Of a DNA stretch of 64,000 nt, positions 1 through 64,000 are shown one piece after another. Numbering within the stretch: position 1 is the stretch's first letter; every line of letters starts with the position of its first letter. This DNA comes from a virus (lineage: Duplodnaviria; Caudoviricetes). The position numbers and the translations under genes were made by a program. The notes beneath the pieces are model-generated. The model saw only the letters and a list, made by a program, of their open reading frames with translations, ran no database searches and was not told where the DNA came from. The stretch is taken from positions 38,863 to 102,862 of IMG/VR virus record IMGVR_UViG_3300033120_000579; one strand, 5' to 3'.

Positions 1-1
1 T

Positions 2-391
2 GAAAATCGTAAATATAATGATAGAGGTTATCATGGTTGGCATGGACATTGTAAATATGAATTAAATAATTCTACTATAAAATTATCTGATAATGTTGGT
101 GGATGTGGTGTTCAACAATTATATGGATGGGGAGATTATAAAAATACATCAGAAATACCTAAATTATTAGATTATATTTTAAATGATTTACATTATGGTG
201 TTAGTATGATAATGTGTCAAATAGGTAGTGATTATTATGATACTTTATTTTGTAAAACAATTGAAAAATTAGGATTCAAATATCATGAAGAATATATTAA
301 TTATCAACATGGTGGTAGAGATACAGGTAGAATATATACCTTAATTATAAATAAAAATGATAAAAATAAAAGAATTACAGAAGAGGAGTAA
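2..391 (+). CDS. Hypothetical protein, 5'-truncated by the window edge
   Basis: The frame of ORF 206..391 is open back to position 2 (ENRKYNDRGYHGWHGHCKY...), so the real start lies upstream of the window. Confidence 0.7.
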   Translation, partial: ENRKYNDRGYHGWHGHCKYELNNSTIKLSDNVGGCGVQQLYGWGDYKNTSEIPKLLDYILNDLHYGVSMIMCQIGSDYYDTLFCKTIEKLGFKYHEEYINYQHGGRDTGRIYTLIINKNDKNKRITEEE

Positions 392-1103
392 ATTAATTGA
401 AGGTAGAAGTTTTGGTACTGGATTTACTATTTTAAATAAAATTGATGAAAATAAATATAAAACTTATTTACCATTTACAGCATGTAGAGATTATTTTAAT
501 GATTTTATATATTGTGAATTAACTAAAGAAGAAATTGGTATTGCTGCAGGATATAATCATAAAATATTAAATTGTTTTGATGATAAAAAATTATTTTATT
601 TAGGAGTCAACACTCTTCATAATCAAAGAGGTGGTTTTTATAATGATTTTGATAAACATAAAAAATTGTTAACTGAAAATTATAAAAATTTAGAATCTTT
701 ATTAAATACTATAGAGTCTAAATTAAATTTAAAATATAAATCTAAAATTGAATTAGATGAAGATGCTTTAATTATCGAAGCTCCTATTTATTGGACTAAA
801 AGTACAGCATTAATTAGTGTTTATACATTATTTATTCGTTGCTTTTTTGATGTACATGAAATTGTTTCAAAAGATAATATTGATAATATTATTATAAATA
901 AAAAACCATTTATTCCTGCAGATCATTATTATAATTATTATAAAGAATTTTATAATAAAATGTTAGATATAGATTTTATTAATTTAGATTATCAACCTTC
1001 TATGAAATATAATAAAAACGGAGTACATAATTTTGGAATTGCTGGTGTTTTAAATCAAATAAAAGATAATGAAAAAAATAATAAAGAAGTTATCCCAGTC
1101 TAA
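357..1103 (+). CDS. Hypothetical phage protein (248 aa)
   Basis: Long ORF overlapping both neighbours; no motif I can assign. Confidence 0.7.
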   Translation: MIKIKELQKRSKLIEGRSFGTGFTILNKIDENKYKTYLPFTACRDYFNDFIYCELTKEEIGIAAGYNHKILNCFDDKKLFYLGVNTLHNQRGGFYNDFDKHKKLLTENYKNLESLLNTIESKLNLKYKSKIELDEDALIIEAPIYWTKSTALISVYTLFIRCFFDVHEIVSKDNIDNIIINKKPFIPADHYYNYYKEFYNKMLDIDFINLDYQPSMKYNKNGVHNFGIAGVLNQIKDNEKNNKEVIPV

Positions 1104-1353
1104 TGAATATGAATATAATTTATTAAAAGCATCAGAAGAACTTCAAGAATTGTCACTTGCATTGACTCAATTAGTTAATAAGCCTAATAAAGTTGATACT
1201 CAAGAAATTATAGATGAACTAGGAGATGTTACTATTAGATTGAAAATTCTTAAAGAGTTGTTTGATAAAGAAGCAGTTAAGAAAAGGATTAAATATAAAA
1301 TTAGTAAATTTAAATCTTATATTAAAAATGATAAATATAAAGGTAAAATATAG
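1069..1353 (+). CDS. MazG-like nucleotide pyrophosphohydrolase
   Basis: EExxEL...EIIDELGDV acidic helical motif typical of all-alpha NTP pyrophosphatases. Confidence 0.7.
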   Translation: MKKIIKKLSQSNEYEYNLLKASEELQELSLALTQLVNKPNKVDTQEIIDELGDVTIRLKILKELFDKEAVKKRIKYKISKFKSYIKNDKYKGKI

Positions 1354-1847
1354 TGGGAGTAGTTAGATATATTTCAGATCCACATTTTGGACATCGAAAT
1401 ATGGCTATTAGACGTGGATTTAAGGATGAAAATGAAATGGATGAACATATTATATCAGAATGGAATAAAGTTGTTAATAAACGTGATACTGTATGGATTC
1501 TTGGTGATATAACTATGGAAAAATCTAACTATGAAATATTAGATAGATTAAATGGAATTAAAAAAGTCATCTTAGGTAATCATGATGAACCTCAACATGT
1601 ACCTAAATTATTACAATTTGTAAATAAAGTTTGTGCTGTTCAATACGTTAAAAATAAAGAATTTGGGAATTTAATATTTAGTCATATTCCAATACATCCA
1701 CAAGAATTAGAATATAGATTTAATATAAATATTCATGGGCATGTTCATGAAAATACTTTAAATGATAGGAGATATATAAATGTATCTGCTGAAGTTATAG
1801 ATTATAAACCTAAATTATTAAGTGAAATAATAAAATATGAGAAATAA
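1353..1847 (+). CDS. Calcineurin-like metallophosphoesterase
   Basis: SDPH, LGD, GNHD, SH and HGHVH metal-binding motifs in order; GTG start. Confidence 0.9.
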   Translation: MGVVRYISDPHFGHRNMAIRRGFKDENEMDEHIISEWNKVVNKRDTVWILGDITMEKSNYEILDRLNGIKKVILGNHDEPQHVPKLLQFVNKVCAVQYVKNKEFGNLIFSHIPIHPQELEYRFNINIHGHVHENTLNDRRYINVSAEVIDYKPKLLSEIIKYEK

Positions 1848-2124
1848 AAATAGAATTCCAATTGTTTTAAATATATTTGAAAATAATGATAAAGCTTTAA
1901 TTGAATTTCTAGGTACAAATAGTAGTAAATTAATTCATAATATTTATGATAATTGGGATGAAATTGATGAAACTTGGAATAAGTATCCAGATCTAAGATT
2001 TGGTCAATTATTAGTTAATTTAAGATTAATTCCTTCAATAGATATTGAGAATAAAATTTGGAATATTGAAGAAAATAATTGGTTAATTAAAAACAATTAC
2101 TTAGATGCAGGAACAAAGATTTAA
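1837..2124 (+). CDS. Hypothetical phage protein
   Basis: MRNKNRI...W..YPDLRFGQLL pattern of a small phage protein family; function unknown. Confidence 0.65.
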   Translation: MRNKNRIPIVLNIFENNDKALIEFLGTNSSKLIHNIYDNWDEIDETWNKYPDLRFGQLLVNLRLIPSIDIENKIWNIEENNWLIKNNYLDAGTKI

Positions 2125-2428
2125 TGAAGTAGTTGATCAAACTTTAAATGAAATCAGAGAAACTCTCATTGTCAAAGCAAAAGAGTACAGACGTAATAAT
2201 AATGTATTTCACAACTTTGATGAAGGTAGTAAACGTTCTGGACTAATTAGAGAAAAGGTATTAGATGGAATGTTATTAAAACATGAAATATCTATTGCAG
2301 ATATGACTAATGATTTAACAGAAGGTAAATTACCTAAAATAGAAACTGTTAATGAGAAATTTGGAGATAATTTAATATACTTAATACTAAAGAAAGCTTC
2401 AATAATTGATAGAATTGAAAATGGTTAA
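2105..2428 (+). CDS. All-helical nucleotide-modification-associated / MazG-superfamily-like protein
   Basis: K..EY....FHNF...LLKH.....EKFGDNLIY pattern resembles the DUF1599/Nmad-type helical domain; lies in a nucleotide-enzyme cluster. Confidence 0.5.
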   Translation: MQEQRFNEVVDQTLNEIRETLIVKAKEYRRNNNVFHNFDEGSKRSGLIREKVLDGMLLKHEISIADMTNDLTEGKLPKIETVNEKFGDNLIYLILKKASIIDRIENG

Positions 2429-3281
2429 TTTTATAAACAGAAAATCAATGTTAATTAGATATTCAGGAAGATCGAGTGATTATATCACTCCTTCTTTTGG
2501 ATATGGTTGTTTACTAAATTGTTCATATTGTTATATGAAAAGACATTTACAAACAGGTTTATCTATTGCAAATAATTATAATGATATATTAACAGAAATT
2601 AATAATCATGCTTATTTTGATACTGTTGAAAAACCTAATCAAACAGATGATAAATTTATAACATATGATTTTGCTTGTAATGAAGATTTTGCGTTACATC
2701 TAAAATATCATAAATGGGAAAAAATATTTGATTTTTTTAAAGAACATCCTATAGCTAAAGGTACAATTGCAACTAAGATAATACCAGTTGAATTATTAAA
2801 TTATAATCCTAATAAAAAAATTAGAATAAGATTTAGTTTAATGCCTCAAATATACTCTACATTATTAGAACCTAATACACCATTAATTATTGATAGAATT
2901 AAAGCTATTAATACATTTATTGAATGTGGGTATGATATTCATATTAATTTTAGTCCTGTAATTGTAGATGAAAATTGGTTAAAATATTATAAAGAATTAT
3001 TTCAATTAGTTAATAATAATATTAAAAAAGAATATAAAAATGAAGTTAAATGTGAAGTTATATTTTTAACTCACAATGAAAGTAAACATTTACAAAATAT
3101 AAAAAATAATTTACAAGGTGAAGAATTATTATGGAAACCAGAAATACAAGAAAGTAAAGTTTCTACATATGGTGGTAAAAATTTAAGATATAAATTTAAA
3201 TTAAAACAAAGATATATTGAAGAATTTAAACAATTACATAATGAAGTAATACCTTGGAACAATATTAGATATATTTTTTAA
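2421..3281 (+). CDS. splB: Spore photoproduct lyase-like radical SAM protein
   Basis: GC-x3-C-x2-CY cluster motif (CLLNCSYC), DFACNED (Cys in the position of the SPL H-donor Cys), ATK, RIRFSLMP, INFSPVI, C-terminal RY..K and YIF. ATG 2421 preferred over TTG 2406. Confidence 0.85.
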   Translation: MVNFINRKSMLIRYSGRSSDYITPSFGYGCLLNCSYCYMKRHLQTGLSIANNYNDILTEINNHAYFDTVEKPNQTDDKFITYDFACNEDFALHLKYHKWEKIFDFFKEHPIAKGTIATKIIPVELLNYNPNKKIRIRFSLMPQIYSTLLEPNTPLIIDRIKAINTFIECGYDIHINFSPVIVDENWLKYYKELFQLVNNNIKKEYKNEVKCEVIFLTHNESKHLQNIKNNLQGEELLWKPEIQESKVSTYGGKNLRYKFKLKQRYIEEFKQLHNEVIPWNNIRYIF

Positions 3282-3297
3282 AATTAAATAATAAAAA

Positions 3298-3537
3298 ATG
3301 AGTAAATTAATAAAAGCAAATATACCAACACCTAAAAGTACAGTTATTAAAAGATTATATTTCGATAATAACAGAAATGATTTACGTGTTTATTTTAGAA
3401 GTGGTTCTGTATATGTATATACACCAGTTTCAGAAGAATTTTTTAATAAAATAAGTAAAGCTGAAAGTAAAGGTAAATTCTTTAATAAGAATATTAAGAA
3501 TAATGAAGCATTAACTTGTTTAAAATTGATTAAATAA
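3298..3537 (+). CDS. KTSC domain protein
   Basis: S..I....FD.....L.V.F.SG.VY.Y..V....F......AESKGKFFN..IK matches the KTSC pattern. Confidence 0.85.
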   Translation: MSKLIKANIPTPKSTVIKRLYFDNNRNDLRVYFRSGSVYVYTPVSEEFFNKISKAESKGKFFNKNIKNNEALTCLKLIK

Positions 3538-3701
3538 TGATTTATAATATAGAATTAACATCTGAAGAAATTCAAGTAATACAAGTTGCTTTAGATTTTA
3601 TATCTAATGGTAATATTGGATTTGAAGCTTTAGAAGGATATATAGATAAAGATATTGATCCTTGGGAAATTAATAATAGTTTAAAAGAAAAATTTAAATA
3701 A
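3537..3701 (+). CDS. Small hypothetical protein (54 aa, below the ORF-track cutoff)
   Basis: MIYNIELTSEEIQVIQVALDFISNG...; TAATG coupling at both ends fills the gap exactly. Confidence 0.7.
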   Translation: MIYNIELTSEEIQVIQVALDFISNGNIGFEALEGYIDKDIDPWEINNSLKEKFK

Positions 3702-4216
3702 TGAAATATTATTTATTAACATTTAATGAAGATTATGGTGATGAACATGATGTTCCAGCATTATCTTGTATGACAGAGAAAGAATATAATAATTGGTTAG
3801 AAACTCCTTCTGGAGAATTAAATATTAATTATGAACTAGAGTTAGAAAAATTTAATACTAATAAAAAAATTAGAGATACTTTTAGTATTAAATGTAAACA
3901 AATTTTAGGAGATAATTGGAATTCTATACCATTTACTCAATGGTCTGACGATTTATTAAAAGAATATAAAGAATTACCTAAAAATAGTTTTAGAGATTAT
4001 CCTACAAAATTAAATTCTTCTAAAATGTATGCCTCATTAGGTAATTCAGGCGAATGCTTTTATGAAAATTATATGAATTATTATTTAATGAAAGAATTTG
4101 TTGAAGCTAATTTAGTTAAAATATTAGAAGTAACAGAAGAGTTTTATAATATATTTTATAAAGCAAATTTAAATAATTTAAGTTTATGTAATGTTTTTAA
4201 AATAAATGAATATTAA
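3701..4216 (+). CDS. Hypothetical protein (171 aa)
   Basis: Last gene of the + strand block, coupled start. Confidence 0.7.
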   Translation: MKYYLLTFNEDYGDEHDVPALSCMTEKEYNNWLETPSGELNINYELELEKFNTNKKIRDTFSIKCKQILGDNWNSIPFTQWSDDLLKEYKELPKNSFRDYPTKLNSSKMYASLGNSGECFYENYMNYYLMKEFVEANLVKILEVTEEFYNIFYKANLNNLSLCNVFKINEY

Positions 4217-4224
4217 TTAAACAC

Positions 4225-4274
4225 AAAAAGACTCATAAAGAATCCTTAATTGGAAACTCTACGAGTCTTTTTTT
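4225..4274. terminator. Bidirectional intrinsic terminator between convergent blocks
   Basis: AAAAAGACTC...GAGTCTTTTTTTT inverted repeat with A and T tracts, located between stops at 4216 and 4289. Confidence 0.8.
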
Positions 4275-4288
4275 TATACCCTATAAAT

Positions 4289-7200
4289 TTATTTACCAAA
4301 TCTACTGTTTAATCCATTATATAATTCTTCAGAAGTAACTTCTAATTTACTTAATACTGGAATTAATTTTTCAGTTTTTCTAACAATTTTTAATTCACCT
4401 TTATTTTTACCTGTTTGATATTTATCATCAATTTCAGCCCAATTCCAAGGTAAAATATATTCAGCTACATCTAATGTTTGCTCAATAATTCTAAGTGATG
4501 GAATAGGACTTTTAGTAATTTTAGTAGCCTCTCTAGGATCTCTAAATTGACTAAGTTCAGATTCTAATCTTCTTGATAAGAATGCAACTGTCCATAACCA
4601 TTTGTTATCATCATCTCCATCTGCTGCACCTGCAGCTAACATTCCAATTAATGGAAGTATTGCTCCAGTTAAAGCTAATTCCATTACAGACTTTTTAATA
4701 CCAGCTTTTTTATCATCTGATAATTCATTCCAGTTAGAACTTAATATATCAAATTTAAGTTGTCTTAAAGCAGGATAAACCCCATGAATAAGAAATCTAG
4801 CTGTACTTACATAAGAACCTTCTTCAGTAGTTCTAAGTGCGTTATTAAAATGAATATCTTCTTCAGTTAAGTTGTCTTGATGTTTATAAAATGATTGAGC
4901 ACCTCTAAATCTAGCTACAGCTTGTGGTATTAAATAACGTCTAAACAACATTATCATTTTACCCCACCAATGTCTATAAGCTTCAGGTTGTAAATTAGAA
5001 TCATAATTACCCATTGTGTCAAAAATCTTTTTCTTTACAAATAATAATAGTTGTTCCTTACCGCCTTCATTAAGTTTAGAACTTAAACTTCTATTAGTAT
5101 AAACAACTTTATCATTCATTCTAACAATACCTTTATCATCTTTAGCTAACATGTCTAATACTGATACAGCATCTTTTTCACTTACAATTTCACCATTTTT
5201 ATTAATGTAATTATTATTAATATCCATAACTTTAATAGATTCTAGTGTAGCCATAACCATAATAGATTGAACATAGTGTTCACCTCCAGAATGTAAAATT
5301 TGTAAAGATTCAAAATTGACTGCTGTTTTAGCAATACTATTTTTAATAAATTCTTGTTGTTGAACTGTAAATCCACCAAAAGTATCAAACATTTGATTAA
5401 CCTGATTTACAAATGATTGTTTAACTGGTCTAGAATAATCTCCAAAAATATTAGGTAAATCTTTAGTATAAATTTCATTAGCTTTTTTAACAGAACCTTT
5501 AGTTAAATGATTACCTGCAACTCTTTCTAAAAATATTTGAGCTTGAGCATTTAAAACGTTTGCTGCTGCTGAAAATGTATTTAATGACAAACCTATAGAA
5601 GATACCCAACTATTAGTTGTACTAATAATTTTATTAACATCTAAAGGTCCCATTTTACCATAAGTAATATGAAATAAATCATAAATATTCTTTTCAATTA
5701 AATTACTAATCATTTTATATTCATTAGAATCAATACCTCTTTTAGTAGATTCTTTTTCTCTTTTAGCATATTTATTTAAAATAGAAATATTTCCTGCAGT
5801 TTTATTATAGTATTCTTTATTTTTAGCAATCATTTTAATTGCTTCAACTTGTAATGAAATAGCTTGTTTTTCTTTGTAATTTATACCATTAATACGATTT
5901 AAACGATTGATTGTAAATAAGTCTAAAGATTGTTGATCTGGGCTAATATCACCTCTGTAATGAACTCTTAACATATTTACAGAATTACCTTTACTATCTA
6001 AACGTTGTTCAACATATCCAATATCATCAGGTCTAATTTCAGTTAAATCTTTCCAAGCATCTTTTAAAATACCTTTAGTATTACCTTCAAGAATTCTTTC
6101 TTCATTAGATTTGGTTACAGAAGGTAAATTATAATAAGTAATTCCTAAAAATGGTTGAATTAATGATTGAATACTATTAGTTTGAGTATCTGTAATTTTA
6201 GTATCACTAATAAAATGATTAAGAACTTCTTTTTCAATTTTACTTAATTTAGATAAATCATTTTTCCATTTACTAGTTGGTATTTTAATTCCATCTACAT
6301 TAACAGTATTATCTTTTATAAATTTAGAAAATTTATTTCTAGCTTTAATATATTCAACATCTTTAGAATTATTTTCAGAAGCTTTATATTTAGCTATTTT
6401 ATCATTTTTTAATCTTAAATATTCTTCTCTAAATTTAATAGAGTATTCTCCTTTATAATAAGCTTTACCAGTACTATCAAATTCTAATAAATTGGTATAT
6501 AATTTAGTTGGGATACTAGAACCTCTTTCTTTAACTAATTTATCAAATAATTCAGCATCTTTAAAATCACCTTCTCTAGTTTGTTCAATAATTTTTTCTC
6601 TAGCTTGAGTAATTAAGTTAAATGTAATACTAACTAATCTAGAATTATTATTAATAGCATCCATAAATTTAACAGAAGCTGAAGAAATATCTGTTCCAAT
6701 ACCAATTAATAATAATTCAATTTCTTTATCTAAATCAAGTTGTATCTCATCTTTAAATGTAGTATTCATTTGTTGAGAAACCCATTCAGTTTGACTTATA
6801 TTAGTTAAACCTCTTTGTTTAAATTCAGCATTTAATCTTTTTCTCCATTTATCTTCAATTTGAGGTAAATAATTAATATTATTTAATTGATTTTTAAGAA
6901 TATCTATTAATTTACTATTAAGTCTTTTCTCTAATAAATCATGTTTACCTGTTGCATCTGATATACTTTTTTCTATTTCATCAACAAGTTCTTGACCAAC
7001 TTCATCAATTTTATCTTGATTTAAAGAAGTAATTAAAGTTGAAACATCATCAATTAAATCATAAGAAGACATATAACTTTTATACAATTCAATTATTTCT
7101 AAACCATTAGATTGAGTTAAATCTTCATTTTTAAGTCTAGTTTCTAATTGTTCAATTGTTGATAACATTGATTTAGTATAAACTGCTACACCTTTCCATT

Positions 7201-8374
7201 GATTAATTCCATCAACTTTATCTATTTCAGAAATTAATTCTTTAATATGTTGTTCAAATTTAGTACCTTTGGCTTCATTATTTTTTTTATAAGACTTACT
7301 ACGGTCTAATAAATTATCTAAATTATCTTTAGCTTTATTTAAAGTTCTATTAAGTCTATCTTCGATTGTTTCAATTTTAGATTTAGAAGATTCTTTTTTA
7401 TTAGCAAATATTAATTTTTGTAAATTAGTACCTCTATAATCTCTTCTATCTTGTTGAACATAATCAACAACTTCTTCAATAAGTTTATCTATTTCCTTAG
7501 TCTTAGCTAATCCAAATAAGCGTCTTATAGCGTCAATAAATTGTTTCCAATATGAAGTATTATTTTCTCGATCTAAAGCTTTTAATTCTTCTCTAAATGC
7601 TTTATTAGCATATATTTCAGCTACAAATTCCTTTTCATTTGTAAATCCATAACTTTGTATATCTAAAGAAAAATCTCCTATATCTTTAACACTTTTATCA
7701 ACTTGTTTATTAAAATAATTAATATACCATTTATTAATTAAATTTTTAAAATCTTTTTCTTCAAAAGTTTGAGGATTTAATAGAGCTTGTAATGTTTGAG
7801 AATGTGCTAATTCATGTAAAAATGTTTCAACTACTTCATCTGTAGTAAAATTACCTAATCTTTGTCTATTTGCTTGAATTGTGTTAGTATCACTATTAAT
7901 TTGCATAACAGTATTTTCATCAGACATTGCTACTTCAGATACAAATTGAAATTTAGCTCCAGTTCTACCAATTAATCTTCTAGATTTTTCTAATAATTCA
8001 ATACCAATAGGAGATAAATTCTTATAATTATTAAGAATATTTTCAAGAATTTCATCTACAGTAATCTTACCTTGTTGATTATTAAATAAAACTCTATTAT
8101 TTTCATTAGAATAATCAATTGTTTCATCACTAATAACTTCAGTATTTTCACTCCAATCTAATTCATTTTTTTTAGACCCTTTAAGATTGTTAAAAATATT
8201 TTCAACTTTTTCAATTTGTTCAGATTGAATTACATCTTCAACTTTAGGGTATGAATCTAAACCATTTTTATCTTGATATTGACTTATTCTCATTTCTAAT
8301 AAAAGTGAAGGAAGCTTAGTAGCTTCCAACAACTCTTGAAATTCTTTTGAACTGGTGTTAATGCAGTTTACCAT
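4289..8374 (-). CDS. Giant virion cargo/ejection protein with N-terminal zincin-like domain (1361 aa)
   Basis: HELAH followed by NEKEFVAE (HExxH...E); C-terminal hydrophobic segment; third of three giant genes around the RNAP, as in crAss-like phages. Confidence 0.75.
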   Translation of the reverse strand: MVNCINTSSKEFQELLEATKLPSLLLEMRISQYQDKNGLDSYPKVEDVIQSEQIEKVENIFNNLKGSKKNELDWSENTEVISDETIDYSNENNRVLFNNQQGKITVDEILENILNNYKNLSPIGIELLEKSRRLIGRTGAKFQFVSEVAMSDENTVMQINSDTNTIQANRQRLGNFTTDEVVETFLHELAHSQTLQALLNPQTFEEKDFKNLINKWYINYFNKQVDKSVKDIGDFSLDIQSYGFTNEKEFVAEIYANKAFREELKALDRENNTSYWKQFIDAIRRLFGLAKTKEIDKLIEEVVDYVQQDRRDYRGTNLQKLIFANKKESSKSKIETIEDRLNRTLNKAKDNLDNLLDRSKSYKKNNEAKGTKFEQHIKELISEIDKVDGINQWKGVAVYTKSMLSTIEQLETRLKNEDLTQSNGLEIIELYKSYMSSYDLIDDVSTLITSLNQDKIDEVGQELVDEIEKSISDATGKHDLLEKRLNSKLIDILKNQLNNINYLPQIEDKWRKRLNAEFKQRGLTNISQTEWVSQQMNTTFKDEIQLDLDKEIELLLIGIGTDISSASVKFMDAINNNSRLVSITFNLITQAREKIIEQTREGDFKDAELFDKLVKERGSSIPTKLYTNLLEFDSTGKAYYKGEYSIKFREEYLRLKNDKIAKYKASENNSKDVEYIKARNKFSKFIKDNTVNVDGIKIPTSKWKNDLSKLSKIEKEVLNHFISDTKITDTQTNSIQSLIQPFLGITYYNLPSVTKSNEERILEGNTKGILKDAWKDLTEIRPDDIGYVEQRLDSKGNSVNMLRVHYRGDISPDQQSLDLFTINRLNRINGINYKEKQAISLQVEAIKMIAKNKEYYNKTAGNISILNKYAKREKESTKRGIDSNEYKMISNLIEKNIYDLFHITYGKMGPLDVNKIISTTNSWVSSIGLSLNTFSAAANVLNAQAQIFLERVAGNHLTKGSVKKANEIYTKDLPNIFGDYSRPVKQSFVNQVNQMFDTFGGFTVQQQEFIKNSIAKTAVNFESLQILHSGGEHYVQSIMVMATLESIKVMDINNNYINKNGEIVSEKDAVSVLDMLAKDDKGIVRMNDKVVYTNRSLSSKLNEGGKEQLLLFVKKKIFDTMGNYDSNLQPEAYRHWWGKMIMLFRRYLIPQAVARFRGAQSFYKHQDNLTEEDIHFNNALRTTEEGSYVSTARFLIHGVYPALRQLKFDILSSNWNELSDDKKAGIKKSVMELALTGAILPLIGMLAAGAADGDDDNKWLWTVAFLSRRLESELSQFRDPREATKITKSPIPSLRIIEQTLDVAEYILPWNWAEIDDKYQTGKNKGELKIVRKTEKLIPVLSKLEVTSEELYNGLNSRFGK

Positions 8375-11300
8375 TATTTACATTTTTTAATATACTCTTT
8401 AACATATTCTTCTCCAAATTCTCGAATCATATCATTAAATTGTTCTTCATTAATATTACTTTCTTCCATTACTTCTTTATTTTGAATCCATAATTTATCT
8501 TCTAATTCAGATTCTTTTTTAACAATAACATTCTCTCTATAAAATATATCTCTAGGATAAATAGCTTCATTATTAAAAAACTCTAATTGTTGTTTATTCA
8601 TAATTCCAGCAATACCTTTAGTAGGTTCTCTAAGATTAATACCTTCTATATCAAAGTTAATAATTCTATTACCTTTCTTATCTTTTACATTAAGATTTTT
8701 AATATCAGTGTATTCACCATTAATATTAGGAATGAATCTAGTATAAATTCCTTGATAGTTTGAATTATATCCAATTAATTTATAATAAATTGGTGGTAAA
8801 CCTTGATCATTCTTTTTAATTCTAAAATAACTTACTTTACCAGGTTTCTTAACCAAGAATCCATTCAAATTTCTTAATTCTTTTTGAATTTGACCATCTG
8901 TAATATTTTTAACAAACTTAGTATCTTCTAAATTAGATAAAAAGAATTGATCTATAAAATTATCATCATTAAATTCTTCATAACCATCATATTTAAATGA
9001 TGTATCAATTATATATCTATTGATATTATTTCTATTAAACCATTGTGTAGGAATCATAGTAAAGAATTGACTCATATGATTATTAAATCCAGATGTTAAA
9101 TATGAATATTTAATAAGTTTATTAGCAAATTCTTCATGATCATTTAATAAATCTAAAAATGAATTAGTCATACTATCTTCAAATTCTTTAGATTTTTTTC
9201 TATTATTTAAACCTACAAATTGTAGAATATCACCTTGTTTAATAGTCATTTGATCTATAATAGAATATAAACCTTCATTATCTTCTTTAAATAATTCAAA
9301 TTCTTTAACAAAATTTAAAGTTAAATCTCTTCTTTCTTGATTAGTCATTTTAAGTGGTTGAAAACCTGACATAATATAACTATAAAAAGTTTTATCTAAT
9401 TGTTTACTTAAATTTTGATCTAATAATACTTCATTATTAACATTATGTGATATTTCATTAAAAGTATCTTGAATAGTGTCATTAGCAATTAAGAATAATT
9501 TAGGATTAGCTTTAACTATTTGTTCAGGTTTAATAATTATATTTTTATAATATTTACTAAACATACTTTCAGAACCATTTGGATTTGTAAATTTAGAACT
9601 AAACCCTAATATAATATTTTTCTTAAATTTAATTTTATCTTCATAAGATAAATTATTATATTTTTCTTCGGCATCTAATATAGAATCTACAGCATTTTTA
9701 GATATAATTAATGAATTAACACTACCTCCAATACCATTTACCATAAATTTAGATGCATCAATATTAGTTTTAATTGCTTTAGATGCGGATTGATATTCTA
9801 AAAAAGTATTAAATACATCCATTTGAAATTTATCATCAATATCCAATATATTACTTCTTAATGTATTTAAATTTTTATTAAAAATATTACCTTTAAAATA
9901 ATTTTTATATTCTTCTTGACCAAATCTTTGTTTAATAAAAGCTTCCATAGTACTAAGACCTTGATTTTGAGAACTTTCATATTGTTCAGAAAATTCTACA
10001 TATTCTTTAATAACTGGCTGTGCTAAGAAAGCATTTACATAAAATGGATGTACACCTTTACGAAGTAACAAATTACCTGTATTAGTTGTCATAGTAACCC
10101 AATTACCTTCTGTGATATATGGATCTTTAGCTATATCTACAAATGCATTAAGAATTGCAGATAATGAATGTCCAATTTTAATAGATTTTAATTTATTAAC
10201 TTCTTCTTTACTAAGATTTAATTCTTTAGCATAATAATCTAAATCAGATTGAGATAATTCTTGTGAATATTCCATATCTAACTTATCATTACTTCTAGGA
10301 ACTTCAAAATTAGTTATATTTAAATCAGCTAAACTTCCTAATACATAATCCATTAATGAGTTAGCTTGTTGTCCTACACCAGCTTTACCCGCTAAGAAAC
10401 TATATTTAACATCTATATCTTTTAATTGATTAAATGTAGATAAATTAGTTGTAGGTGCTACTTTAGAAATACTTCTAATATCATTTTTAATATAATCAAA
10501 ATCTACAGGTGTCATTACTTCACCAATAACATTTTCATTTAATAAAACAGATTTATATAACTCTATTAATCTATTTTGTAAAGCTTCTTTAGTTTGTTCT
10601 GATTCAGGTTTAGAATTATCATAATTTTGATAAACTAATTTATTATTTTCAACTTTATAAGCTGGAAACATTAGATACATTTTATCAATATCATAATCAG
10701 ACCCTGTTTTAGTAGTAATACCTGTATAAGCTACAACAGTATCACCAGTTTCTTCTGGTAATATTCCAACTATTTCTAAAGCATCATTAGAAGATAATCC
10801 TTGATTAGGAATTCTATATCCAATAATATTTTCTAATATTCTTTTATCAATTACTTCATTAAATAATTGTTCTGCTGTATATTTTTTATAATCTGGAATA
10901 TATTTAGCTATAAAACTACCTGATAATAATATACCACCAGGTCTAATTACTTTTTTACCATTTTCAGATAATATAAATTCACCATTTTCATCTTTAAGAA
11001 ATTGTGGCTCATGAGTAGTAGATAGCGCTCTAGGACTCCATATAACACCTTGTTTATTAGCATTTTCTTTATTAAGTCCAAAGTTACTCATTTGAATAAA
11101 TGACCCACCATTAGTCTTAATTTTAAGAATTCTTTTAGTTAAGATAGAACTGAATATATTTTGTAATTTATCTTTAGCTTGAGCTACTCCATAAATACTA
11201 ATTTCAGATTCTAAAGCATCAATAACATTTTGTGAACCACCTCTAGATTTTAATTCAGATATAATAGAATTATAAAATCCTTCAATATTAGTTATAGTTC

Positions 11301-14300
11301 CATCTTCAGTAACTCCAAATTCTTTTAATACTGATTCATAACCTAAGTTTGATAATTCACCAATCACATTAGCAATATTTCCAATCATTTGATTACCTGA
11401 AACTTCTTCATTATTTAAAATAAATTCTTTATCTAAATTAAAAGCAAGACCTTGAAATATATTCTTTTGAATTTGAGAACCTACTTCAGTATCATGCATT
11501 CCTTTAACAGGTAAATCTTGTTGAAGTTTCCATCCATTAGAAGGAATTGTAAATGGTTTAAATTCAAAATTATCTAAAAGTTGACCATTATCATTATGAA
11601 TCTTAGTTGGTTGATTAGAGCCTACTTTAATTGCATCAAATGTAACTAACTCATCAACTTCTTGAGCAATCATTTGATCATATATTTTTTCAAGTTCATT
11701 ACCTTTACGTAGTTTAGGTGATAAAACAGCTTGTGAATATTTAAGAAATATTGGAATTCCATCTACAACTTGAAAGTAAACACCTTTTAATGGTGGAGCT
11801 ACAGCTTTTAACTCTTCTACAGTAAATGGTTCATTATTATTACCAAGTAATTTTTCATATACAGAATCATAAATATTATTCCATTTACCAATAGATTGTA
11901 CTAAAGTTTTCCATCTAGTTGGAGTAATCCAAGCTTGTGCATCTGCAGAATTAATATTTTTATATTTATTAGCTAAATCTTCACCTAATAATTCAACTAA
12001 TTCTGGTAAAAAAGGTGAAGCTATCTCAACACTTTCAATTGAAGCAATTGTATAATCTTTATTAATATTATCTAATCTTTGATATAATCCATCTGTATAT
12101 GTAGCAGGTACTCTTTTTTTATAATCTATTGCATTTTTATAATATGCAACATCTCCTGCAAACATTTTAGAATATTCAACATGAGATATTAATGAATTTA
12201 TAAAGAAATCTGCAGAAGCTTTTAATGCATTATCAGATTTATAAGACTCCCATATTTTAGTATCCAGTTCTTTATTAACAATACCTTCTGAAGTTTCTTC
12301 AAATATTTTATTCTTAATTAAGTTATCTAAAGTTTCTTGAATACCATTTGATAATTCATTACTTATATAAAATTTAATATCTGATTCAAATTGTGAACCT
12401 TTTAATGTACTTAAATAAGCATTACCATTAGCATTATATATGTTTTTAAAATTTAAATCTGAACCTTTTAAAGTATTGTTAATTTTATCAAATGATAATG
12501 ATGGAAATAATTGTGATTTAAATGCATGTCCAGCTCCTAAATGATAATAAGTTCTTAATTTATCACTATTTTTAGGATCATTCATAAACTCACGTTCAAA
12601 TTTCATTCTTTTGTATTCAACATCAAAATAGTTAAAAACTATATCGATAGCTTCATTATTAATAATGATATTATCATTATCTCCATATCTAGCATTAGTA
12701 GATAAATTTCTACTAATTGCTAATTCATATTGGGTTCCTTTATCAGCAGGAGTTGTGGTTCTATAAAAAGATTGAACTCCTTTAGTAAAACCTAATACTT
12801 TATTAATTGTATCTGAAATATATTCTTGTTTTGAAATAGTTTTATTATCTTTACCTTCTCTTGCATTTTCATCCATTTGATAAGTATTAAAAGAATATAT
12901 TTCTAATTCATTAATACGTTTTTGAGATTCTTTAATTCTTTCTTGTTCTTGAACAGGTGGTGGTAAAAACTCATTAACTTGATATGTATTATCTAAAGCT
13001 AATAAATATTTCATCCAATCAGAACCTTCATTATATTTAGAAACTTCATAATGTTTTAAAAGAATATTTCTATCTTTTTTCCAAGCTTTAATTGTATTAG
13101 ATAAATATGAAGGATATGAATAAACCCACTTCTGTTTACCTGCGGTAAATACAGAAGCATCAGAACCTTCAGATATATAAAAAGCTTCAGCCTTAGCTAA
13201 TTGCTTAAATACAGTTTGATCTGATAAAACATTATCATAATTCTTATTTTTATTATCAATAATATTTTTAATAAAATAATTTATATCATTAATTGCTTTA
13301 GTAAATATAGTTTTAGATAATTCATTATCATTATTAATAAGTTTTAAATCATCAATAAAATGTTGGAATCCTTTATTAGTACTTTCAACACCTAGTTTTC
13401 TAAGAATATTAACTATATTTTGAACATTATCTAATTGATCATATTTAATTTTATTTAATTCAGTTCTAATATTAGTTAACTTATCTCTATTTTCTTTAGA
13501 AATAGTATTATCATCTGTAACAAATTTAGATTTGAAATTTTTATTCCATTCATTAAAGATATCAGATTCTTTTTTACCAGTTTCAGATATATTAATATTA
13601 GTTACTTCTTTAGTACCATCTTCATTATATTTATTAATAGTAGTATTATAATTATTAGTATCTAAATTAAATGCTTGACTAAATTCATCTTTAATATTAT
13701 TACTTAAATCTGATTGAGATAAAATTCTATATAATTCTTTAAAATAAGGTTTCTTATTTTCAAATTTTAATATTTCAGATTTTAATATTTCAAATTTATC
13801 TTCTTGAACAGCATCTTTAATAATTGCAATTTGATTTGTTAACTGAGGTAATAATGATGCATATATTTCATCAAAAGATTTATATACAGTATCATTTAAG
13901 AAATCATCTTGTTGAATAGTATCTTCAATTAAAGATAATCTTAATTTAACATTAGCTGAAATATTATTTTTAGTTGTTCTTTCATTTGAAGATATACCAA
14001 ATCCTGGATCTTTTTCATTCTCATTAATTTCAATTTCAGATAAATCAATATCTTCAATATCGTTAAATTTTTCAGAATATTTAATCTTATAAGTTTCTAA
14101 TGAATTAACTACATTTTTTACAATTTCATCTAAATTTTCATTTAATGCAATTTCTAATAATTCAGCAGTATCTTCAAATAAATAATCACCACTATCTTTA
14201 AATATATTAATTCTTTCATTTAATTTATTAACAATACTATCTCTAATTGAAATAGTTTTTGTATTCAAATCAATATTTTCAAAATCAATTTTTAGATTAT

Positions 14301-14694
14301 TTTTAAAATAGTTATTAACAAGTACTTTAGTAATACGTTCAATTTGTTCATTTGAAAATAAAGATTTTAATGATTTAGTATTTTCAATAATTTCAACTTT
14401 ATTCTTATCTTTATCTATATAATAATAGTTACCATTCTTTTCATTCTTAAAAAGTTTAGGTTCACCATTTTCTTCAATACGAGATATTTCTTGTTGATAA
14501 CTATAATCTACAGATTGCATTAAAGGTTCTATACCATAATCATCAACCCAATTACCAAAATTAGTTAAGAAATCAATATCGTTTTTAAAATAGGAATGAA
14601 GAGTTATTGCTAACTCCTCATCACCATTATAAGCTTCTAGTATTGTATTATATAAATTGGATTCTTGTCCATTTACTTCAAATTTACATGCCAT
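8374..14694 (-). CDS. Virion-packaged single-chain RNA polymerase (phi14:2 gp66-like, 2106 aa)
   Basis: GYRIPNQG and TGSDYDIDKMY (DxDxD catalytic loop), ADAQAWI, KGVY...LKYS, LQQD, AFVDIAKDP; size and position match crAss-like virion RNAP. Confidence 0.92.
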   Translation of the reverse strand: MACKFEVNGQESNLYNTILEAYNGDEELAITLHSYFKNDIDFLTNFGNWVDDYGIEPLMQSVDYSYQQEISRIEENGEPKLFKNEKNGNYYYIDKDKNKVEIIENTKSLKSLFSNEQIERITKVLVNNYFKNNLKIDFENIDLNTKTISIRDSIVNKLNERINIFKDSGDYLFEDTAELLEIALNENLDEIVKNVVNSLETYKIKYSEKFNDIEDIDLSEIEINENEKDPGFGISSNERTTKNNISANVKLRLSLIEDTIQQDDFLNDTVYKSFDEIYASLLPQLTNQIAIIKDAVQEDKFEILKSEILKFENKKPYFKELYRILSQSDLSNNIKDEFSQAFNLDTNNYNTTINKYNEDGTKEVTNINISETGKKESDIFNEWNKNFKSKFVTDDNTISKENRDKLTNIRTELNKIKYDQLDNVQNIVNILRKLGVESTNKGFQHFIDDLKLINNDNELSKTIFTKAINDINYFIKNIIDNKNKNYDNVLSDQTVFKQLAKAEAFYISEGSDASVFTAGKQKWVYSYPSYLSNTIKAWKKDRNILLKHYEVSKYNEGSDWMKYLLALDNTYQVNEFLPPPVQEQERIKESQKRINELEIYSFNTYQMDENAREGKDNKTISKQEYISDTINKVLGFTKGVQSFYRTTTPADKGTQYELAISRNLSTNARYGDNDNIIINNEAIDIVFNYFDVEYKRMKFEREFMNDPKNSDKLRTYYHLGAGHAFKSQLFPSLSFDKINNTLKGSDLNFKNIYNANGNAYLSTLKGSQFESDIKFYISNELSNGIQETLDNLIKNKIFEETSEGIVNKELDTKIWESYKSDNALKASADFFINSLISHVEYSKMFAGDVAYYKNAIDYKKRVPATYTDGLYQRLDNINKDYTIASIESVEIASPFLPELVELLGEDLANKYKNINSADAQAWITPTRWKTLVQSIGKWNNIYDSVYEKLLGNNNEPFTVEELKAVAPPLKGVYFQVVDGIPIFLKYSQAVLSPKLRKGNELEKIYDQMIAQEVDELVTFDAIKVGSNQPTKIHNDNGQLLDNFEFKPFTIPSNGWKLQQDLPVKGMHDTEVGSQIQKNIFQGLAFNLDKEFILNNEEVSGNQMIGNIANVIGELSNLGYESVLKEFGVTEDGTITNIEGFYNSIISELKSRGGSQNVIDALESEISIYGVAQAKDKLQNIFSSILTKRILKIKTNGGSFIQMSNFGLNKENANKQGVIWSPRALSTTHEPQFLKDENGEFILSENGKKVIRPGGILLSGSFIAKYIPDYKKYTAEQLFNEVIDKRILENIIGYRIPNQGLSSNDALEIVGILPEETGDTVVAYTGITTKTGSDYDIDKMYLMFPAYKVENNKLVYQNYDNSKPESEQTKEALQNRLIELYKSVLLNENVIGEVMTPVDFDYIKNDIRSISKVAPTTNLSTFNQLKDIDVKYSFLAGKAGVGQQANSLMDYVLGSLADLNITNFEVPRSNDKLDMEYSQELSQSDLDYYAKELNLSKEEVNKLKSIKIGHSLSAILNAFVDIAKDPYITEGNWVTMTTNTGNLLLRKGVHPFYVNAFLAQPVIKEYVEFSEQYESSQNQGLSTMEAFIKQRFGQEEYKNYFKGNIFNKNLNTLRSNILDIDDKFQMDVFNTFLEYQSASKAIKTNIDASKFMVNGIGGSVNSLIISKNAVDSILDAEEKYNNLSYEDKIKFKKNIILGFSSKFTNPNGSESMFSKYYKNIIIKPEQIVKANPKLFLIANDTIQDTFNEISHNVNNEVLLDQNLSKQLDKTFYSYIMSGFQPLKMTNQERRDLTLNFVKEFELFKEDNEGLYSIIDQMTIKQGDILQFVGLNNRKKSKEFEDSMTNSFLDLLNDHEEFANKLIKYSYLTSGFNNHMSQFFTMIPTQWFNRNNINRYIIDTSFKYDGYEEFNDDNFIDQFFLSNLEDTKFVKNITDGQIQKELRNLNGFLVKKPGKVSYFRIKKNDQGLPPIYYKLIGYNSNYQGIYTRFIPNINGEYTDIKNLNVKDKKGNRIINFDIEGINLREPTKGIAGIMNKQQLEFFNNEAIYPRDIFYRENVIVKKESELEDKLWIQNKEVMEESNINEEQFNDMIREFGEEYVKEYIKKCK

Positions 14695-14696
14695 AA

Positions 14697-17600
14697 TTAT
14701 TTACATCTTTTTTTGTATTCTTGAGGATACATTTCTTTAAACATTTCAAAATCTCTTAATTCTTTTTCAGTAGTTAAAGTTCCCTCTTGTTTCTTTTTAA
14801 ATAAAACATCCATTCTTCTAAAATCAGTTTGTCTTTCTTTAGGAGTTCTTTTAGTATCAAAAACTTTATCTTGAGTTTCTTTTATTTCAGTATTTTCCAC
14901 AGTTCCAGGTATTTCTGACAAAGATAAGAAATTTTCTTGAGAATTCCTATTATTTTGTTGATTATTTTTAAATCTTTTAATTACTTCAGATAAAGCTTCT
15001 TTAGGATAACCTTTTTCATCTACATTATTTCTCCAAAATTCTTCCGCTTTTTCTTCTATAGTTTTTTCTTTTTCAAACAAATCATCAAATCCTGTATTAT
15101 CAGCTTTAACTTCAACACCTGCTTCTGAAACTTTTGGTTGATTAGCTACTGTAATACCTGTATTTAAATAAATATTAGTATAACCTTGAAATGTTGGTTC
15201 ATTAACTACTGCATTTGTAGATAATATATTATTATCAACTAAATATTTAAGATAATCTGCAGAATTAGATTTAAGATTAGTTTTGGTATTATCTGTTTCA
15301 GATTTCATATTAATTTTAATCTGATGTCTTTTTTGGTTAACTAAAAAATCTGTAATATTTACTTGTGCTAAATCTATAAATTTTGGAGTTGTAAATTGAT
15401 CTCCATAATATAAGACACCATTTTCAATTCTTATTCTAGATTTAATATTATCAGATTGATATACTAATAAATCTACAATTTCTTGAAGTTTAATATCATT
15501 TTTATTACCACCAATTATATTTAATTCTGCTTCAAAATTAACTGTAATTGCTTCTTTCAATTCTTCATTAATTTCAGAAATAGTTGTATCCAATGATTTC
15601 TCATTAGTTATAATCTCTTTATAAATTTCATAAAGTAAATAAGCTTCACTTTCACTAATCTTTTTAATATTAAGTTTGAGTGGAAAAAGTTTACCATTAG
15701 CTTGAGGAATAGTTAAATATATTTCACCTGCAGCATTTGGTTTAATTTTATCATTGTTAAATTCAAATATTTTATCATTTAATATATTTTGCAATTTACC
15801 AAATGAATTAACTACATATAAATTTTCTCTAATATAATTTAAATCTTTAACTCCGTCTAATTGAAGAATATTATTATTAGCAAATCTATTTTCATCTACT
15901 TTTAATATACCTTTATATTGATCTTGAATTGTAGTTTTAATATCATTAATATCAATACCTTTAATTAAATTATTAACAATATCAATTCTTAATAACTCTG
16001 TAGCAGGATTGATTTCATCTGTAATTCTTCTAGTTTCAATTGGAGCTTTAACTTCATTTGTAAATTGTACATTTATAGGTAAATAATCTATTAGTAATTT
16101 AGGATTAGAAAAATCTTTATTATTAAATGCATTTAAAGCTTCTAATACTTTAGGATTTTTACCAGGATTTTGATTAATTTCAAATCCAACTTCCTTACCA
16201 GATTTATTAACAGGTTCTCTCTCGTATTCTAAATATAAAGGAAATTGTTCTGATATAAATTGTAATGGTAATCCAGTATTTCTATCTGTACTAATAACTT
16301 TAACACCTAACCCGCTATCTACTTCACTATTTTGAATACTATTAAGCTCTTCTACTGTATTATTTTCAGCTTCTTGAGGTATAAGTTCATCTGTAATAAC
16401 TGAACCTTCTGTAGCTGTTAAACCATCATAAGTAGTTACATTATTGAAATCATTATCTTCTTGTGTAGCATCTTCTCTTTCTTGATTATTAATAACTTCT
16501 TCAACAGCAATAATTTCAGCTTCTTTTTCATTAGCTTGTTGTTGAATTATTGTATCTGCTGGAGTATCTGTTTTAGGAAGATTTTGAAGTTCATCTACAG
16601 TTGTAGCATTAGTTATAATTTCAGTAGCTTTATTTACAATAGCTTCATTTTCAAGACTAGCTTGTTCTCTTAATTTATTATTATCTTTAATATGTTCTGC
16701 AAATTGTTTATTTACATCTTCATCGTTCCAAATAGTACCATTAATAATTTCTTCTATTTCAGATATTTCTTTTTCTATAGATTCAATTTGATTATTTATT
16801 AATTTAACTCTAGGGTCTGTATCAGTTTTTTTAAATTTATAAATTTCTTCTGAAACACCTTCAATAAAGTTTTCATTTAATTCTCTAGTTAATTCATTAC
16901 TACCCAAATCTTTTAATAATTTAGATTTTTGAATATTAAGTTTTTTAAGTTCTCCTTTTTGAAAATATTCTGAACCTTTAAGATTAATATATAAATCTCC
17001 TAACATATTATAATAATCTATAGTATCTTGAGGAGTTGCATTTGGATTATCAAGATTAATTAAACTTTTACTAAAATCTTTATAAGTATTTAATTGATCT
17101 TGCATATATGTAGCTTGTTCAATTATTTTAGTTTTTAAAGTTTTAGCATCTTCATTATTAACTATTTCTTCAGTTTTTAAAGTTTCATCTAAATATTGTG
17201 ATAAAGCTTGAATACCTAATTCACCTTTATTAATGAATGGAGTTATAAGTTGATTTATTGCTTCATTCTTTAAAGTTTGAATCACTTGTTCATTACCTTC
17301 TTGAATAGCTTGATCAAATAATTGACTTTGTTGTTCAGTATAATTTAAAGCTTTAGCTACATCTCTTACTTTTACAGGATCATATTGAGGTTGATTATTT
17401 TTATAAATAATATCACCATTTTGGTCTCTTTTATAAGTATCTGTTTCATTAATTCTATTAAAAGAACCAACTTTTTCTTCAGCTAAACTAAGCACATCTT
17501 GAGTTTGTTTACGTGTAGCTATATCAGATTTAGCTCCTTGATAAGCTGACACACCACTACCTAGAAATCCACCTAAAAAGATTGCTTTTTGACCATCTGT

Positions 17601-18797
17601 AGTATTTAAAGTATCAATATAACTAGAAACTAATTCAGGAATGTTAAAATCTTTTAACATATTGTTAGTTAACTGTCCTTTATTAGCTTTATCTGTAAAC
17701 ATTGTTTCAACAGTAGATTGAGTACCTTCTTCTAAAAAACCTTCAGAGGCAGTCGCACCTAATATATTCTTAGTTCTATTACTAATTTTACTCATTAATG
17801 AAGGAGTATCTTTAACTAATTGACTACCAACGCCTTTACCCCAAATCATCTTAGTTTGAATTGCATTTGGAACTAAAAGTATAGCTAGATTAGATACAAA
17901 TATATCTCTACCTAATCTAGCTTTTTGAATTTGTAATTCTTCATATTGAGTTTGATCTATTTCACCAGAAGCTAATCTTCTATCTATATCTTTTTGAAAA
18001 CTATCCATTGCTGAACCAGCTTCTGAACCAGATTCAAATAAAGTATTAGCCATTGTCATCGCTCCTAAATCTATATTATTGGCAGTTATACCTAAACTTT
18101 CTAAAGTATTAACAGCTCCAGCTAATTTAGATTCACCATTTATCATAGATAAACCTTTAGCAGTAGTACCTAATACTTTCTCACCTAAATTAAGACTTTT
18201 TAAAGCTGCTCCAGGTGCAAACATAGATGCTATAAAACCTATACCGTCAGCACCTTCGGTAGCCCAGAAATCTATAGATGTTATATTATCCATAAGATTT
18301 CCTTCTGAAACTGCTTTTTTTACATATACTGGTAATAATTCAGTATTGATATTTTCATTTAATTGAGATAAAGATTTAATCCATTGATTATTAAAAGCAG
18401 TATCCCAACCCTCACCTTCTTCTGCAAATGGAGCGGCTAATATACCACCAACAACTCCAGGCATTTTTAATATTTCTGTTACAGCTTTTGTACCAATTCT
18501 ACCAATACCTGCTCCAATTTTAGCTAAATTAGATTGAGATTGTGCTCTATTTTCATTAATAGAACCTATTGGATCTAATTCATCTAATTGAGAATCAAAA
18601 TTAAATTCTTCATCATATTTAGAATCACCAAACCCAGTATTATAGTATAATTTATTAGAATAAACTTTACCTAAATCTGTAAAATTATTAGGTTTATCTA
18701 AATTTTGAGCTACACTTCTAAAAGTTTTAGTTTTAGGTTCTCCAGGAGAACTGTTTATATTTGGACTTGAATTATTTACCAATTGAGCCATAAGCAT
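14697..18797 (-). CDS. Giant virion cargo/ejection protein (about 1364 aa; start probably ATG 18791)
   Basis: Gly/Ala-rich membrane-like helices in the N-terminal third, EGFLEEGTQ motif, coiled coils; directly upstream of the RNAP. Confidence 0.75.
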   Translation of the reverse strand: MLMAQLVNNSSPNINSSPGEPKTKTFRSVAQNLDKPNNFTDLGKVYSNKLYYNTGFGDSKYDEEFNFDSQLDELDPIGSINENRAQSQSNLAKIGAGIGRIGTKAVTEILKMPGVVGGILAAPFAEEGEGWDTAFNNQWIKSLSQLNENINTELLPVYVKKAVSEGNLMDNITSIDFWATEGADGIGFIASMFAPGAALKSLNLGEKVLGTTAKGLSMINGESKLAGAVNTLESLGITANNIDLGAMTMANTLFESGSEAGSAMDSFQKDIDRRLASGEIDQTQYEELQIQKARLGRDIFVSNLAILLVPNAIQTKMIWGKGVGSQLVKDTPSLMSKISNRTKNILGATASEGFLEEGTQSTVETMFTDKANKGQLTNNMLKDFNIPELVSSYIDTLNTTDGQKAIFLGGFLGSGVSAYQGAKSDIATRKQTQDVLSLAEEKVGSFNRINETDTYKRDQNGDIIYKNNQPQYDPVKVRDVAKALNYTEQQSQLFDQAIQEGNEQVIQTLKNEAINQLITPFINKGELGIQALSQYLDETLKTEEIVNNEDAKTLKTKIIEQATYMQDQLNTYKDFSKSLINLDNPNATPQDTIDYYNMLGDLYINLKGSEYFQKGELKKLNIQKSKLLKDLGSNELTRELNENFIEGVSEEIYKFKKTDTDPRVKLINNQIESIEKEISEIEEIINGTIWNDEDVNKQFAEHIKDNNKLREQASLENEAIVNKATEIITNATTVDELQNLPKTDTPADTIIQQQANEKEAEIIAVEEVINNQEREDATQEDNDFNNVTTYDGLTATEGSVITDELIPQEAENNTVEELNSIQNSEVDSGLGVKVISTDRNTGLPLQFISEQFPLYLEYEREPVNKSGKEVGFEINQNPGKNPKVLEALNAFNNKDFSNPKLLIDYLPINVQFTNEVKAPIETRRITDEINPATELLRIDIVNNLIKGIDINDIKTTIQDQYKGILKVDENRFANNNILQLDGVKDLNYIRENLYVVNSFGKLQNILNDKIFEFNNDKIKPNAAGEIYLTIPQANGKLFPLKLNIKKISESEAYLLYEIYKEIITNEKSLDTTISEINEELKEAITVNFEAELNIIGGNKNDIKLQEIVDLLVYQSDNIKSRIRIENGVLYYGDQFTTPKFIDLAQVNITDFLVNQKRHQIKINMKSETDNTKTNLKSNSADYLKYLVDNNILSTNAVVNEPTFQGYTNIYLNTGITVANQPKVSEAGVEVKADNTGFDDLFEKEKTIEEKAEEFWRNNVDEKGYPKEALSEVIKRFKNNQQNNRNSQENFLSLSEIPGTVENTEIKETQDKVFDTKRTPKERQTDFRRMDVLFKKKQEGTLTTEKELRDFEMFKEMYPQEYKKRCK
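14917..14950 (-). promoter_or_regulatory. Intragenic Bacteroidota-type promoter upstream of the RNAP gene
   Basis: Minus strand ATAGGA-N18-TATCTTTGTC, with the same boxes and 18-nt spacer as the seven intergenic copies. Confidence 0.65.
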
Positions 18798-20571
18798 TTA
18801 ATATAAATTCTTGAAATTTTGCATCAGGAAACTCCTGATCTACATTTGTACCATCATTATCGATATAAGATAAATTATAACTATTTTTATTTTTATTATA
18901 TTTAATTTCTACATTTTTTAAACCGTATGCTTCAAATAAAGGAGATTTGATTTCATGATAAATACCAGGTTGAATGTCTGCAATTTTACTAATTCCACTA
19001 ATAGTTTCCATAGCTTTAAATTGAGGAGTATTAAAATCATCAGCACCTCTACTTACATATACAGTTTTAACTTCACCAGTTTCTTTATCAATTAAAACTC
19101 CTGTTCTAGCACCAATATTTTGTTTAGGATTTGTAAATTTATTACCAATATTAGATTTAGGTGTCATATCTCCACTATATGTGAAAGTAAAATTACCTAA
19201 TTCATTTTTATCAATTTTATTACCATCTTCATCTACCATATCATAAGCTCCTCTTTGAACACGTTCTAAAATAAGATTACCTGCTTTTTCTTTACTATCT
19301 TTACCTGTTAATTCTTTACTTGCAAACAACATTGCTTGTGGGTTTGTATTAGGATCTACATATCTATTTTGAACAGTTACATCTTTATTATCTTCTAAAT
19401 ATTTAGTCACAGCATTCTGAACTTTTTGACTTTTTAAATCTGAACCAAGTTTTTGGGTTCTAGCAATACCTCTAGCTAATTTTAAATATTCTTGAGAATC
19501 TAAGGTTTCTTTTTTTGCTTTTTCTTTAAATTGTGCAGTATTTAAATTTTGTTTAATTCCAGCTCTAGATGCAACAATATCAATTGGTTGATTATCACTA
19601 TATGAAATATTTCCTTTTAATCTATTTAATAAATCAGAATTTTTAGTAATACTAACACCTTCAACATTAACTGCTTCTAAATTTCCTTCTTCTACATCTT
19701 TTTTAGTAAAACCTTGAACATTATAATCAGTTTCTCTAGTATCATCTAATTTATAAGTTTTCATCATACCTAAACCATTATTAATTTCATTAATAATTCT
19801 TTTAGGATCAATTCTTTCAAAATTAGCTGAAGCAGTTCCTTCACCTGTTGAATTAATCCATCTACTAGCCAAATAATCTTGAGCTTCTTTTAGTTGAGGT
19901 ATATTACTAGTTTCAACAACTCTACCTTTACCATCCATTACAACAAGACTACCATTCGGTCCTTCTTGAAAACTAAATCCATTATTTTTCATAATAGTTC
20001 TAGTATTTTCTCCAAGTAAAGATTTTACAGTTTTTAAATCTTCCTGTAAAATTAACCTTTTAGGTGCACCATAAGGTGTAATATTAGTTATGTTTTTATT
20101 TTCATCAAAACCTGTATATTTAGGTTTATGTAATGTTTCCCAATTATATAAAGCATCTTCTCTAGAAAAACCTTTATTTTTAGTAGCATCTTCTAAATAT
20201 TCTTTAAAATTATCAGCATAAACTTTTTTAGCTGTATTAATTTGACCTAATCTACCTGTTGGAGATATAAGATTCTGATATTCTCTATTTAATGCTAAAA
20301 ATTGTCCTTGTGTATTTGAATTAACACCTTCTCTACTTAATAATTCAGCTTGAGATGTTAATTTATCTTCTATTTGAGATTTAAGATTTAAAGCTTCATT
20401 CATATGTACATCCAACGGATCAACTTTAGCAAGACCCTGTTTTAATAACTCCTGTTGAGCTATTAATTGATCATGTTTTTGTCTTTGCATTAAAGGTGTA
20501 TAAAGTATCTCTTGCATTGATAATGGAGAGAATTTTGAAACACTTCCTGAACTATAACGATTTACTGCCAT
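18772..20571 (-). CDS. Virion cargo/core protein (599 aa)
   Basis: Cys-free helical protein in the cargo operon; coupled to neighbours. Confidence 0.65.
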   Translation of the reverse strand: MAVNRYSSGSVSKFSPLSMQEILYTPLMQRQKHDQLIAQQELLKQGLAKVDPLDVHMNEALNLKSQIEDKLTSQAELLSREGVNSNTQGQFLALNREYQNLISPTGRLGQINTAKKVYADNFKEYLEDATKNKGFSREDALYNWETLHKPKYTGFDENKNITNITPYGAPKRLILQEDLKTVKSLLGENTRTIMKNNGFSFQEGPNGSLVVMDGKGRVVETSNIPQLKEAQDYLASRWINSTGEGTASANFERIDPKRIINEINNGLGMMKTYKLDDTRETDYNVQGFTKKDVEEGNLEAVNVEGVSITKNSDLLNRLKGNISYSDNQPIDIVASRAGIKQNLNTAQFKEKAKKETLDSQEYLKLARGIARTQKLGSDLKSQKVQNAVTKYLEDNKDVTVQNRYVDPNTNPQAMLFASKELTGKDSKEKAGNLILERVQRGAYDMVDEDGNKIDKNELGNFTFTYSGDMTPKSNIGNKFTNPKQNIGARTGVLIDKETGEVKTVYVSRGADDFNTPQFKAMETISGISKIADIQPGIYHEIKSPLFEAYGLKNVEIKYNKNKNSYNLSYIDNDGTNVDQEFPDAKFQEFILNAYGSIGK

Positions 20572-22067
20572 TATTTTCTTTTATTTTTAAATAAGTAACC
20601 ACCTAAAGCTTTAGAATTACTATCAATTAATATTCCAGCTTTTCTAGCGGCTACTTCAGTTTCTTCAGATGTTGCTGTAGGATTCATTTTTTGATATTCT
20701 CCAAGCCAATTATATCCAGTAGTTGTACTAGCTATTTTTTTATATATTTCTTCTTTACCAATATCACCAATTCCATTTCCAATTTCAGCTAAATATTTAG
20801 AACGCTCATTATTGTAAGCTGCTTCATTTCTATCATTAATATCTAATTCTAAATTATCTTGTTGTAAATTAGTAGCATTAATTCCAGCATTAAATTGTTG
20901 ACCCTGTACATTAGTTGCCCTATTTTGAGCTTCTGCATTTATATAGGCTTCTGATAAAGCTTTAGTTCTATTAAGACCTGCTCCTAAAATATTATTTCTT
21001 AATGCTCCAATAGAACCATTACTAGCTCCACTTAAAGAATTAATAGTATTATTAGTTTCATTAGATATAATATTTTGTAAACTTCTTTCATCTACATATT
21101 CAGGATTAAATCTTTGATCTAATCTATTAAGTTTTGAATAACTAGGTTTTTCTAATTCTGATAATTGATAAGCATTCATAGCAATTGGTGTATATCTGGC
21201 AGCTTGCCCTAAAGTACTTCCTAATTTAGATAAATCTGCTTTAGGTAGTTTATAACTTTCTGGAATAATTAAACCATTAGATTCTAGATTAATCCCCTCT
21301 GTAATAGCTAAATCATTAATAATCGTATTATCAATACCTAATCTTTTTAATTTTTCAATTTCTAATAAATCAGCATCTGGATTTAAAGGACCTCCTTTAG
21401 CATACATTTTACCACCATAAGCAAAATCATTACTAAATTGATTACTTTCTTTAATATGTTTTCTTCTATTAGCTGCTTCTTCTTCAGATTTATTACCTAA
21501 TTTAGAAATAAATCCACCAGCTAAATCTCCAACTACACCACCAATCATTCCACCAATTGGACCACCAATAGCAGTTCCTGCAATAGTAGTACCTGCTTTA
21601 ACACCTGAATTCAAAGCTTGTTCATTATTTCCAGTTGCTAAATTAGTTATAGAATCTATCCCTGATTCAACTCCTGGTAATGACATCATTTCCATTTCAC
21701 CACCTAAAAACATTTGATTTTGACCTAATGTATTTCCAGGTTCAATTGGTTTCATTAATTCTTGAGCTTCTGCAATTTTAGATAACATTCCGTCTTTAGT
21801 AGATAATGAAATTTTATCATTTCTATCTTTAAATTTATTATCTATAAACTTAGTAGCATCTGCCATAGTTTTATTAGTTAAAGATTTAGGTAGGTTATAT
21901 TGTTTAATTATTTCAGGAGTAAGTTTAATTCTATTACTATAAACAAAACCATTTTGAACAGTTTCTCCTTCTTCTACAGTATTATTGCTATTCATAGGCA
22001 CACCACCTAGAATATTTTCTGAATGTAGTCCTCCTTCATCAATTTTAGTTAAATCATTTTTTCTCAT
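20571..22067 (-). CDS. Virion cargo protein (498 aa)
   Basis: GGxH(S)EN..GGVP....VEEGET N-terminal motif, FAYGG/YAKGG/ALGG repeats and a Gly-zipper segment typical of crAss-like cargo proteins. Confidence 0.7.
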   Translation of the reverse strand: MRKNDLTKIDEGGLHSENILGGVPMNSNNTVEEGETVQNGFVYSNRIKLTPEIIKQYNLPKSLTNKTMADATKFIDNKFKDRNDKISLSTKDGMLSKIAEAQELMKPIEPGNTLGQNQMFLGGEMEMMSLPGVESGIDSITNLATGNNEQALNSGVKAGTTIAGTAIGGPIGGMIGGVVGDLAGGFISKLGNKSEEEAANRRKHIKESNQFSNDFAYGGKMYAKGGPLNPDADLLEIEKLKRLGIDNTIINDLAITEGINLESNGLIIPESYKLPKADLSKLGSTLGQAARYTPIAMNAYQLSELEKPSYSKLNRLDQRFNPEYVDERSLQNIISNETNNTINSLSGASNGSIGALRNNILGAGLNRTKALSEAYINAEAQNRATNVQGQQFNAGINATNLQQDNLELDINDRNEAAYNNERSKYLAEIGNGIGDIGKEEIYKKIASTTTGYNWLGEYQKMNPTATSEETEVAARKAGILIDSNSKALGGYLFKNKRK

Positions 22068-22104
22068 ATTATTATATATAATTGTATTAAATTCTTTGTA
22101 TATC

Positions 22105-22138
22105 TACAAAGATATAACATATTTGTATTATTTCCTAA
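22105..22138 (-). promoter_or_regulatory. Bacteroidota-type promoter for the cargo operon
   Basis: TTAGGA-N18-TATCTTTGTA, about 40 nt upstream of ATG 22067. Confidence 0.8.
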
Positions 22139-22161
22139 CAAATTTTAAGTTTTTTTATAAC

Positions 22162-22207
22162 AAAAAAAGATATGAATTATATCTTTTGAATATAAAACAT
22201 ATCTTTT
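22162..22207 (-). terminator. Intrinsic terminator after the tail stabilization gene
   Basis: AAAAGATATG...CATATCTTTTTTT hairpin with U tract on the minus strand. Confidence 0.7.
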
Positions 22208-22212
22208 AAGTT

Positions 22213-25200
22213 TTAAATACTATATCCTACAACTATATCGTGTAGTATTAATTTATAATCATCAACATTATTAAATTGTAAATTTAAATAACACCAAGGA
22301 TTTCTAATTCTATTTCTAGTATTAGCATTTCTTGGTAATTGAATATTCCAATCTCTAAATTTACGTCTAAGATTTCCATTACGATTATTTATTAATTCAA
22401 TTAAATTAGAATCTTGATATTCATTATAAAGTCTAATATGTGTTAATGTTTTATCAAATTGATCTATATTATCTTTATAAACTTCAGATTTAAATATAAT
22501 GTTATCAAATACTGTATCCAAATTAGCTTCAGGATTAATCATTAAAGTTATTTCACTAGGATAATATATTTCATAAAATTGATTATATTCACCTTCATAT
22601 TGTTTATATAATTTATTTATATCAGGATGTGTTGTAATAAAATTGTCACCTTTACTAATATACATACTCGGAATATAATCATAAAAAGATATAAATTGAT
22701 TAACTGCTTCATTAAATGAAATAGTAAAAGATTCTTTATCTTCTTGATGGAATGTCATAAACATATCATTATTAATATAATCATAACCAGAACTAACTCC
22801 TTTTTTAATTAAAGGATTATTTATTTTAAGCTCTTCTAAGCTAATATTATTTGAAAACCATATATGGATACCTTTTGAATCAGATAATCCTTCTACACTA
22901 CCTTTAAATACGTTAATTGAATTATTAAGAGTATCATAATAATAAAATGCTGAAGGAGAATTAACAACAGACCATTTATTAAGTGTTCCAGATTCAGTAG
23001 ATAAATATTTATATTCATTAAGAACTGTACCAGTTCCTAATTCTACAGATATACCATCACTACCTTGAACTTGAACTCTAGGTTGTATAGATAAATAAGC
23101 TAAAGCATTATCTTGTAAAGTATAAAGTTCATCCTTATATTTATGTAATATATTAATAGGACCATATTTACCATCCAATGTTAATACATTATTAGGTTGT
23201 AAGTCTGTCCAACTATCTATAATTTCTCCAGGAACTTTAACTTTTGTTGCAATAATATTAGTATCAAAAGAATTCACTTTTTTAAATTTATAATCTAAAT
23301 CTCTACGAAGAATTAAATTACTATCTTGTGAATAAACTTTGTTATATTTTTGATATTCATCATTTCTAGGTTGAAATCTATTATCCCAATCAGTTAAACT
23401 TAAATCATTTCTATTTTTTAAATCTACAGTAGTTTCAACTTTGAATTCTACAATTTCAGTTAATTGTTCTGAATTACGATTATATACTTCTGTTTCAGTT
23501 TTAACTAATTTTGTAAATTTAAAATTAGAAATAAAAGTATCTCCAATATGTAAACAATTATATATATTAGTATTTATTACATTATAATTACCTACTTCAA
23601 CATAATTAGTTCTTTTTTTAGATTCATAAGAGTTTCCTCCATATATATTACCAAGATATATTAAATTTTTATCTATTCTAAATTCAGAAATTAGACCTAA
23701 ACCAGTATCAATCATTCCAGATAAGGTATGTAATTGTTCTAAAGTTATTCTATCTTCCGTAATTGTAGTATTATCTCCTAATGCAAAAGTTATGTTTTTA
23801 GCACCCCAACTATTTACATTTGTTAATATTACATCTGCAGCTAAAGGTTGTAATGAATTAGAATATCTTAAATCTGAATCATTATTATATGTTGTTAAAC
23901 CTTGTCCTAAATTTACTATTTCAGGAATACCATAAGTTTGTATAGAATTATTAAAATTAGATTTAATAAAATTTTCTGTATATTTTCTATAAGTTTGAAC
24001 AAAATTCATTTTATTTTCTTGACCATGACCAAAAAAACCATGAAATTGAATATTATCTTTTTGACCTTTAATTAATTCAAAATTACTTGGAGTTAAAGCT
24101 TTTATATCATGAGGATAAATTGCATTAAAAACTTTAGCTTCATGATCAACAACTTTAGTTTCTATATCTCTAACTTGTTCCCATGCAGCATTATATTCAT
24201 TTTCAAATCCTCCTATTAAATTTAAATTAACATTACTTAGATTTTGTAATATATTAAAAGTAATCTCAGGTGTAAACATTTGCATCAATTGTGTAAATTG
24301 ATATGTACCTGCAGTCCATTGACTTGCTTCTGCAGCTTTATATACTTCATTTCTAGAATCACCATTCGTTCCAGGAGAATCCCAATTAGGATGATATTCA
24401 GTTCCTCTATCAACTCTAAAATAAGTTTTATTTCTCCACATAGGAGCTAAATATTCATCAAATCTTCTCATCATAGATGGGATTTTTAAACCATTGTTTG
24501 CTCTAGTAATTAATGCTGCATCAATAGTATCACTACCTGTATTATCTCCAGAAACCTGTGATAACATCCCATTAATAAGTCCTTGACAAAGAATTGTTCT
24601 ATCTCCTATATTTCTTTCAGCTCTAAGTAATTGATAACCTACAGGTTTTAAAAATTCATCATAATTACCATCTTCATCTAAAAAATTATTATTATCATTT
24701 AACCATGTATAAAATAAAGCTTTAAATTCTATTTCTATAGAAGAATAATATCCATTTAAATTAGATTCATTACCTATGACTATATTTTTAAAATCAGCAA
24801 TCCATTTAGGTAAACTTATTTGACCATAATTGTTATAAAATTGTATTCCAATTCTATAAATTTCATTATCTTTTAAAAATTTATTTTCAGAATCTTTTTG
24901 TGTAAATCCATCTATACCTATTTGATTTCTTATAATTTTATATTTAAGATAAGGACCTTCTCCACCTAAAATTGTAGAATTATATTGTTTATTATATAAA
25001 TCATAATTTTTGTTAATTGTAGAATGATCATATTGTATTTTAGGTAATCCTGTAAGTATTGTACTAGATGTTATATTTAATGTAGGTTCATTTGATGTTA
25101 TAATTCCACCAGATTCAATTAATGAATTATAAACAGGTGTAGATGTAGTATTTGATTGAAAACTAAAAGCTCTTAAATCTATTGAATTTAAAGAATTAGT

Positions 25201-26295
25201 ATTGTTTATATCAAAATTCTTTTCTTTATAATTAGCTAAAAACATTATATTATTTTTAGTATTAATATGTTTAGGTATAATTATATCACTACCTAAAAAT
25301 AAAAATTCTTCTAAAGAAACTTCTTCTATAATATTACCATCATCATAATAAATAATTTCACTTATTCCTCTAATATTTCTATCTAAAATTAAAGATATAA
25401 TTGGTTGTTGATTATAACTAGTATATTTAATACTATATAATTTTAAATTAGTATAATTACTATCAATAGTATCAATTTTAATTACAGGTGTAGCACCAAC
25501 AATTTCATTAATATCCCCTCCTCCGTTGTTATCTCCTTTTGTTAACGGTATTAAATTACTTAACGGACTTAATTTAGTTTGAGATCCATTTATTTTATAT
25601 AAATTATAAGCATATTGGATCATACCTGAAGTGTGTGTTCCTCCAGTTACAATATCTATAATTTCAGGTTGATCTATAGTATAAGTACCTGTTATCTGAA
25701 TAATATCAACATTTAAATCAATTAAATTTTCTAAATCTCCATTTTCAATACTATTATAAATATTTAAAAATCTCATTTGATTTTTACCTTCAACCCAATA
25801 TACTTTATCAATTATTTCATTTTCATAATTATTAAGTGCTTGAATAGGATTGTTAATACTAAATCCTAAATTTCTAATATATAATAAATCTAGTTCAAAT
25901 GTGACATCATTGAATTTCCAAACACAATCAAAACCATTATTATCTGTAGTAAATAAGAGAATATTATTTCTAGAATTAACATGTCCTATTATTAATTGAA
26001 TACCTGATGTAACCTCTGTTTCAATTCCTGGTAAATAAGTTTCTATTATTTCATCATTAATAAACAATAATTCTTTATTAGAGTATATTATACTTTTTGT
26101 TTTTAATATTGTAACAGAAGGTATTGTTAAGACTAATTCATTACCTTTCTCATTTGTAACTGAAAATGTACTTTGTGAATTAGTTGCAGTAATACGAATA
26201 TTTTTAGCATCAAAATATACTTTATTTGGAAATTTAGATTTAGTTAAATCTTTAACCATACCACTGTATGAGTGTTGTATTTGTTTATTAGCCAT
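22213..26295 (-). CDS. Tail stabilization / muzzle protein (P22 gp10-like, 1360 aa)
   Basis: GMVKDL...FDAKNIRI, GDTF, DSWT...LDGKYGPI, FISFYDY, LRRKFRDW...NRIRNPW; size and position match crAss-like tail nozzle. Confidence 0.8.
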   Translation of the reverse strand: MANKQIQHSYSGMVKDLTKSKFPNKVYFDAKNIRITATNSQSTFSVTNEKGNELVLTIPSVTILKTKSIIYSNKELLFINDEIIETYLPGIETEVTSGIQLIIGHVNSRNNILLFTTDNNGFDCVWKFNDVTFELDLLYIRNLGFSINNPIQALNNYENEIIDKVYWVEGKNQMRFLNIYNSIENGDLENLIDLNVDIIQITGTYTIDQPEIIDIVTGGTHTSGMIQYAYNLYKINGSQTKLSPLSNLIPLTKGDNNGGGDINEIVGATPVIKIDTIDSNYTNLKLYSIKYTSYNQQPIISLILDRNIRGISEIIYYDDGNIIEEVSLEEFLFLGSDIIIPKHINTKNNIMFLANYKEKNFDINNTNSLNSIDLRAFSFQSNTTSTPVYNSLIESGGIITSNEPTLNITSSTILTGLPKIQYDHSTINKNYDLYNKQYNSTILGGEGPYLKYKIIRNQIGIDGFTQKDSENKFLKDNEIYRIGIQFYNNYGQISLPKWIADFKNIVIGNESNLNGYYSSIEIEFKALFYTWLNDNNNFLDEDGNYDEFLKPVGYQLLRAERNIGDRTILCQGLINGMLSQVSGDNTGSDTIDAALITRANNGLKIPSMMRRFDEYLAPMWRNKTYFRVDRGTEYHPNWDSPGTNGDSRNEVYKAAEASQWTAGTYQFTQLMQMFTPEITFNILQNLSNVNLNLIGGFENEYNAAWEQVRDIETKVVDHEAKVFNAIYPHDIKALTPSNFELIKGQKDNIQFHGFFGHGQENKMNFVQTYRKYTENFIKSNFNNSIQTYGIPEIVNLGQGLTTYNNDSDLRYSNSLQPLAADVILTNVNSWGAKNITFALGDNTTITEDRITLEQLHTLSGMIDTGLGLISEFRIDKNLIYLGNIYGGNSYESKKRTNYVEVGNYNVINTNIYNCLHIGDTFISNFKFTKLVKTETEVYNRNSEQLTEIVEFKVETTVDLKNRNDLSLTDWDNRFQPRNDEYQKYNKVYSQDSNLILRRDLDYKFKKVNSFDTNIIATKVKVPGEIIDSWTDLQPNNVLTLDGKYGPINILHKYKDELYTLQDNALAYLSIQPRVQVQGSDGISVELGTGTVLNEYKYLSTESGTLNKWSVVNSPSAFYYYDTLNNSINVFKGSVEGLSDSKGIHIWFSNNISLEELKINNPLIKKGVSSGYDYINNDMFMTFHQEDKESFTISFNEAVNQFISFYDYIPSMYISKGDNFITTHPDINKLYKQYEGEYNQFYEIYYPSEITLMINPEANLDTVFDNIIFKSEVYKDNIDQFDKTLTHIRLYNEYQDSNLIELINNRNGNLRRKFRDWNIQLPRNANTRNRIRNPWCYLNLQFNNVDDYKLILHDIVVGYSI

Positions 26296-26974
26296 TAATT
26301 AGAAATTTAAAAGTTGTTTTATTTGTTCTAGTACCATTTAGATACCTTGCTAAATTTGCACAGCGGATATTATTTTCTAAAGCACATTCTGTAATAGAAT
26401 CCCAAATTTGATTGGTTTCAATACAAATTACTTTTTTAGCAAAAGGACAATCTTTTCCTTTTTTACCAAACCAAGAACTTTTATTACCTTTTCTAATTTC
26501 AGATAATATTTTTTTATGATCTTCAGATATTATTTTACCCTTATTACCTTTACTAATTGCTTCACAATGAGATTTAGGAAATTTTCTACCTATTTGAATT
26601 TTAGAAATTTTTAATTTAGTTTCTTTAGTATGTAATCTCCCAATTGCTTTTATTCTCATTTTTTCTTTAGTTTCATTGCTAATTTTACCAGATTTATCTT
26701 TACTTGTAACTAATCTACAATTCAATCCGTTAGGACCAATTACATCATAAGCATCTTGAAAATCTCTTTCAAACTCATTTAATTGTTCTTCATAACATAA
26801 AGACATAATTTCAAATTTATGGTTTTCAAATCCATGAAATTTTAATGAATTATATAATCTTGTTTGACCTTTACAATTTAATGTTTTATAAAAATTCCAT
26901 CTATCATAAATATCTATAGCTTGTCCTATATAAATTTTATTAGATGGTGATGTAATTTTATATATACCTATCAT
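26288..26974 (-). mobile_element. Free-standing GIY-YIG homing endonuclease with NUMOD3-like repeats and a C-terminal NUMOD1-like domain
   Basis: MIGIYKIT..NKIYIGQA; SxETKxKM/HTKETKLKIS/SEDHKKILS repeats; C-terminal KVIC..TNQ.WDSITECA. Confidence 0.88.
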
Positions 26975-27693
26975 TAATTATAATTTTTAAAACGTTCCTT
27001 AATTCCAAAGTTTTTATAGAAATTTTCGTGAGCATCATTTTGAATTAATATTCTATTTAAACCTCTCATCATACTTTCTAAATGATCTATACCAGATAAA
27101 GTTAATGAAGTTCCTGCTTGACCAAGATACCAATGTTTTTTTTGTTCATAATAACTAAACACTTTATCTGTAATTTTACCCATTGACCAAATAGCTTCTA
27201 AATGTCTCCACATTATAAAATATTCCAAACCAAATTTAAATGATTCATTATCTGGAATAAGTGGATAACCTTTTTCATCTGTAGCTATAGCTTTATATGA
27301 AATTTCTATAAAACCCTCCTTAAATGATGTTGTGATAACACAATTTTGTAAAGTATAAGTTAATTCTGTAGCACAATTATCATCAGCATTATCAGATATT
27401 TTACTTTTATGATATAAATCTGTAGCATATCTCATAGCAATACCTTCATTATCTTTACAATCACCAAGATATTTAATACCTCTAACATTAATTAAATTAT
27501 TAGGAATAAAACCTTTATAATCATTAATTTCAATAATTTTAACTTCATCTATAAAAGATAATGGAGCTCCAACTAATCTAATAAACTCTAGAGCAAATTC
27601 AGCAGCTTGATCATAAGCTAAATCTTGAGCTAAAGGATGTCTTAGTACTTTATACATTATATACCCAATTGATTGAGTTTTTCCTGAATTCAT
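26974..27693 (-). CDS. Tail ring / tubular protein
   Basis: SFKEG.IEISYKAI.TD..GYPLIPD motif of crAss-like tail tubular proteins; position in the tail block. Confidence 0.65.
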   Translation of the reverse strand: MNSGKTQSIGYIMYKVLRHPLAQDLAYDQAAEFALEFIRLVGAPLSFIDEVKIIEINDYKGFIPNNLINVRGIKYLGDCKDNEGIAMRYATDLYHKSKISDNADDNCATELTYTLQNCVITTSFKEGFIEISYKAIATDEKGYPLIPDNESFKFGLEYFIMWRHLEAIWSMGKITDKVFSYYEQKKHWYLGQAGTSLTLSGIDHLESMMRGLNRILIQNDAHENFYKNFGIKERFKNYN

Positions 27694-27707
27694 ATTTTAT
27701 TTATTTT

Positions 27708-28232
27708 TTAATACAAGTCGTAAGCTTGAAAGTTATCTTGATTTGGATCTAATATCCTCTTAGCTAATGCTCGTTGAAACATTCTACAAGGTTTAAATCT
27801 ATAATATTTTTTATTGATATAACTATACCCAGATTTTATCATTTTAATTCTAAATATATATTTAGAAGAATGATTGTTTAAATGTTTAATTAGAAGTTTT
27901 CTAGATTTAGCTTCTTCATTTTCTTTCCATAAATCCAATGTAGTTTTCCAATCAATTGGGTTTTTATTAATTAATTTATTATTAATAATTTCAACAGATT
28001 TAGTAGTTTTTCTAATACAAAATGTAATTTGAGTTGTAATAGGTGTATATTCTAATCCATCATTAATAATTGATAACATTATTTTTTTATTAAATTCTGC
28101 TACTACTTTGTGAAATCTTTTAGAATCTACTGGATTTTTACTATAATTTTTATAAAATTTATAATAATCTTTTACACCATAATCAGCTTTAATTTTACCT
28201 TCACCACGAGCTTTATTAATCATTTGAGTCAT
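27708..28232 (-). CDS. IHF-like basic protein of the crAss tail block
   Basis: Basic protein with IDWKTT..LW and YRFKPCR; lies between ring-protein genes. Confidence 0.5.
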   Translation of the reverse strand: MTQMINKARGEGKIKADYGVKDYYKFYKNYSKNPVDSKRFHKVVAEFNKKIMLSIINDGLEYTPITTQITFCIRKTTKSVEIINNKLINKNPIDWKTTLDLWKENEEAKSRKLLIKHLNNHSSKYIFRIKMIKSGYSYINKKYYRFKPCRMFQRALAKRILDPNQDNFQAYDLY

Positions 28233-28899
28233 TTTCTTTATCTTCAGGTAGTTTTAATTTACCTATAAGAGTATTAACAATTTCTTCTCTAATCAAATCA
28301 ATATAATGAGCTTGTAATGGATAATCTGATATCATTTTATCAAAACAAGGTTTAGGTATTTCACAATTACAACAATTAGCATAATCAGCTAGTTCTAGTG
28401 GATCTTCAAATACACCTGTAATTGTAATACATTCTATCAATTTAACTGTTTCAGATTCACTAACTAAATAAATATATTGATCTGCATCTAAAAATGCATA
28501 AATAGATTTTCCAAAACTAGAATACTTACTAAAAGTAGCTTGAGTTTTATTAACAAAGTTAAATGGAACTGTAAGTCTAGTTACAGGTTTAACTGATGTT
28601 AACATTGATTTTAAATGAGTATCTAAAGGTTTTGGTATCTTAGTCTTAGTTCTCATAATAGTTCCACAATCTTCATCTATATCACATTGATTATGAGATA
28701 CTTCTTCAAGTCCTATACATAATGTTTGTAATATTGAATTATCAATTGAAATTTGCATATTATTCAATTGTTGTCTAAGATACTTAGCTCTTTTAATTCC
28801 GTAAAGATATATAATATAACGATCTGAGATTTCACTATCATTTTGATATTGATTTAACTGCTCCCGCACGTCAAAAACAATTTTATTAAGTATTGCCAT
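28216..28899 (-). CDS. Tail ring protein
   Basis: DSEISDR.I.Y.....RAKYL, ITGVFEDP, YPL; Cys-rich; tail block. Confidence 0.6.
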   Translation of the reverse strand: MAILNKIVFDVREQLNQYQNDSEISDRYIIYLYGIKRAKYLRQQLNNMQISIDNSILQTLCIGLEEVSHNQCDIDEDCGTIMRTKTKIPKPLDTHLKSMLTSVKPVTRLTVPFNFVNKTQATFSKYSSFGKSIYAFLDADQYIYLVSESETVKLIECITITGVFEDPLELADYANCCNCEIPKPCFDKMISDYPLQAHYIDLIREEIVNTLIGKLKLPEDKENDSND

Positions 28900-28911
28900 A
28901 TATATTTAAAT

Positions 28912-28942
28912 AAAAAAACCCTCAAATTACTTTGAAGGTTTT
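28912..28942 (-). terminator. Intrinsic terminator
   Basis: AAAACCTTCAAA-GTAA-TTTGAGGGTTTTTTT on the minus strand. Confidence 0.75.
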
Positions 28943-28966
28943 GAGTTTTATATTATTATTAAGTTT

Positions 28967-29884
28967 TTATAAATTCATCATTATATTAATCGGAACTTCT
29001 CCCTGAAGAATAACTCCACATGCTATTGCAGGTTTTGGACCCTCTTTACCATATGCCATTGCATATGATTTATGATCAATTCCACATCCTACTTGCATTC
29101 CAAATAATTTAAATTTAGCTCCTACACACCAATCAATATAAGCTTGACTATGTAAATGTCCTTGAACTACTGATTGTAAATCTCTACGAACTCTAGCTCT
29201 TGCAGTACCACCTTCACCATGAATATAAATCACATCATCAATTTCAATTGATTCTGTAAAATTCCAACCTGGTGTACCTAATACTTCTGCATAATCTTTA
29301 ATCCACATTTTAGATAAACCGCTTGAATAAGCTTTACGCATAATTAATCTATCGTGATTACCGATAATTACAGTTGCTTTAGGAAAAGCATTATACCATT
29401 GTTTAATTCTTTGAATTGCCATTTTAAGCTCTTGTCCAGCACTATGTCCATCTGGATCAGTCTCATGATAAGAACTAGCATGATTGTCTATAATATCACC
29501 TATAAATACTACTTCGTTACATTTATATTTGTTATAAGTTTCAATACAATGTTCTAAATAATTATCTAAACAAAAAGGTTCATGTAAATCTCCAATAACT
29601 AATACATTTTTACCAGTTTTAGATTTTTTAACATTTTCTTTAAAAGAATCTATTGGGAATAAATTATTAGTAAAAGCATTTCTAATTATATCATTAGATG
29701 TCTTAAATTCTTTAGTTTGAATAGTTTTTTTATTTTTTTTATGTTTAAATTCTCTACGAACTTCTTGTAATGCTTGATAACATAATTCTTCATCAGCATC
29801 TATAATATTTGATAATTTAAATGCTCCAAATTTAATATAACCAGGTTTACTTTTTAAAAAGTTTTTAATTTCTTCTAATATCAT
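28967..29884 (-). CDS. Metallophosphoesterase with a basic N-terminal extension
   Basis: GDLH, GDIID, GNHD, HG and GHLH motifs. Confidence 0.88.
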   Translation of the reverse strand: MILEEIKNFLKSKPGYIKFGAFKLSNIIDADEELCYQALQEVRREFKHKKNKKTIQTKEFKTSNDIIRNAFTNNLFPIDSFKENVKKSKTGKNVLVIGDLHEPFCLDNYLEHCIETYNKYKCNEVVFIGDIIDNHASSYHETDPDGHSAGQELKMAIQRIKQWYNAFPKATVIIGNHDRLIMRKAYSSGLSKMWIKDYAEVLGTPGWNFTESIEIDDVIYIHGEGGTARARVRRDLQSVVQGHLHSQAYIDWCVGAKFKLFGMQVGCGIDHKSYAMAYGKEGPKPAIACGVILQGEVPINIMMNL

Positions 29885-29907
29885 ATTATTGTTTTAATTA
29901 ATATTAC

Positions 29908-29941
29908 TACAAAGATAAAACATTTTATTGACAATTCCAAA
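29908..29941 (-). promoter_or_regulatory. Bacteroidota-type promoter
   Basis: TTTGGA-N18-TATCTTTGTA upstream of ATG 29884. Confidence 0.8.
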
Positions 29942-29972
29942 TAAAATAGCATTTATTTTATAATAATTTTAA

Positions 29973-30254
29973 TTATACGTCTTCTAAAACTTGAATTCTA
30001 GTTGCTAAAGCTTGTAAAGTTGCTTGTAAAGTTCCTGCGGCTAATCCATCTGTACCTGCAGCAACATTTGCTAATTTAGTTAATGTAATATTTGCATTAG
30101 CTGGAATTTTAGCATTAGTAACTGCATTATTAGCAATTGTTAATGACATAGGTAATGCCTCTGTAGCATCTCCTGTTACAGTAATTTCAGAAGAACTTGT
30201 AAAAAGTTTAGTAAAATTTCTTACAAAATTTAAAACGTTACTCGGTGTATTCAT
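29973..30254 (-). CDS. Small fibre-like structural protein (93 aa)
   Basis: ITVTGDAT, AVTNAKI and a C-terminal heptad LQALATRIQVLE typical of trimeric fibres. Confidence 0.5.
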   Translation of the reverse strand: MNTPSNVLNFVRNFTKLFTSSSEITVTGDATEALPMSLTIANNAVTNAKIPANANITLTKLANVAAGTDGLAAGTLQATLQALATRIQVLEDV

Positions 30255-30259
30255 AATAT

Positions 30260-30880
30260 TTATTTGTTAATGTTAAATAAGTTAATTGAGTATTTTATTC
30301 CAAGAGTTTTATCTTCAGAATAAGATAATGATAATACATTATTTTTTTTACCAATAAAATCCAAATGTATTGAAGGATCTAATTGTGTTAAATCTTTAGT
30401 TGTAGTTAAACCTGCACCAATATTTACACTAAATATTCTTTCTTTAGGTTTAGGAATATTTAAATTATAATTTTGAGATTTTACTTTCCAATCATATTTA
30501 ATTGATTTCAACTCTCCTTGAACTTCAACATTTCCTACAATTTTAATAGTATCATTTTCAAAAGGAACTTGATATTTACGTATTTGAATTGAATTAAGAT
30601 ATTCTAACAATTTATCTTTTTCAGATTCTAATTTTATATATTTATCTACTAATTCTTTATTAAAAGGATTCTCTGTAAAAATTAAACTATCTTGATATAT
30701 TAAACTATCTTTAGTAGTTATAATTGGTTTAGGATTAACTATAATAGGTGATTCTCCAACTAATTCTGGAACAGTGACAGATATAACTTTAGTTTCTTTT
30801 GGTGATGTCCATCTACCTATAAAAAAAGCTAAAATTAATATTAATATTCCTATTGTAATATTTTTTAAATTTGTATTCAT
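30260..30880 (-). CDS. Membrane-anchored lysis accessory protein (spanin candidate)
   Basis: N-terminal TM helix, central coil, C-terminal amphipathic beta strands; immediately downstream of the endolysin. Confidence 0.45.
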   Translation of the reverse strand: MNTNLKNITIGILILILAFFIGRWTSPKETKVISVTVPELVGESPIIVNPKPIITTKDSLIYQDSLIFTENPFNKELVDKYIKLESEKDKLLEYLNSIQIRKYQVPFENDTIKIVGNVEVQGELKSIKYDWKVKSQNYNLNIPKPKERIFSVNIGAGLTTTKDLTQLDPSIHLDFIGKKNNVLSLSYSEDKTLGIKYSINLFNINK

Positions 30881-30881
30881 G

Positions 30882-31391
30882 TTATAAGTTTATATATTTA
30901 ATATTATTTTCTAAAGTAAAATCATTTTTATCTATTTTAGATTTCATTTGTTGCCAAGATAATCCAAAATCTTTTTGAAAATGTGGAAAATCCCATTTTT
31001 TATCATTAGAAATAAAACCATTTTTATAACCTTTAGATTCTAAATATTTAGTAACTTCTAACCAATCAGAAATACCATCTTTATCATGATCTTTTCTCAT
31101 ATTCCAAGAAGCTTCTTCAAAAGAACCATTATTATCATTGTCATATAATAATACAATATCAAAAGCTAATCCATATTGATGAATAGATTGCCAAGCTTTA
31201 GAATTAGTTACTTTAGGTTTTTGATTAAATAACTTATTTTGTTCTTCTGGAGATCTATAAGTATAAGCAAATCTAAGTCTTACATTTTTTCCAAGTAATT
31301 TTTCATTTATATAAGTATATATTTCTAAAACTTCTTTTCTTATTTTTGGATGTAAAGTTTTAATTCTTTCAATTGTTATACTATCTACCAT
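30882..31391 (-). CDS. Endolysin, peptidase M15 family (L-Ala-D-Glu peptidase-like)
   Basis: YRSPEEQNKLF, SIHQYGLAFDI and DFPHFQ Zn-peptidase motifs. Confidence 0.88.
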   Translation of the reverse strand: MVDSITIERIKTLHPKIRKEVLEIYTYINEKLLGKNVRLRFAYTYRSPEEQNKLFNQKPKVTNSKAWQSIHQYGLAFDIVLLYDNDNNGSFEEASWNMRKDHDKDGISDWLEVTKYLESKGYKNGFISNDKKWDFPHFQKDFGLSWQQMKSKIDKNDFTLENNIKYINL

Positions 31392-31393
31392 AA

Positions 31394-31597
31394 TTATTTA
31401 ATTTGATGTTTGTAATAAGGATCATCTAATATTTTATTAATTTCAATAATCCCTTTTTCAGTTTTATCTAAACTTTGTTTAATTTGTAAAACCTTTTCTT
31501 CTTCTGTTAATTTAGATTCCTGATTATAACTTGTAATTATTAAAAATAAAGAAAAAACTAATATTAATGTTTGATGTTTAATTATAAAATTTTTCAT
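31394..31597 (-). CDS. Small membrane protein (lysis cassette)
   Basis: N-terminal hydrophobic segment plus short coil; next to the endolysin. Confidence 0.5.
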   Translation of the reverse strand: MKNFIIKHQTLILVFSLFLIITSYNQESKLTEEEKVLQIKQSLDKTEKGIIEINKILDDPYYKHQIK

Positions 31598-31965
31598 TGT
31601 CCTAATTTTTTACGAATTCTATTTAAATCTTGTTCTAATTTATCAGCTTTATTTTTTAATTCTTTATTATATGTATCTCTAATATTAGCAATTTCAGCTT
31701 TATATTCCAAATCTTTATTTTTTTCAGCTTCTCTTATTAATTTTAAACAATCTTTACTATCTGTTAAATTTAAAGCTTTTTGAACATCCAATTTATTATT
31801 AGTTTCAATTTCTCTATTTTCAGCATTAATCATTCTTGAATAACAAAAAAAACAAGCAGCAGCTAATATTATATTAAGTATTAATGACAGAACCCAAGAT
31901 CTATTTTTGGGTTCTGTATCAATAACTTTAACTAAAACTTCTTTAGCATCATTACTATCAATCAT
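31594..31965 (-). CDS. Single-TM coiled-coil protein (holin/spanin candidate)
   Basis: WVLSLILNIILAAACFFCY TM segment then a charged coiled coil; lysis cassette. Confidence 0.5.
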   Translation of the reverse strand: MIDSNDAKEVLVKVIDTEPKNRSWVLSLILNIILAAACFFCYSRMINAENREIETNNKLDVQKALNLTDSKDCLKLIREAEKNKDLEYKAEIANIRDTYNKELKNKADKLEQDLNRIRKKLGQ

Positions 31966-32004
31966 TTAAATTTTAATTTTAGTTAGTTTATATTTTTTAA
32001 TTAA

Positions 32005-34143
32005 TTAAGGTTTTAATGACCAGTCAAATTCAACCGTTCCTGTTAATCCTGCCAAATATACTACATCAAAAGTTGTTGTAGTCTTATTTGTTATATAAAA
32101 CAATGCAGCAGATAATAAGTTTGTTGGCGTTGCATTCACTTTGTAAGTGTTGTTTGGTTGTGTTGCTCCAATAGTTACAGTAAATACTGTAGTTGCTGTT
32201 CCAACTCCTGAAAAACTTCCTGCTACTCCTAAATCATGTACATAAGCAATTATTCCTGAAGCATCCTGAAAAGTTGCAGTTCTAGTTCCTGTAAATACAG
32301 AAACTGGTGCTTGCAATTTCATATTATTTGTTTCACCAAATTTTATATAGGTAGGAGTGATTTCAATATCTACATTTGCAAAAGCTGAACCTGTATCCAC
32401 TATTCTAATATTATCTGGTGATAAAAATAAATCATGGGTATAATCAGAATTTGCTATCTCTATAAAATCTGTTGACAAATCTACATTTGAAACTCCAGGA
32501 GTTATTAAACTAAATCCAATATTAGCAGTATTTCCATTTGTTAAAACTTCTTGTAAATCAACTGTACCAATTGAAGTTGTTACTAAATTATCTACATATA
32601 ACTTAGTAGCTAAATGTGCATCTATAGTAGGTGTTTGTCCTGATATTGGAACAGTAGCTGTAATCAAACTATTAGTAATACTGAATCTATTTGTTCCAGT
32701 ATTTGTTCCAACTGTAGGTGCTGTATAAAAGTTAATAGCTGTTGCTGCATTAATAATACCAGAACCTCCTCCAAAATTAATTGTATTTGCTGAGCCAGTT
32801 GTAGACCAATAAATTAAACCTAAAGGATTATTTGCATTAGCATAAGATGCTCCTACTACTCTACCGCTTTTATTAGTAACATCTGTAGCTACATCAGACA
32901 TTAATAATTGAGTACCTGATTTTATAATCTCTAAATCATAACCCTTTAATTGAGTTGTTTGTCCTCCTATAAACACTTCTGCTCCATCTGTTGCGATTGG
33001 AGAATCTACCAAACCAGTTGCATCACTAATGTGATATGGTATTTTCTGATTTGATAAATTATTAGCTCTTAAACTTGTAAAATTACCTGCCCTTGTTCCA
33101 GTTGTAATGTCAGAGATTAACGCACTTTCTTCATTCAGAGTACCTACTGCATGTTGTAATTTTCCAGCAAAATAATTATTTCCACCTGCTGAATAAATAG
33201 CATATCCTCCTGTGAAGTCATTTATTAAAAGACCATATTTATTTGTAATAGTTCCTGTATTTGTAAGTACAGGTGCTTGAATATTTATACCATACAAATT
33301 ACCTACTATTCCAGTACCATTATGTGTAAACTGAAAATTGTATCCAGTTGTATTATTCATATTAGCAGTTCCTGTAAATATTTGTCGTGATTGATACCCA
33401 GAATGATGCGTTACAAGTATGCTATTATTCATTACTGCATGAGCATCATAAGAACAATATCCAAAGATACCTTGGTCTGTCGAAATATTTAAATCTGTAG
33501 TATCATCAAAAGCATGGTGGTCTAATGTAGTTAAATCCCTATCAACAGTAACATTTTCTAAAAATGATTTTTTACCATCTATTATTTGATTTCCAAACAA
33601 TTTTACATTATTCCCATCCAAAGTGTCTACATAACTTTTCTGAGTATAATCTAAATCAGTTATATTTCCACTGTAGTCTTCTGCTCCAGTAAGTCCTCTA
33701 CCACCTTCTAATATTAAGGCTGAATTTACTTCAATCGCTTCATCATTTGTAGACAAAAGTAAAGATTCACTTGTTTGAAAAACACCGTTTCCTGCTTGGT
33801 CAATAGTTAATATTGAATCACCAGTTAATCCTACTGCGTGAAATCCAACAACTTCATCTTCAAAAAACATTCTACTATTAGTTCCTACTAAATCTCCTGT
33901 AAATACACTTATTGCATTTATACTAGTATCTATTTCCAAATCCCCAGTAATAGGGTTTGAAGATTCTGTTCCTGATAATGGAACAAATACTCCCGTTTCT
34001 GGATCTATATTATTATATTCTGTTTGAGTTAAATGAAAATATTCTCCTGATTGTCCACCTTGTAAACCATCTAATTCATTGTGAGGTATTTCTATAGGAC
34101 TTATTCCAGGTCCATTAGGTACAGTTATTACTACTTTTGCCAT
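32005..34143 (-). CDS. Tail fibre / receptor-binding protein (712 aa)
   Basis: HNELDGLQGG..GEYFHLT, LDYTQKSYVD, ATKLYVD and LQEVLTNGN fibre motifs; Gly/Thr/Asn-rich and mosaic. Confidence 0.7.
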   Translation of the reverse strand: MAKVVITVPNGPGISPIEIPHNELDGLQGGQSGEYFHLTQTEYNNIDPETGVFVPLSGTESSNPITGDLEIDTSINAISVFTGDLVGTNSRMFFEDEVVGFHAVGLTGDSILTIDQAGNGVFQTSESLLLSTNDEAIEVNSALILEGGRGLTGAEDYSGNITDLDYTQKSYVDTLDGNNVKLFGNQIIDGKKSFLENVTVDRDLTTLDHHAFDDTTDLNISTDQGIFGYCSYDAHAVMNNSILVTHHSGYQSRQIFTGTANMNNTTGYNFQFTHNGTGIVGNLYGINIQAPVLTNTGTITNKYGLLINDFTGGYAIYSAGGNNYFAGKLQHAVGTLNEESALISDITTGTRAGNFTSLRANNLSNQKIPYHISDATGLVDSPIATDGAEVFIGGQTTQLKGYDLEIIKSGTQLLMSDVATDVTNKSGRVVGASYANANNPLGLIYWSTTGSANTINFGGGSGIINAATAINFYTAPTVGTNTGTNRFSITNSLITATVPISGQTPTIDAHLATKLYVDNLVTTSIGTVDLQEVLTNGNTANIGFSLITPGVSNVDLSTDFIEIANSDYTHDLFLSPDNIRIVDTGSAFANVDIEITPTYIKFGETNNMKLQAPVSVFTGTRTATFQDASGIIAYVHDLGVAGSFSGVGTATTVFTVTIGATQPNNTYKVNATPTNLLSAALFYITNKTTTTFDVVYLAGLTGTVEFDWSLKP

Positions 34144-34160
34144 TAATTGTTTATTTGTTT

Positions 34161-34553
34161 TTAAATTGTTTCTATAATATATTCAACCAATACTTTACTT
34201 CCTGAATTTGCAGTAAAAGTAAAATCTTCTTGGTTTAATGTTGTAAACTCTAAATTAATAGAAGCTCCCGCTGGTAAAGTTATATTATTATAATAAATAG
34301 TACCTTGTCCAACAACTACGGATATTGCATGAAAAGTATTAGCAGGATAAGTTACTATAGTATTTACTAATGGTTCATATAAATCATTTTCAATAGTATT
34401 ATAATCTGGTCCTCCATTAGCACAAGTATTTACTGCAATTATTAAATCTGCTAATTTTCTTAAATCTTCATTTTTTATTTTATTACAATCTTGAAATGCA
34501 ATGATAAGTTCATTGTAAGTTTGATTGATTTCATTACATGGAATTATTGCCAT
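34161..34553 (-). CDS. Putative tail/fibre-associated structural protein
   Basis: Position in the fibre cluster; beta-rich C-terminus. Confidence 0.45.
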   Translation of the reverse strand: MAIIPCNEINQTYNELIIAFQDCNKIKNEDLRKLADLIIAVNTCANGGPDYNTIENDLYEPLVNTIVTYPANTFHAISVVVGQGTIYYNNITLPAGASINLEFTTLNQEDFTFTANSGSKVLVEYIIETI

Positions 34554-34572
34554 ATTAGTTTATTTTTATTAA

Positions 34573-35358
34573 TTATATTAATCCTGAGCTTATTATATTT
34601 CCACTAATATCTAATTCATACCAAGTAGTTCCATCATTTATAAATCTATTTGTTGCAGTCCAACCTAAATTTACAAAATAAGTAGCATCTCCTCTTAAAT
34701 CACAATAGAATTTTACTGGTGTTGTTCCTAAGTATAATTTTTTAGATATTGCTTTTCCAAGTGGTGTTTGATTATTTACTTTCTCAGCTTCTGGTAAAAA
34801 TCCATATACAAATACTTCACTTCCATCTGGAATTAAGCTTTCATCAAATGGACATATAAATTCATTTAATTCCCAAGCTGTTGTTGGAGATAATCCTGTT
34901 ATTACAAGTTTAATAGTTAATGGTTCAATTGTTGTTTTATTAAAATATAAAAAAGTATTACCATCTGTTGGTTCAGTAATATTATCAGCAATATCTGCTT
35001 GTATAACATCTATATTTCTAACTTCTCCTGTAGCAGTGAAATCTATACCATTAAATTCATAAACATCTAAATCATAATTTCCTAATAATGTACCACCATC
35101 AATATCTACTGGTGGACCTACAAATAAATTACCTCCTATGAATTTACTATCTGCTACTAAAACATCATCATAATATAATTGAAATCTATCTGGTATATTT
35201 TGTGAATCACCTCTTATCCCAGTAATTCCAATATCACTTCCAGGATTTAATAATATTTCATATATCCCTGAAAAACCTGAAGTACTTATTGTTCCACCAC
35301 AACCTATAGTTGGTAAACTATTTTCTAATCTAAATATATTCTTTTTAAATGTCCACAT
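34573..35358 (-). CDS. Putative structural protein (261 aa)
   Basis: Acidic and beta-rich, IPDRFQLYYD motif; fibre cluster. Confidence 0.45.
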   Translation of the reverse strand: MWTFKKNIFRLENSLPTIGCGGTISTSGFSGIYEILLNPGSDIGITGIRGDSQNIPDRFQLYYDDVLVADSKFIGGNLFVGPPVDIDGGTLLGNYDLDVYEFNGIDFTATGEVRNIDVIQADIADNITEPTDGNTFLYFNKTTIEPLTIKLVITGLSPTTAWELNEFICPFDESLIPDGSEVFVYGFLPEAEKVNNQTPLGKAISKKLYLGTTPVKFYCDLRGDATYFVNLGWTATNRFINDGTTWYELDISGNIISSGLI

Positions 35359-35359
35359 A

Positions 35360-36232
35360 TTAAATTATTAAATTACCAAGTAAATGATAGTCATTTGTTG
35401 AACCAATTTGTTCTATATAAGCATTATAATTTTCTCCTTTAATTTTTAAACCAATAGGTGTGAAAATAGTTCCAGTTCCTATATGTTCAAATTCAACTAT
35501 TCCAGTTCCTTGTTGTATAAATCCTACAGATATATTTTCTAATAAATCATCTTGGATAGATATTTTAAGATTTAAAACACCATTGTTTATTAATATAGTA
35601 TAATTATTATCTATATCTGACAATAAATAATTAGCTGTAATAGTTTTTTGTAAATTATTAGAAGCATCTACTCCTGGAATTCCTTGAGAACCTGTTGGAC
35701 CTATAGCTCCTTCTGGGCCTATTAATGATAATAACCAATCTGTTTCAGTTCCCACAAATCCTTCTGATACTGCAATTTCATATGCTGATAAACCATCTGC
35801 TCCATCTGCTCCGTTTGTTCCATTCGCACCTGTATTACCAGTTAATCCTATATTACCTTGAATACCTTGGATACCTTGTATTCCCTGAATACCTTGAGGC
35901 CCTTGTGGTCCTATAATACCAGATACTGTATATGGAAAGAAATTAAAGCTTCTATTTGAATAATCTATACCAAATGTTATAATACCATTAGGATAGGTAA
36001 AATCATTGACTACAAGTCCAGTATTCTCTTCTCCAGGCTGAACTTCCCTCCATTCCCATCTAGATTCTTCTTCTACACAATATATAATTATACCTTGTTC
36101 ATATAAATATGCTAAATTATCTCCTTCTCCAAGATTAGATAATGTTAATTCATTTAAACAGTATTCTTTTACATTTAAAGGTATTTGAGTTTGAACTCTC
36201 AACCCTCCAAATAAATTGGAAAAATCAGCCAT
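35360..36232 (-). CDS. Collagen-like tail fibre protein
   Basis: (Gly-X-Y)n GPQGPQGIQGIQGIQGIQG...GADGADG followed by LSAYEIAV..GFVGTETDWLLSL. Confidence 0.8.
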   Translation of the reverse strand: MADFSNLFGGLRVQTQIPLNVKEYCLNELTLSNLGEGDNLAYLYEQGIIIYCVEEESRWEWREVQPGEENTGLVVNDFTYPNGIITFGIDYSNRSFNFFPYTVSGIIGPQGPQGIQGIQGIQGIQGNIGLTGNTGANGTNGADGADGLSAYEIAVSEGFVGTETDWLLSLIGPEGAIGPTGSQGIPGVDASNNLQKTITANYLLSDIDNNYTILINNGVLNLKISIQDDLLENISVGFIQQGTGIVEFEHIGTGTIFTPIGLKIKGENYNAYIEQIGSTNDYHLLGNLII

Positions 36233-36786
36233 TAGTTATAAATTTTTATATTCATAAAAGTACCATTGTTTCCTTGTAATTGAGAATCAGCAACAGTACC
36301 TGTTAAATCATGTGTTTGAAATGTCCATCTTTTATAAAAACTAGAACCATCAGTTCCATTAGAACTTCCTGTAATTCTAACTACAGAATCTCCAAATAAT
36401 AATGCACATTTATTTGTGTCTACAAATCCACTTGTTTCATATTGAATTTGTACATAAAAAGTACCAACACCAGTTCTAGAAAAAACAATTTCTCTATAAT
36501 CAACTTCTCCTAAATTACCTTGTGTAATAGTATCTATTTGTGGAAATTGAGGAGAAATATTATCTGTTCCGTTTTGATATAATTGTGCAGAATATTCTAA
36601 TGGAGCTTGTGGTATATTTAATAATTCATCATCAATATATTCTATAGTTGTAGCTATTTCTTGATCAGTATAATCAATAGTAGTTTTCATATTTGAACCA
36701 ACATGAATTGGTTTTACAGATTTAGCAACAATTTTATTTGTAATATCTAAATCTATTTGTGTTTTTATTTCTGTATTTGTTGGCAT
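36232..36786 (-). CDS. Putative fibre/structural protein
   Basis: FSRTGVGTF motif; fibre cluster. Confidence 0.45.
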   Translation of the reverse strand: MPTNTEIKTQIDLDITNKIVAKSVKPIHVGSNMKTTIDYTDQEIATTIEYIDDELLNIPQAPLEYSAQLYQNGTDNISPQFPQIDTITQGNLGEVDYREIVFSRTGVGTFYVQIQYETSGFVDTNKCALLFGDSVVRITGSSNGTDGSSFYKRWTFQTHDLTGTVADSQLQGNNGTFMNIKIYN

Positions 36787-36789
36787 ATT

Positions 36790-37491
36790 TTAGTAAAATT
36801 CATCATCAAATGTTTCATCAAATGATCCTGGGTTAATAATTAAATCTCCTTTTATAATTTTTATAAAAGCATCTCCAAAAGTATAAATATTTTTTGATAC
36901 TATTAAAGTATATTTTAAATCATCTATAACTATAAAATCAAAAAATTCTGTAATATTATTACCTAAAATATCTTGAAGTTCATAATCTATTGTTTCTGAA
37001 TTTGTAATAATAAAACCAATTCTACCTATATTAGTATAAGAGATTGTTTTTCCTATTTCAAAATTTTCTAATGTATCAAATAATTTGTCAGCAAGATAAT
37101 CTTCGTCTACTAAAGGTAATATATCATTTATTGTAGTTACAGGATTTTCCTCTTGCCAATAATATATTTTACTCAATTCAACTGGTTCATTATCACAATC
37201 ATCACAATCAGATTGAACAAATGTTATTTTAGTATTTAAATGAAACACTTCTATATTTGTATTATAACAAATATTATCTGATTTAAAAGATATATTATTA
37301 TATATATTTATTAGTTGATTTCTTTCTTTATTTGTTATATCAGTATCACAATAATATAAAAGTTTATAAATAATATTTATATAATATATATCTAAAGGAT
37401 TTAATTCTCCATTAATTTTAGATTGTCTATAAATTTTATCTAATGAATTTATAATTGTTGCAATATGAGATTTTTCACATATATTTAACAT
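36790..37491 (-). CDS. Putative tail hub protein
   Basis: Cys-containing, C-terminal SFDETFDDEF; position before the fibre genes. Confidence 0.45.
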   Translation of the reverse strand: MLNICEKSHIATIINSLDKIYRQSKINGELNPLDIYYINIIYKLLYYCDTDITNKERNQLINIYNNISFKSDNICYNTNIEVFHLNTKITFVQSDCDDCDNEPVELSKIYYWQEENPVTTINDILPLVDEDYLADKLFDTLENFEIGKTISYTNIGRIGFIITNSETIDYELQDILGNNITEFFDFIVIDDLKYTLIVSKNIYTFGDAFIKIIKGDLIINPGSFDETFDDEFY

Positions 37492-37492
37492 A

Positions 37493-38068
37493 TTAATATT
37501 GTTTAAATTTACTACAACTAGAACAATTTATAGTTTTACAGTTTTTACAGTTTTTAATTGAACAAATCTTTTTTAATTTAGATAACATTTCAATTGCTTG
37601 AGAATAATATCCAATTTCAATTCCTTTTTCAATACTATCAATTAATAAATTAGCTGTAATAACAATATTGTTTTTGTAATTATTATTACAATCTGTACAA
37701 TTATTATTTTTATCTTCTAAAATATAATTCAACATACATTTATAATATGGTAGTAAATTATAAGTTATTCCTAAAGCAGGTTGTGTACAAGTACTACATT
37801 CATCTTCATCTATATAATTACTTGTAACTTCTATAAAATAAATATCTTCAAAATTCGAGATAGGTATTTCCGTTGCATTTACAATAAATATTTCTTTATT
37901 ATTTATTTGTTCTAATTTATAATTTAAACTGATTGCTAAAGATTCATCTTTAAAAGTTTCATTATTCCATAATAAAATAGAAGTAATCAACGAACCTACA
38001 TTTGTTTCAACATCTATTGCTAATTGACTACCATTATTAATAATTTGAAAATTATTTATTTTTATCAT
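37493..38068 (-). CDS. Cys-rich putative tail hub protein
   Basis: Several CxxC motifs (CSTC, CTDC, CKNC, CSSC); follows the auxiliary capsid gene. Confidence 0.5.
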   Translation of the reverse strand: MIKINNFQIINNGSQLAIDVETNVGSLITSILLWNNETFKDESLAISLNYKLEQINNKEIFIVNATEIPISNFEDIYFIEVTSNYIDEDECSTCTQPALGITYNLLPYYKCMLNYILEDKNNNCTDCNNNYKNNIVITANLLIDSIEKGIEIGYYSQAIEMLSKLKKICSIKNCKNCKTINCSSCSKFKQY

Positions 38069-38080
38069 GTTGTTTTAAAT

Positions 38081-38114
38081 AAAAAAAAGGAAGAAGCTTT
38101 CGCAACTTCCTTTT
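38081..38114 (-). terminator. Intrinsic terminator of the capsid operon
   Basis: AAAAGGAAGTTGC-GAAA-GCTTCTTCCTTTTTTTT on the minus strand. Confidence 0.85.
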
Positions 38115-38133
38115 AGGTTAATTTATATTTTAA

Positions 38134-39141
38134 TTATGCTACTGCTAAATCTGCAGGAATTGTTACATAATCTTCTGCGGCTGTTCTAATATCAGCAAGT
38201 ACTGAATTAGTAGCTGCATTATTTGCTAATGTATCTGATGCTTTTTCAACAATAATTGTGAGTACTTTATATTGTCTTTCAACAGATGTTTCAGTACGAG
38301 GTTCATAATAAATTACTTGAATTACATTATAAATTCCAGTTTTAGATGCATAATATGGAGTTCTATCTCCAAAATCTGCAGGCCATCCAGCTAATCTATC
38401 TGGATCATATTTATAACCTTTTACAAACCATTCATAATTTGTAGCCCATTTACCTGTACCATTACCTGGTTTAGGTGCTACGGTTTGAGTAGAAGTTAAT
38501 AGTTGTAAATTTCCACCAACACCATTTGTTGGTACATTTTCAAATACTTTTCCTACTACAGAAAAAGTAATTTTTCTACCATCAATTTTACCTAATACGT
38601 TAGCTTGAGCTTTTTCAGTAATTAGAATACCAGTTCCATCAGCTACTGCTGTAAACTCAGTATTTCCTCTACGAGCTAAATCTTTATTCAATGAAGCTAA
38701 TACTCCATTACGAACGGTAGTAGCTGTATCAGATCCAACAACTTCTCCAGTTACATAATAACCTTGAATTAATTCAAAATTTTCAGGAGATAGTTGATCT
38801 TGCATTCTAATTTCAACTTCATAAGTTCTTTTAGCTGCTAATGTACCTGCTGTTGCAAATCCATCTACTTTATACGCTCCAAGTACTTCTGCTTCATAAG
38901 CTTTAACTGTAACTCTTTCTACATATCTTGGATTTACTTTATCAGAGAATTCAAATCCTCCTGCAGCAGCTGCAGCTTTTTGCAATACATAAAAAGGTTT
39001 TCCAGCAGCTACATTACTACCATCTTTGGATAATACTTTTAATTCTTTGTCAGAGGCTGTTGCGATAAAAGTTGCAACTGTAGTTTCTGTTGCTACAGCA
39101 TTACCAACCATCAATTCGCCTACTTGTCTAGGTCCAAACAT
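38134..39141 (-). CDS. Auxiliary capsid / decoration protein (335 aa)
   Basis: QV..L.V N-terminus and G.G.GK....YEWF..G motif; Ala/Thr-rich; last gene before a strong terminator. Confidence 0.65.
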   Translation of the reverse strand: MFGPRQVGELMVGNAVATETTVATFIATASDKELKVLSKDGSNVAAGKPFYVLQKAAAAAGGFEFSDKVNPRYVERVTVKAYEAEVLGAYKVDGFATAGTLAAKRTYEVEIRMQDQLSPENFELIQGYYVTGEVVGSDTATTVRNGVLASLNKDLARRGNTEFTAVADGTGILITEKAQANVLGKIDGRKITFSVVGKVFENVPTNGVGGNLQLLTSTQTVAPKPGNGTGKWATNYEWFVKGYKYDPDRLAGWPADFGDRTPYYASKTGIYNVIQVIYYEPRTETSVERQYKVLTIIVEKASDTLANNAATNSVLADIRTAAEDYVTIPADLAVA

Positions 39142-39172
39142 TTTTGTTTATTTATTTAATTAATACTAATAT

Positions 39173-39919
39173 TTATTCATTTCTAGTGTCTAATTGTATC
39201 TTAGACTGTAATTTCTCACTTTTATAATCATTCATACATAACTCTACCGCTCTATCCACTATTTCATCATGTATTTGAGTATGTAACTCACATTCTGTTT
39301 CTTCAAATAAACCTTCTATAGTCAAATCATCATTTGGAAAAGTCGTATCTAAATTTGTAATTATAATAGGTTTTGGATATTTAATATATCTTAATCTATA
39401 TTCTAAATTTCCAGTTACATTATAAGGTGATACAATTTCAACAACTTGATTATTTGCAATACTTGCAGTATTTAATCTCCAAGCAATACTATCGTCTGGA
39501 GTTTTAAATGGATTTTTAATTTGAGTATCAAATTCATCATGAGTTGTAGGTTTTACTTTTATAATTATATCATTTAAACAATCATTAGATATAATTTTTA
39601 CATTTTCATTAATGCTTAAAAATACTTCATCTGGTATATTAAAAAATCTAGAATTGATATGTATCGCTGAAGGATTAGTGAAAGATATTGAAGTCTTATA
39701 ATCTTTAACAAGTTCTTTTAAATCAACTCTACGTTTTTCAGAACCTTCAAAACCTTTTCCTTTCCTATTACTATTAGGATCATAATAATCCTTTATAAGT
39801 TCTAATTGTCCTTTAGTGAGATAAAGACTTAGTTCGTAATCATCTATAGGTGGTGCAGACATACTTGCAATTGCATTATAACGAACATTAAATGCATTTT
39901 TCATTTCAAGATTTGTCAT
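39173..39919 (-). CDS. Head-tail ring protein
   Basis: F...YN.I.S...P..D.YE.S.YLT..Q, FEGSEKRR.DL..LV, RYIK.PKPII, H.EIVDRAVEL; conserved crAss capsid-block gene. Confidence 0.65.
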   Translation of the reverse strand: MTNLEMKNAFNVRYNAIASMSAPPIDDYELSLYLTKGQLELIKDYYDPNSNRKGKGFEGSEKRRVDLKELVKDYKTSISFTNPSAIHINSRFFNIPDEVFLSINENVKIISNDCLNDIIIKVKPTTHDEFDTQIKNPFKTPDDSIAWRLNTASIANNQVVEIVSPYNVTGNLEYRLRYIKYPKPIIITNLDTTFPNDDLTIEGLFEETECELHTQIHDEIVDRAVELCMNDYKSEKLQSKIQLDTRNE

Positions 39920-39925
39920 ATTTTA

Positions 39926-40786
39926 TTATTTACTTTTATTAATCTTAGTTTCTATAATTGTACGAACTTCTTGATTTAAAGGATTATCTAAATAATTAAT
40001 AGCATTATCAAATGTTGGAATTTCTCCACTATTACATAAATCTAAACCATCTGCAGTTTTATATTTATTACCAGTTTTAATAACTACTCCAGTTTCAACT
40101 CCTTTATTAAGTAACATTTTAGTATAAAAAGATTTGTCATTTACTACATTCACAAATTGTGATGGCATTAAATCAATAAATTCTTCAACTTTATGTTGTA
40201 ACCAATCAAGATTTGAATCTTTAGAAATAGGTTTATTAGTAAGTAATTTAAGAACTCCAAGTAACTTATCTTTATCATCTTCAATTTTACCATACATTTT
40301 GAAAGCTTCTTTTTTAGAATCGTATTTAGTTTTAGATTCAAGCATTTCTTCATTTTCACGACAAATTGCAAATTGGTAAGTTTGTTTAATATTTCTATCT
40401 TTCCAAGATAAAGCAATTTCATCTTTAGATAAACTTTCTAAAATTTTAATTGAGATATAATCCATAGGATTACTTAAATCAAATCTATTATTTGCATCTT
40501 CTTTAAATAAAGATACATAAAAAGTTTGCCAAAAATCTCCATATACTGAAAGATTTAAACCTGTAACTCTTTCAAGATAAGCTTTTTCATCTTCTGTTAA
40601 TACATTTTTAACTGAACCATTTCTTTGTAGTGGTGCTACAAATTTCTTTACAGATCCAATTAACATTCCTCCTGAAATAACATGTCCTGCGTCAACATTA
40701 GATGCCATTCCTTTTTTACGTCCTATAAATTTTACAGTAACGATTTCATTAGGTAAAGTAAATTTACCTTCAATTGTTTTTTCCAT
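39926..40786 (-). CDS. Conserved crAss-like capsid-block protein (286 aa)
   Basis: Directly downstream of the MCP; FW.....L..E...FDLSNPMDYI and YLDNP.NQEV motifs. Confidence 0.6.
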   Translation of the reverse strand: MEKTIEGKFTLPNEIVTVKFIGRKKGMASNVDAGHVISGGMLIGSVKKFVAPLQRNGSVKNVLTEDEKAYLERVTGLNLSVYGDFWQTFYVSLFKEDANNRFDLSNPMDYISIKILESLSKDEIALSWKDRNIKQTYQFAICRENEEMLESKTKYDSKKEAFKMYGKIEDDKDKLLGVLKLLTNKPISKDSNLDWLQHKVEEFIDLMPSQFVNVVNDKSFYTKMLLNKGVETGVVIKTGNKYKTADGLDLCNSGEIPTFDNAINYLDNPLNQEVRTIIETKINKSK

Positions 40787-40827
40787 TCTTCTTTAATTTT
40801 ATTTCTTCTTCCGAAAGATTTTATTAA

Positions 40828-40905
40828 AAATAGAAAGAGGGGAAATGACCCAGAGAATACTCACCTATGATCCAATCCCATACGTCCTAAACGTAATTTC
40901 TATTT
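40828..40905 (-). other. Structured intergenic element downstream of the MCP (attenuator/stabiliser candidate)
   Basis: AAATAGAAA/TTTCTATTT closing helix enclosing TACGT-TTAGG-ACGTA and GGGA...TCCC hairpins; GC-rich relative to surroundings. Confidence 0.5.
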
Positions 40906-40924
40906 AGTTTTATTTTATTTATTC

Positions 40925-42433
40925 TTAGTCAATAATTGATGGTTTCAAAGTTGCTGTTCTTCCAGCATCTTTAACCAAAGCACCAATTCCTTCTACAAGA
41001 GCAGTCATTGTTGCACTATCTTCCATCAATTGCATTTCTCCACCTCTACGTCCAGTAAATGGATTTCTAATACCAGCTTGATAACCTCTAAGTTCATCAG
41101 AACCTTTAGTTTTAACTTTTTGGATATTAGGTTCTTCCATAGAACCAATGTAAAGAATATCATATCTGTAAGATTCAGCTACACCACCATCTGGATGCAT
41201 AACCTTATTTCTAACTTTATCATCATACATTGGATCAACTTCCAACATTACATGAATGTTGTTAGGAGCTCTCCATTCTGTGAATTGGAATCCTGCAGAA
41301 AATGCATTTGCATGAAATTTAGAACTTACTTGTTTGATTGCATTTTGATTTGTATTATCAAATCCTAAAGCAGCCCAACCTGAAGCAATCTCAGCTACAG
41401 CTCTGTGGAACTGAGCCGCACCTCTTTCACCAGTACGCAACATGAATTTTCTTTCTCCCCAATCAAGTTTACCTTCTGAAAGTTCAGAAAGTAAATCTTC
41501 TAATAGACGAATAGAGAATCTGTTGTAAGTAGTAGTATTGGATACCTCCATTTGCTCACGAATTCCAGAACCAGCTTTAATTTCAATATTAGAATTACCT
41601 TTGTTCAAGAAACGTCCATTTTCATCACGGTTAGTTTTACCAAACATAATTGTAAGAGCTTTGATTTTAGATAAAGCTTTTTCAAACTGCCAGTAAACTT
41701 CTTGCATCCAAGTTGTAGAACCATGTACTTTACCAGTATTAGGATCTCTAGTTTCAATTTTAGCAAAATAGATTGGTTCAACTTTACAATCAATCATTTT
41801 ACCTGAAACTTTATGCTCCATACGAATGTTAGTAACAGAATTTCTCATTAAGAAAGGTGAAGTAAATTGAATTCCAGCACCTTGAATTGAAAGTTCATCC
41901 TCAACAGGAGCTCCTTCAATAGAGAATCTCATACCTGGTAAAAGTTCATCCCCAGGAATACCTGCTAATGAATCTTGACCACCCCATACTTCACAAGTAT
42001 AAACATAATTTTGTCCTTCTTCATAAGGCTCTTCAAGAATTCTCATTTGGTAAACATCTGGTCTATGACCTGCAATTAAATGCATTTTTGTAAACCATTT
42101 TTCACCAAATACTAATTCAAATGTTGCACGAGCAGCACCAATACCAGTTGTATTAGTATCTACCACTGCTCCATTATATCTTGCTTCAACTAGAGGAATA
42201 TTTCTTTCTTCACTACCAATCACCTTCCATACAAAATCTCCAGCTTCATTAAGAATTTTTTCTGGAAATAAAGAAAGAGTAGTATCTAAATTTTTCATTC
42301 CTGAATTTTGTAACAAAACTGTAGTCAAAGGTGAAATCAATTGTGGTTGACTTCCATAAAGTGCACCAATGTGATTTTTTAATGTTATACCTGACCAAGC
42401 TCTTGCTTTTGTCATTACAAATTTACCTACCAT
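40925..42433 (-). CDS. Major capsid protein
   Basis: W.G.T..NH.G N-terminus, G.GIREQ, TGERG...F, GFQFTE, P.YDD, HPDGG.AESYR; follows portal and scaffold. Confidence 0.9.
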   Translation of the reverse strand: MVGKFVMTKARAWSGITLKNHIGALYGSQPQLISPLTTVLLQNSGMKNLDTTLSLFPEKILNEAGDFVWKVIGSEERNIPLVEARYNGAVVDTNTTGIGAARATFELVFGEKWFTKMHLIAGHRPDVYQMRILEEPYEEGQNYVYTCEVWGGQDSLAGIPGDELLPGMRFSIEGAPVEDELSIQGAGIQFTSPFLMRNSVTNIRMEHKVSGKMIDCKVEPIYFAKIETRDPNTGKVHGSTTWMQEVYWQFEKALSKIKALTIMFGKTNRDENGRFLNKGNSNIEIKAGSGIREQMEVSNTTTYNRFSIRLLEDLLSELSEGKLDWGERKFMLRTGERGAAQFHRAVAEIASGWAALGFDNTNQNAIKQVSSKFHANAFSAGFQFTEWRAPNNIHVMLEVDPMYDDKVRNKVMHPDGGVAESYRYDILYIGSMEEPNIQKVKTKGSDELRGYQAGIRNPFTGRRGGEMQLMEDSATMTALVEGIGALVKDAGRTATLKPSIID

Positions 42434-42468
42434 ATTAATTATTTATTTAATTTTATTTGTTAATTATT

Positions 42469-43551
42469 TTAAAAATTTAAAACATGTCCACTAATGTTAT
42501 CATAACTATTACCATCTTGAGCCCATAGTGGTGTACCATTATCTATTGTTCTAGTTTTTCTAGCAATCGCTTCCAAGTCTTTAACAGCATTAGATTTACT
42601 TGATGTTGCTATTTTAGAAAAATCTTTAAAACCATTAGTTAATTCATAAAAATGATACATTCTAGTTTCAAAATCAATTGGATTTTCTCTACGTTCTCTC
42701 ATGAATTTATTTTCAAAAGTTCCATCTGGAGATTTACCAACAATTTCTGTGATTGATTTATATACTTTATCTTGTATAACCTTAGTAGGTTTAAAACCAT
42801 TTATTAAATCTTTAGATTCATAAATTGATTTTTTTAATTGTTCTTCTAATTTAATTTGTTCTAACTTTTCAGTTTCAAGTCTTTGTTTATAAGACTCTTT
42901 TTCAAATTCAATTTTCTTAGTTTCAAATTGTTTTAAACTTTCTAAAGATTCAACAGCATCTTCAAGTATTGCTTCATCACCTAAATCAATTAAACGTTTT
43001 AGCATTCTATTTGTTTTAGATTCATCTAATCCTTGATTAAGATAATCTTGTTGAATAATTTGTTTAGCTAAATTTAAATCTTCTTTTAAAGATTCTGCAT
43101 TAATTTTAGAATAATCATTGATTGCTTTTTTACTTTGAGTAATTTGATTAATATCAATATTAGCTAAATATTCTTCTAATTTTAATTGAGCTTGTACTTC
43201 TTGCTCATGTTTAAAAACATTTACAAGATCATCAATATTCTCAATTTTAGTTTTTTCGATGTCAGATGAAGGTATGAGTCCTTGTTCATAAAGAACGGTG
43301 GCTAAAGAAGAATATAAATTGGAAGAAGATTTACCACCTTCGTCATTACCTTCATCTTCTACATCTCCCTCATCTACTTCCTCTGGATTTTCATCATCCT
43401 CAATGGGGTCATTAATATCTTGTTCTGGATCTATTTCTATATCCTCATTTTCTTCAATCTTAGGTTCTAATGTTTCATCATATTCTGGAACATATTCTAA
43501 ATTAAGTTCCATATTACTATCAAACAAACCCATATTCAAATCTTCTTCCAT
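42469..43551 (-). CDS. Capsid scaffold-like acidic protein
   Basis: Highly acidic N-terminus and coiled coil; lies between portal and MCP. Confidence 0.7.
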   Translation of the reverse strand: MEEDLNMGLFDSNMELNLEYVPEYDETLEPKIEENEDIEIDPEQDINDPIEDDENPEEVDEGDVEDEGNDEGGKSSSNLYSSLATVLYEQGLIPSSDIEKTKIENIDDLVNVFKHEQEVQAQLKLEEYLANIDINQITQSKKAINDYSKINAESLKEDLNLAKQIIQQDYLNQGLDESKTNRMLKRLIDLGDEAILEDAVESLESLKQFETKKIEFEKESYKQRLETEKLEQIKLEEQLKKSIYESKDLINGFKPTKVIQDKVYKSITEIVGKSPDGTFENKFMRERRENPIDFETRMYHFYELTNGFKDFSKIATSSKSNAVKDLEAIARKTRTIDNGTPLWAQDGNSYDNISGHVLNF

Positions 43552-43582
43552 GATTATTTATTTATGTGTTTTATTATAAAAA

Positions 43583-43616
43583 TACAAATATAGTAAACTT
43601 TAGAAAAAATTCCAAA
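43583..43616 (-). promoter_or_regulatory. Bacteroidota-type promoter for the scaffold/MCP operon
   Basis: TTTGGA-N18-TATATTTGTA upstream of ATG 43551. Confidence 0.75.
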
Positions 43617-43662
43617 TATTAATTCAATTATTATTAACATTTGGAATATTCCCTAATAGCTT

Positions 43663-46053
43663 TTATGTTGTACTTTTCTTTTTAATTCTTGCAATACTTT
43701 GATCAGTTTTCTTTGCATCCATCTGATCTTTATGTTTGATCATATCCTGATCTAATGCTTTAATCTTTAACATATAGTCATTTCTTTTAGATTGTACATC
43801 TAATTCAAATTTACTTTGTTCCAATGGATTATCAATACCATCAGTAGAATCTACTTCATTTGACATATCATGAGATAACTCTGCGACATAACGTTTAGTT
43901 TCATTATCTCTAATATTTTTAGTATCTTCTAACTTGAGTTTTTGTTGCTCTAAAGCTACTGTTGCTTGAATTTGTTCTTGTGCCACTTTATTAGCTTCAG
44001 TTTGAGCTTGATTATTTCTTTCTTGAATTTCTTGTTCAGCTATTTCAAGTTTTCTTCTCATATCAGACAAAGATGGACTAAAATAAATATCCATAATAGT
44101 TGACATAGATCCACCATTTTGAATAAATGCTTGAGCGTATTGTTTAATCGCTTGTTCAAGTTCCATAGTCTTAGCTGTAGAAGTAACTAATATTCCATAA
44201 TCAGATTCTGCTAATTCTTCACCTTCCATATTAAGAATTTCAATAGTTTGATCATCTAATATATATTGTACTTTTTTATTCTCAGTATCTCTTAATGCAA
44301 ATTTAGCTGTTTCTAAGAAAGCATCTAATACTCTAAGTTTAACAGATTCATGTAATATAAACCAATATTCTGTAATATGAGATGATTGGTTTACTGAACG
44401 TTCAACTCCACCTACAGTTTCTCTATTAGATATTTGACCTTCGCGTTGTGCAGATACTCCACATATTTCACCCATTTCCATTTTAATGAATTCAAGTAAT
44501 TGAATATGTTGTTGAATGTATGAACCTGTTTCCATATCCATAACATTCTGACCTTGATTCTGCATATTACCTGCAAGTTTTCCAGTAGATTGACCGTGTA
44601 AACCTTCTTTAAATGAATCTACTACTGCAATTTTATTAACAATTGCAAAATGCATCCATTTTTCAATTTCCCAGTTTGCTGGAACTTGAGCTAAATCAAG
44701 TTTCATAATTCTACCATAGTTAGTGGCAATAGCTTTATTAAGTCTATCAAATAAAGCATCGTACATATATTGATAGTTTTTAGCTCTGTCAACTAATGAA
44801 ACTGCTTTACCTTGATTAGTATTATAAATTTGACCTATTACTCCTAAATGACCTTTAGATGGGTTGTTAGCTTTGACATATTGTACAGGAAGAGGCCTCA
44901 TTTTAAGATAAATATCTTTACCTAATTTAATACCTTCCCATCCTTCATTTATCCAAAATACAGTTTCTTCTTCACCTCTATTTTTATCAGTGATATATTC
45001 TTCTGATTCAAATCGATATTGAGTATCCCCATATTCATCATAGAATTTAATTTTTTTAACTTTACGTAGAGATTTCCATCTAAGTTTTAATTCTCTAATA
45101 TTACCATTTTCATCAGTATAATCAGATCCAAAGTTGTGTCCATTAATTTCAGCAAATTCAAACATACCATCATACATACCTCTATCATTAGAACCATCTC
45201 TAAATAAAGCATGATTGTTATAATCATCAGAATATTCACCTTTAGAACTTCTAGTTGAATAATCCATTAAATAATCAATTTCTTCAGGTTTTAATTCGTT
45301 GAAATATTCATCAACTAATTGATTAGGAGATTTATGATCTTCCATAATAATCATAGAAGCATCTTCAAATCTATCTGAATTACCTGATCTTATTGCAGTA
45401 ACTTTTAAAGGATTAAGTTTTTCTAATGTAGGTTCATTATGAACTATATCAATAAGATATATTTCTTCAGCCATAATTAAAGCATCTTTAAATCCTTTAA
45501 GAAACTTTTCACTAAAATTTTGTTCTTGATAATAATGTTTTAATATTTGGTTAGCCATTTTTTCACGAATGTCTGACCAACTATATTTCATATATTTACC
45601 AAGTTCATCCATTTTAGATTTAAGTTCATCTTCTTGATAATTAGCCTCTAACATTTCAGTTAATTTTTGCATTAAAAAGATTTTTTTATCTTCTTCTTTT
45701 TTACTAATAGCATCAGGATTAATTACAACAGCTTGCCAATCAAATCTACGTTTAGATTCTTCACCAACTAATAAATCTACTTTAGGTACAATTATAGGAT
45801 GATGAGGAATATTATCTGGTACATAACTAGCATCTAAATGATGTGGGTTAACTACATTAGTTAAATCTTGTATATCAACAATACCATTATAAAGATTTAG
45901 ATTGATAGATTTATTTTTTAAACTTTTACGAACTTCTTCATTATGATAAAATGAATGCACATCAGCATGGTCGAGATTTGATTTTCTCCACTCTTTATCT
46001 TTTTGACTGTATGGTAACCTTTGTCTAGGTAAAGGAACATTTCTTATTCTCAT
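43663..46053 (-). CDS. Portal protein
   Basis: P.Q.LP...K.KEW, HHPII.PK.DLL.GEE.KR, WINE.WEG.K, GV..QREGQI..RE.VGGVERSV.QS; 796 aa after the terminase. Confidence 0.9.
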   Translation of the reverse strand: MRIRNVPLPRQRLPYSQKDKEWRKSNLDHADVHSFYHNEEVRKSLKNKSINLNLYNGIVDIQDLTNVVNPHHLDASYVPDNIPHHPIIVPKVDLLVGEESKRRFDWQAVVINPDAISKKEEDKKIFLMQKLTEMLEANYQEDELKSKMDELGKYMKYSWSDIREKMANQILKHYYQEQNFSEKFLKGFKDALIMAEEIYLIDIVHNEPTLEKLNPLKVTAIRSGNSDRFEDASMIIMEDHKSPNQLVDEYFNELKPEEIDYLMDYSTRSSKGEYSDDYNNHALFRDGSNDRGMYDGMFEFAEINGHNFGSDYTDENGNIRELKLRWKSLRKVKKIKFYDEYGDTQYRFESEEYITDKNRGEEETVFWINEGWEGIKLGKDIYLKMRPLPVQYVKANNPSKGHLGVIGQIYNTNQGKAVSLVDRAKNYQYMYDALFDRLNKAIATNYGRIMKLDLAQVPANWEIEKWMHFAIVNKIAVVDSFKEGLHGQSTGKLAGNMQNQGQNVMDMETGSYIQQHIQLLEFIKMEMGEICGVSAQREGQISNRETVGGVERSVNQSSHITEYWFILHESVKLRVLDAFLETAKFALRDTENKKVQYILDDQTIEILNMEGEELAESDYGILVTSTAKTMELEQAIKQYAQAFIQNGGSMSTIMDIYFSPSLSDMRRKLEIAEQEIQERNNQAQTEANKVAQEQIQATVALEQQKLKLEDTKNIRDNETKRYVAELSHDMSNEVDSTDGIDNPLEQSKFELDVQSKRNDYMLKIKALDQDMIKHKDQMDAKKTDQSIARIKKKSTT

Positions 46054-46072
46054 ATATTAATTTATTAAACTT

Positions 46073-46105
46073 TACAATATACAACATTTTTATTCAAAAT
46101 CAAAA
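46073..46105 (-). promoter_or_regulatory. Variant Bacteroidota-type promoter for the portal
   Basis: TTTTGA-N18-TATATTGTA upstream of ATG 46053; both boxes deviate from consensus. Confidence 0.55.
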
Positions 46106-46116
46106 TGTATTTGTTA

Positions 46117-48399
46117 TTATTTGTGTAATATTTCACCATTCTTAATAGCTTTTGATTGAGTATAGTTCTTATTAAAAAAATTATCACTACTTAAATGTGC
46201 AATTTGTTTATCTTGATTTTCAATAGCAGATTGAATTCTTTTATATCTATCTTCTCTAAGAATGAATAACATACCTGCTGCAGATATTCTATCAAAGTTA
46301 CCATCTGAATTCCATTTAATAGCTTCTTCAATATGTGCAATACCTCTCATAGTATGTAAATTAAGTTTTTCAACTTCATCTTCACTATTAGAATGAGCTT
46401 TAGATAACATCCAATCTGCATGTAATTTTCTACCCCATTTATTAATTTGAACATTAGCTCTAGTACCTTTTGCAAGATTGCCATAACCTACATTTTTAAC
46501 CATATCCATATCTTTAAGAATTTGAGGTACATCACAAAGTCTATGTAATACATTTTTTTTATCAAAATAACTAAATAAACCTTTTAAGTTACTTTCATAA
46601 TTAGCTACTCCATTATAAAATTCAATAGTTCTTAATGCAATTTCATAAGCTTCTTCAGCTAATCTAGGTCTTCCAGTGTATTCACAAACAATTCTATCTG
46701 TAAAAGTATCTAATCCAATTATACTAAATAAAGACGTACCTGCATCAGCATCAATAGGGTCGATACCAAATATATATCTACCACTAGGAACTTCACCGTT
46801 AGCATTTTCTCTAGGCATTTCAAATATCTCTAAACAACCTTCTCTATTAGAAGTATCTTTATCATAACTTCTAAGAGGATATTTATCAGCATTAGGTCGC
46901 CATTTAAGTTTATTATCAGAACCTCTAATTAATTCACCTACATAATGTTCAGCTAAAAAAGATTCTCTTTTAACCATAACTTCTTCAAGGTATTCTTTAA
47001 GATCTGATACAGGAAATACTGTTCCTTCAGTTCTCATAATAGCTTCTTGAGGTGTTATAGGTTCCTCAGCTTTCTTTTGTGTGATTGCATTAGGATCTTG
47101 AGAATTATATTTAATTTTATATCTACCAAGTTCTATTTCAATTAAAGCTTTAATAACATCTGGTTCTCCTAAATTTTCATCATAACAACTATTACGATTC
47201 ATATAACCGCCCCAAAAGAATCCACAAATTCTATCACCTGTTGTATTTTTATCAAATACATTAGGTATTCCATAAATTTCATATGCTTCTGGTTGATAAA
47301 ATAATTTTTCAGATCCTTCAAATGAACCACCTTCAACTCCACCAGTTCCACCTGCTAACATAAAACCAAATCCTACATTACCATCCTCAACAGCTTTTAA
47401 ATTTACATTCCAAGCCTTTTCAAGATTTGGAAACAAACCATCTTCTTCATAATGAATTAAAGGTCCACGAATACCCCTAGCTTTATCAGGATTATCTTTT
47501 AATGATATACCATGTACAGAGGATAATAATCCTTTACGAATACCATATTCATCTTTAAATCCTAATTGTATTTCTAATGTACTACCTGCTCTATCTACAG
47601 TCCTCATTCGAGGTAATGGTGTAGTTTCTGCAATCCAATCTAATGTATCCACAACTTTACCCCAAATACCTTTATCTCCTGCTAAAAAAGTCTTTTCAGA
47701 AGCTAAATGAAAGTTAGGATTACCTGAACCTGGATATACATACATATTACATGGACTAATTGCTCCCATTTTAAAAGAGAAACCTACACCACGAGTTTTA
47801 AGTAATTTACCGTGAAGTCCACTATCTCTAGCTTGTTGCATGTAATGATAAAATAAGTAATCACCTAACCAAGGTTTAGGAAATTTACGTAACCTTTCAC
47901 CTTTTTGTTTAGTAGATTTACTTTCAGTTTTGATAATTTCAACTAACCAAATAGGAGAATAATTCCAATAAAAATATAACTGTCCAGGAATCCATTCTCC
48001 ATCACTAGGTCTAATTAAACCATATTTCCATCTACGTTGTTCCTCTTTCCAAAATTCTGCATAAGCTGATTTAGGATTAGGATTAGGTGTTAAATTAGTA
48101 TATTTACCATTTTTTTCATAAAAAATTGCACGTTCTCTAAAAAAATCCATATCCTCAAGAATATGAGGATTAGTTAAATCTACATCTATTCTACCATCAT
48201 TATAAAATTTAGTTTCTCTAGGTTTATCTTTAGCATAACCTCTAACTTCTTCCGGAGCAATTAATCTTTTAATAAACTCAACTGATGATATACTTTCTAA
48301 TACAGCTAACCACACTTCTCTAGGTAAAGAATTTTTTAATTCTTCAGTTAGAGGTGTTTGATAAGAGTTGAATTTATAATGTTTTAATTCTGATTCCAT
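46117..48399 (-). CDS. terL: Terminase large subunit
   Basis: LKTRGVGFS (Walker A-like), YEEDG (Walker B), GTGG, GIDPID (RNase H nuclease), NFDRISA. Confidence 0.92.
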   Translation of the reverse strand: MESELKHYKFNSYQTPLTEELKNSLPREVWLAVLESISSVEFIKRLIAPEEVRGYAKDKPRETKFYNDGRIDVDLTNPHILEDMDFFRERAIFYEKNGKYTNLTPNPNPKSAYAEFWKEEQRRWKYGLIRPSDGEWIPGQLYFYWNYSPIWLVEIIKTESKSTKQKGERLRKFPKPWLGDYLFYHYMQQARDSGLHGKLLKTRGVGFSFKMGAISPCNMYVYPGSGNPNFHLASEKTFLAGDKGIWGKVVDTLDWIAETTPLPRMRTVDRAGSTLEIQLGFKDEYGIRKGLLSSVHGISLKDNPDKARGIRGPLIHYEEDGLFPNLEKAWNVNLKAVEDGNVGFGFMLAGGTGGVEGGSFEGSEKLFYQPEAYEIYGIPNVFDKNTTGDRICGFFWGGYMNRNSCYDENLGEPDVIKALIEIELGRYKIKYNSQDPNAITQKKAEEPITPQEAIMRTEGTVFPVSDLKEYLEEVMVKRESFLAEHYVGELIRGSDNKLKWRPNADKYPLRSYDKDTSNREGCLEIFEMPRENANGEVPSGRYIFGIDPIDADAGTSLFSIIGLDTFTDRIVCEYTGRPRLAEEAYEIALRTIEFYNGVANYESNLKGLFSYFDKKNVLHRLCDVPQILKDMDMVKNVGYGNLAKGTRANVQINKWGRKLHADWMLSKAHSNSEDEVEKLNLHTMRGIAHIEEAIKWNSDGNFDRISAAGMLFILREDRYKRIQSAIENQDKQIAHLSSDNFFNKNYTQSKAIKNGEILHK

Positions 48400-49859
48400 T
48401 GAAATTCATTTAATACTACAGCTTCAGTACTGAGTATAACTTTAGCAATAGATACTGCATTTTCTAATGCACATCTAGTAACTTTAAGTGGATCTATAAT
48501 ATTATTATTAAATAAAATTAATTTTAAATCATCTAATGATGAACCATTTTCTTTTATTTGTAAATAAGGCTTACATAATGATTGTTGTATTTGAAATACA
48601 ATATCTCCCATTCCACCCATTTCAGATGTTATAGACTTAACTAATGCAAATCCTGCACCTTCAACTATACCTTCTTCTAACGCACAAGCTACTGCTAATA
48701 TAGCATCATCATATCTATCTTTACGTTCTTTCATTTCAAGTTCAGATCCACCACCAACTTTAATGATTGATACTTTACCTTCAAGATATTCAATCCTTTG
48801 TTTTAAAAGATCTATATCATGTTGAGGTATATCTGTTAAAGATTGTTGTTTAAGATTATCAATTAAATCTGTAACATCATTATCTTCATGTTTAACTAAT
48901 ATACTATTAGTTTTAGTAATTTTACATGAATCTAATTTACCCAAAATTGATTGATTATATTCTTTATTTAAATCTTTAATAATAGTCGCACCTGTAAATT
49001 TAGATAAATCCTGTAATAAATCTTTTCTATGTTTAGAAAAACCTGGAGTTTTAATTACAGATACATTTAATTGTTTACTAAGTGTAAATGTTTCTAACTT
49101 TCTAAGTGCTAATTCATGTATATCTTCAGCTATAATTAATAAAGAGTAATCTTTATTTTGAATATAATCAAAAGGTATTCTAAAGTTTTGAAGTTTATCT
49201 AACTTACCATCAACTAATAATACAAATACATTTTCTTTAAATTCACAAATACCTTTCTTATCATCTGTAATAAAATGTTTAGAAAAGAAAGATACTGGTA
49301 AACTCATACCATTAACTAATTCTAAAGTATCTTCTAAATTTTTAGATTCTTCAACTTTAACTATATTAGTATGGTTATAAGCCGATTGAATAATATTCCC
49401 AATCTCCACATCATTATTAGCAGAAATACTAGCCACGTATTTAATATCTTCATTTTCTAACTTTTTAGAATTAAGTTTTAATTGTTCAATAACTTTAGGT
49501 ATAATTTCATCAAAAGCTTTATTAATGTCTACAGTATTAAAATCTTTAAGATTATTAATAAATGCAGTAGTTAATACTGTTGCAGTAGTAGTACCATCTC
49601 CAGCTTGATTAACTGTTCTATTAGCAGCTTCTCTAAGTAATTGTACACCTATATTTTCAATAGGATCTTTTAATATAATACTATTAATAACACTAACTCC
49701 ATCCTTAGTTACTTTATATTGTCCAGGTTTATCTGAATCACTAATAATAACAGTTTTTCCATTAGGACCTAATGTTGCTGATACAGCTTTACATGCTTTA
49801 TTAATACCTGATAATAATTTATCTCTAACTTCTTTACTAAATGTAATTTCTTCTATCAT
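48384..49859 (-). CDS. groEL: GroEL-like (group I) chaperonin
   Basis: TLGPNG, TKDGVSV, AGDGTTTATVL, ISANND, KTPGF, VGG.SE.E.KE.KDR.DDA, IIDP.KVTR.ALENA.S; no GGM tail. Confidence 0.92.
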   Translation of the reverse strand: MIEEITFSKEVRDKLLSGINKACKAVSATLGPNGKTVIISDSDKPGQYKVTKDGVSVINSIILKDPIENIGVQLLREAANRTVNQAGDGTTTATVLTTAFINNLKDFNTVDINKAFDEIIPKVIEQLKLNSKKLENEDIKYVASISANNDVEIGNIIQSAYNHTNIVKVEESKNLEDTLELVNGMSLPVSFFSKHFITDDKKGICEFKENVFVLLVDGKLDKLQNFRIPFDYIQNKDYSLLIIAEDIHELALRKLETFTLSKQLNVSVIKTPGFSKHRKDLLQDLSKFTGATIIKDLNKEYNQSILGKLDSCKITKTNSILVKHEDNDVTDLIDNLKQQSLTDIPQHDIDLLKQRIEYLEGKVSIIKVGGGSELEMKERKDRYDDAILAVACALEEGIVEGAGFALVKSITSEMGGMGDIVFQIQQSLCKPYLQIKENGSSLDDLKLILFNNNIIDPLKVTRCALENAVSIAKVILSTEAVVLNEFQWNQN

Positions 49860-50089
49860 ATAATTCCTTGTATTTCTGCTAAATTGCTAATTTCATAACC
49901 TTTGTAATATAAATCAGAATATATAGCAGATATAACATCTTGTTTATTATTTCTATATTGGACTGCTTTAGGTTCTCCAATCGAAATAGCAACCCAATCT
50001 CCTTCTTTTAATTGTCTTACTTCTACTTTAACCCATTTTTTACTATTTTTCCAACCATTATACATAGCTTCTCTTTGACTATCTTCCAT
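49856..50089 (-). CDS. Hypothetical protein
   Basis: Coupled ORF of 77 aa. Confidence 0.6.
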   Translation of the reverse strand: MEDSQREAMYNGWKNSKKWVKVEVRQLKEGDWVAISIGEPKAVQYRNNKQDVISAIYSDLYYKGYEISNLAEIQGII

Positions 50090-50097
50090 ATTTATAT

Positions 50098-50661
50098 TTA
50101 TTCAAATGAAAGTCCTTGTTCATAAAGACCCATTTCTTGTTTACCTTTCATTCTTCCTTCTGTTTCAACTTGTTCTTTAATAACTTCTTTCTCAGCAGCT
50201 TTTAAATCTTTCATTAAAGTTGGTATTTTAGATATTGCAGTTACTACTACTGTAAGTGGAGTAATAGGTTGACCTTTATCATTTCTTTCAGATAAAAGAG
50301 TATTTGCATGTTCTAAATAATCAGATACATCATTAGCTGCTTTTAAAGCGTTCTTATAAAGTTTACCAATTACAGTTAAACTTCTAGCTTCATAAAAGTC
50401 TATAGCTTCTTGTACAACTAAATCAATTTTCCAATCTTCATTTAAACCAATATCTTTTTTAATTTCATTAATCCTAGTTTTAGGATCCATAATTAAATAA
50501 TCTGATTTAATATCACAATAGTAATAAATAAATAGCATCTCTTTAGTTGCTCTATCTTTATCTCTACTTTTATCTCTTTTAAGTATTTTCTTAAATGGGA
50601 GAAGTGCCCACAAGTTGTCATCAACCTGGAGCACCCCATCTTTTAATATAAAACCATTCAT
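50098..50661 (-). CDS. Conserved crAss-like protein upstream of the terminase (small-terminase candidate)
   Basis: FK....RDKS.DK..A.KE..FIYY..D..S.Y motif; helical; position near terL. Confidence 0.5.
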   Translation of the reverse strand: MNGFILKDGVLQVDDNLWALLPFKKILKRDKSRDKDRATKEMLFIYYYCDIKSDYLIMDPKTRINEIKKDIGLNEDWKIDLVVQEAIDFYEARSLTVIGKLYKNALKAANDVSDYLEHANTLLSERNDKGQPITPLTVVVTAISKIPTLMKDLKAAEKEVIKEQVETEGRMKGKQEMGLYEQGLSFE

Positions 50662-51014
50662 TATTTTTTTCTAATTCTTTTAGTTTTAATGGTTATTTCT
50701 GGAACTACAGAAATATCTTCTTCAATTTTAACTTCTTTAGATTCTTTTAATTCTTTATTATAAGAAGTTAAATTTTTAATAGAATCTTTTTGAATTTGAC
50801 TGTATTTTTTAGCACTAGATAATTCGTCTTCTAATTTAAGATTAGTTTTAATAATTTCATCTTTAACATATTTTTGATATAATGCAAAAATTGCAGATAA
50901 TACTGTTCCCGAAATTGTTGTAAATTCTACAGCTGTAATTATATTAAAAACCCAAGCGGTTCCTAATCCTACTACCACTATAAGTGATGCTATTTGTGAG
51001 TATAATTTATTCAT
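50661..51014 (-). CDS. Two-TM membrane protein with basic coiled-coil tail (holin-like topology)
   Basis: Two hydrophobic helices at the N-terminus; KTKRIRKK end. Confidence 0.5.
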   Translation of the reverse strand: MNKLYSQIASLIVVVGLGTAWVFNIITAVEFTTISGTVLSAIFALYQKYVKDEIIKTNLKLEDELSSAKKYSQIQKDSIKNLTSYNKELKESKEVKIEEDISVVPEITIKTKRIRKK

Positions 51015-51187
51015 ATTATTTATCTTCTTTATTAGTTTCTACTTCTATAATTTGTTTTGGTTTATCTTGGAACTCTTGTTTTAATACATTTAATGCTGTT
51101 AAAACTGTAGCAGAGTCTTGTAATCCAAATACTCCTTTTTGTGCACTAATATTAAGTGCTTGTTCTATTACTGATAATGCTTGTATA

Positions 51188-51574
51188 TTATTCATTTGTT
51201 TGTAAAGGTTGTTCGTTTTTAAATTTAGCTTTAATAAATCTATCTTCTAGAATTGCATAAACAATTCCATCTGCCATAATAGGATCAAATTTAAGCATTC
51301 CTACTTCTTCATATACATTATTAGGGTTAGTTCTTTTGTCCATTAATTTATCTAAATCTAATAGAACTTTTTGTCCAACTTCTAAACTATGTACATTTGG
51401 ACCTTTAGCAATAATATATTGCTCTTCTGTAATTGTATTTTCAGATAAATCTAAAGTACCTTCAATAACTCCTTTATTAAGTGTTACAATTACTTTGTTA
51501 AACATTGGTTCCAGTGGAAATGTCTGTGTTATCTCCACTACATTCTCCCATGTCAAATTCGCTTGATCTTCCAT
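51188..51574 (-). CDS. GroES-like co-chaperonin
   Basis: LEPMFNKVIV ... IIAKGPNV..LEVGQKVLL ... ILEDRFI.A aligns by eye to the GroES PL.DRV.V / VVAVG.G / VKVGD.V / IL.E.DILA pattern. Confidence 0.65.
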   Translation of the reverse strand: MEDQANLTWENVVEITQTFPLEPMFNKVIVTLNKGVIEGTLDLSENTITEEQYIIAKGPNVHSLEVGQKVLLDLDKLMDKRTNPNNVYEEVGMLKFDPIMADGIVYAILEDRFIKAKFKNEQPLQTNE

Positions 51575-51860
51575 CTTCTTTTTGTTGTTTTAATCTATTT
51601 AAATGTTCAATTCGTCTATTGTGACTTTTAATCACTTCACTATTAGTATAAAGTTTACCTATATACTTATAATAAAAATTTGTTTTTAAGTTATCAATCT
51701 CTTCATCTGTTAAACCACTTAATTGTAAAGTTCTTATAGTTTTATAAGTAAATCTAAATTGTGATTCAATTATTTCTCTAACCTGATTATCTGTTAAGTT
51801 ATTATTTAATCCTATTGTGTGAATTATATCATTTACTTTCTTTTCATTAATCTTATTCAT
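51498..51860 (-). CDS. HU/IHF-like DNA-binding protein
   Basis: II..IG....LT...V..IIESQF.F......NF....IGKLY. Confidence 0.5.
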   Translation of the reverse strand: MNKINEKKVNDIIHTIGLNNNLTDNQVREIIESQFRFTYKTIRTLQLSGLTDEEIDNLKTNFYYKYIGKLYTNSEVIKSHNRRIEHLNRLKQQKEDGRSSEFDMGECSGDNTDISTGTNV

Positions 51861-52236
51861 TGTATGAAATATTAAAATTAAAAGTAATTGTAAATGTTTT
51901 AGATTTATTCTTTAATGTAGGAATATACAATTCAGATATACGATTATCAATAATAACATTCTTTTTTCTAAGTTGAGTAAATATATTTTGTATTTGAGCT
52001 ACACTAATATTTAATTCATCTATAATTAATTGTTTAGTATCATAGTCAAATACTTCTTTCCATAATACTTTATTATTAGTAATTTCTTTTGATAGTTTAT
52101 AATGATAATATAATAATAAAGCTAATACCTGAGATTGTTGAGGATTTAATTTATGAAAAGGTTTTAGAAACTCAATATATCTAAAAAAGAAATTTTTTAT
52201 TTTAACATTCAGATTAGCTATTTTCACATTATCCAT
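51853..52236 (-). CDS. Winged-helix DNA-binding protein
   Basis: L...Q..VLA.LL ... I.DELNIS...IQNIFTQLRKK.VI helix-turn-helix pattern. Confidence 0.55.
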   Translation of the reverse strand: MDNVKIANLNVKIKNFFFRYIEFLKPFHKLNPQQSQVLALLLYYHYKLSKEITNNKVLWKEVFDYDTKQLIIDELNISVAQIQNIFTQLRKKNVIIDNRISELYIPTLKNKSKTFTITFNFNISYNE

Positions 52237-52400
52237 TATTTTTTTATTTTTACTTTATAATATTTATTAAGTAATTTTATAAAATCTTCACTACTCATAG
52301 GTCTAACTTTTAAATAATTTGGATTATTTTCAAATAATTCCCATTCTTTATTCCATAATCTAAATTCTTGTAAAAGTAATTCTAATTTAAGTTTATTCAT
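52236..52400 (-). CDS. Small hypothetical protein (54 aa, not in ORF track)
   Basis: MNKLKLELLLQEFRLWNKEW...; overlaps both neighbours and fills the gap. Confidence 0.6.
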   Translation of the reverse strand: MNKLKLELLLQEFRLWNKEWELFENNPNYLKVRPMSSEDFIKLLNKYYKVKIKK

Positions 52401-52828
52401 TTTCATTTTGTTTTATAATTCCTTCTCTATATATTTTAACTTCAGAATTTAATACTTTTTGTATTTCTCCTAATTTTAATTTATATGAATTACATTCTTC
52501 ATTTTTAAGTTGTAACATATCAATTAGATGTGTTGTTAATTCTTTATGATGCTCTAATAAATCTTTATAATTATCCATTTATACCAATTTGTTTCATTAA
52601 AGTTTTTAACTCTTCTTTAGTTTCTATTTTTAAATTTCTAACTTGAGGTTCATTCATATATTTAAGATATTCCTCAGACTTAGATAAGTCTGCAACAATA
52701 ATACCTAATGTATTGTTAGTAAAATTATATCCTAACATATAATTACCTTTACTAAACTTTAAAAATTTACTATTGTCTGAAGTCTTATCATGTATCCAAC
52801 CTAACGATTCAATATCTTCTTTATTCAT
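52393..52828 (-). CDS. Two small hypothetical proteins (52393..52578, 52571..52828)
   Basis: Coupled ORFs; the second shares EDIESLG and I..K.E.K.L.KQ..I motifs with 53926..54417. Confidence 0.6.
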
Positions 52829-53480
52829 TTTCTAAATAGTTTATAATATCTGTTAGTATAGGATTACGATGATTTGCAGTAAGAGTTTTAAATCCAACAA
52901 GGTTACTATCTTTAAGTTTTAAAATTCTATGTAAGCAACTATTACCATTAATAGATTTATCAATTTGTTCTTTAGAACCACAAAATATCATTTTACTTCC
53001 TTTACCTAATCTTGTAAGTATAGTTCTAAAATCATTATAATCCATATCTTGAAACTCATCTACAATAACTACTGATTTAATAAATGTTACACCTTTAGCT
53101 ACTTCAATTGGCATAATTTTAATATCTCCATCTTTAAGCATATTATCAGTATTCAATTTACCTTGACATACTTCTAAATTCTGTATAATAGGAAATGTAT
53201 AAGGAGCCATTTTTTCTTCAAGTGTTCCAGGAAGTGCTGCTAAGTTATTTCTTAACATTGGTCTAGTTATCCAAATACTATCGACTTGTTTCTTTCTAAA
53301 TGATTTAAGTGCTGTATGAACCGCTGCTAATGATTTACCTGATCCAAAATCTCCTAATAGAAAATTAACATCATATTGATAAAATAATTCTACAAATTGT
53401 TTTTGTTCATCATTTAAATCTACTAACAATCTAGGTTCTGTTTTTAGTTCTCTTTTTTCTGAGTTAGGTGTTTTTGCCAT
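52821..53480 (-). CDS. phoH: PhoH-family ATPase
   Basis: GDFGSGKS, ITRP, LPG.LEEK..PY, GVTF, IVDEFQD, LTRLG.GSK.IFCG..EQID, NHR. Confidence 0.9.
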   Translation of the reverse strand: MAKTPNSEKRELKTEPRLLVDLNDEQKQFVELFYQYDVNFLLGDFGSGKSLAAVHTALKSFRKKQVDSIWITRPMLRNNLAALPGTLEEKMAPYTFPIIQNLEVCQGKLNTDNMLKDGDIKIMPIEVAKGVTFIKSVVIVDEFQDMDYNDFRTILTRLGKGSKMIFCGSKEQIDKSINGNSCLHRILKLKDSNLVGFKTLTANHRNPILTDIINYLENE

Positions 53481-53758
53481 TCAAATATATTTTTATATTC
53501 AGTTAATTCATTAATAGATCCGCATTTGTGACAATGTGCATTATCATCTTCATCATTCTCTATATATAGACTTTTACAAAATCTACAAGCTAAAACTGGT
53601 AGCTCATCATAATCTTCTTTAGTATTTTCCATTTCTTTAATTTTATTCTTTATATCTTCTATCCAAGCTGTATCATAGTACGGAAAGATATTCATCTTAT
53701 TAGTGTACTCTACATACTTATATAGTTTTCTAAGATGTTTGAGTATTTGTTTGTTCAT
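53444..53758 (-). CDS. Zinc-ribbon protein
   Basis: YDELPVLACRFC.SL.I ... CHKCGS. Confidence 0.65.
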   Translation of the reverse strand: MNKQILKHLRKLYKYVEYTNKMNIFPYYDTAWIEDIKNKIKEMENTKEDYDELPVLACRFCKSLYIENDEDDNAHCHKCGSINELTEYKNIFEWQKHLTQKKEN

Positions 53759-56312
53759 CTTTAGTTTTAATATTTAGTTCAATTATCCATTCATCTTTTT
53801 CTTTATTAATATTTACATTATAACTAAATCTAGGATACTTACCTGAAAATAATTCCATTTTATCTTGAAATGAATCTATTTGGTCTAATGCTTTTTTTAA
53901 ATCTTTTTCTTTAATTAGATATGTATTATTCAATTTGTAGTTGTTTTAATAGTTTTTTAAATTCTGATTTATTTTTAATATCTCCTTTATAAATACATTC
54001 TGATTCCCCATAATTTAAACTACCTTCAATAGATCTAGAACATGTTTCGTCAAAAAATCTGTGTACATATATTTTATGATATTTATTATCAAATCTATCT
54101 ATATGTAAAGTTGCTTTTAGAAAATATGGATATTCACCAGGTAAATCTTCTAAGAGATAATCATAATAACCTACCCATTGGTTTTTTAAGGTTTTTCTAA
54201 AACCTAAACTTTCAATATCTTCTTGATCCAAATATTTTATTTTTACTTTTTCTAATTCAAATTCTTTACATATATTTATTGTTTGTAAATCATCTGTAAA
54301 AATATATGGGTCTATGAAAATATTATCTTTAATTTCAAAACCATCAAAATAGTGTAGTTTTATATTATTATAAATTTCTTCTATATCAGGTGTATAATAT
54401 TTAGATTCCATTTCCAAATTTATTAATAGGTGTTACTTCAAATAACAAATTATAATTATTAGTTACATCTTTATATTCACATATATCTCCATCTTCTACA
54501 AGTTTAATAGCTTGTTTTAAGAAGTTGATAATCTTATCTTTATCGTCTTGTTTATATTCCATTGTTTGTTTTATATAATTCCCATTCAACTCTATTCATT
54601 AAATCAGGAAACCTTTCAGGATTACATGATTCAAATACTGAAGTTTTACCTTTAAAATCACAACCACATTTAATACATTGCTTACTAATAGCACAATCAT
54701 CTTTACATTGTAATCTTCTATAAGCAATTTGTTCTTGTATATGTTCGGGTTGTAATTTTAGTTCTTCTAATACTCTTTGTGTATTACCTTCTAGATATTG
54801 TTTAATATTTTTAATTGTTATTTTTGACTTCATAATTATGAATTTTAGATAATATCATAGTTCTTTCTAATGAATCTAATTCTCTACCAATTAATTCTGG
54901 TACAATATTATCAATATTATCTTCAGTTACTTTATCTTCTAAAGTTATAAGATAATCTACTAAATCATCCATTTGTCTAAGTCTTGTGTAAAAACCTTTA
55001 ACTTGTTTCTTAATATTATTTCTATCTTGTAACTTTACTTTTCTTAATCCGTTTTTACTATATGTGTGCATTATTTTTATTTGCTAATTTATAATCTTTT
55101 TCAATCCATTTATTATCTATTCCTTCAAATTCAATTCTTTCAATAAAATCTTCAGTTTCATTTAAAATATATAAACTTTTCTGTTCATCTTTAATAATAC
55201 AACCAACTAAAGGATTAAAAGAGTTATTTGATATAATATATTTAGAAACTTTACTCATTGTTTTATCAACATCTATATCTATAAATTCTTGAATATTTGT
55301 AGATTTATATTTCTCACTCTGTAATCTTTTAAATTTTAAATAGTCGGAATTTTCTTTACCCCACTTACTTCTATATACTTCTAATTCTTCCTCTGTCTTA
55401 GATGGAAATATTTTTTTCCAATATTCTAACTCTTTTGGGTTATTTTCTTTATTCATTAATTTTATAATTTAAAATTTTAGTATTGATTATTTGATTACCT
55501 TCTCTATTAAAAATTAAATGTTTTCTAATATATCCAGTTTTGTTTCTAACAAAGATTTGAACTGTGGGTTGATTTGAATCATTTAAAAATAAACCAACAT
55601 TAATATCATTTAATCTATTACCTCTCCACTTATGTGTATAATGATTATAAAGATTAAATATGTCTTTTTGATTAGTTATAATATGATTCTCTATTTCTTC
55701 TATTTTATTTTTTATATCTACGACCATCTGGTTTATTATTTTTACTGTTAAAATGTTCTCTTATAAATTCTTTATCACATTCTCTTAAAACTATGTTTTG
55801 TGGATTTCCATCTTTATTTATAACTTTCCAATATTTTTCTATCATATCTTCTGGTTTTAAATTCCACTCGTCATTAAAATATTGTATATTATCTCCTTCC
55901 ATTAGTTTAATTTACTTAAATCTATTATATTAAATCTATATGATTCAGTTGATTTATTTTTTATTAATTTAATTTCTTTTTTATCATATATTGGATCTGA
56001 TTGTATAAATAATATTTGTTTATAATCTTTTCCAAAATTACCATTTTGTTTTAATTCTTTAATATAATTTTTATTATACTTTTTACGTCTTAAAACTTCT
56101 TTATCAATTTCTTTTTGAACTAAAGGAATATCTTTAAAAATATAAGACATCCATCCTCCAGAATTATTAAATATATTTACATCATTAGAAACAGACTCAT
56201 CTCCTTGTGAATTACCATGAAAAGCATATTCAGATTTTAAATCATCAATACCATATTTTCTAGTAAATGTATATTCTGTAAATATATTATTATTATAATC
56301 TTCTTGTTTCAT
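53730..56312 (-). CDS. Run of coupled small hypothetical genes (53730..53933, 53926..54417, 54401..54589, 54552..54833 Cys-rich, 54811..55071, 55058..55456, 55449..55727, 55705..55902, 55902..56312)
   Basis: Contiguous overlapping ORFs on the late strand; 54552..54833 has C..DC....C..CGC...K......C metal-binding spacing. Confidence 0.6.
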
Positions 56313-56848
56313 TAGTTTAATTTTAAACGATTAAAATCTTTTTTATATAAAACTATATCATCACCTTCTAAAAACATTTTAATTTCTTTTTTATTAAGTC
56401 CTAGATTAGAAAAATTTTTAGCCCAAACTTCATTCTCATTTTTAAGTTGTTCTTTTAAGATATTGTGATCTAATGTAGTTTTTCTAAAAGAACCTTCTAT
56501 GGGCCTATCACCCATATGAAACAATATCCAATCTAAATCTTCACATAATATAATCTCTTTATTACATTCAATAAATAAGAAAGTTCCTGCTGAAGCAATA
56601 TAACCTGTCATATAAATTCTAATATCTGGATGAGTGTTTATAAAATGTATTAAAACTCTCATTGAAGCAGCATCACCTCCAGGTGTACTAATAAATAAAT
56701 CTATATTTTTATAATTAGATAATATATCAATTAAATCTTGTACAGATTCATTATTTATTTCATCATGAAAATAATGTATATATCTTAAACTAATATCATT
56801 TTCTAATTCATCTAATAAAGCATTTATTAAATCTTGTTTTTGTGTCAT
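56312..56848 (-). CDS. ClpP/crotonase-fold serine protease
   Basis: ISTPGGD, IASAG (catalytic Ser), LFH. Start moved to ATG 56848 because the ORF-track start (56887) overlaps the promoter. Confidence 0.75.
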   Translation of the reverse strand: MTQKQDLINALLDELENDISLRYIHYFHDEINNESVQDLIDILSNYKNIDLFISTPGGDAASMRVLIHFINTHPDIRIYMTGYIASAGTFLFIECNKEIILCEDLDWILFHMGDRPIEGSFRKTTLDHNILKEQLKNENEVWAKNFSNLGLNKKEIKMFLEGDDIVLYKKDFNRLKLN

Positions 56849-56871
56849 ATATCTTATTATTTTAATTCTTA

Positions 56872-56905
56872 TACAAAGATACAACAAAATATCGAGACTA
56901 CCAAA
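56872..56905 (-). promoter_or_regulatory. Bacteroidota-type promoter
   Basis: TTTGGT-N18-TATCTTTGTA upstream of ATG 56848. Confidence 0.8.
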
Positions 56906-56965
56906 TATTTTTGCAATTATTTTTCAAAAAAGTGTAAAATAATTTAAAATAGTTAAATTTAAAGC

Positions 56966-57000
56966 AAAAAAAAAGACCTAACACTGTTGTGAAAGGTCTT
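56966..57000 (-). terminator. Intrinsic terminator
   Basis: AAGACCTTTCACAACAGTGTTAGGTCTTTTTTTTT on the minus strand. Confidence 0.8.
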
Positions 57001-57362
57001 AATTATAATTTTAGAGATTAGCGTCCATGATATTATCATATATAATCTTAGATGGTTGTCTAAACGGTTGTCCTCTGGTGCAAACATAGTTAATCGCTGA
57101 TGATAGCAATCTAAGTATCCTGTAAATCTCTAATAAATATAAGTTTCCTATAACTATAACTAATAATTATAGTTTATTAATATTTAACTAATAGATATAG
57201 CGAGGTTTCCACGATTTCCTGAGAAATGTGTTACCCTTGGCTAGCCAGTGTTACAGAAGTTGTCATACCTCGCAAAACCCATCCTCTCAAACCTAAACGT
57301 CAGTGCCGTGTCCACTATTAATTGAGACAACTGTATCCTAAACTAGTTGCTATTTTATTTTA
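57001..57362 (-). ncRNA. Candidate structured ncRNA with its own promoter and terminator
   Basis: No credible ORF; GC-enriched helices (57200-57206/57267-57273, 57011-57019/57125-57133, 57047-57053/57109-57115, 57327-57332/57345-57350). Confidence 0.6.
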
Positions 57363-57365
57363 TAC

Positions 57366-57399
57366 TACAAAGATACGACATTTATTTGTAAAATCCTAA
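57366..57399 (-). promoter_or_regulatory. Bacteroidota-type promoter (drives the ncRNA candidate)
   Basis: TTAGGA-N18-TATCTTTGTA. Confidence 0.8.
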
Positions 57400-57429
57400 T
57401 AAAAATACAATTATTTTCAATTTATTTTA

Positions 57430-57927
57430 CTACTCTAATAGCTTTTGTATTACTTTATTAGATTTAATAAGATTATCTTTAGCCCATAAAGGTTGTAAAT
57501 TAGTATAATAATTTAATTTATACACATCTTCAATAGTTTCTGCTGAAGATAAAGGGATGATATGATCAATATGTATTTCATTTAATCTATCCCAACTCAT
57601 TCCTTCAGTAAATTGAGTTTCTATATGTATTTTAAACTCTTCATAACTACAACCTAATATTTCTAAAGTTTTTTTAGATTTAAAATGTCTTATAAAATGA
57701 TAAATTCTTTGTCGTAATCTTTTACTTAATGCATATACTGGATCATTTTTATATTTTTGATAATGTCTTTTTCTTTCTAATGATTTATATTCAGGATTTA
57801 AAAATTTTAAATTATTTTTATATTCTTTTGCACATAATTTACATTGACTTCTAGGTTTGCCACAATTTAAACTAAATTCTTCTATTAATTTAATTTCTTT
57901 ACACTTACTACATTTCTTTTTTTCCAT
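57430..57927 (-). CDS. HNH endonuclease with N-terminal zinc finger
   Basis: CSKC...CKLC; LGCS.EEF..HIE.QF..GMSW....HIDHIIPLS...YTNLQPLWA.DNL.KSNK. Confidence 0.85.
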   Translation of the reverse strand: MEKKKCSKCKEIKLIEEFSLNCGKPRSQCKLCAKEYKNNLKFLNPEYKSLERKRHYQKYKNDPVYALSKRLRQRIYHFIRHFKSKKTLEILGCSYEEFKIHIETQFTEGMSWDRLNEIHIDHIIPLSSAETIEDVYKLNYYTNLQPLWAKDNLIKSNKVIQKLLE

Positions 57928-57941
57928 ATAAAATAATTTAT

Positions 57942-57975
57942 TACAAAGATAAGAAATAAAAATGAAAATTCCTAA
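57942..57975 (-). promoter_or_regulatory. Bacteroidota-type promoter, first of the late strand
   Basis: TTAGGA-N18-TATCTTTGTA upstream of ATG 57927, with A/T tracts further upstream. Confidence 0.8.
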
Positions 57976-58180
57976 TATTTTTCAAAAATTTTTTTTATTT
58001 TTTTTTCAAAAATTTTTTATTTATCGAGATCACTAAGTAACTTAAAGATCAGCCCCACTCTTTTAAAACTTTGGGGATATACCCTATCCTTTTTGTCTAA
58101 TCTGAACTATTTATATCTTGACTCGATATTAGTTCATACAAATCACAGCGTTGTAGCTGTATAAATATCTACTATGTCCT

Positions 58181-58492
58181 ATGTTCGTAGCTAAATTTAC
58201 TCCAACATCTGGTGCTCCATTCACAGCTGATAAGAATGGTAACTTTCCTTACATTGGTACTGTTGTAGCTGGTAAAGCTAAAGGTAGTATCATCAATGGT
58301 ACATTGTTTAAACGTGGTGCTCTTGAAGCTAACAAGTTATACTTATGTGATAACTCTGTTAGTGAAGAATATCCTGATAACTTCCAAACTGATGTAATCA
58401 CTTCAGTTACAGTATCAGAGTTTATGCAACTACGTACTGAGTTGGGTGCTCCAAATGTAACTGTTACGGAAGAAGTTCCAAACAATGCATAA
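58181..58492 (+). CDS. First early-strand protein (103 aa), unknown function
   Basis: Isolated ORF with its own terminator and codon usage rich in GGT/GCT/CGT/AAC, like the capsid genes. Confidence 0.75.
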   Translation: MFVAKFTPTSGAPFTADKNGNFPYIGTVVAGKAKGSIINGTLFKRGALEANKLYLCDNSVSEEYPDNFQTDVITSVTVSEFMQLRTELGAPNVTVTEEVPNNA

Positions 58493-58495
58493 TCT

Positions 58496-58527
58496 ATAGG
58501 GACTCTTTGGAGTCCTTATATTTTTTT
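58496..58527 (+). terminator. Intrinsic terminator
   Basis: TATAGGGACTC-TTTG-GAGTCCTTATA followed by TTTTTTT. Confidence 0.85.
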
Positions 58528-58678
58528 AACCTTAACTAAAAGAAACCTTTTGAGTTTGACTCAAATAAACTCTAATTAAAGATTTAGTAATTAATACTAC
58601 CTATTGTGATTGAGACATTTCACAACATTAAATACTTATTATTTCTAAATCTTTAAATACTACCTATATATAAGGTAT

Positions 58679-58785
58679 AAATAATTATGAGTTCAAATTA
58701 ATTACGATTTGATTTAATTTGATGAAACTTTGAAATCAATACTATAGTAATCGATCTATTGAGAAAGTAAATCTTATAATTATTT
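58679..58785 (+). ncRNA. Duplicated three-way-junction RNA motif, copy 1
   Basis: AAATAATTATGAG...CTTATAATTATTT closing helix, two internal hairpins, conserved ATGAA.CTTTGAAA and AAGTAAAT junctions; second copy at 62070. Confidence 0.5.
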
Positions 58786-58931
58786 GTACCTATATATTAA
58801 GGTATAAAATTTTAATAATAGTATCTCATAATATTATTGTTAATACACTAATAGAAGTTTAGTAATAAGTAGGAAGCCCAACAGTATTTGACACAATCCT
58901 AATTGCAATTGCTTATTCTAAACTTTTATTT

Positions 58932-59060
58932 AGTGTTATAATGTATTATTCTCAATTTCCAAGGTTGAGTAGTTGTAAGTATTTTAGGAGGGTACATTCT
59001 TATAGATTAAGTCTATAAATACTGAGGCCACTATTACAACTAAATACAGAGGATAACACT
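58932..59060 (+). ncRNA. Twister-ribozyme-like RNA, copy 1
   Basis: P1 AGTGTTA/TAACACT; UAA; P2 TGTA/TACA; P4 CTCAA/TTGAG; L4 (T)T-TCC-AA-GG; P5; GA-GGA. Confidence 0.6.
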
Positions 59061-59061
59061 G

Positions 59062-59178
59062 TTATAATAAACTCTCATCCAATTGCAGGTAGTAAGTGAT
59101 GCTTAAAAATTACTATAAGTAATATATAAGACTATAAGTAGCTGAGTCAAGGTGCAACCTTGTGAGAGTTTTTTATAA
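59062..59178 (+). ncRNA. Candidate structured RNA
   Basis: AAACTCTCA/TGAGAGTTT closing helix with a CAAGG-TGCAA-CCTTG hairpin stacked on its 3' side. Confidence 0.45.
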
Positions 59179-59353
59179 CTTATTGATTATGAAGGTGTTG
59201 AGGTTTAGGTTATATCATCCAAATGTAAAGTAAACTTGTCATTCACATTCAAAAATACACACTAAATCTATACTTATAGCTTTTATATCACATTTAAGTT
59301 AAACCAACTATATCAAAATTATAACTAATTATTAACTAAAATACAACAATATT

Positions 59354-59536
59354 ATGAAATATCAAGACATTTTAAACAAAAAAGTATTATTTGAAACTAA
59401 TAATGCACATGAATTTATGCAATATTTAATGAAAAAAGAAAATACTCAATCATTATGTTACACATTAATTAACTTATTACAAAATTCTAAAGGTTATACA
59501 TGTAATATGGCATCAGCTATAGGTGAACAAATATAA
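59354..59536 (+). CDS. Small early protein
   Basis: ATG in ATT-ATG context; 60 aa. Confidence 0.6.
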   Translation: MKYQDILNKKVLFETNNAHEFMQYLMKKENTQSLCYTLINLLQNSKGYTCNMASAIGEQI

Positions 59537-59665
59537 ACTAATTAAATTTAAACAATTTAATGATTTACCATTTTGGATAAATCCTTGGATTATATATCCA
59601 TTAACTTTATTAATTTATGCATCTCAAGAACAATGTCTTAAACTAATTGATAAATATCAAAAATT

Positions 59666-60681
59666 ATGATAATATTAATAATAACATATGGAATTGTTAT
59701 AATATTATGTTTATCAGTGGTATATATAGTAAGCACACTTATTAATGAAGATAATCATTAACTAAAACTAACAAATAAAAAATTATGATAACAATATTAA
59801 CAATTATTACATTTATTCTATCATTTATAGGATTATGTATTACATTTAAAGGTCAATTTGATAATAAATTAAAACAAACTCTGTTAGGTTTGTTGATAAT
59901 ATTATTATCACCAACACCAATTATAATTAAATACTACTATGATAGTAAACAAATTATGAAAATTGAATATGAAATTGAGTTAATTAATCAAGATTCAATT
60001 AAAGTTTACAATGGTTCTATATTAGATACAATTCCATTTAATAAATTAGAAAAATATATCGAATCTGACAATCTTTAAATTATGGAAATAACATTAAATT
60101 TAACAGCAACATTAATTATGATATTTGTAATTCATACTATATTTACTCATTTATTAAATTGGATGATTAGAGAAGTAGATGAACATGAATTAACAGGTTT
60201 AACAATATTTTTAAATATTATAGAACTATCCTTATGTATTATATTTATAATGATATTAACAAAATGATATTATGAAATATATTATTTCATTTATTATTTG
60301 TAATTGGTAAAAACACATAAATTATGACAATAACATTTACATTTGCTATTATAGTAGCATTAGTTATAATATTATTTCTAAATCAATTAGAGAAATAATG
60401 TCAAATGAACAATACATAATGATATTCAATAACATTGTTATTGGTATTACAATTATAGCTATTATTTATATAACTATTAATACAATAATTAATAAAAATA
60501 AATAATTATGTTTATAAAATATATATCACATTCAAGAATTAAAAAAGTTGAAATATCTACTAGAAATTATAATCCTATTATTAAAATTACAGTTAGTAAT
60601 ATTAGAAATGAGGATGAAATTTATGAAACTAAAGAGTATATTTCAGATGAAAAAGGTATTTACGAAGAATTTGAATACTAA
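59666..60681 (+). CDS. Cluster of tiny early ORFs, mostly membrane peptides (59666..59761, 59785..60078, 60082..60267, 60324..60398, 60398..60505, 60508..60681)
   Basis: Most start in an ATT-ATG context and one by TAATG coupling; five have 1-2 hydrophobic helices; four are below the ORF-track cutoff. Confidence 0.55.
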
Positions 60682-60715
60682 ATAACATAAAATAATAATC
60701 TTAAAAACAAATGTT

Positions 60716-61396
60716 ATGGAACAGTTTAAAAGAGCAAAAGTAGTTATGCTTCCTACTAATATAAGAAGTGTTATAGCAATAAGTGATACATTAGGTTTAT
60801 TACCATATAATATAACTCAATATGTTAAGATAAAAGAACATATAGTACCTCAACATCTTTATATTATATCCGATGATGAAATTAAAGAAAGAGATAAAGT
60901 GATATTTAATAATAATATCTACACTGTATTAAAAACAGGAATACATTATTACGGAGATTTTGATTTACAAGTTTCTAATAATATGTTTATACCTAGTAAT
61001 AAAAGTAAAAAAATAATAGCTACTACTGATAAATCTTTATCTATTAAATTACATATAGGAGAAGTAGTAGATAATTCTTATCCTCAAGCATTTCATAATA
61101 TTTTACCTCAACCTTCTCCTCAATTTATACAAAAATATATTGAATCTTATAATAAAGGTGAAATTATTACTGATATATTAGTTGAGTTATTATCTGAAGA
61201 AAGTTATGGTTGTGATTTAGCTTATTATGGTTTAACTGAGCCTGAACTTAAAATCAATCCTAAAGATAACACTATTACAATTAAGAAAATTAAAGATACT
61301 TATAGTAGAGAAGAAATTTTTGCTGTAATTGAAACATATAACAATGCAAAAGGAGATGCTCCTAATATTGTTGATTGGTTAAAAGAAAATTTATAA
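60716..61396 (+). CDS. Hypothetical early protein (226 aa)
   Basis: VVMLPT...QHLYIISDDEIKE.D...KKIIATTD..L...LPQPS.QFI.KYIE.YNKG, a recurrent Bacteroidota-phage family; function unknown. Confidence 0.75.
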   Translation: MEQFKRAKVVMLPTNIRSVIAISDTLGLLPYNITQYVKIKEHIVPQHLYIISDDEIKERDKVIFNNNIYTVLKTGIHYYGDFDLQVSNNMFIPSNKSKKIIATTDKSLSIKLHIGEVVDNSYPQAFHNILPQPSPQFIQKYIESYNKGEIITDILVELLSEESYGCDLAYYGLTEPELKINPKDNTITIKKIKDTYSREEIFAVIETYNNAKGDAPNIVDWLKENL

Positions 61397-61686
61397 ACAT
61401 ATTAGCAGGTTAAATATATTTATAGACTGTTCACTTATTATATAGTTATAACTAATACATAACGTATGGAAAGAATTATGTAGTATAATAACATCAGCAA
61501 TATATTTAATCACGTTCAAAACTAATATGTTTTATTATGGAGCAGGAAGTTTATCTGGTCAGCCTGAAAAGGTAGGGTTTAAATCTGGTCAGCTCCAAGT
61601 ATTAACTATTGTAAGAGTGACATCCTTGCTCTAAGAGATGGATGTGTAATACGATGAATTAACATTAGCCGCTTTTACAATAGTTA
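61395..61686 (+). ncRNA. Three adjacent structured elements (61395-61532, 61538-61597, 61603-61686)
   Basis: Closing helices AAACATATTAG/CTAATATGTTT, TGGAGC/GCTCCA and TAACTATTGTAAGAGTG/CGCTTTTACAATAGTTA; no ORF. Confidence 0.45.
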
Positions 61687-61712
61687 TTTTTAATAATTAA
61701 ATCAATAAAGAT

Positions 61713-61859
61713 ATGAATAAACTAAAATTAATGTTTTGGATAATACTGACATTTTTATGGTCTTATTTTGAACTAGTATATATACTATATAAAAAAGAAC
61801 CATCAAGAATAGGTATATATCTATTTGATAAATTATGGTCAATTTTTGAAGAGGAATAA
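61713..61859 (+). CDS. Small membrane peptide (48 aa, not in ORF track)
   Basis: MNKLKLMFWIILTFLWSYFELVYILY... Confidence 0.55.
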   Translation: MNKLKLMFWIILTFLWSYFELVYILYKKEPSRIGIYLFDKLWSIFEEE

Positions 61860-61862
61860 ATT

Positions 61863-62060
61863 AAATCACTTACTTGAAGATAAACAATAATATTGAGGTA
61901 ATGAGTCAAGTTCCTAGCTTATATAGTTACACAAGAGATGAAACGGCTCTTATATTATAAACTGTATTAGCAGTTGTGTTTATTGTAGAAACATTGTAAT
62001 GACCTATATAGGGATGGCGACCTTAAACAAATGTTCCACTAGAATTTGGATAAGTGATTT
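61863..62060 (+). ncRNA. Candidate multi-branch structured RNA
   Basis: AAATCACTTA/TAAGTGATTT closing helix with nested helices; no ORF. Confidence 0.4.
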
Positions 62061-62069
62061 TTAAAATAT

Positions 62070-62189
62070 AAATAATTATGAGTTTGAATTACATGACGGT
62101 AATTTAATGAATCTTTGAAAATATAATGATAATATACTATACTAGTTGACTAGTTAACTCATTTATAGAAGTAAATCTTATAATTATTT
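62070..62189 (+). ncRNA. Duplicated three-way-junction RNA motif, copy 2
   Basis: Same closing helix and junction sequences as 58679-58785, with different but paired internal stems. Confidence 0.5.
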
Positions 62190-62390
62190 TTTTAAACTAA
62201 AAGCTGTCAGTGAGTAAAACTGTCTCGTTATACTTAAAGTAGAAATAGGTATAATTAAATAATAGTTTCTACAGGATAAATACACTATTTTATCTAACAT
62301 CTTATATTTGAGTTGCAAATCATTTATAAGCTCTGGAAAATACTTACTAATGAGACCATTAGGTCAAACCTCATCAATGTGTATTATTGA

Positions 62391-62507
62391 TGTTGTATTA
62401 ATGTATCATTCTAACTTCCCAAGGGTTAGCTGTTATAATTGGAATAAATCTATTATTGAACCGAGCCTGAAATCAATAAATTACAACAGAATACAGAGGG
62501 TAACACT
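62391..62507 (+). ncRNA. Twister-ribozyme-like RNA, copy 2
   Basis: UAA 62399-62401; P2 TGTA/TACA; P4 CTAAC/GTTAG; L4 (T)T-CCC-AA-GG; P5; GA-GGG-TAACACT; P1 weaker. Confidence 0.55.
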
Positions 62508-62526
62508 AATTTAAAATAGAGAAATT

Positions 62527-62715
62527 ATGATTAAGAAATTGCTTTTAGAATATCCATCTACTTTCCTTTTAGGAACTGTATTTGGAACTGTATTAGGCTT
62601 CTTTATAACATTTTTGTTAATGAAAACAGATATAAGAACTGCAGAAGAATCTTATGAAATAGGTTACAAAAACGCTCAACAAGAATGTAGAGATTTCATT
62701 AAAAATACTAAGTGA
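62527..62715 (+). CDS. Small single-TM protein
   Basis: FLLGTVFGTVLGFFITFLL TM segment; ATT-ATG start. Confidence 0.65.
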   Translation: MIKKLLLEYPSTFLLGTVFGTVLGFFITFLLMKTDIRTAEESYEIGYKNAQQECRDFIKNTK

Positions 62716-62882
62716 TGAATCATCCTCCTGTTCCTTGTACACCTTCTATGCCTTGTTGGTGTGAAAAACATCCTAATAATCCTAATTGTCAGAATGTAGA
62801 AACTGTTCCTATAGATAATTCATTTTTTATAATTATTATAGTTTTATTAACAATTTATAAAACATTTAAGAAATTAAAATAG
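62715..62882 (+). CDS. Pro/Cys-rich micro-protein with a PID-CTERM-like tail (55 aa, not in ORF track)
   Basis: MNHPPVPCTPSMPCWCEKHPNNPNCQNVETVPIDNSFFIIIIVLLTIYKTFKKLK; TGATG-coupled to the upstream gene. Confidence 0.65.
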   Translation: MNHPPVPCTPSMPCWCEKHPNNPNCQNVETVPIDNSFFIIIIVLLTIYKTFKKLK

Positions 62883-62951
62883 ATTAAATTATTATTTAAA
62901 CAACCTTAATAATTATATTATTAAAATTAATATCTATAGCATAGATATAAG

Positions 62952-63889
62952 ATGGTGATCTTTAATAATAGTTTAATCTTAATATTTAAAATTATGAGCA
63001 CAAGAGAATTTTTACAATTTCTAGGTCACACATCTGGAGATATTAAACAAAGATACAATAATAAACAAATTAGAATATCAAATAAACCAGTTAAAAATTT
63101 AAATAGAAATCTTAATTTTGAATATTATATGACTTTAGAAGAATGGTTAAATTCTCATGATATAGAGTTTATAATAAAGTTAAGAGATTTAAGTATATTA
63201 TTTAATAATATTTATGAAATGTTTTATTTAAAAACTAATATAAATAGTTCAATATTAAAATATTTAAAGTCATTTATATTATTACAAATTGATAAAAAGA
63301 CATTTTATATATTAATTAAAAATTAACTACAAATTATGAAAAATATTAACAAATTACAACAACAAGGTTATACTGGTATTAAAGTTACATCAATGTTAAA
63401 TGCTTGTTTATCAAATGAAATTAAAGTTCATTTAAGATTAGTTCAGTTAGATAATTTATCTAAAATTAATAACAAATATTTCAAAACTAAAATTATTTCC
63501 AAACCTGAAATGACTCTTCTATGGAATATTTATTGGAATTTTGTATTAAATGATTTTAGATTTGATGATAAATCTAAAGAATACACTATTATTAAATCAA
63601 TAGTAAAAGCTGAACCACAACATATTGGCTTAAAAATGTTAAATCAATTATTATGACAATCTTAGAACATTCAAAAATTAAGAAATTTAGTTTAAATACT
63701 TATTTTAAAGTTAAAACTAAAAATCTAAAATTTTATGGTAAAACTAGACCTAAATATAAAGAAGGTTTTATTTTTGTAGGATTATTTGGTGAATATTTCT
63801 TTAATGAAACAGGACCAACTCAAAAAAATAATATATTTGAAATAAATCATTCTATTTCAAATATTGAAGTAATTGAAAGAATAAATTAG
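62952..63889 (+). CDS. Three hypothetical early proteins (62952/62994..63326, 63336..63656, 63653..63889)
   Basis: Co-oriented, closely spaced ORFs. Confidence 0.6.
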
Positions 63890-64000
63890 AATAGAACGAG
63901 TCACCTCAAATTAATTTAGCTAAATTATCAGGTAAGCTCTGAATGACTAAATAATGATTATATAATGTTGCCAGCCTTGTAAGCTTGGAAATGGAGGTAT

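Follow-up and report, generated by a model that had tools for sequence, protein, structure and literature searches.

Junction-facing terminal cysteines in the ejected RNA polymerase module of crAss-like phages suggest a disulfide-linked protein chain

Giant ejection proteins in described phages

The Crassvirales, among them the most abundant viruses found in the human gut, package and inject their RNA polymerase (RNAP), as stated in the initial annotation of the locus described here and documented in published work on the delivery of this enzyme (bioRxiv 10.1101/2020.03.07.982082). Some 700 kDa of protein have to be delivered through the narrow crassvirus tail (PMC10172136). In crAss001, the cargo needs to unfold partially in order to pass constrictions of <50 Å, and the virion contains other inter-subunit disulfides among its structural proteins. 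The best-described counterparts of the module considered below are the phi14:2 block g067-g066-g065 (g066 encoding gp66), for whose gp65 a zincin-like domain has been reported, and crAss001 gp47, gp50 and gp49. In other crAss-like phages, the three proteins, here called A, RNAP and C, are fused into one A-RNAP-C polyprotein (bioRxiv 10.1101/2020.03.07.982082). Such a polyprotein has the same domains in the same order as the split module, but its parts are linked by peptide bonds, and taking them apart would call for a protease instead of a reductant.

Ejected giant proteins are also known from unrelated phages. Members of the Schitoviridae (N4 gp50-gp52, DEV gp71-gp73) likewise inject a giant virion RNAP with companion proteins in which cysteine is suppressed; the initial annotation cited the cysteine-free N4 virion RNAP, in agreement with the published description of N4-type ejected proteins (PMC11445570). 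However, cysteines are wholly absent from these proteins, terminal pairs are unreported, and the RNAP comprises one chain of ~3400-3500 residues from an unrelated polymerase family. The core proteins gp14, gp15 and gp16 of the podophage T7 are also ejected, and gp15 and gp16 are cysteine-free, but they lack facing terminal cysteines, with only Cys2 present in gp14, and build a symmetric stack in which their copy numbers differ. The closest precedent comes from the cyanopodophage A4 (Anabaena phage A-4L), in which a disulfide between gp27 Cys1715 and gp26 Cys5 has been resolved by cryo-EM in the pre-ejectosome (PMC12002296). In our own count, Cys1715 is the sole cysteine of gp27 (1717 residues) and Cys5 that of gp26 (1114 residues). 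As in the crAss module, two adjacent, very large ejection proteins thus face each other with a sole cysteine at the C-terminal end of one and the N-terminal end of the other. Unlike the crAss module, with its chain of three or four proteins, A4 has one link between two proteins, lacks an RNAP among them and is not known to have fused relatives, and its authors describe a bond that stabilises a five-fold layered core rather than a chain or a general rule (PMC12002296).

A module with four cysteines

The window analysed here, a 64,000-nucleotide stretch of viral DNA (IMGVR_UViG_3300033120_000579:38863-102862), belongs to an uncultured IMG/VR genome. The orthologues of its module in phi14:2 and crAss001 are, according to published work, virion proteins delivered to the host. 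All genes discussed lie on the minus strand, in the order muzzle, cargo 1, cargo 2, A, RNAP, C, with muzzle and cargo 1 assigned by Pfam. The muzzle protein (22213..26295; 1360 residues; PF25731, E 7.9e-201, and PF25729) has four internal cysteines and provides context outside the proposed chain. It is followed by cargo protein 1 (20571..22067; 498 residues; PF25725 crAss_CARG1, E 4.6e-18) and by a 599-residue protein similar to cargo protein 2 (18772..20571), which had no family match in PHROGs and Pfam scans and occupies the site of the gp46-type gene of relatives, between cargo 1 and A, a placement shared with crAss001 and phi14:2. Both of these upstream proteins are free of cysteine, as the initial annotation had noted. 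The same gene order is found in phi14:2 and in most of the 86 loci surveyed below; crAss001 departs from it through an inversion that puts its RNAP and C genes on the opposite strand.

Protein A (14697..18797; 1366 residues) corresponds in position to phi14:2 g067 and crAss001 gp47. The only cysteine of A, Cys1365 (codon TGT, 14703..14705), is the second residue from the C-terminus, which reads KKRCK. The RNAP (8374..14694; 2106 residues) matches phi14:2 gp66 (PDB 6VR4; phmmer E 1.4e-223), to which it is ~34% identical by tblastn, and carries the catalytic DYDIDKM motif (DxDxD; residues 1333-1339, 10678..10698), whose columns are invariant in the RNAP alignment. It contains two cysteines only, Cys3 in the N-terminal sequence MACK (TGT, 14686..14688) and Cys2105, again the second residue from the C-terminus, in the end IKKCK (TGT, 8380..8382). 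Protein C (4289..8374; 1361 residues), the equivalent of phi14:2 g065 and crAss001 gp49, starts with MVNC and has Cys4 as its sole cysteine (TGC, 8363..8365). Its HELAH sequence (residues 187-191, 7802..7816) is an HExxH motif of the zincin type that has a counterpart in the HEIMH at position 245 of phi14:2 g065. The accompanying Pfam SprT-like match (residues 159-196) is weak and falls below the curated cut-off, so that C is called zincin-like here by motif, not by fold. A, RNAP and C produced no match in a PHROGs scan and sub-threshold matches only in a Pfam scan. A, RNAP and C of this marine crAss-like phage are most likely packaged and injected.

Every cysteine position given in the initial annotation was reproduced, as was the (K/R)CK end shared by A and RNAP. 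The three proteins thus contain four cysteines in 4833 residues, each at a distance of 2-4 residues from a junction-facing end. In the other ORFs of the window, 125 cysteines occur in 12,718 residues (0.98%), a frequency at which ~47 would be expected in the module. By our own arithmetic, the chance that four cysteines all fall within four residues of the four junction-facing ends is ~(16/4833)^4, or ~1e-10. Internal cysteines are lacking in all 5930 residues of the five cargo proteins, compared with 0.98% in the rest of the window, a depletion of the kind described for the ejected proteins of the Schitoviridae.

The cultured crassviruses follow the same rule. In phi14:2, which also resembles the window in its RNAP and in the order of the block after the muzzle and cargo genes, the sole cysteine of g067, Cys1797, is the last residue, g066 has cysteines at positions 3 and 2179, and g065 has a sole cysteine at position 3. 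crAss001 shares the RNAP homology and the HExxH motif of C; the sole cysteine of gp47 is residue 2339 of 2341, that of gp49 is residue 5, and gp50 (2412 residues) contains Cys5, Cys1334 and Cys2404. It differs from the window in the one internal cysteine of gp50 and in having its A-type gene on the other strand.

Terminal cysteines in split and fused relatives

The pattern recurs in phi14:2, crAss001 and ~80 metagenomic relatives. Our survey covered 86 loci, 69 of them non-redundant at 90% RNAP identity, with RNAP identities down to ~23%; a cysteine was scored as terminal if it lay no more than 12 residues from the chain end, and both sides of each junction were considered. Four loci with a lone TAG at a junction (L008, L009, L064 and L077) were treated as split, the TAG being read as a stop on the basis of in-frame TAG counts, and recoding was taken into account in L012 (TGA as W) and in L016, L084 and L085 (TAG as Q). 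In the non-redundant set, cysteines flank 45 of 47 split A|RNAP junctions and all 58 split RNAP|C junctions, 103 of 105 in total. At the two exceptional A|RNAP junctions, the upstream cysteine lies 32 (L044) and 18 (L078) residues from the end; we count these cases against a chain, along with L080, in which an N-side cysteine has no visible partner. The outer ends are devoid of terminal cysteines, both at the C-terminus (0/61 loci) and at the N-terminus (0/56 loci whose first module protein is A), at a background of 8 in 148 ORFs at each end. The position within the end is also narrowly defined: of 106 junctions, 91 have the C-side cysteine among the final three residues and 89 have the N-side cysteine at position 3-4. 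Internal cysteines make up 0.019% of the module proteins of the relatives and 0.277% of neighbouring ORFs.

Where genes are fused, the corresponding cysteines are missing. The A-RNAP-C fusion of L011 (4726 residues) has none at all, the A-RNAP fusions of L070-L075 and L081 have the C-terminal cysteine only, and the RNAP-C fusions of L036, L045 and L066 have the N-terminal one only. Conversely, an additional split in L068 comes with an additional cysteine pair. The terminal cysteines are kept at split junctions and absent from fused ones, just as the initial annotation had predicted; it had also made its reading depend on their conservation in orthologues, and conserved they are across the relatives. 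On the RNAP tree, the A-RNAP junction changed state at least three times and the RNAP-C junction at least four times. In three independent pairs of loci for each junction, the cysteine pair tracks the split or fused state in a mean of 2.7/3 and 3.0/3 cases over random pairings, and the reverse never occurs. However, independent split and fusion events are few, and either junction alone yields p = 0.25, which we also count against the chain.

Alignments of the last 220 residues of A and of the first 760 residues of RNAP, each from 43 relatives, place these cysteines in strong relief, because the cysteine near the end of A and Cys3 of RNAP are the sole invariant columns in their respective alignments. 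Conservation in the A tail amounts to only 11% and points to no docking surface, which we count against the chain. Complex prediction for the same two segments, with 43-row alignments for each, gave a score of 0.03 (mark, 0.32), a value that speaks neither for nor against binding. Alignments of fused with split junctions revealed only low-complexity, charged linkers, too poor for placing the old junction at residue level.

The rule appears to act on the proteins rather than on the DNA, as judged from three kinds of loci. In crAss001, the cysteine pair is retained although the genes for gp47 (A-like) and gp50 (RNAP) lie on opposite strands. Inserts of 350 nt to 6 kb separating the genes likewise leave the pairs intact, whereas the break is free of cysteine where a group I intron interrupts an RNAP gene. 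These introns were missed by Rfam at gathering thresholds over whole loci and were found once the gaps were searched alone.

A head-to-tail chain and its alternatives

The presence of the cysteine pair in split relatives and its absence from fused ones point to end-to-end disulfide links. We consider it probable that head-to-tail disulfides within the virion restore the polyprotein of the fused relatives, and the interpretation offered in the initial annotation is supported in this respect. A, RNAP and C would reach the host as cargo, first stored in the capsid and then injected. Bonds between the near-terminal cysteine of A and Cys3 of RNAP and between Cys2105 of RNAP and Cys4 of C would produce an unbranched A-S-S-RNAP-S-S-C thread, the counterpart of the fused polyprotein. 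With cysteines one to four residues from the chain ends, each joint would be barely thicker than the polypeptide itself and could thus pass a narrow channel together with partly unfolded proteins, while the purging of all other cysteines would make off-pathway cross-links impossible. Upon entry, the reducing cytoplasm of the host would cut the links and free the three proteins. The partial unfolding of the cargo and the other inter-subunit disulfides of the crAss001 virion are in keeping with this reading, as is the resolved A4 bond. For crassviruses, we infer the bond itself, the time of its formation, passage through the tail as a single thread and release by reduction.

Several alternatives to such a chain need to be weighed. 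That the pattern is a functionless by-product, be it of a nucleotide signal at the junction such as translational coupling, of a trace left by gene splitting or of a tolerance for cysteine at protein ends, is extremely improbable. Both junctions of the window do have a common DNA string, ATGTAAATAAT, around the stop and start codons, but the opposite-strand pair of crAss001, the distant pairs and the variability of junction DNA and flanking residues around a constant cysteine led us to reject a DNA-level junction motif. Tolerance, in turn, predicts cysteine at ~5% of every end, compared with ~100% of junction ends and 0% of outer ends observed. A split intein was likewise rejected, given that the cysteines lie at the chain ends and intein-sized domains are missing. 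It is very unlikely that the cysteines act as free thiols in another role, such as acylation for membrane insertion, redox sensing or thioester chemistry leading to peptide-bond ligation. Basic residues often adjoin the cysteines, and some acylation sites are similarly flanked; however, the ends show no lipobox, signal peptide or intein-like fold, and a role confined to a single protein does not account for two cysteines that come and go together as genes split or fuse.

Instead of forming a disulfide, the cysteine pairs could clasp the ends through a common metal ion (Zn, Fe or Cu), an option that we regard as unlikely even though it fits the coupling to the split or fused state equally well and C has an HExxH metal site. 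Metal clasps made of short cysteine motifs from two chains occur elsewhere, but here one cysteine per end is conserved, without a second cysteine, histidine or aspartate column beside it, and a pair of thiolates by itself binds the common metals poorly. Loci that are split only once and have two cysteines in total (L070-L075) also speak against a clasp, as does the fact that the A4 pair of the same signature is a disulfide. A bond with a non-neighbour, in a homodimer or with a portal, capsid or tail protein as anchor, has a small probability too. Bonding partners are not readable from sequence alone, and inter-subunit disulfides are plentiful among the structural proteins of the crAss001 virion. 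Nevertheless, such a partner fails to explain the joint loss of both cysteines on fusion, the exactly two cysteines added with the L068 split and the cysteine-less outer ends (0/61 and 0/56).

The head-to-tail chain that we favour also has points against it. The tails of A and RNAP are alike in the window, leaving the specificity of pairing without explanation, and an RNAP with cysteines at both head and tail could cyclise. Because the cytoplasm in which virions assemble is reducing, the cysteines could become oxidised only within the capsid or once the cell has lysed. Any such oxidation would be uncatalysed, as we found neither an Erv1-type oxidase (PF04777) nor a thioredoxin (PF00085) in the 102,862-bp genome, with the PF04777 search being weak because its control matched no control genome. 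The gut relatives live without oxygen, which we add to the points against a chain.

In the literature, we found no paper stating a terminal-cysteine or disulfide rule for the Crassvirales, no mention of these cysteines in the work consulted on phi14:2 and crAss001, and no crassvirus cargo structure with these chain ends resolved; a virion disulfide of this kind was seen for A4 only. Purification and crystallisation of phi14:2 gp66 were carried out on this protein by itself, with 1 mM DTT present (bioRxiv 10.1101/2020.03.07.982082), and that work is therefore uninformative on the bond either way.

A reducible covalent thread, if true, would explain in which order and in what proportion the proteins are injected, the interchangeability of gene fusion and splitting in the module and the purge of cysteines elsewhere in the cargo proteins, and the terminal-cysteine rule predicts linked virion proteins in uncultured phages. 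It is tempting to go further and propose, albeit with considerable doubt, that a redox-reversible polyprotein is needed for packing in fixed proportions and serial pull through the tail, with host cytoplasmic reductants releasing active RNAP, and that it arose independently in Crassvirales and Saffermanviridae as a general principle of phage protein injection. If so, infection would depend on host thiol reductases.

The case for a wider principle builds on A4, where others have demonstrated that a cysteine signature identical to that of the crAss module is a real disulfide. A phmmer comparison of A4 gp26-gp29 with all crAss module ORFs gave no match at E up to 10, and A4 accordingly resembles the module in mechanism, not in family. 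The occurrence of the same signature in an unrelated cyanophage family, already seen there as a disulfide, suggests convergence on what may be a more general principle. An IMG/VR search with A4 gp26 returned A4 itself only, and further relatives came from a phage database: in Pf-WMP3 and Pf-WMP4 (Saffermanviridae), at ~26% identity to A4, the cysteine signature is kept.

Terminal cysteines of the giant cargo proteins

The three giant cargo proteins of the window are encoded on the minus strand in the order A-RNAP-C, and translation reproduced the three open reading frames and all four cysteine codons at the positions assigned by the initial annotation, which had placed the only cysteines of these proteins at their head-to-tail junctions. 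Protein A (14697-18797, 1366 aa) carries one cysteine as its penultimate residue, the RNA polymerase (RNAP; 8374-14694, 2106 aa) carries two, Cys 3 and Cys 2105, and protein C (4289-8374, 1361 aa) contains Cys 4 alone. Given the cysteine share of the window's other ORFs (0.98%, 125 of 12,718 aa), about 47 cysteines would be expected in the 4833 aa of A, RNAP and C; four are observed, each within four residues of a junction-facing end. The 599-aa and 498-aa cargo proteins upstream of A contain none, and the muzzle protein directly upstream of the cargo genes has four internal cysteines.

The source genome is complete (102,862 bp; IMG/VR), with a GC content of 22-30%, and among cultured phages Cellulophaga phage phi14:2 (Steigviridae) is the closest to it, with an RNAP identity of ~34%. 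The RNAP of the window is homologous to the phi14:2 virion RNA polymerase gp66 (PDB 6VR4, E 1.4e-223) and retains an intact catalytic DYDIDKM motif, and a crassvirus muzzle protein (PF25731, PF25729) and cargo protein 1 (PF25725) are encoded upstream of the module. An HExxH motif is present in protein C (HELAH, residues 187-191) and in its phi14:2 equivalent g065, for which a zincin-like domain has been reported (bioRxiv 10.1101/2020.03.07.982082, hereafter the gp66 preprint).

The C-terminal tails of A and RNAP are alike, both following the pattern E-x-Y-x-x-E-Y-x-K-x-C-K (14697-14738 and 8374-8415), a similarity also found in two close relatives (L004 and L018 of the survey described below), and lysine is the final residue of all five cargo-module proteins in the window. 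These features may stem from a shared signal for docking or packaging, or just from AT-rich composition.

Conservation among crassviruses

Phage phi14:2 follows the same pattern as the window. The sole cysteine of its A equivalent g067 (1797 aa) is the final residue, g066 (RNAP, 2180 aa) carries two, Cys 3 and Cys 2179, and g065 (C, 1421 aa) has Cys 3 alone. The corresponding proteins of crAss001 contain Cys 2339 alone (gp47, 2341 aa), Cys 5, 1334 and 2404 (gp50, 2412 aa) and Cys 5 alone (gp49, 1349 aa). The rule also holds in gut representatives of other families, in which a few internal cysteines are tolerated: cr1_1 and cr118_1 (Suoliviridae) encode a fused A-RNAP followed by C, with a cysteine pair where the genes are separate, cr108_1 (Steigviridae) has retained the pair between RNAP and C, and in crAss002 (Intestiviridae) the penultimate residue of gp32 is cysteine and gp33 shows M-S-C at residues 33-35 from its annotated start. 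This start lies 32 codons upstream of the M-S-C, which fits the family's consensus N-terminus (L092:13586-13690); the M-S-C is probably the true start and the annotated one too early.

For a broader survey, 85 RNAP relatives with 10-kb flanks were collected from two IMG/VR scans, ORFs were called and labelled A, R (RNAP) or C by BLAST against 18 reference triplets, and the RNAP cores were clustered at 90% identity, yielding 69 non-redundant loci; L-numbers denote individual loci, with positions given within each. Among these, a cysteine lies within 12 residues of the end on both sides of 45 of 47 A|R and all 58 R|C junctions; at the two remaining A|R junctions, the sole cysteine of the upstream protein is 32 (L044) and 18 (L078) residues from its end. 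The C-side cysteine is one of the final three residues in 91 of 106 junctions, and the N-side cysteine occupies position 3 or 4 in 89 of 106. In 43-row alignments of A tails (220 aa) and of RNAP heads (760 aa), cysteine is the sole invariant column. Internal cysteines of the module proteins amount to 68 in 351,763 aa (0.019%) versus 0.277% in 148 neighbouring ORFs, just eight of which have a cysteine within 12 residues of either end.

The module's outer C-terminus bears a cysteine in 0 of 61 loci, and its outer N-terminus is cysteine-free in 56 loci, with five apparent cases besides (L024, L040, L086, L016 and L080). A truncated A tail upstream does bear the cysteine in L024 and L040, and in L086 an unlabelled 892-aa ORF upstream has Cys 891. 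L080 alone clearly breaks the rule: its fused A-RNAP has a cysteine at residue 11, and the ORF upstream lacks a C-terminal cysteine and has Cys 41 and 44 (L080:4670-14983).

Recoding is seen in several gut-type loci, with TGA read through 15-17 times per giant gene in L012 and TAG 26-65 times in L016, L084 and L085; unlike the marine clade, these loci have several internal cysteines.

Cysteine pairs in split and fused genes

In L011, A, RNAP and C form a single protein of 4726 aa with zero cysteines. Where A and RNAP are fused (L070-L075, L081), the fusion has a single cysteine at its C-terminus, opposite a cysteine at position 3-4 of C; where RNAP and C are fused (L036, L045, L066), the single cysteine is N-terminal and faces the terminal cysteine of A. 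Fused relatives have charged linkers of low complexity in their junction regions, and these contain no cysteine. In L068, C is split in two, and an additional pair is present at the new junction. The RNAP ORF of L002, L019 and L031/L032 is interrupted inside the catalytic motif, with no cysteine at the break; in L019 the intervening sequence is a group I intron (RF00028, 85 bits, E 2e-22), and in L002 the two halves of one flank a LAGLIDADG endonuclease gene. An ORF break that leaves the protein unbroken has no cysteine pair. Pairs are retained where other genes intervene, over 350-1200 nt in many loci and 6 kb in L017.

On an RNAP-core tree (IQ-TREE quick mode, LG+G4, 66 rows), the state changes at least three times at A-R and at least four times at R-C, providing three phylogenetically independent pairs for each junction. 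Over 200 random pairings, the cysteine pair tracks gene splitting in, on average, 2.7 of 3 (A-R) and 3.0 of 3 (R-C) comparisons, and never runs opposite to it. Each junction alone gives p = 0.25, and a two-sided sign test gives ~0.03 if all six pairs are concordant, the number of events being small; the strength of the case is the near-absence of exceptions over deep divergence.

A proposed disulfide-linked thread and its alternatives

Taken with the analogy described below, the sequence pattern is best read as a polyprotein rebuilt by disulfides. Tail and head cysteines would oxidise in the virion, restoring a single unbranched thread whose joints, located at the extreme chain ends, would be the thinnest possible; reduction in the cytoplasm would then free the RNAP without the need for a protease. 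We infer virion oxidation, threading and reductive release as its steps. According to the structural study of crAss001, passage through constrictions of <50 Å requires the cargo to unfold in part, and other inter-subunit disulfides are present in the virion. The gp66 protein was purified alone in DTT, so that a link could not have shown.

A bond of the same kind, described as a stabiliser, has been observed in the cyanopodophage A4: in its cryo-EM map, Cys1715 of the ejection protein gp27 is disulfide-bonded to Cys5 of the neighbouring ejection protein gp26 (PMC12002296). Our check of the genome showed that these are the only cysteines of gp27 (1717 residues) and gp26 (1114 residues). In Pf-WMP3 and Pf-WMP4 (~26% identical), the sole upstream cysteine lies 2-3 residues from the end and the sole downstream one is Cys 5. 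No similarity was detectable between the A4 proteins and the crAss module, so the likeness lies in the mechanism. Cysteine suppression in injected proteins is known from N4-like phages (PMC11445570); gp15 and gp16 of T7 are cysteine-free but lack a facing pair. Our literature searches found no mention of the terminal cysteines in Crassvirales, and there is none in the gp66 preprint or the crAss001 structure paper.

Less probably, the terminal cysteines form a metal clasp, are bonded to other partners or act as free thiols; each of these accounts for the coupling to split and fused genes less well than disulfides do. A DNA-level by-product at gene junctions is ruled out, since crAss001 gp47 lies on the plus and gp50-gp49 on the minus strand, and the rule therefore cannot originate in junction DNA. 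The disulfide reading has difficulties of its own. The RNAP could possibly cyclise, and pair specificity, given the like tails of A and RNAP in the window, and oxidation in an anoxic gut are open problems. No thioredoxin (PF00085) or Erv1-type oxidase (PF04777) gene was found in the 102,862-bp genome, the oxidase result being weak because its control search matched no control genome; oxidation would accordingly be spontaneous, within the capsid or after lysis.

In many marine relatives, the genes for RNAP and C are separated by a small gene on the same strand, which in L078 lies between A and RNAP. Its product is a ferritin-like protein (PF00210, 160-167 aa; L019:16701-17204, L022:17506-17988, L024:8327-8821, L078:7710-8204) or a DUF5856 protein (117-120 aa; L006:17248-17601, L026:19131-19493); the window has neither. 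An iron- or oxidant-handling protein in a cargo operon that seemingly depends on thiol oxidation is curious. The RNAP gene breaks fall exactly in the G-S-D / x-D-I-D-K-M motif (L019:14007-14284, L002:14119-15050, L031:11654-12597 and, in cr108_1, L090:17107-17398), and the gene of the window is uninterrupted. Relative to the window's protein, the L024 RNAP (2510 aa) has two cysteine-free in-frame insertions (4286-4917 and 5732-5961), possible inteins or insertion domains, one of which adjoins the catalytic motif. In L005, a DUF805b RNA motif (RF02914) that scores 47 bits and so exceeds the gathering threshold lies at positions 370-401, upstream of the cargo genes.

Follow-up and report, generated by a model that had tools for sequence, protein, structure and literature searches.

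What do the non-coding islands in the early region of this phage contain, and could they be made into RNA? The window (the whole 64,000-nucleotide stretch of DNA that was analysed) is the last 64 kb of the 102.9-kb genome of a marine crAss-like phage, kin to Cellulophaga phage phi14:2. Among known viruses, the crAss-like phages rank with the most abundant. Four parts of the window, 58493-59353, 61397-61712, 61860-62526 and 63890 to the end, are without an ORF of at least 45 aa, and nothing convincing opened in these gaps when TAG or TGA was taken as sense. Between 58540 and 62510, 46-59% of the sequence has no plausible ORF, the range reflecting whether ORFs of 31-48 aa are counted. The statement in the first-pass annotation that roughly half of 58.5-62.5 kb is non-coding is therefore correct under any stop-codon reading. 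Its description of the rest of the window as almost gap-free is roughly right, except for gaps at 53759-53925, 56849-57429 and 57928-58180.

Composition and folding of the islands

The islands are occupied by twelve units, which adjoin one another over ORF-free stretches of up to 860 nt, and by part of a thirteenth at the end of the record (Table 1). ARAGORN identified neither a tRNA nor a tmRNA in the window; in the circularised genome it identified a single tRNA-Leu (genome positions 5436-5520) and no tmRNA. Intrinsic termination was considered for the units and rejected, as 0 of 12 fit; of G+C-rich hairpins followed by a U run, only that at 58495-58520 also has a plausible position in the region, and it precedes the units. 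The earlier reading that no unit is a tRNA or a U-tailed terminator thus stands. This terminator forms the upstream edge of cluster 1, just ahead of the listed units. Rfam 15 gave nothing at gathering score over the whole window and, at E<=10, only four chance-level matches in 58000-64000. M9, M5, famA, the homologue of the record-end unit and the other units match no Rfam 15 covariance model.

Table 1. Features of the non-coding islands, in window coordinates. z, folding z-score within the boundaries given.
Feature	Position	Strand	Description
Intrinsic terminator	58495..58527	+	11-bp stem and U run (hairpin 58495-58520); ends 103-aa ORF 58181-58492
U1	58576..58656		hairpin-closed, 12-bp perfect closing stem; z -3.7 on +, -5.8 on -
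famA copy 1	58679..58785	+	three-way junction
U2	58845..58936	+	long near-perfect hairpin, ~27 bp; z -4.7
famB copy 1	58932..59060	+	twister-like; 87 bits with model R2
M5	59062..59178	+	closing helix AAACUCUCA/UGAGAGUUU, conserved UCCAAUUGCAGG, variable hairpin
U3	61395..61532	+	helix-closed; z -4.6 on +, -1.9 on -
U4	61538..61597	+	60 nt, 47% G+C, 6-bp closing stem; z -0.6, no fold signal
U5	61603..61686	+	12-bp perfect closing stem; z -5.9 on +, -3.7 on -
M9	61863..62060	+	198-nt multi-branch RNA; 133.9 bits with model R1
famA copy 2	62070..62189	+	three-way junction
U6	62208..62348	+	helix-closed, multi-hairpin; z -3.8 on +, +0.4 on -
famB copy 2	62391..62507	+	loop UUCCCAAGG, tail G-AGGG; 96.8 bits with model R2
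Record-end unit, 5' part	63890..64000	+	crosses record end into genome positions 1-110

Each unit had been proposed to be closed by a helix of 6-17 bp. In minimum-energy folds the stated helix closes every in-window unit but one, 62391-62507 (11 of 12). Perfect stems of at least 9 bp (span 30-230 nt) number 12, compared with 4.7 +/- 2.4 in dinucleotide shuffles and 7 in early coding DNA of equal length; those of at least 10 bp number 6, compared with 1.5 +/- 1.2 in the shuffles. Module-bounded z-scores are strong in five units (-3.7 to -5.9), moderate in three and near zero in the remainder, and are biased because the boundaries were picked on helices. In unbiased 100-nt sliding windows the mean z is about -0.5 whether the DNA is non-coding, early coding or late coding, so that thermodynamics alone cannot set the region apart from background. 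The region is set apart by comparative evidence.

RNA families shared with other phages

Selection maintains the base pairing of M9, M5, famA and famB, four RNA families that are new to Rfam 15 and widespread in IMG/VR. Six of the twelve units belong to these families, all of which show strong covariation in relatives, and the original observation of separately folding RNAs is confirmed. Search patterns set the core words of each family, which accounts for part of their invariance.

M9 has a closing helix P1, P2 (AUAAACA/UGUUUAU), a variable P3, P4 (AACUG-UAYYAG-CAGUU), a variable P5 and P6 (UCC-ACUAGAAUU-GGA). Its 23-nt core was found in 86 IMG/VR contigs, yielding 57 distinct full-length copies. 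Paired cells make up 91.9% of these, versus 39-52% with the partners slid, and double changes occur in 22 of 36 pairs, which 0 of 500 shuffles reach. P2 varies through G.U only. The ratio of G.U to A.C in paired cells is 141:20, and these wobbles indicate an RNA on the + strand. Two of 185,579 bacterial species genomes contain the 23-mer, both from Flavobacteriaceae. The core is also present in the cultured Cellulophaga phages phi14:2, phi4:1 and phi17:2, where M9 is annotated as "hypothetical protein"; as these phages have a laboratory host, they are already amenable to deletion, expression and pull-down experiments. The core lies 80-97 nt downstream of the end of a same-strand tRNA in 13 of the 22 tRNA-containing cases, a spacing which places the start of the motif directly after the tRNA.

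M5 is present in 34 IMG/VR contigs, with 98.6% of cells paired and covariation at all nine pairs of the closing helix. The loop of its hairpin (CAAGG-UGCAA-CCUUG) is able to pair with UUGCA, which would form a pseudoknot. famA, present in about 14 IMG/VR contigs, has a P1 (UUAUGAG/CUUAUAA) with a conserved G.U, and conserved strands AAYCUUUGAAA and AGUAAAU that join two variable hairpins. The outer P1 and the hairpins covary in 12 further copies. A hammerhead core is a three-way junction with CUGANGA and GAAA strands and an NUH cleavage site. famA was considered as a hammerhead and rejected: its junction strands (U, AAYCUUUGAAA and AGUAAAU) differ from that core and no hammerhead model matched. 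Two families had been said to recur in the same order in both clusters, a three-way junction and then a twister-like motif. This is the case, with famA as the three-way junction and famB, which has the twister core layout, after it. The arrangement famA-X-famB is a segmental duplication inside this genome.

All four families are intergenic, clustered together and on the strand of the neighbouring genes. Families at one locus agree in strand in 21 of 21 cases, and flanking ORFs are co-oriented with them (86:5 for famB). famB occurs in 8 of the 85 M9 loci. The phages that carry the families are of unrelated types: among them are a crAss-like podovirus, 145-kb Cellulophaga phages and myoviruses other than crAss-like ones, and the contigs measure 4-306 kb.

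The other six units, U1 to U6 (starting at 58576, 58845, 61395, 61538, 61603 and 62208), have only boundary-dependent folding support; neither metagenomes nor 2.3 Mb of related loci yielded homologues (for U1, none at E<1e-4). The strand of U1 is uncertain because its minus strand folds better than its plus strand; U6 folds well on the + strand only. The hairpin of U2 is a possible RNase III substrate. The end of U2 sits 3 nt ahead of the predicted famB cut. U3 lies directly 3' of the homologue of phi14:2 g004 and has only short similarities elsewhere. The interior of U4 contains a direct repeat (AUCUGGUCAGC, twice), and U5, which has no relatives, gives the strongest fold signal of all the units. 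A further unit had been suspected near 63899. It is real: it crosses the record end and is conserved, contiguously, in two other phage contigs, with a terminator after it at about genome positions 185-225. The part inside the window gives no fold signal.

famB and the twister ribozyme

The twister is a self-cleaving ribozyme (Roth et al. 2014), and its type P1 corresponds to Rfam RF03160. famB, found in at least 119 IMG/VR contigs (71 distinct copies), was compared with the twister features listed in PMC5408937 and PMC6154101. Copy 1 of the window consists of P1 (GUGUUA/UAACAC), UAA, P2 (UGUAU/AUACA), a P4 hairpin with the loop UUUCCAAGG, a long P5 and G-AGGA. Pairing across the family reaches 100% in P2, where one pair switches between C-G and U-A (34:11) and UGCAC/GUGCA variants occur. 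It is 98.7% in P4 and 96.3% in P5, and every pair of both stems covaries, including all five of P4. P1 is paired in only 56% of cells family-wide, and its helix length is 3.4, versus 3.0 in mismatched controls. The CCC of the loop and the GGG of the tail are complementary in all copies, the loop being fixed by the search pattern, and there is one compensatory case, UCC/GGA in copy 1 of the window. A U precedes the AA in 65 of 71 copies; the AA itself was set by the search pattern.

The elements of famB follow the order of a type P1 twister: (P1)-U-A-A-P2...P4 loop with UCCCAAG...optional P5...P2'-G-AGGG-(P1'). In twister T1, nucleotides of loop L4 pair with the 3' strand of L1 beside P1, and in famB three Cs of the loop may pair with three Gs of the tail in a similar way. 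The U-A cleavage dinucleotide of twisters lies in J1-2 beside stem P1 and has a highly conserved A; ahead of the AA, famB likewise has a less strictly conserved U. A conserved G lies at the foot of P2. The differences concern the helices and the second pseudoknot. P2 of famB has five Watson-Crick pairs (UGUAY/RUACA), whereas that of twisters has exactly four, extended by a sheared A-G (PMC5408937); famB has both an A (of UAA) and a G after P2 that could form such a pair. In T2 of twisters, two L4 nucleotides pair with a conserved GC in L2; L4 of famB ends in GG instead of GC, and L2 reads CAUUC, CAUUU or CAUAA, with no conserved complementary dinucleotide. P5, present in 1% of known twisters, is always there and long in famB, and P3, present in 78% of them, never occurs. 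P1 of famB is not conserved across the family; that of twisters is reportedly dispensable for cleavage (PMC6154101).

No match to famB was obtained at E<=10 with the Rfam 15 twister and twister-sister models in the 6-kb region, with twister models in searches of 156-161 bases around both window copies and of 131 bases around the shortest member (L177), or with RF03160 (twister-P1) over the whole genome. We infer from the shared layout that famB belongs to the twister-type self-cleaving ribozymes, as an enlarged form in which P5 is never missing. Cleavage would fall between U58939 and A58940 in copy 1 and between U62399 and A62400 in copy 2. A ready candidate divergent twister that standard models overlook, famB would, if it cleaves, widen the sequence space of twisters and show how phages cut early transcripts into stable pieces.

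Possible functions and relation to known phage RNAs

On balance, and with moderate confidence, we favour the explanation that the non-coding islands of the early module are a co-transcribed string of independently folding + strand RNAs, cut by famB into stable small RNAs. The string would be made early by an injected virion RNA polymerase, as suggested by the abundant, long-lived RNAs of the syntenic gaps in phi14:2. famB would cut before A58940 and A62400 and so free the units upstream, which would end in a 2',3'-cyclic phosphate a few bases past their closing helices, and it would give the downstream RNA a structured 5'-OH end. The long closing helices may protect the released units, which would accumulate as stable small RNAs for this reason. 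We infer transcription, discrete ends and cleavage in this phage from the DNA. A polycistronic small-RNA array made right after injection had been proposed from the outset. Covariation and strand-specific G.U pairs bear out discrete structured + strand RNAs, and the interpretation as a whole is partly supported; early synthesis is suggested by analogy with the phi14:2 early module and its stable RNAs downstream of g004. Our best guess for M9, M5 and famA is an action in trans on host proteins of defence or RNA handling, or else a role as additional processing ribozymes. A bolder and tentative version, which we consider doubtful, is that these three are new functional RNA classes, either self-cleaving ribozymes in a multi-ribozyme processing array or early decoys that bind host defence or RNA-processing proteins; that they pass as portable modules between unrelated Flavobacteriaceae phages; and that famB is a P5-bearing branch of twisters with a re-built second pseudoknot. 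The yield at present is four RNA families with alignments, not in Rfam; the number of viral contigs per family ranges from about 14 to more than 119.

Only the four families may be functional, the six units without relatives being spacer with chance AT-rich hairpins. The equality of sliding-window z with the coding background, the seven stems of at least 9 bp in early coding DNA and the lack of homologues agree with this. Yet within their own boundaries five of the six reach z of -3.7 to -5.9, folding is much better on the + strand in three, perfect stems of at least 10 bp exceed those in shuffles, and the units adjoin validated ones with gaps of a few bases. We regard spacer as somewhat unlikely, though a serious prospect. 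The units could also be cis-acting punctuation of the early operon (processing sites, 5' or 3' stabilisers, or insulators that determine how long the adjacent small early mRNAs last and how they are translated) without any function in trans. Natural and engineered ribozymes are known as transcript insulators, the units lie between small ORFs and are co-oriented with them, famB copy 2 ends 20 nt before the ATG of the ORF that begins at 62527, and 9 of 62 famB members have the next ORF within 40 nt. However, the distance from famB to the next ORF is very variable (median 172 nt, reaching more than 1 kb), no gene family is consistently found downstream, M9 is often placed after a tRNA and not ahead of a gene, and ORF-free stacks of units reach 860 nt. 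Punctuation alone is therefore unlikely.

The spread of the same families over unrelated phage types and contigs of 4-306 kb, the duplication of famA-X-famB and the inverted repeats at the ends of each unit would also be expected of selfish ribozyme or inverted-repeat cassettes that move among Flavobacteriaceae phages without benefit. Selection nevertheless acts on RNA pairing with strand-specific G.U and not on terminal DNA repeats, neither target-site duplications nor transposase or endonuclease partners were seen, each genome has a few diverged copies instead of recent bursts, and unit orientation follows the operon (86:5 for ORFs flanking famB), all of which makes this quite improbable. 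It is hardly credible that the helices are DNA-level signals, such as origins of replication, packaging sites or N4-like hairpin promoters used by the injected RNA polymerase. The region does head the early module, where a virion polymerase must start, the minus strand of U1 folds better, and no upstream sequence motif was found for the early transcripts of phi14:2 (bioRxiv 10.1101/2020.03.07.982082). The G.U to A.C asymmetry of M9 is not expected of DNA signals, nor are multi-branch structures with conserved junctions and pseudoknots, the occurrence of the families in myoviruses outside the crAss-like group, or the position of M9 directly at tRNA 3' ends.

The favoured string of small RNAs has its closest published counterpart in phi14:2. 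The rightward module of that phage is its early class, made by the injected RNA polymerase (bioRxiv 10.1101/2020.03.07.982082), and its g004-g005 and g005-g006 gaps give early, abundant, stable RNAs (Drobysheva et al., bioRxiv 10.1101/2020.03.07.982082). The two crAss-like phages are related, and both have non-coding DNA in the rightward early module after g004 or its counterpart, ORF 60716-61396 (E 3.5e-21). The g005-g006 RNA, published as an lncRNA, is shown here to be a tmRNA (ARAGORN 4031-4500; Rfam 46 bits), whereas the phage of the window has none. A blastn comparison of the window with phi14:2 2905-4601 gave chance-level matches only, the famB model found nothing in phi14:2, and that phage lacks the core words of famA, famB and M5. 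None of the window units could be matched to the abundant phi14:2 RNAs, and the M9 copy of phi14:2 (1285-1483) lies in another gap, g002-g003. The early non-coding RNAs in the only transcriptome of a cultured marine member had been left without explanation, and such regions now have an anatomy of separate, portable RNA modules selected for structure.

GOLLD and ROOL are large phage RNAs that adjoin tRNAs. Compared with these and with the clusters of different self-cleaving ribozymes near phage genes of Weinberg et al. 2015, as summarised in PMC10085705, the units of the window are shorter (60-200 nt instead of 300-800 nt), their hosts belong to Flavobacteriaceae rather than Firmicutes, and none of those classes in Rfam is matched by M9, M5 or famA. 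The likenesses are that several unrelated classes of structured RNA adjoin one another in phage DNA, and that association with tRNA genes and strong conservation are found in both.

Non-coding units of the early region

This crAss-like phage does have an archipelago of non-coding units, as one case of a wider pattern. Strings of portable, structure-conserved RNAs, absent from the standard catalogue, occur in various kinds of Flavobacteriaceae phages, either where early transcription starts or next to tRNA genes. Four RNA families, M9, M5, famA and famB, cover six of the twelve helix-closed units, famA and famB with two copies each (see table).

The source record is rated complete in IMG/VR (102,862 bp). 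The phage's major capsid protein shares 62.7% identity with its counterpart in Cellulophaga phage phi14:2; gut and Flavobacterium crAss-like phages are the next matches. The window has a G+C content of 22-32%. Its minus-strand side, up to 57927, carries large genes, three of them of 1361-2106 aa, and plus-strand genes start at 58181 in a rightward module that extends over the record end into the genome start. The rightward module of phi14:2 belongs to the early class and is transcribed by the injected virion RNA polymerase (Drobysheva et al., bioRxiv 10.1101/2020.03.07.982082). The genome's non-coding gaps are concentrated from genome position 95.7 kb, over the record end, to 5.7 kb. The 103-aa ORF that opens the module has no Pfam match. 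The divergent intergenic region before it has blastn matches in 14 other phage loci with M5 or famA (68-77% identity, 80-196 nt) and may hold early start signals or one more RNA. The ORF-free stretch on the minus-strand side is 86% identical to locus L267 over 270 nt and 72% identical to loci L086 and L167 over 257 nt, and is therefore a conserved non-coding element.

Locations of the features discussed
Feature	Location	Strand	Remarks
ORF-free stretch	window 56849-57429		minus-strand side, outside the unit array
Divergent intergenic region	window 57928-58180		separates leftward from rightward module
103-aa ORF	window 58181-58492	+	first of rightward module; own strong terminator; G+C above surroundings
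Stretches with no ORF of at least 45 aa	window 58493-59353, 61397-61712, 61860-62526, 63890-end
Intrinsic terminator	window 58495-58520		immediately upstream of first unit
famA	window 58679-58785, 62070-62189
Hairpins on both sides of famA copy 1	window 58661-58677, 58787-58804
famB	window 58932-59060, 62391-62507
M5	window 59062-59178
ORF homologous to phi14:2 g004	window 60716-61396		E 3.5e-21
M9	window 61863-62060
Junction unit	from near window 63899 to genome 1-110		runs over record end
Non-coding islands past record end	genome 1-252, 655-833, 2245-2481, 3170-3540, 4036-4224, 5424-5663
tRNA-Leu (UAA)	genome 5436-5520		in island 5424-5663; sole tRNA of genome
M9 core, phi4:1	NC_021788.1 129675-129701		under ORF 'hypothetical protein'; 145-kb phage
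M9 core, phi17:2	NC_021798.1 130153-130179		under ORF 'hypothetical protein'; 145-kb phage
M9 members with T-arm-like hairpin	L063:3488-3700, L070:7293-7486, L064:5525-5729		fetched loci
tmRNA, phi14:2	NC_021806.1, about 4031-4502	+	between g005 and g006

The first-pass annotation held that none of the units is a tRNA or a terminator, and this is borne out: ARAGORN calls no tRNA or tmRNA in the window, and the sole good intrinsic terminator precedes the array. A coding role under alternative codes was rejected, as TAG=Q, TGA=W and TAA-only stops give no convincing frame in the ORF-free stretches. Rfam 15 gives no match at gathering score and, at E<=10, four of chance level only; runs on very short stretches gave only chance matches to snoRNA, miRNA and CRISPR models. 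The closing helices named in that annotation form in the minimum-energy folds of 11 of the 12 in-window units, but not in the remaining one. Perfect stems of at least 9 bp with a span of 30-230 nt number 12, where dinucleotide shuffles have 4.7 +/- 2.4; those of at least 10 bp number 6, where the shuffles have 1.5 +/- 1.2. Folded within their own boundaries, which were picked on helices, five units reach z-scores of -3.7 to -5.9. However, unbiased 100-nt windows at steps of 60 nt show no difference in mean z between non-coding (-0.49), early coding (-0.60) and late coding DNA (-0.5). The case therefore cannot rest on folding energy; it rests on comparative evidence. As direct repeats confirm, the two clusters have a pair of motifs in common, arranged in the same order. 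The expected structural conservation in relatives holds for the four families, i.e. six units, but relatives of the other six were not found in the loci and metagenomes searched. Units at genome 655-833 are also closed by 8-bp helices.

Conserved RNA families and their genomic context

IMG/VR was scanned with conserved words from alignments with a few related loci. The 23-nt core of M9 is present in 86 contigs of 4-306 kb, which yield 57 distinct copies of full length (157-283 nt). In a 46-sequence alignment the hand-drawn structure (P1-P6) is paired in 91.9% of cells, against 39-52% with slid partners. Double changes affect 22 of 36 pairs, a level reached by none of 500 shuffles; variation in P2 is G.U only. 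Paired cells contain G.U and A.C in a ratio of 141:20, which indicates that the RNA is on the plus strand. Among 185,579 bacterial species genomes the core occurs in only two, Joostella and a Lutibacter MAG, both Flavobacteriaceae. It is also found in the cultured Cellulophaga phages phi14:2 (M9 copy in the g002-g003 gap, 58.7 bits), phi4:1 and phi17:2, where the annotation is hypothetical protein; the ORFs over the core in phi4:1 and phi17:2 are probably mis-annotated RNA genes. Blastn of the whole region or of single family members against 50,697 phage records gave nothing at E<=1e-3 because the matches are too short for a database of that size, and the core surfaces in the Cellulophaga phages once the threshold is relaxed to E<=10.

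M5 has a 21-nt core in 34 contigs, with 37 distinct copies. Its cells are 98.6% paired, double changes occur in all nine closing pairs, and three members have a matched one-pair deletion in the closing helix. The invariant hairpin loop UGCAA is complementary to an invariant upstream UUGCA, a pairing that survives one C-to-U wobble change. famA, with twelve more distinct copies beyond the window's two, is a three-way junction with conserved junction strands and a conserved G.U in P1; covariation is seen in outer P1 and the hairpins. Pistol, hatchet and hammerhead were rejected for M5, M9 and famA on element order and on the lack of Rfam matches. The hairpin flanking famA copy 1 reads UACCUAUAUAU(U)AAGGUA, and its 10-mer TACCTATATA has just two further sites in the 103-kb genome.

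In all 21 cases of two families at one locus, both have the same orientation, and they are often 70-600 nt apart. Motifs almost never lie inside ORFs, and flanking ORFs of at least 80 aa are co-oriented (M5 34:1, famB 86:5, M9 49:9 for the downstream side). The M9 core follows the end of a same-strand tRNA at a distance of 80-97 nt in 13 of 22 cases, so that the motif starts only a few bases from the tRNA. famB is present in 8 of 85 M9 loci, against about 1 in 20,000 IMG/VR contigs overall, going by the matches listed. Its flanks are typically non-coding for ~170-190 nt on either side, which places it usually inside a non-coding island like the window's.

The unit reported to start near 63899 does continue into the genome start as one contiguous conserved piece. 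Two other contigs carry it unbroken, six of its pairs being compensated, and the record ends are therefore joined in the real genome. A tRNA-like identity was considered, given a 5-bp stem with the 7-nt loop CUUGUAA, of anticodon-arm shape, and a T-arm-like hairpin; ARAGORN makes no call, and Rfam gives only chance matches for a homologue. A T-arm-like GGUUCGAUUCC hairpin also lies within a variable stem of some M9 members, so tRNA-like pieces recur in these RNAs. Loose blastn (+1/-1) gave many 59-62% matches to the AT-rich terminator/promoter part of genome 1-252, which were discounted as compositional.

Units without relatives and the corresponding stretch of phi14:2

Searches of metagenomes and of fetched loci totalling 2.3 Mb gave no relatives of the units starting at 58576, 58845, 61395, 61538, 61603 and 62208. 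The best identity of the g004-like protein among relatives is 47% in IMG/VR and 45% in metagenomes. Three of these six units fold much better on the plus strand; for 58576-58656 the minus strand gives the better fold, and 61538-61597 is without fold signal. Each of the six may represent a lineage-specific RNA, a hairpin of RNase III type or a spacer.

Homology to g004 makes window 61397-62526 syntenic with the non-coding g004-g006 stretch of phi14:2. Searches by sequence and by model gave no match of the window units to that stretch. For both of its parts the authors report rightward transcription that exceeds that of most genes, is seen as early as the first time point and does not fall off later as other early RNAs do; they left the function open (bioRxiv 10.1101/2020.03.07.982082). 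By position, the window units would likewise be transcribed early and abundantly. The g005-g006 RNA is a tmRNA, called by ARAGORN at 4031-4500 with the tag GSSVQKLAMVA. Its score with the tmRNA model of Rfam is 46 bits, 1 below gathering (E 7e-16), and NC_021806.1 has no tmRNA annotation within positions 1-9000. Of the two 'long non-coding RNAs' for which the phi14:2 transcriptome paper had no explanation, one is thus a phage-encoded tmRNA, which the window's phage lacks.

famB and the twister ribozyme

The 5' pattern of famB occurs in at least 119 IMG/VR contigs. The 3' word RUACAGAGGG, which the 5' scan did not demand, is present in 71 distinct copies among the matches listed; as a query, the 3' word AATACAGAGGRTAACAC gave only chance matches in coding DNA of unrelated viruses. 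Pairing is 100% in P2, 98.7% in P4 and 96.3% in P5, and covariation affects every pair of P4 and P5 and two positions of P2.

The elements follow the order (P1)-U-AA-P2-L2-P4[loop UUCCCAAGG]-P5-A-P2'-G-AGGG-(P1'). This is the twister order, by comparison with the rice and env22 sequences, a comparison that serves as a lead rather than a test. famB shares with twister the loop heptamer UCCCAAG and the G at the foot of P2, and has a possible three-pair loop-tail pseudoknot where twister has T1; CCC/GGG becomes UCC/GGA in window copy 1. Of 71 copies among the matches listed, 65 have U directly before AA.

Other features differ. Rfam twister models detect no famB copy, even in 130-160-base searches, and RF03160 (twister-P1) has no match in the whole genome. 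P2 has five pairs in famB and four in twister, the loop ends in GG instead of GC, and a conserved T2 partner was not found in famB. Family-wide, P1 shows no conservation: 56% of its cells are paired, and its helix length is 3.4 where controls have 3.0. P5, universal in famB, is present in 1% of known twisters. Defining features of twister were taken from two reviews (PMC5408937, PMC6154101).

On these sequence features, famB may be described as working like twister, short of demonstrated membership, and a divergent twister ribozyme is a plausible identity. We regard actual cleavage as about evenly balanced. If famB cuts as twister does, the cut sites would be U58939/A58940 and U62399/A62400, which lie 3 nt and 7 nt beyond the helices that close the upstream hairpin units.

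Follow-up and report, generated by a model that had tools for sequence, protein, structure and literature searches.

Twister-type RNA elements, probably self-cleaving, form a large family in phage genomes

The window, that is, the whole 64,000-nucleotide stretch of phage DNA that was analyzed, contains two RNA elements that are likely to be self-cleaving ribozymes of the twister class, similar to type P1 and belonging to a distinct, uncatalogued phage subtype; each would cut a multi-gene transcript before genes. They represent a structural variant of this class that very probably self-cleaves at U58939^A58940 and U62399^A62400, the cut position being predicted by analogy with twister (PMC5408937). 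The twister-type fold that had been proposed from the two copies is borne out by covarying stems, by the covarying pseudoknot T1 and by the conservation of every twister active-site base at a level of 98–100%.

Architecture of the two copies

Both copies read on the + strand as the original prediction had described them, at 58932–59060 and 62391–62507, and its positions for the U^A steps (58939/58940 and 62399/62400) and for the guanines of the GA motif (59049 and 62496) were in agreement with ours. The differences between the copies are compensatory, as had been claimed, in P4 (CTCAA/TTGAG versus CTAAC/GTTAG), in T1 (TCC/GGA versus CCC/GGG) and at the base of P5 (TAG..CTA versus CTG..CAG).

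Copy 1, a twister-type element of 129 nt (58932–59060, + strand), scored 152.6 bits with R1, a covariance model built from the window copies. Its minimum-free-energy fold gives P1, P2, P4 and P5 (z = -2.86). The P1 5' strand AGUGUUA (58932–58938) has its partner in the 3' strand UAACACU (59054–59060), as read from the sequence, and these 7 pairs make up the longest P1 in the family; counting the adjacent pair, the contiguous run is 8, as compared to a family mean of 1.9. The conserved U^AA follows at 58939–58941, with the predicted scissile bond between U58939 and A58940, and with A58940 as the candidate general acid. The P2 5' strand UGUAU (58942–58946) forms 5 bp with AUACA (59044–59048), as supported by covariation. 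It is followed at 58947–58950 by a U at the 'C14' position, the candidate single T2 partner of G58963, and by an AUU junction. P4 (58951–58969, with the strands 58951–55 and 58965–69) surrounds L4 (58956–64) and is supported by covariation and by invariant L4 bases. L4 consists of an extra U (58956), a second U (58957), the T1 5' strand UCC (58958–60), AA (58961–62) and two guanines (58963 and 58964). The P5 stem-loop (58970–59042) has a base helix of 58970–78 with 59034–42, a variable interior and 9 covarying pairs. The segment 59043–59053 contains an A (59043), the P2 3' strand (59044–48), the candidate general base G59049, A59050 and the T1 strand GGA (59051–53), and leads into the 3' strand of P1.

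Copy 2 (62391–62507, + strand, with the core at 62399–62500) scored 129.3 bits with R1. The sequence UAACACU (62501–07) is kept as in copy 1, yet it has no contiguous P1 partner by the cut site (a run of 0), a point that the original prediction had left implicit. The conserved U^AA is located at 62399–62401, with the predicted scissile bond between U62399 and A62400. The segment 62402–62410 comprises the P2 5' strand UGUAU (62402–06, partner 62491–95), a C (62407) and AUU (62408–10). P4 (62411–62429, with the strands 62411–15 and 62425–29) surrounds L4, which reads UU-CCC-AA-GG (62416–24) and contains the T1 5' strand at 62418–20. The P5 stem-loop (62430–62489) has a base helix of 62430–38 with 62481–89, including one A.C mismatch. 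The 3' part of the core (62490–62500) contains an A (62490), the P2 3' strand (62491–95), the candidate general base G62496, A62497 and the T1 strand GGG (62498–500).

The elements are intergenic and have the same orientation as the small phage genes. Of 113 members of the family, 104 fall outside any ORF of at least 50 aa, and 32 are followed by an ATG ORF within 60 nt; for copy 2, the distance from its end to the ORF at 62527 is 19 nt. A search of the + strand upstream of both copies for a host-type promoter (TAnnTTTG) gave nothing except a weak candidate at 62303. The window copies are also flanked by strongly folded non-coding modules.

Family size and distribution

The model R1 identified 5 homologues in 35 related crAss-like records, with E-values from 8e-12 to 6e-5. 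A single exact pattern for the 5' half matched at least 119 IMG/VR contigs, and R1 aligned 109 of the matches listed. The elements thus belong to a very large phage RNA family, counting at least 119 contigs by one pattern. Compact members of 69–70 nt occur in the loci L215, at about 5115–5195 on the - strand, and L125, at 2887–2955. With a twister-style descriptor, copies 1 and 2 were the only matches on both strands of the 102,862-bp genome, as compared to a mean of 0.27 in shuffled sequences (n = 100). Stronger evidence against chance comes from the covarying homologues of the window copies, which number more than 100.

A scan of prokaryote genomes with the pattern yielded 28 matches, only about 9 of which were genuine, as judged from a complementary P4 and a matching 3' half. 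These were all located on MAG contigs, mostly binned to Bacteroidota. The matches in cultured isolates (Sphingobacterium, Penaeicola and Undibacterium) were rejected as chance matches, and no cultured carrier of the element was present among the 28. Among sequencing runs, the window appeared, as contigs, in just the probable source sample, and no RNA run was listed for it.

Several other searches gave no homologues. An earlier 5'-half pattern, fitted too tightly to the window copies, had zero matches, as did a blastn search with 58500–63000 in a set of 50,697 phage records. In IMG/VR, 13 loci matched the exact 3'-half pattern AATACAGAGGRTAACAC, and all of them were discarded as chance matches inside unrelated coding sequence. 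Homologues of the 226-aa neighbour protein had no element in the surrounding loci; these relatives are distant (identity of at most 47%).

Covariation and base conservation

Covariation was analyzed in a set of 102 distinct sequences, and base conservation was counted over 97 sequences. Sequence comparison shows the fold with its pseudoknot T1, which bases are conserved and how the family is distributed. In the covariation set, 94.1% of the cells were paired, as compared to 76.0% in shuffles and 33–49% with the partners slid, and 585 cells had changed on both sides, as compared to 169 in shuffles. P2 was 98.4% paired, with the third pair being C-G in 65 sequences and U-A in 31. P4 was 99.4% paired, with 3–5 pair types per position and a variable closing pair (C-G 61, A-U 23, U-A 15). 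P5 is present in every member, with its 9 covarying pairs and a length of 11–237 nt, often more than 100 nt, and P3 is absent from the family. P1 is weak in most members, the mean run being 1.9 as compared to 1.02 +/- 0.10 in shuffled pairings, with 7 pairs in copy 1 and none contiguous in copy 2.

The pseudoknot T1 covaries at all three pairs, with CCC/GGG, UCC/GGA, CAC/GUG, CCA/UGG and CCU/AGG all represented. The 3' half was in every case found without use of T1, and its T1 strand matched in 12 of 12 members for CAC/GUG, in 9 of 9 for CCA/UGG and in 2 of 2 for CCU/AGG; a single CUC variant was compensated at the changed position. Chance pattern matches without a complementary P4 never had a matching 3' half. 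The original prediction had pointed to homologues as the place to look for covariation, and compensatory changes in these back P2, P4, P5 and T1. Since the helices contain G.U pairs, for which the opposite strand would carry A.C mismatches, the RNA of the + strand is the selected molecule.

Conservation was complete (97 of 97 sequences) for A+1, A+2, both loop U, both loop A and both G of AAGG, and also for the A before P2' and the A of GA, with the G of GA conserved in 95 of 97. The 'C14' position is a C in 95 of 97 relatives and a U in copy 1. N-1 is a U in 87 of 97 sequences, which together with the invariant A+1 matches the cut-site pattern of twister, where the U at N-1 is less conserved and the A 3' of the cut is highly conserved (PMC5408937).

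The T2 contact

Over the 97 sequences, L2 reads Y-C and L4 reads G-G, and there is no conserved two-pair T2 of the GC/GC type. The first Y (58946/62406) and the base that immediately precedes P2' change together (C-G in 76 and U-A in 21 of the 102 sequences), and this Y thus pairs as a fifth P2 pair rather than in T2. This fifth pair sits at the T2 end of P2, far from the active site. The variant T2 originally put forward, UY/GG, is not supported; its first pair was rejected, since the Y pairs with the base beside P2'.

The extra U of L4 probably has the second G of AAGG as its partner, which would lengthen P4. At most one C-G pair of T2 would then be left, with C14 and the first G of AAGG as the candidate partners. 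Since the bases involved are invariant, both the one-pair T2 and the U.G pair are beyond the reach of covariation. A search for natural variants of AAGG turned up two members in which the first G is replaced and one in which the second is. Both of the former are unchanged at C14, and one of them lies on a truncated contig. The latter, a natural G-to-A variant, keeps the pair with the extra U and has C13-G40 intact. These variants are too few for T2 to be settled by covariation.

Comparison with known ribozymes

Twister is among the best-studied small ribozymes, and to our knowledge its biological role is still an open question. The defining features used here were taken from PMC5408937, PMC6154101 and PMC11662667. 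The closest likeness is to type-P1 twister (RF03160; Roth et al. 2014), exemplified by Osa-1-4 of Oryza sativa, PDB 4OJI (PMC5408937, PMC6154101). Both have the order P1, N^AA, P2, L2, P4, L4, P2', GA, T1 strand and P1', the loop core U-NNN-AA-G, a three-pair T1 from L4 to the strand after GA, the invariant A 3' of the cut, the less conserved U at N-1, and a dispensable or variable P1; twisters are reported to cleave without P1 (PMC6154101, PMC11662667).

The differences concern T2, P2, L4 and the peripheral helices. The canonical twister has GC in L2, UNNNAAGC in L4 and a four-pair P2, whereas the family has YC, GG and a five-pair P2. The canonical L4, U-NNN-A-A-G-C, is closed by a near-invariant G-C; that of the family has an extra U, a G in place of the C and a variable closing pair. 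T2 has been named the most critical tertiary contact of twister (PMC5408937), and in every natural twister tested by CHiTA it comprised 2 nt (PK1), with non-wobble defects lowering cleavage (PMC11662667). An altered length of P2 has been suggested to disturb the twister active site (PMC5408937). Most twisters have P3 (78%), while P5 is rare (1%; PMC6154101), in contrast to the family, which lacks P3 and has an obligatory P5. In Twister-P5 (RF02684) and in P5-bearing twisters, the helix is located at the same P4'-P2' junction as in the family, but RF02684 is a circular permutation opened in P5, whereas the RNA of the family enters and leaves at P1.

In line with these differences, Rfam searches did not identify the elements. 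No ribozyme family was detected at the gathering threshold in the window, in 22 related loci or in two compact members, the only matches being tRNAs, a tmRNA and a group I intron at other places in these loci. With Rfam 15, no family of any kind matched the elements in the window region, and the models RF03160 and RF02684 gave nothing at E <= 10 on the whole genome, as did the twister models on the compact members. The blindness of the twister models to both elements is in keeping with the word 'variant' in the original prediction: with one of its two long-range contacts rewired, the family is missed by the standard RNA catalogue.

Twister-sister (RF02681) is likewise a small nucleolytic ribozyme built on multi-helix junctions. 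It occurs in comparable microbial and phage settings, and its sequence is vaguely similar to that of twister. Its cut lies on the opposite strand of the internal loop, and its description included no covariation of a pseudoknot (Weinberg et al. 2015; PMC5408937). Unlike twister-sister, the family has a T1 that covaries, and N^AA and GA are arranged as in twister. Engineered 5'-UTR ribozyme insulators cut off upstream RNA and remain on the message. The P1-less mini-twister (cited in PMC6154101), which is active without a full P1, is also like the family in this respect. However, insulators and mini-twister are laboratory constructs, whereas the family is a natural conserved phage element, for which an insulator role is suggested by its position.

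Alternative explanations

A twister-derived fold without catalysis, serving as a structural or protein-binding element of the 5' leader (a stabiliser, a translational insulator or a factor-binding site), seems unlikely. It would accord with the loss of the canonical T2 and the lengthening of P2, both features being held important for activity (PMC5408937, PMC11662667), as well as with the failure of the Rfam twister models and with the large and variable P5. However, the bases of the chemistry, among them the G of GA and the A that follows the cut, are near-absolutely conserved, which argues against a purely architectural fold that would have no use for them, and T1 has been kept by compensatory change at all three of its pairs.

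A conditional ribozyme or switch, with cutting controlled by a ligand, a protein or an alternative pairing, is a second alternative that we consider quite improbable. Position 13, for example, could pair with the base before P2' in an inactive state and with the second G of AAGG in an active state with a two-pair T2, P5 being the sensor. Position 13 (C or U) is indeed able to pair with either partner in every sequence, and P5 is both obligatory and often long. Yet the P5 interiors are conserved neither between the window copies nor among relatives, which speaks against a common ligand pocket. A static model is also favoured by the G-to-A variant of the second G, in which C13-G40 is kept and the pair is made with the extra U.

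Finally, a chance resemblance or a DNA-level repeat (a promoter, a recombination site or the end of a mobile element) without RNA function is extremely improbable: AU-rich helices arise easily in a genome with a GC content of about 22%, the loose descriptor gives 0.27 chance matches per genome and copy 2 alone folds no better than shuffles (z = +0.97), but more than 100 homologues keep four helices and the pseudoknot through compensatory and G.U changes that fit only the RNA of the + strand, and these covariation data refute it.

Proposed mechanism

We infer the following course of events for a twister-class ribozyme, from its catalysis and precise cut position to its role in the phage. During transcription of the + strand, the 5' half would form first, with N^AA, the P2 5' strand, the C, AUU and P4 with the loop UU-NNN-AA-GG. 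The P5 arm would fold next, after which the 3' strand would close the five-pair P2. The loop CCC (UCC in copy 1) would then pair with the GGG or GGA after the invariant GA to make the pseudoknot T1. T2 would be rewired, with its first pair replaced by the local fifth P2 pair and with P4 lengthened by the inserted U and the second G of AAGG. If the chemistry follows that of solved twisters, the general base would be the G of GA (59049, 62496), and the general acid the A that follows the cut (58940, 62400). The RNA would be cut between U58939 and A58940 and between U62399 and A62400, leaving the upstream RNA with a 2',3'-cyclic phosphate and the downstream RNA with a 5'-OH and the folded ribozyme at its 5' end. 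The likely role of such a cut in a multi-gene transcript ahead of the genes would be to detach upstream structured leaders and to provide the message with a defined, structured 5'-OH end.

Implications for the phage family

More tentatively, the family may be a distinct branch of twister in which T2 has been reduced to a single pair, with local pairs in its place and with the obligatory P5 three-way junction as a stabilising element. Bacteroidota phages might then use the ribozyme systematically as a 5'-UTR 'insulator' that cuts structured leaders from the first gene, and cleavage may be conditional in some members with a very large P5 arm, which can reach 237 nt. An active site and T1 that are kept while T2 is rewired, P2 is longer and P5 is constant would show how far the twister fold can be rebuilt, and the family would widen what searches for twister should target. 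The members of 69–70 nt are ready test constructs, and the consistent placement of the elements offers a concrete setting in which to ask what such ribozymes do in phage gene expression.

Genomic position of the two elements

The window, bases 38863-102862 of an IMG/VR virus record with a length of 102,862 bp, codes for a crAss-type major head protein, a portal protein, a large terminase and a GroEL-like protein, with three giant proteins encoded on the minus strand. The coding strand changes at about 58.0-59.3 kb, and from 59354 to the window end small plus-strand ORFs of unknown function form one block. The two twister-type RNAs, copy 1 (58932-59060) and copy 2 (62391-62507), are located on the plus strand within parts of this block that contain no ORF, where the surrounding GC content is approximately 20-30%. 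The distance to the next downstream ORF is about 290 nt for copy 1 (the first ORF of the block) and 19 nt for copy 2 (the ORF at 62527).

A repeated Bacteroidota-type -7 box, TAnnTTTG, stands in front of the minus-strand genes and was detected as repeat family D1 (minus strand, 14914-58005, six copies of about 67 nt each). The D1 repeats resemble Bacteroidota-type promoters. They were not found in the plus-strand small-gene block, nor was any host-type promoter found on the plus strand of the small-gene region, apart from a weak candidate at 62303. The original prediction had called this block an early region, which is plausible given the small ORFs of unknown function and the lack of a detectable host-type promoter.

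Identification of homologues

Both copies read as originally described, and the differences between them are indeed compensatory in P4, in the pseudoknot T1 and at the base of P5. A twister-style descriptor (in order: AA, a 4-bp P2, a spacer, P4, one or two U followed by NNN-AAG-S, P4', at most 160 nt, P2', GA and the complement of NNN) matched only copies 1 and 2 in the whole genome, with a mean of 0.27 matches in shuffles. Copy 1 alone folds into the proposed secondary structure (z = -2.86). Folding of copy 2 alone did not reproduce this structure, and thermodynamics by itself is therefore insufficient for the case.

The original prediction had suggested a covariance model of the two copies as a check, and this model recovered homologues in related phages. 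The search of 35 records with an MCP at 78-94% identity gave five clear homologues (E-values from 8e-12 to 6e-5) and two marginal matches, and these add the compensatory states UGCA/UGCA in P2 and UCACA/UGUGA in P4. A degenerate pattern of the 5' half was found in at least 119 IMG/VR contigs. Alignment to the covariance model yielded, among the matches listed, 109 matches from 98 sources, including extra copies missed by the 5'-half pattern. Two or three members per locus were observed in 13 of the 99 member-bearing loci among the matches listed. One contig binned to Sediminibacterium carries a tandem pair (L247:6027-6260, plus strand) spaced 113 nt from start to start, in which the 3' flank of the first member continues straight into the second.

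A search of 185,579 species-representative prokaryote genomes with the 5'-half pattern matched 28 contigs, of which only about nine are genuine carriers. Matches in cultured isolates were rejected as chance matches, and the genuine carriers are all MAG contigs, most of which had been assigned by binning to Sediminibacterium, Chitinophagaceae or Bacteroidia. Thus, the family is essentially phage-borne and linked to Bacteroidota.

Covariation and conserved bases

Among 102 distinct sequences, 94.1% of the cells in the alignment were standard pairs, as compared to 76.0% in shuffles (0 of 500 reaching the observed value) and 33-49% for slid partners. P4 was 99.4% paired with three to five pair types at every position, and the nine pairs at the base of P5 covary throughout. 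The third pair of P2 covaries (C-G in 65 sequences, U-A in 31), and so does a fifth pair (C-G in 76, U-A in 21, with only 4 exceptions). The frequent G.U pairs show that it is the plus-strand RNA that is under selection. P1 is weak and probably real: contiguous pairing beside the cut averaged 1.9 pairs, as compared to 1.02 +/- 0.10 in shuffled pairings. The longest P1 was seen in copy 1, and copy 2 has none.

All three pairs of T1, the signature pseudoknot of twister, are supported by covariation. With the 3' half placed from P2' and GA alone, the state CAC/GUG was found in 12 of 12 members from a dedicated scan, where a single CUC variant compensates at the altered position, CCA/UGG in 9 of 9 and CCU/AGG in 2 of 2; the UCC/GGA state includes copy 1. 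As an internal control, pattern matches without a complementary P4 never showed the 3' half. Covariation of P2, P4 and T1 in homologues, which the original prediction had named as one of its tests, was thus found, and the twister-type fold was upheld. The assignment of the pseudoknot T2 as UY/GG was not, as its first base covaries as the fifth pair of P2.

Conserved in 97 of 97 sequences of the model-derived alignment are both A directly 3' of the predicted cut, the two U and two A of the loop, the two G of AAGG, the lone A that separates P5 from P2' and the A of GA. The G of GA is conserved in 95 of 97, and the base 5' of the predicted cut is U in 87 of 97. In twister, the A of the scissile step is highly conserved and the U less so, the G of GA has been proposed as general base, and the L4 core is U-NNN-AA-G (PMC5408937). 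The phage family has the same scissile-step pattern, GA and L4 core. Together, the twister-type fold, T1 and a complete complement of catalytic bases make self-cleavage at U58939^A58940 and U62399^A62400 the best explanation, held with fairly high confidence, and both elements are predicted to be catalytic.

Differences from canonical twister

Canonical twister has a P2 of four pairs and an invariant G-C as the P4-closing pair (PMC5408937, PMC6154101, PMC11662667). T2 joins a conserved GC in L2 with GC in L4 by two pairs described as "most critical" (PMC5408937), and consists of two nucleotides in all natural twisters assayed by CHiTA (PMC11662667). Of the canonical members, 78% carry a P3 and 1% a P5 (PMC6154101). 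In contrast, the phage family has Y-C in L2, where the Y is joined to the base preceding P2' as the fifth pair of P2, and G-G in L4, which contains one more U. Its P4-closing pair is variable, P3 is absent, and P5 is always there (11-237 nt).

In the most economical mapping, the canonical C31 would be missing, the extra U would form a U.G pair with the second G in place of the invariant G-C, and T2 would be reduced to one pair, in which the first G is bound to C14, the base after the Y (C13). Instead of four P2 pairs and two T2 pairs, the coaxial stack would then contain five P2 pairs and one T2 pair. A single natural variant with the second G changed to A, which retains C13-G40 (G40 being the base just 5' of P2') and in which the A is able to pair with the extra U, fits the U.G mapping as one case. 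Both bases of the putative remaining T2 pair are invariant.

Neither the window nor 22 related loci gave a match to any Rfam 15 family at gathering score. At E<=10, the Rfam twister models gave none on the window region or on slices of 121-131 nt centred on compact members (69-70 nt), and RF03160 and RF02684 none on the whole genome. This outcome agrees with the wording "variant" in the original prediction, and no published description of this subtype was found. Since the element, although twister-like in its predicted action, lacks three defining canonical sequence features and is missed by all Rfam models, we file the family as a twister variant rather than as an ordinary member.

Structured RNAs around the elements

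The setting of the element is consistent across the family. Among the matches listed, 104 of 113 members avoid ORFs of at least 50 aa, the members are co-oriented with the downstream ORFs, and 32 members are at most 60 nt upstream of an ATG. In relatives, the element is located in the same small-gene block as in the window, in two of them 0.5-0.7 kb upstream of a homologue of the 226-aa protein of the window.

Several other features were observed at element-bearing loci. An insert at L261:1119-1500 and L262:1974-2350 (plus strand) splits a family member directly after ...UUCCCAAG. Its ORF opens with a GIY-YIG-like motif (..IYKITN..NGKVYIGQT..), and the insert therefore looks like a homing-endonuclease gene within the ribozyme loop. 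At L108:5482-5718 (minus strand), 6 nt separate the end of a member from a tRNA gene that contains a long insertion and scores 38 bits with the Rfam tRNA model. Among other loci with the element there are tRNAs, a phage tmRNA at L164:9393-9837 and a group I intron at L140:12716-12973. A subfamily (L123, L130, L173, L188, L202, L203 and L211) shares a conserved AUUUGUUGCAYAUG...GGCAACA... immediately 3' of the ribozyme, which may be a further downstream RNA element.

In the window, a module of approximately 110-120 nt is duplicated on the plus strand (58676-58785 and 62067-62189), 150-210 nt upstream of each copy, and each twister copy thus belongs to a larger duplicated unit. The two modules share three collinear conserved blocks, which include an identical 21-mer, AAGTAAATCTTATAATTATTT, absent elsewhere in the window. 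In both, the conserved ends pair in a closing helix of 13-16 bp around inner hairpins that vary. Two strong plus-strand hairpins (58790-58931, z = -3.46) follow, the second of which stops directly before P1 of copy 1. The 3' end of copy 1 adjoins a 120-nt ORF-free domain (59061-59180, plus strand; -30.4 kcal/mol, z = -3.76, with 0 of 200 shuffles folding as well), with the closing helices GUUAUAA/UUAUAAC and ACUCUCA/UGAGAGU and a U-run at its end.

As folded ORF-free modules surround each copy, a cut would part upstream structured RNAs from downstream RNA. The upstream product of the copy 1 cut would terminate in a long hairpin, and the first RNA to follow the predicted cut would be the domain at 59061-59180. 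The downstream RNA would start with a 5'-OH and a compact ribozyme, and the cut may serve to release small RNAs, to insulate translation starts or to control stability.
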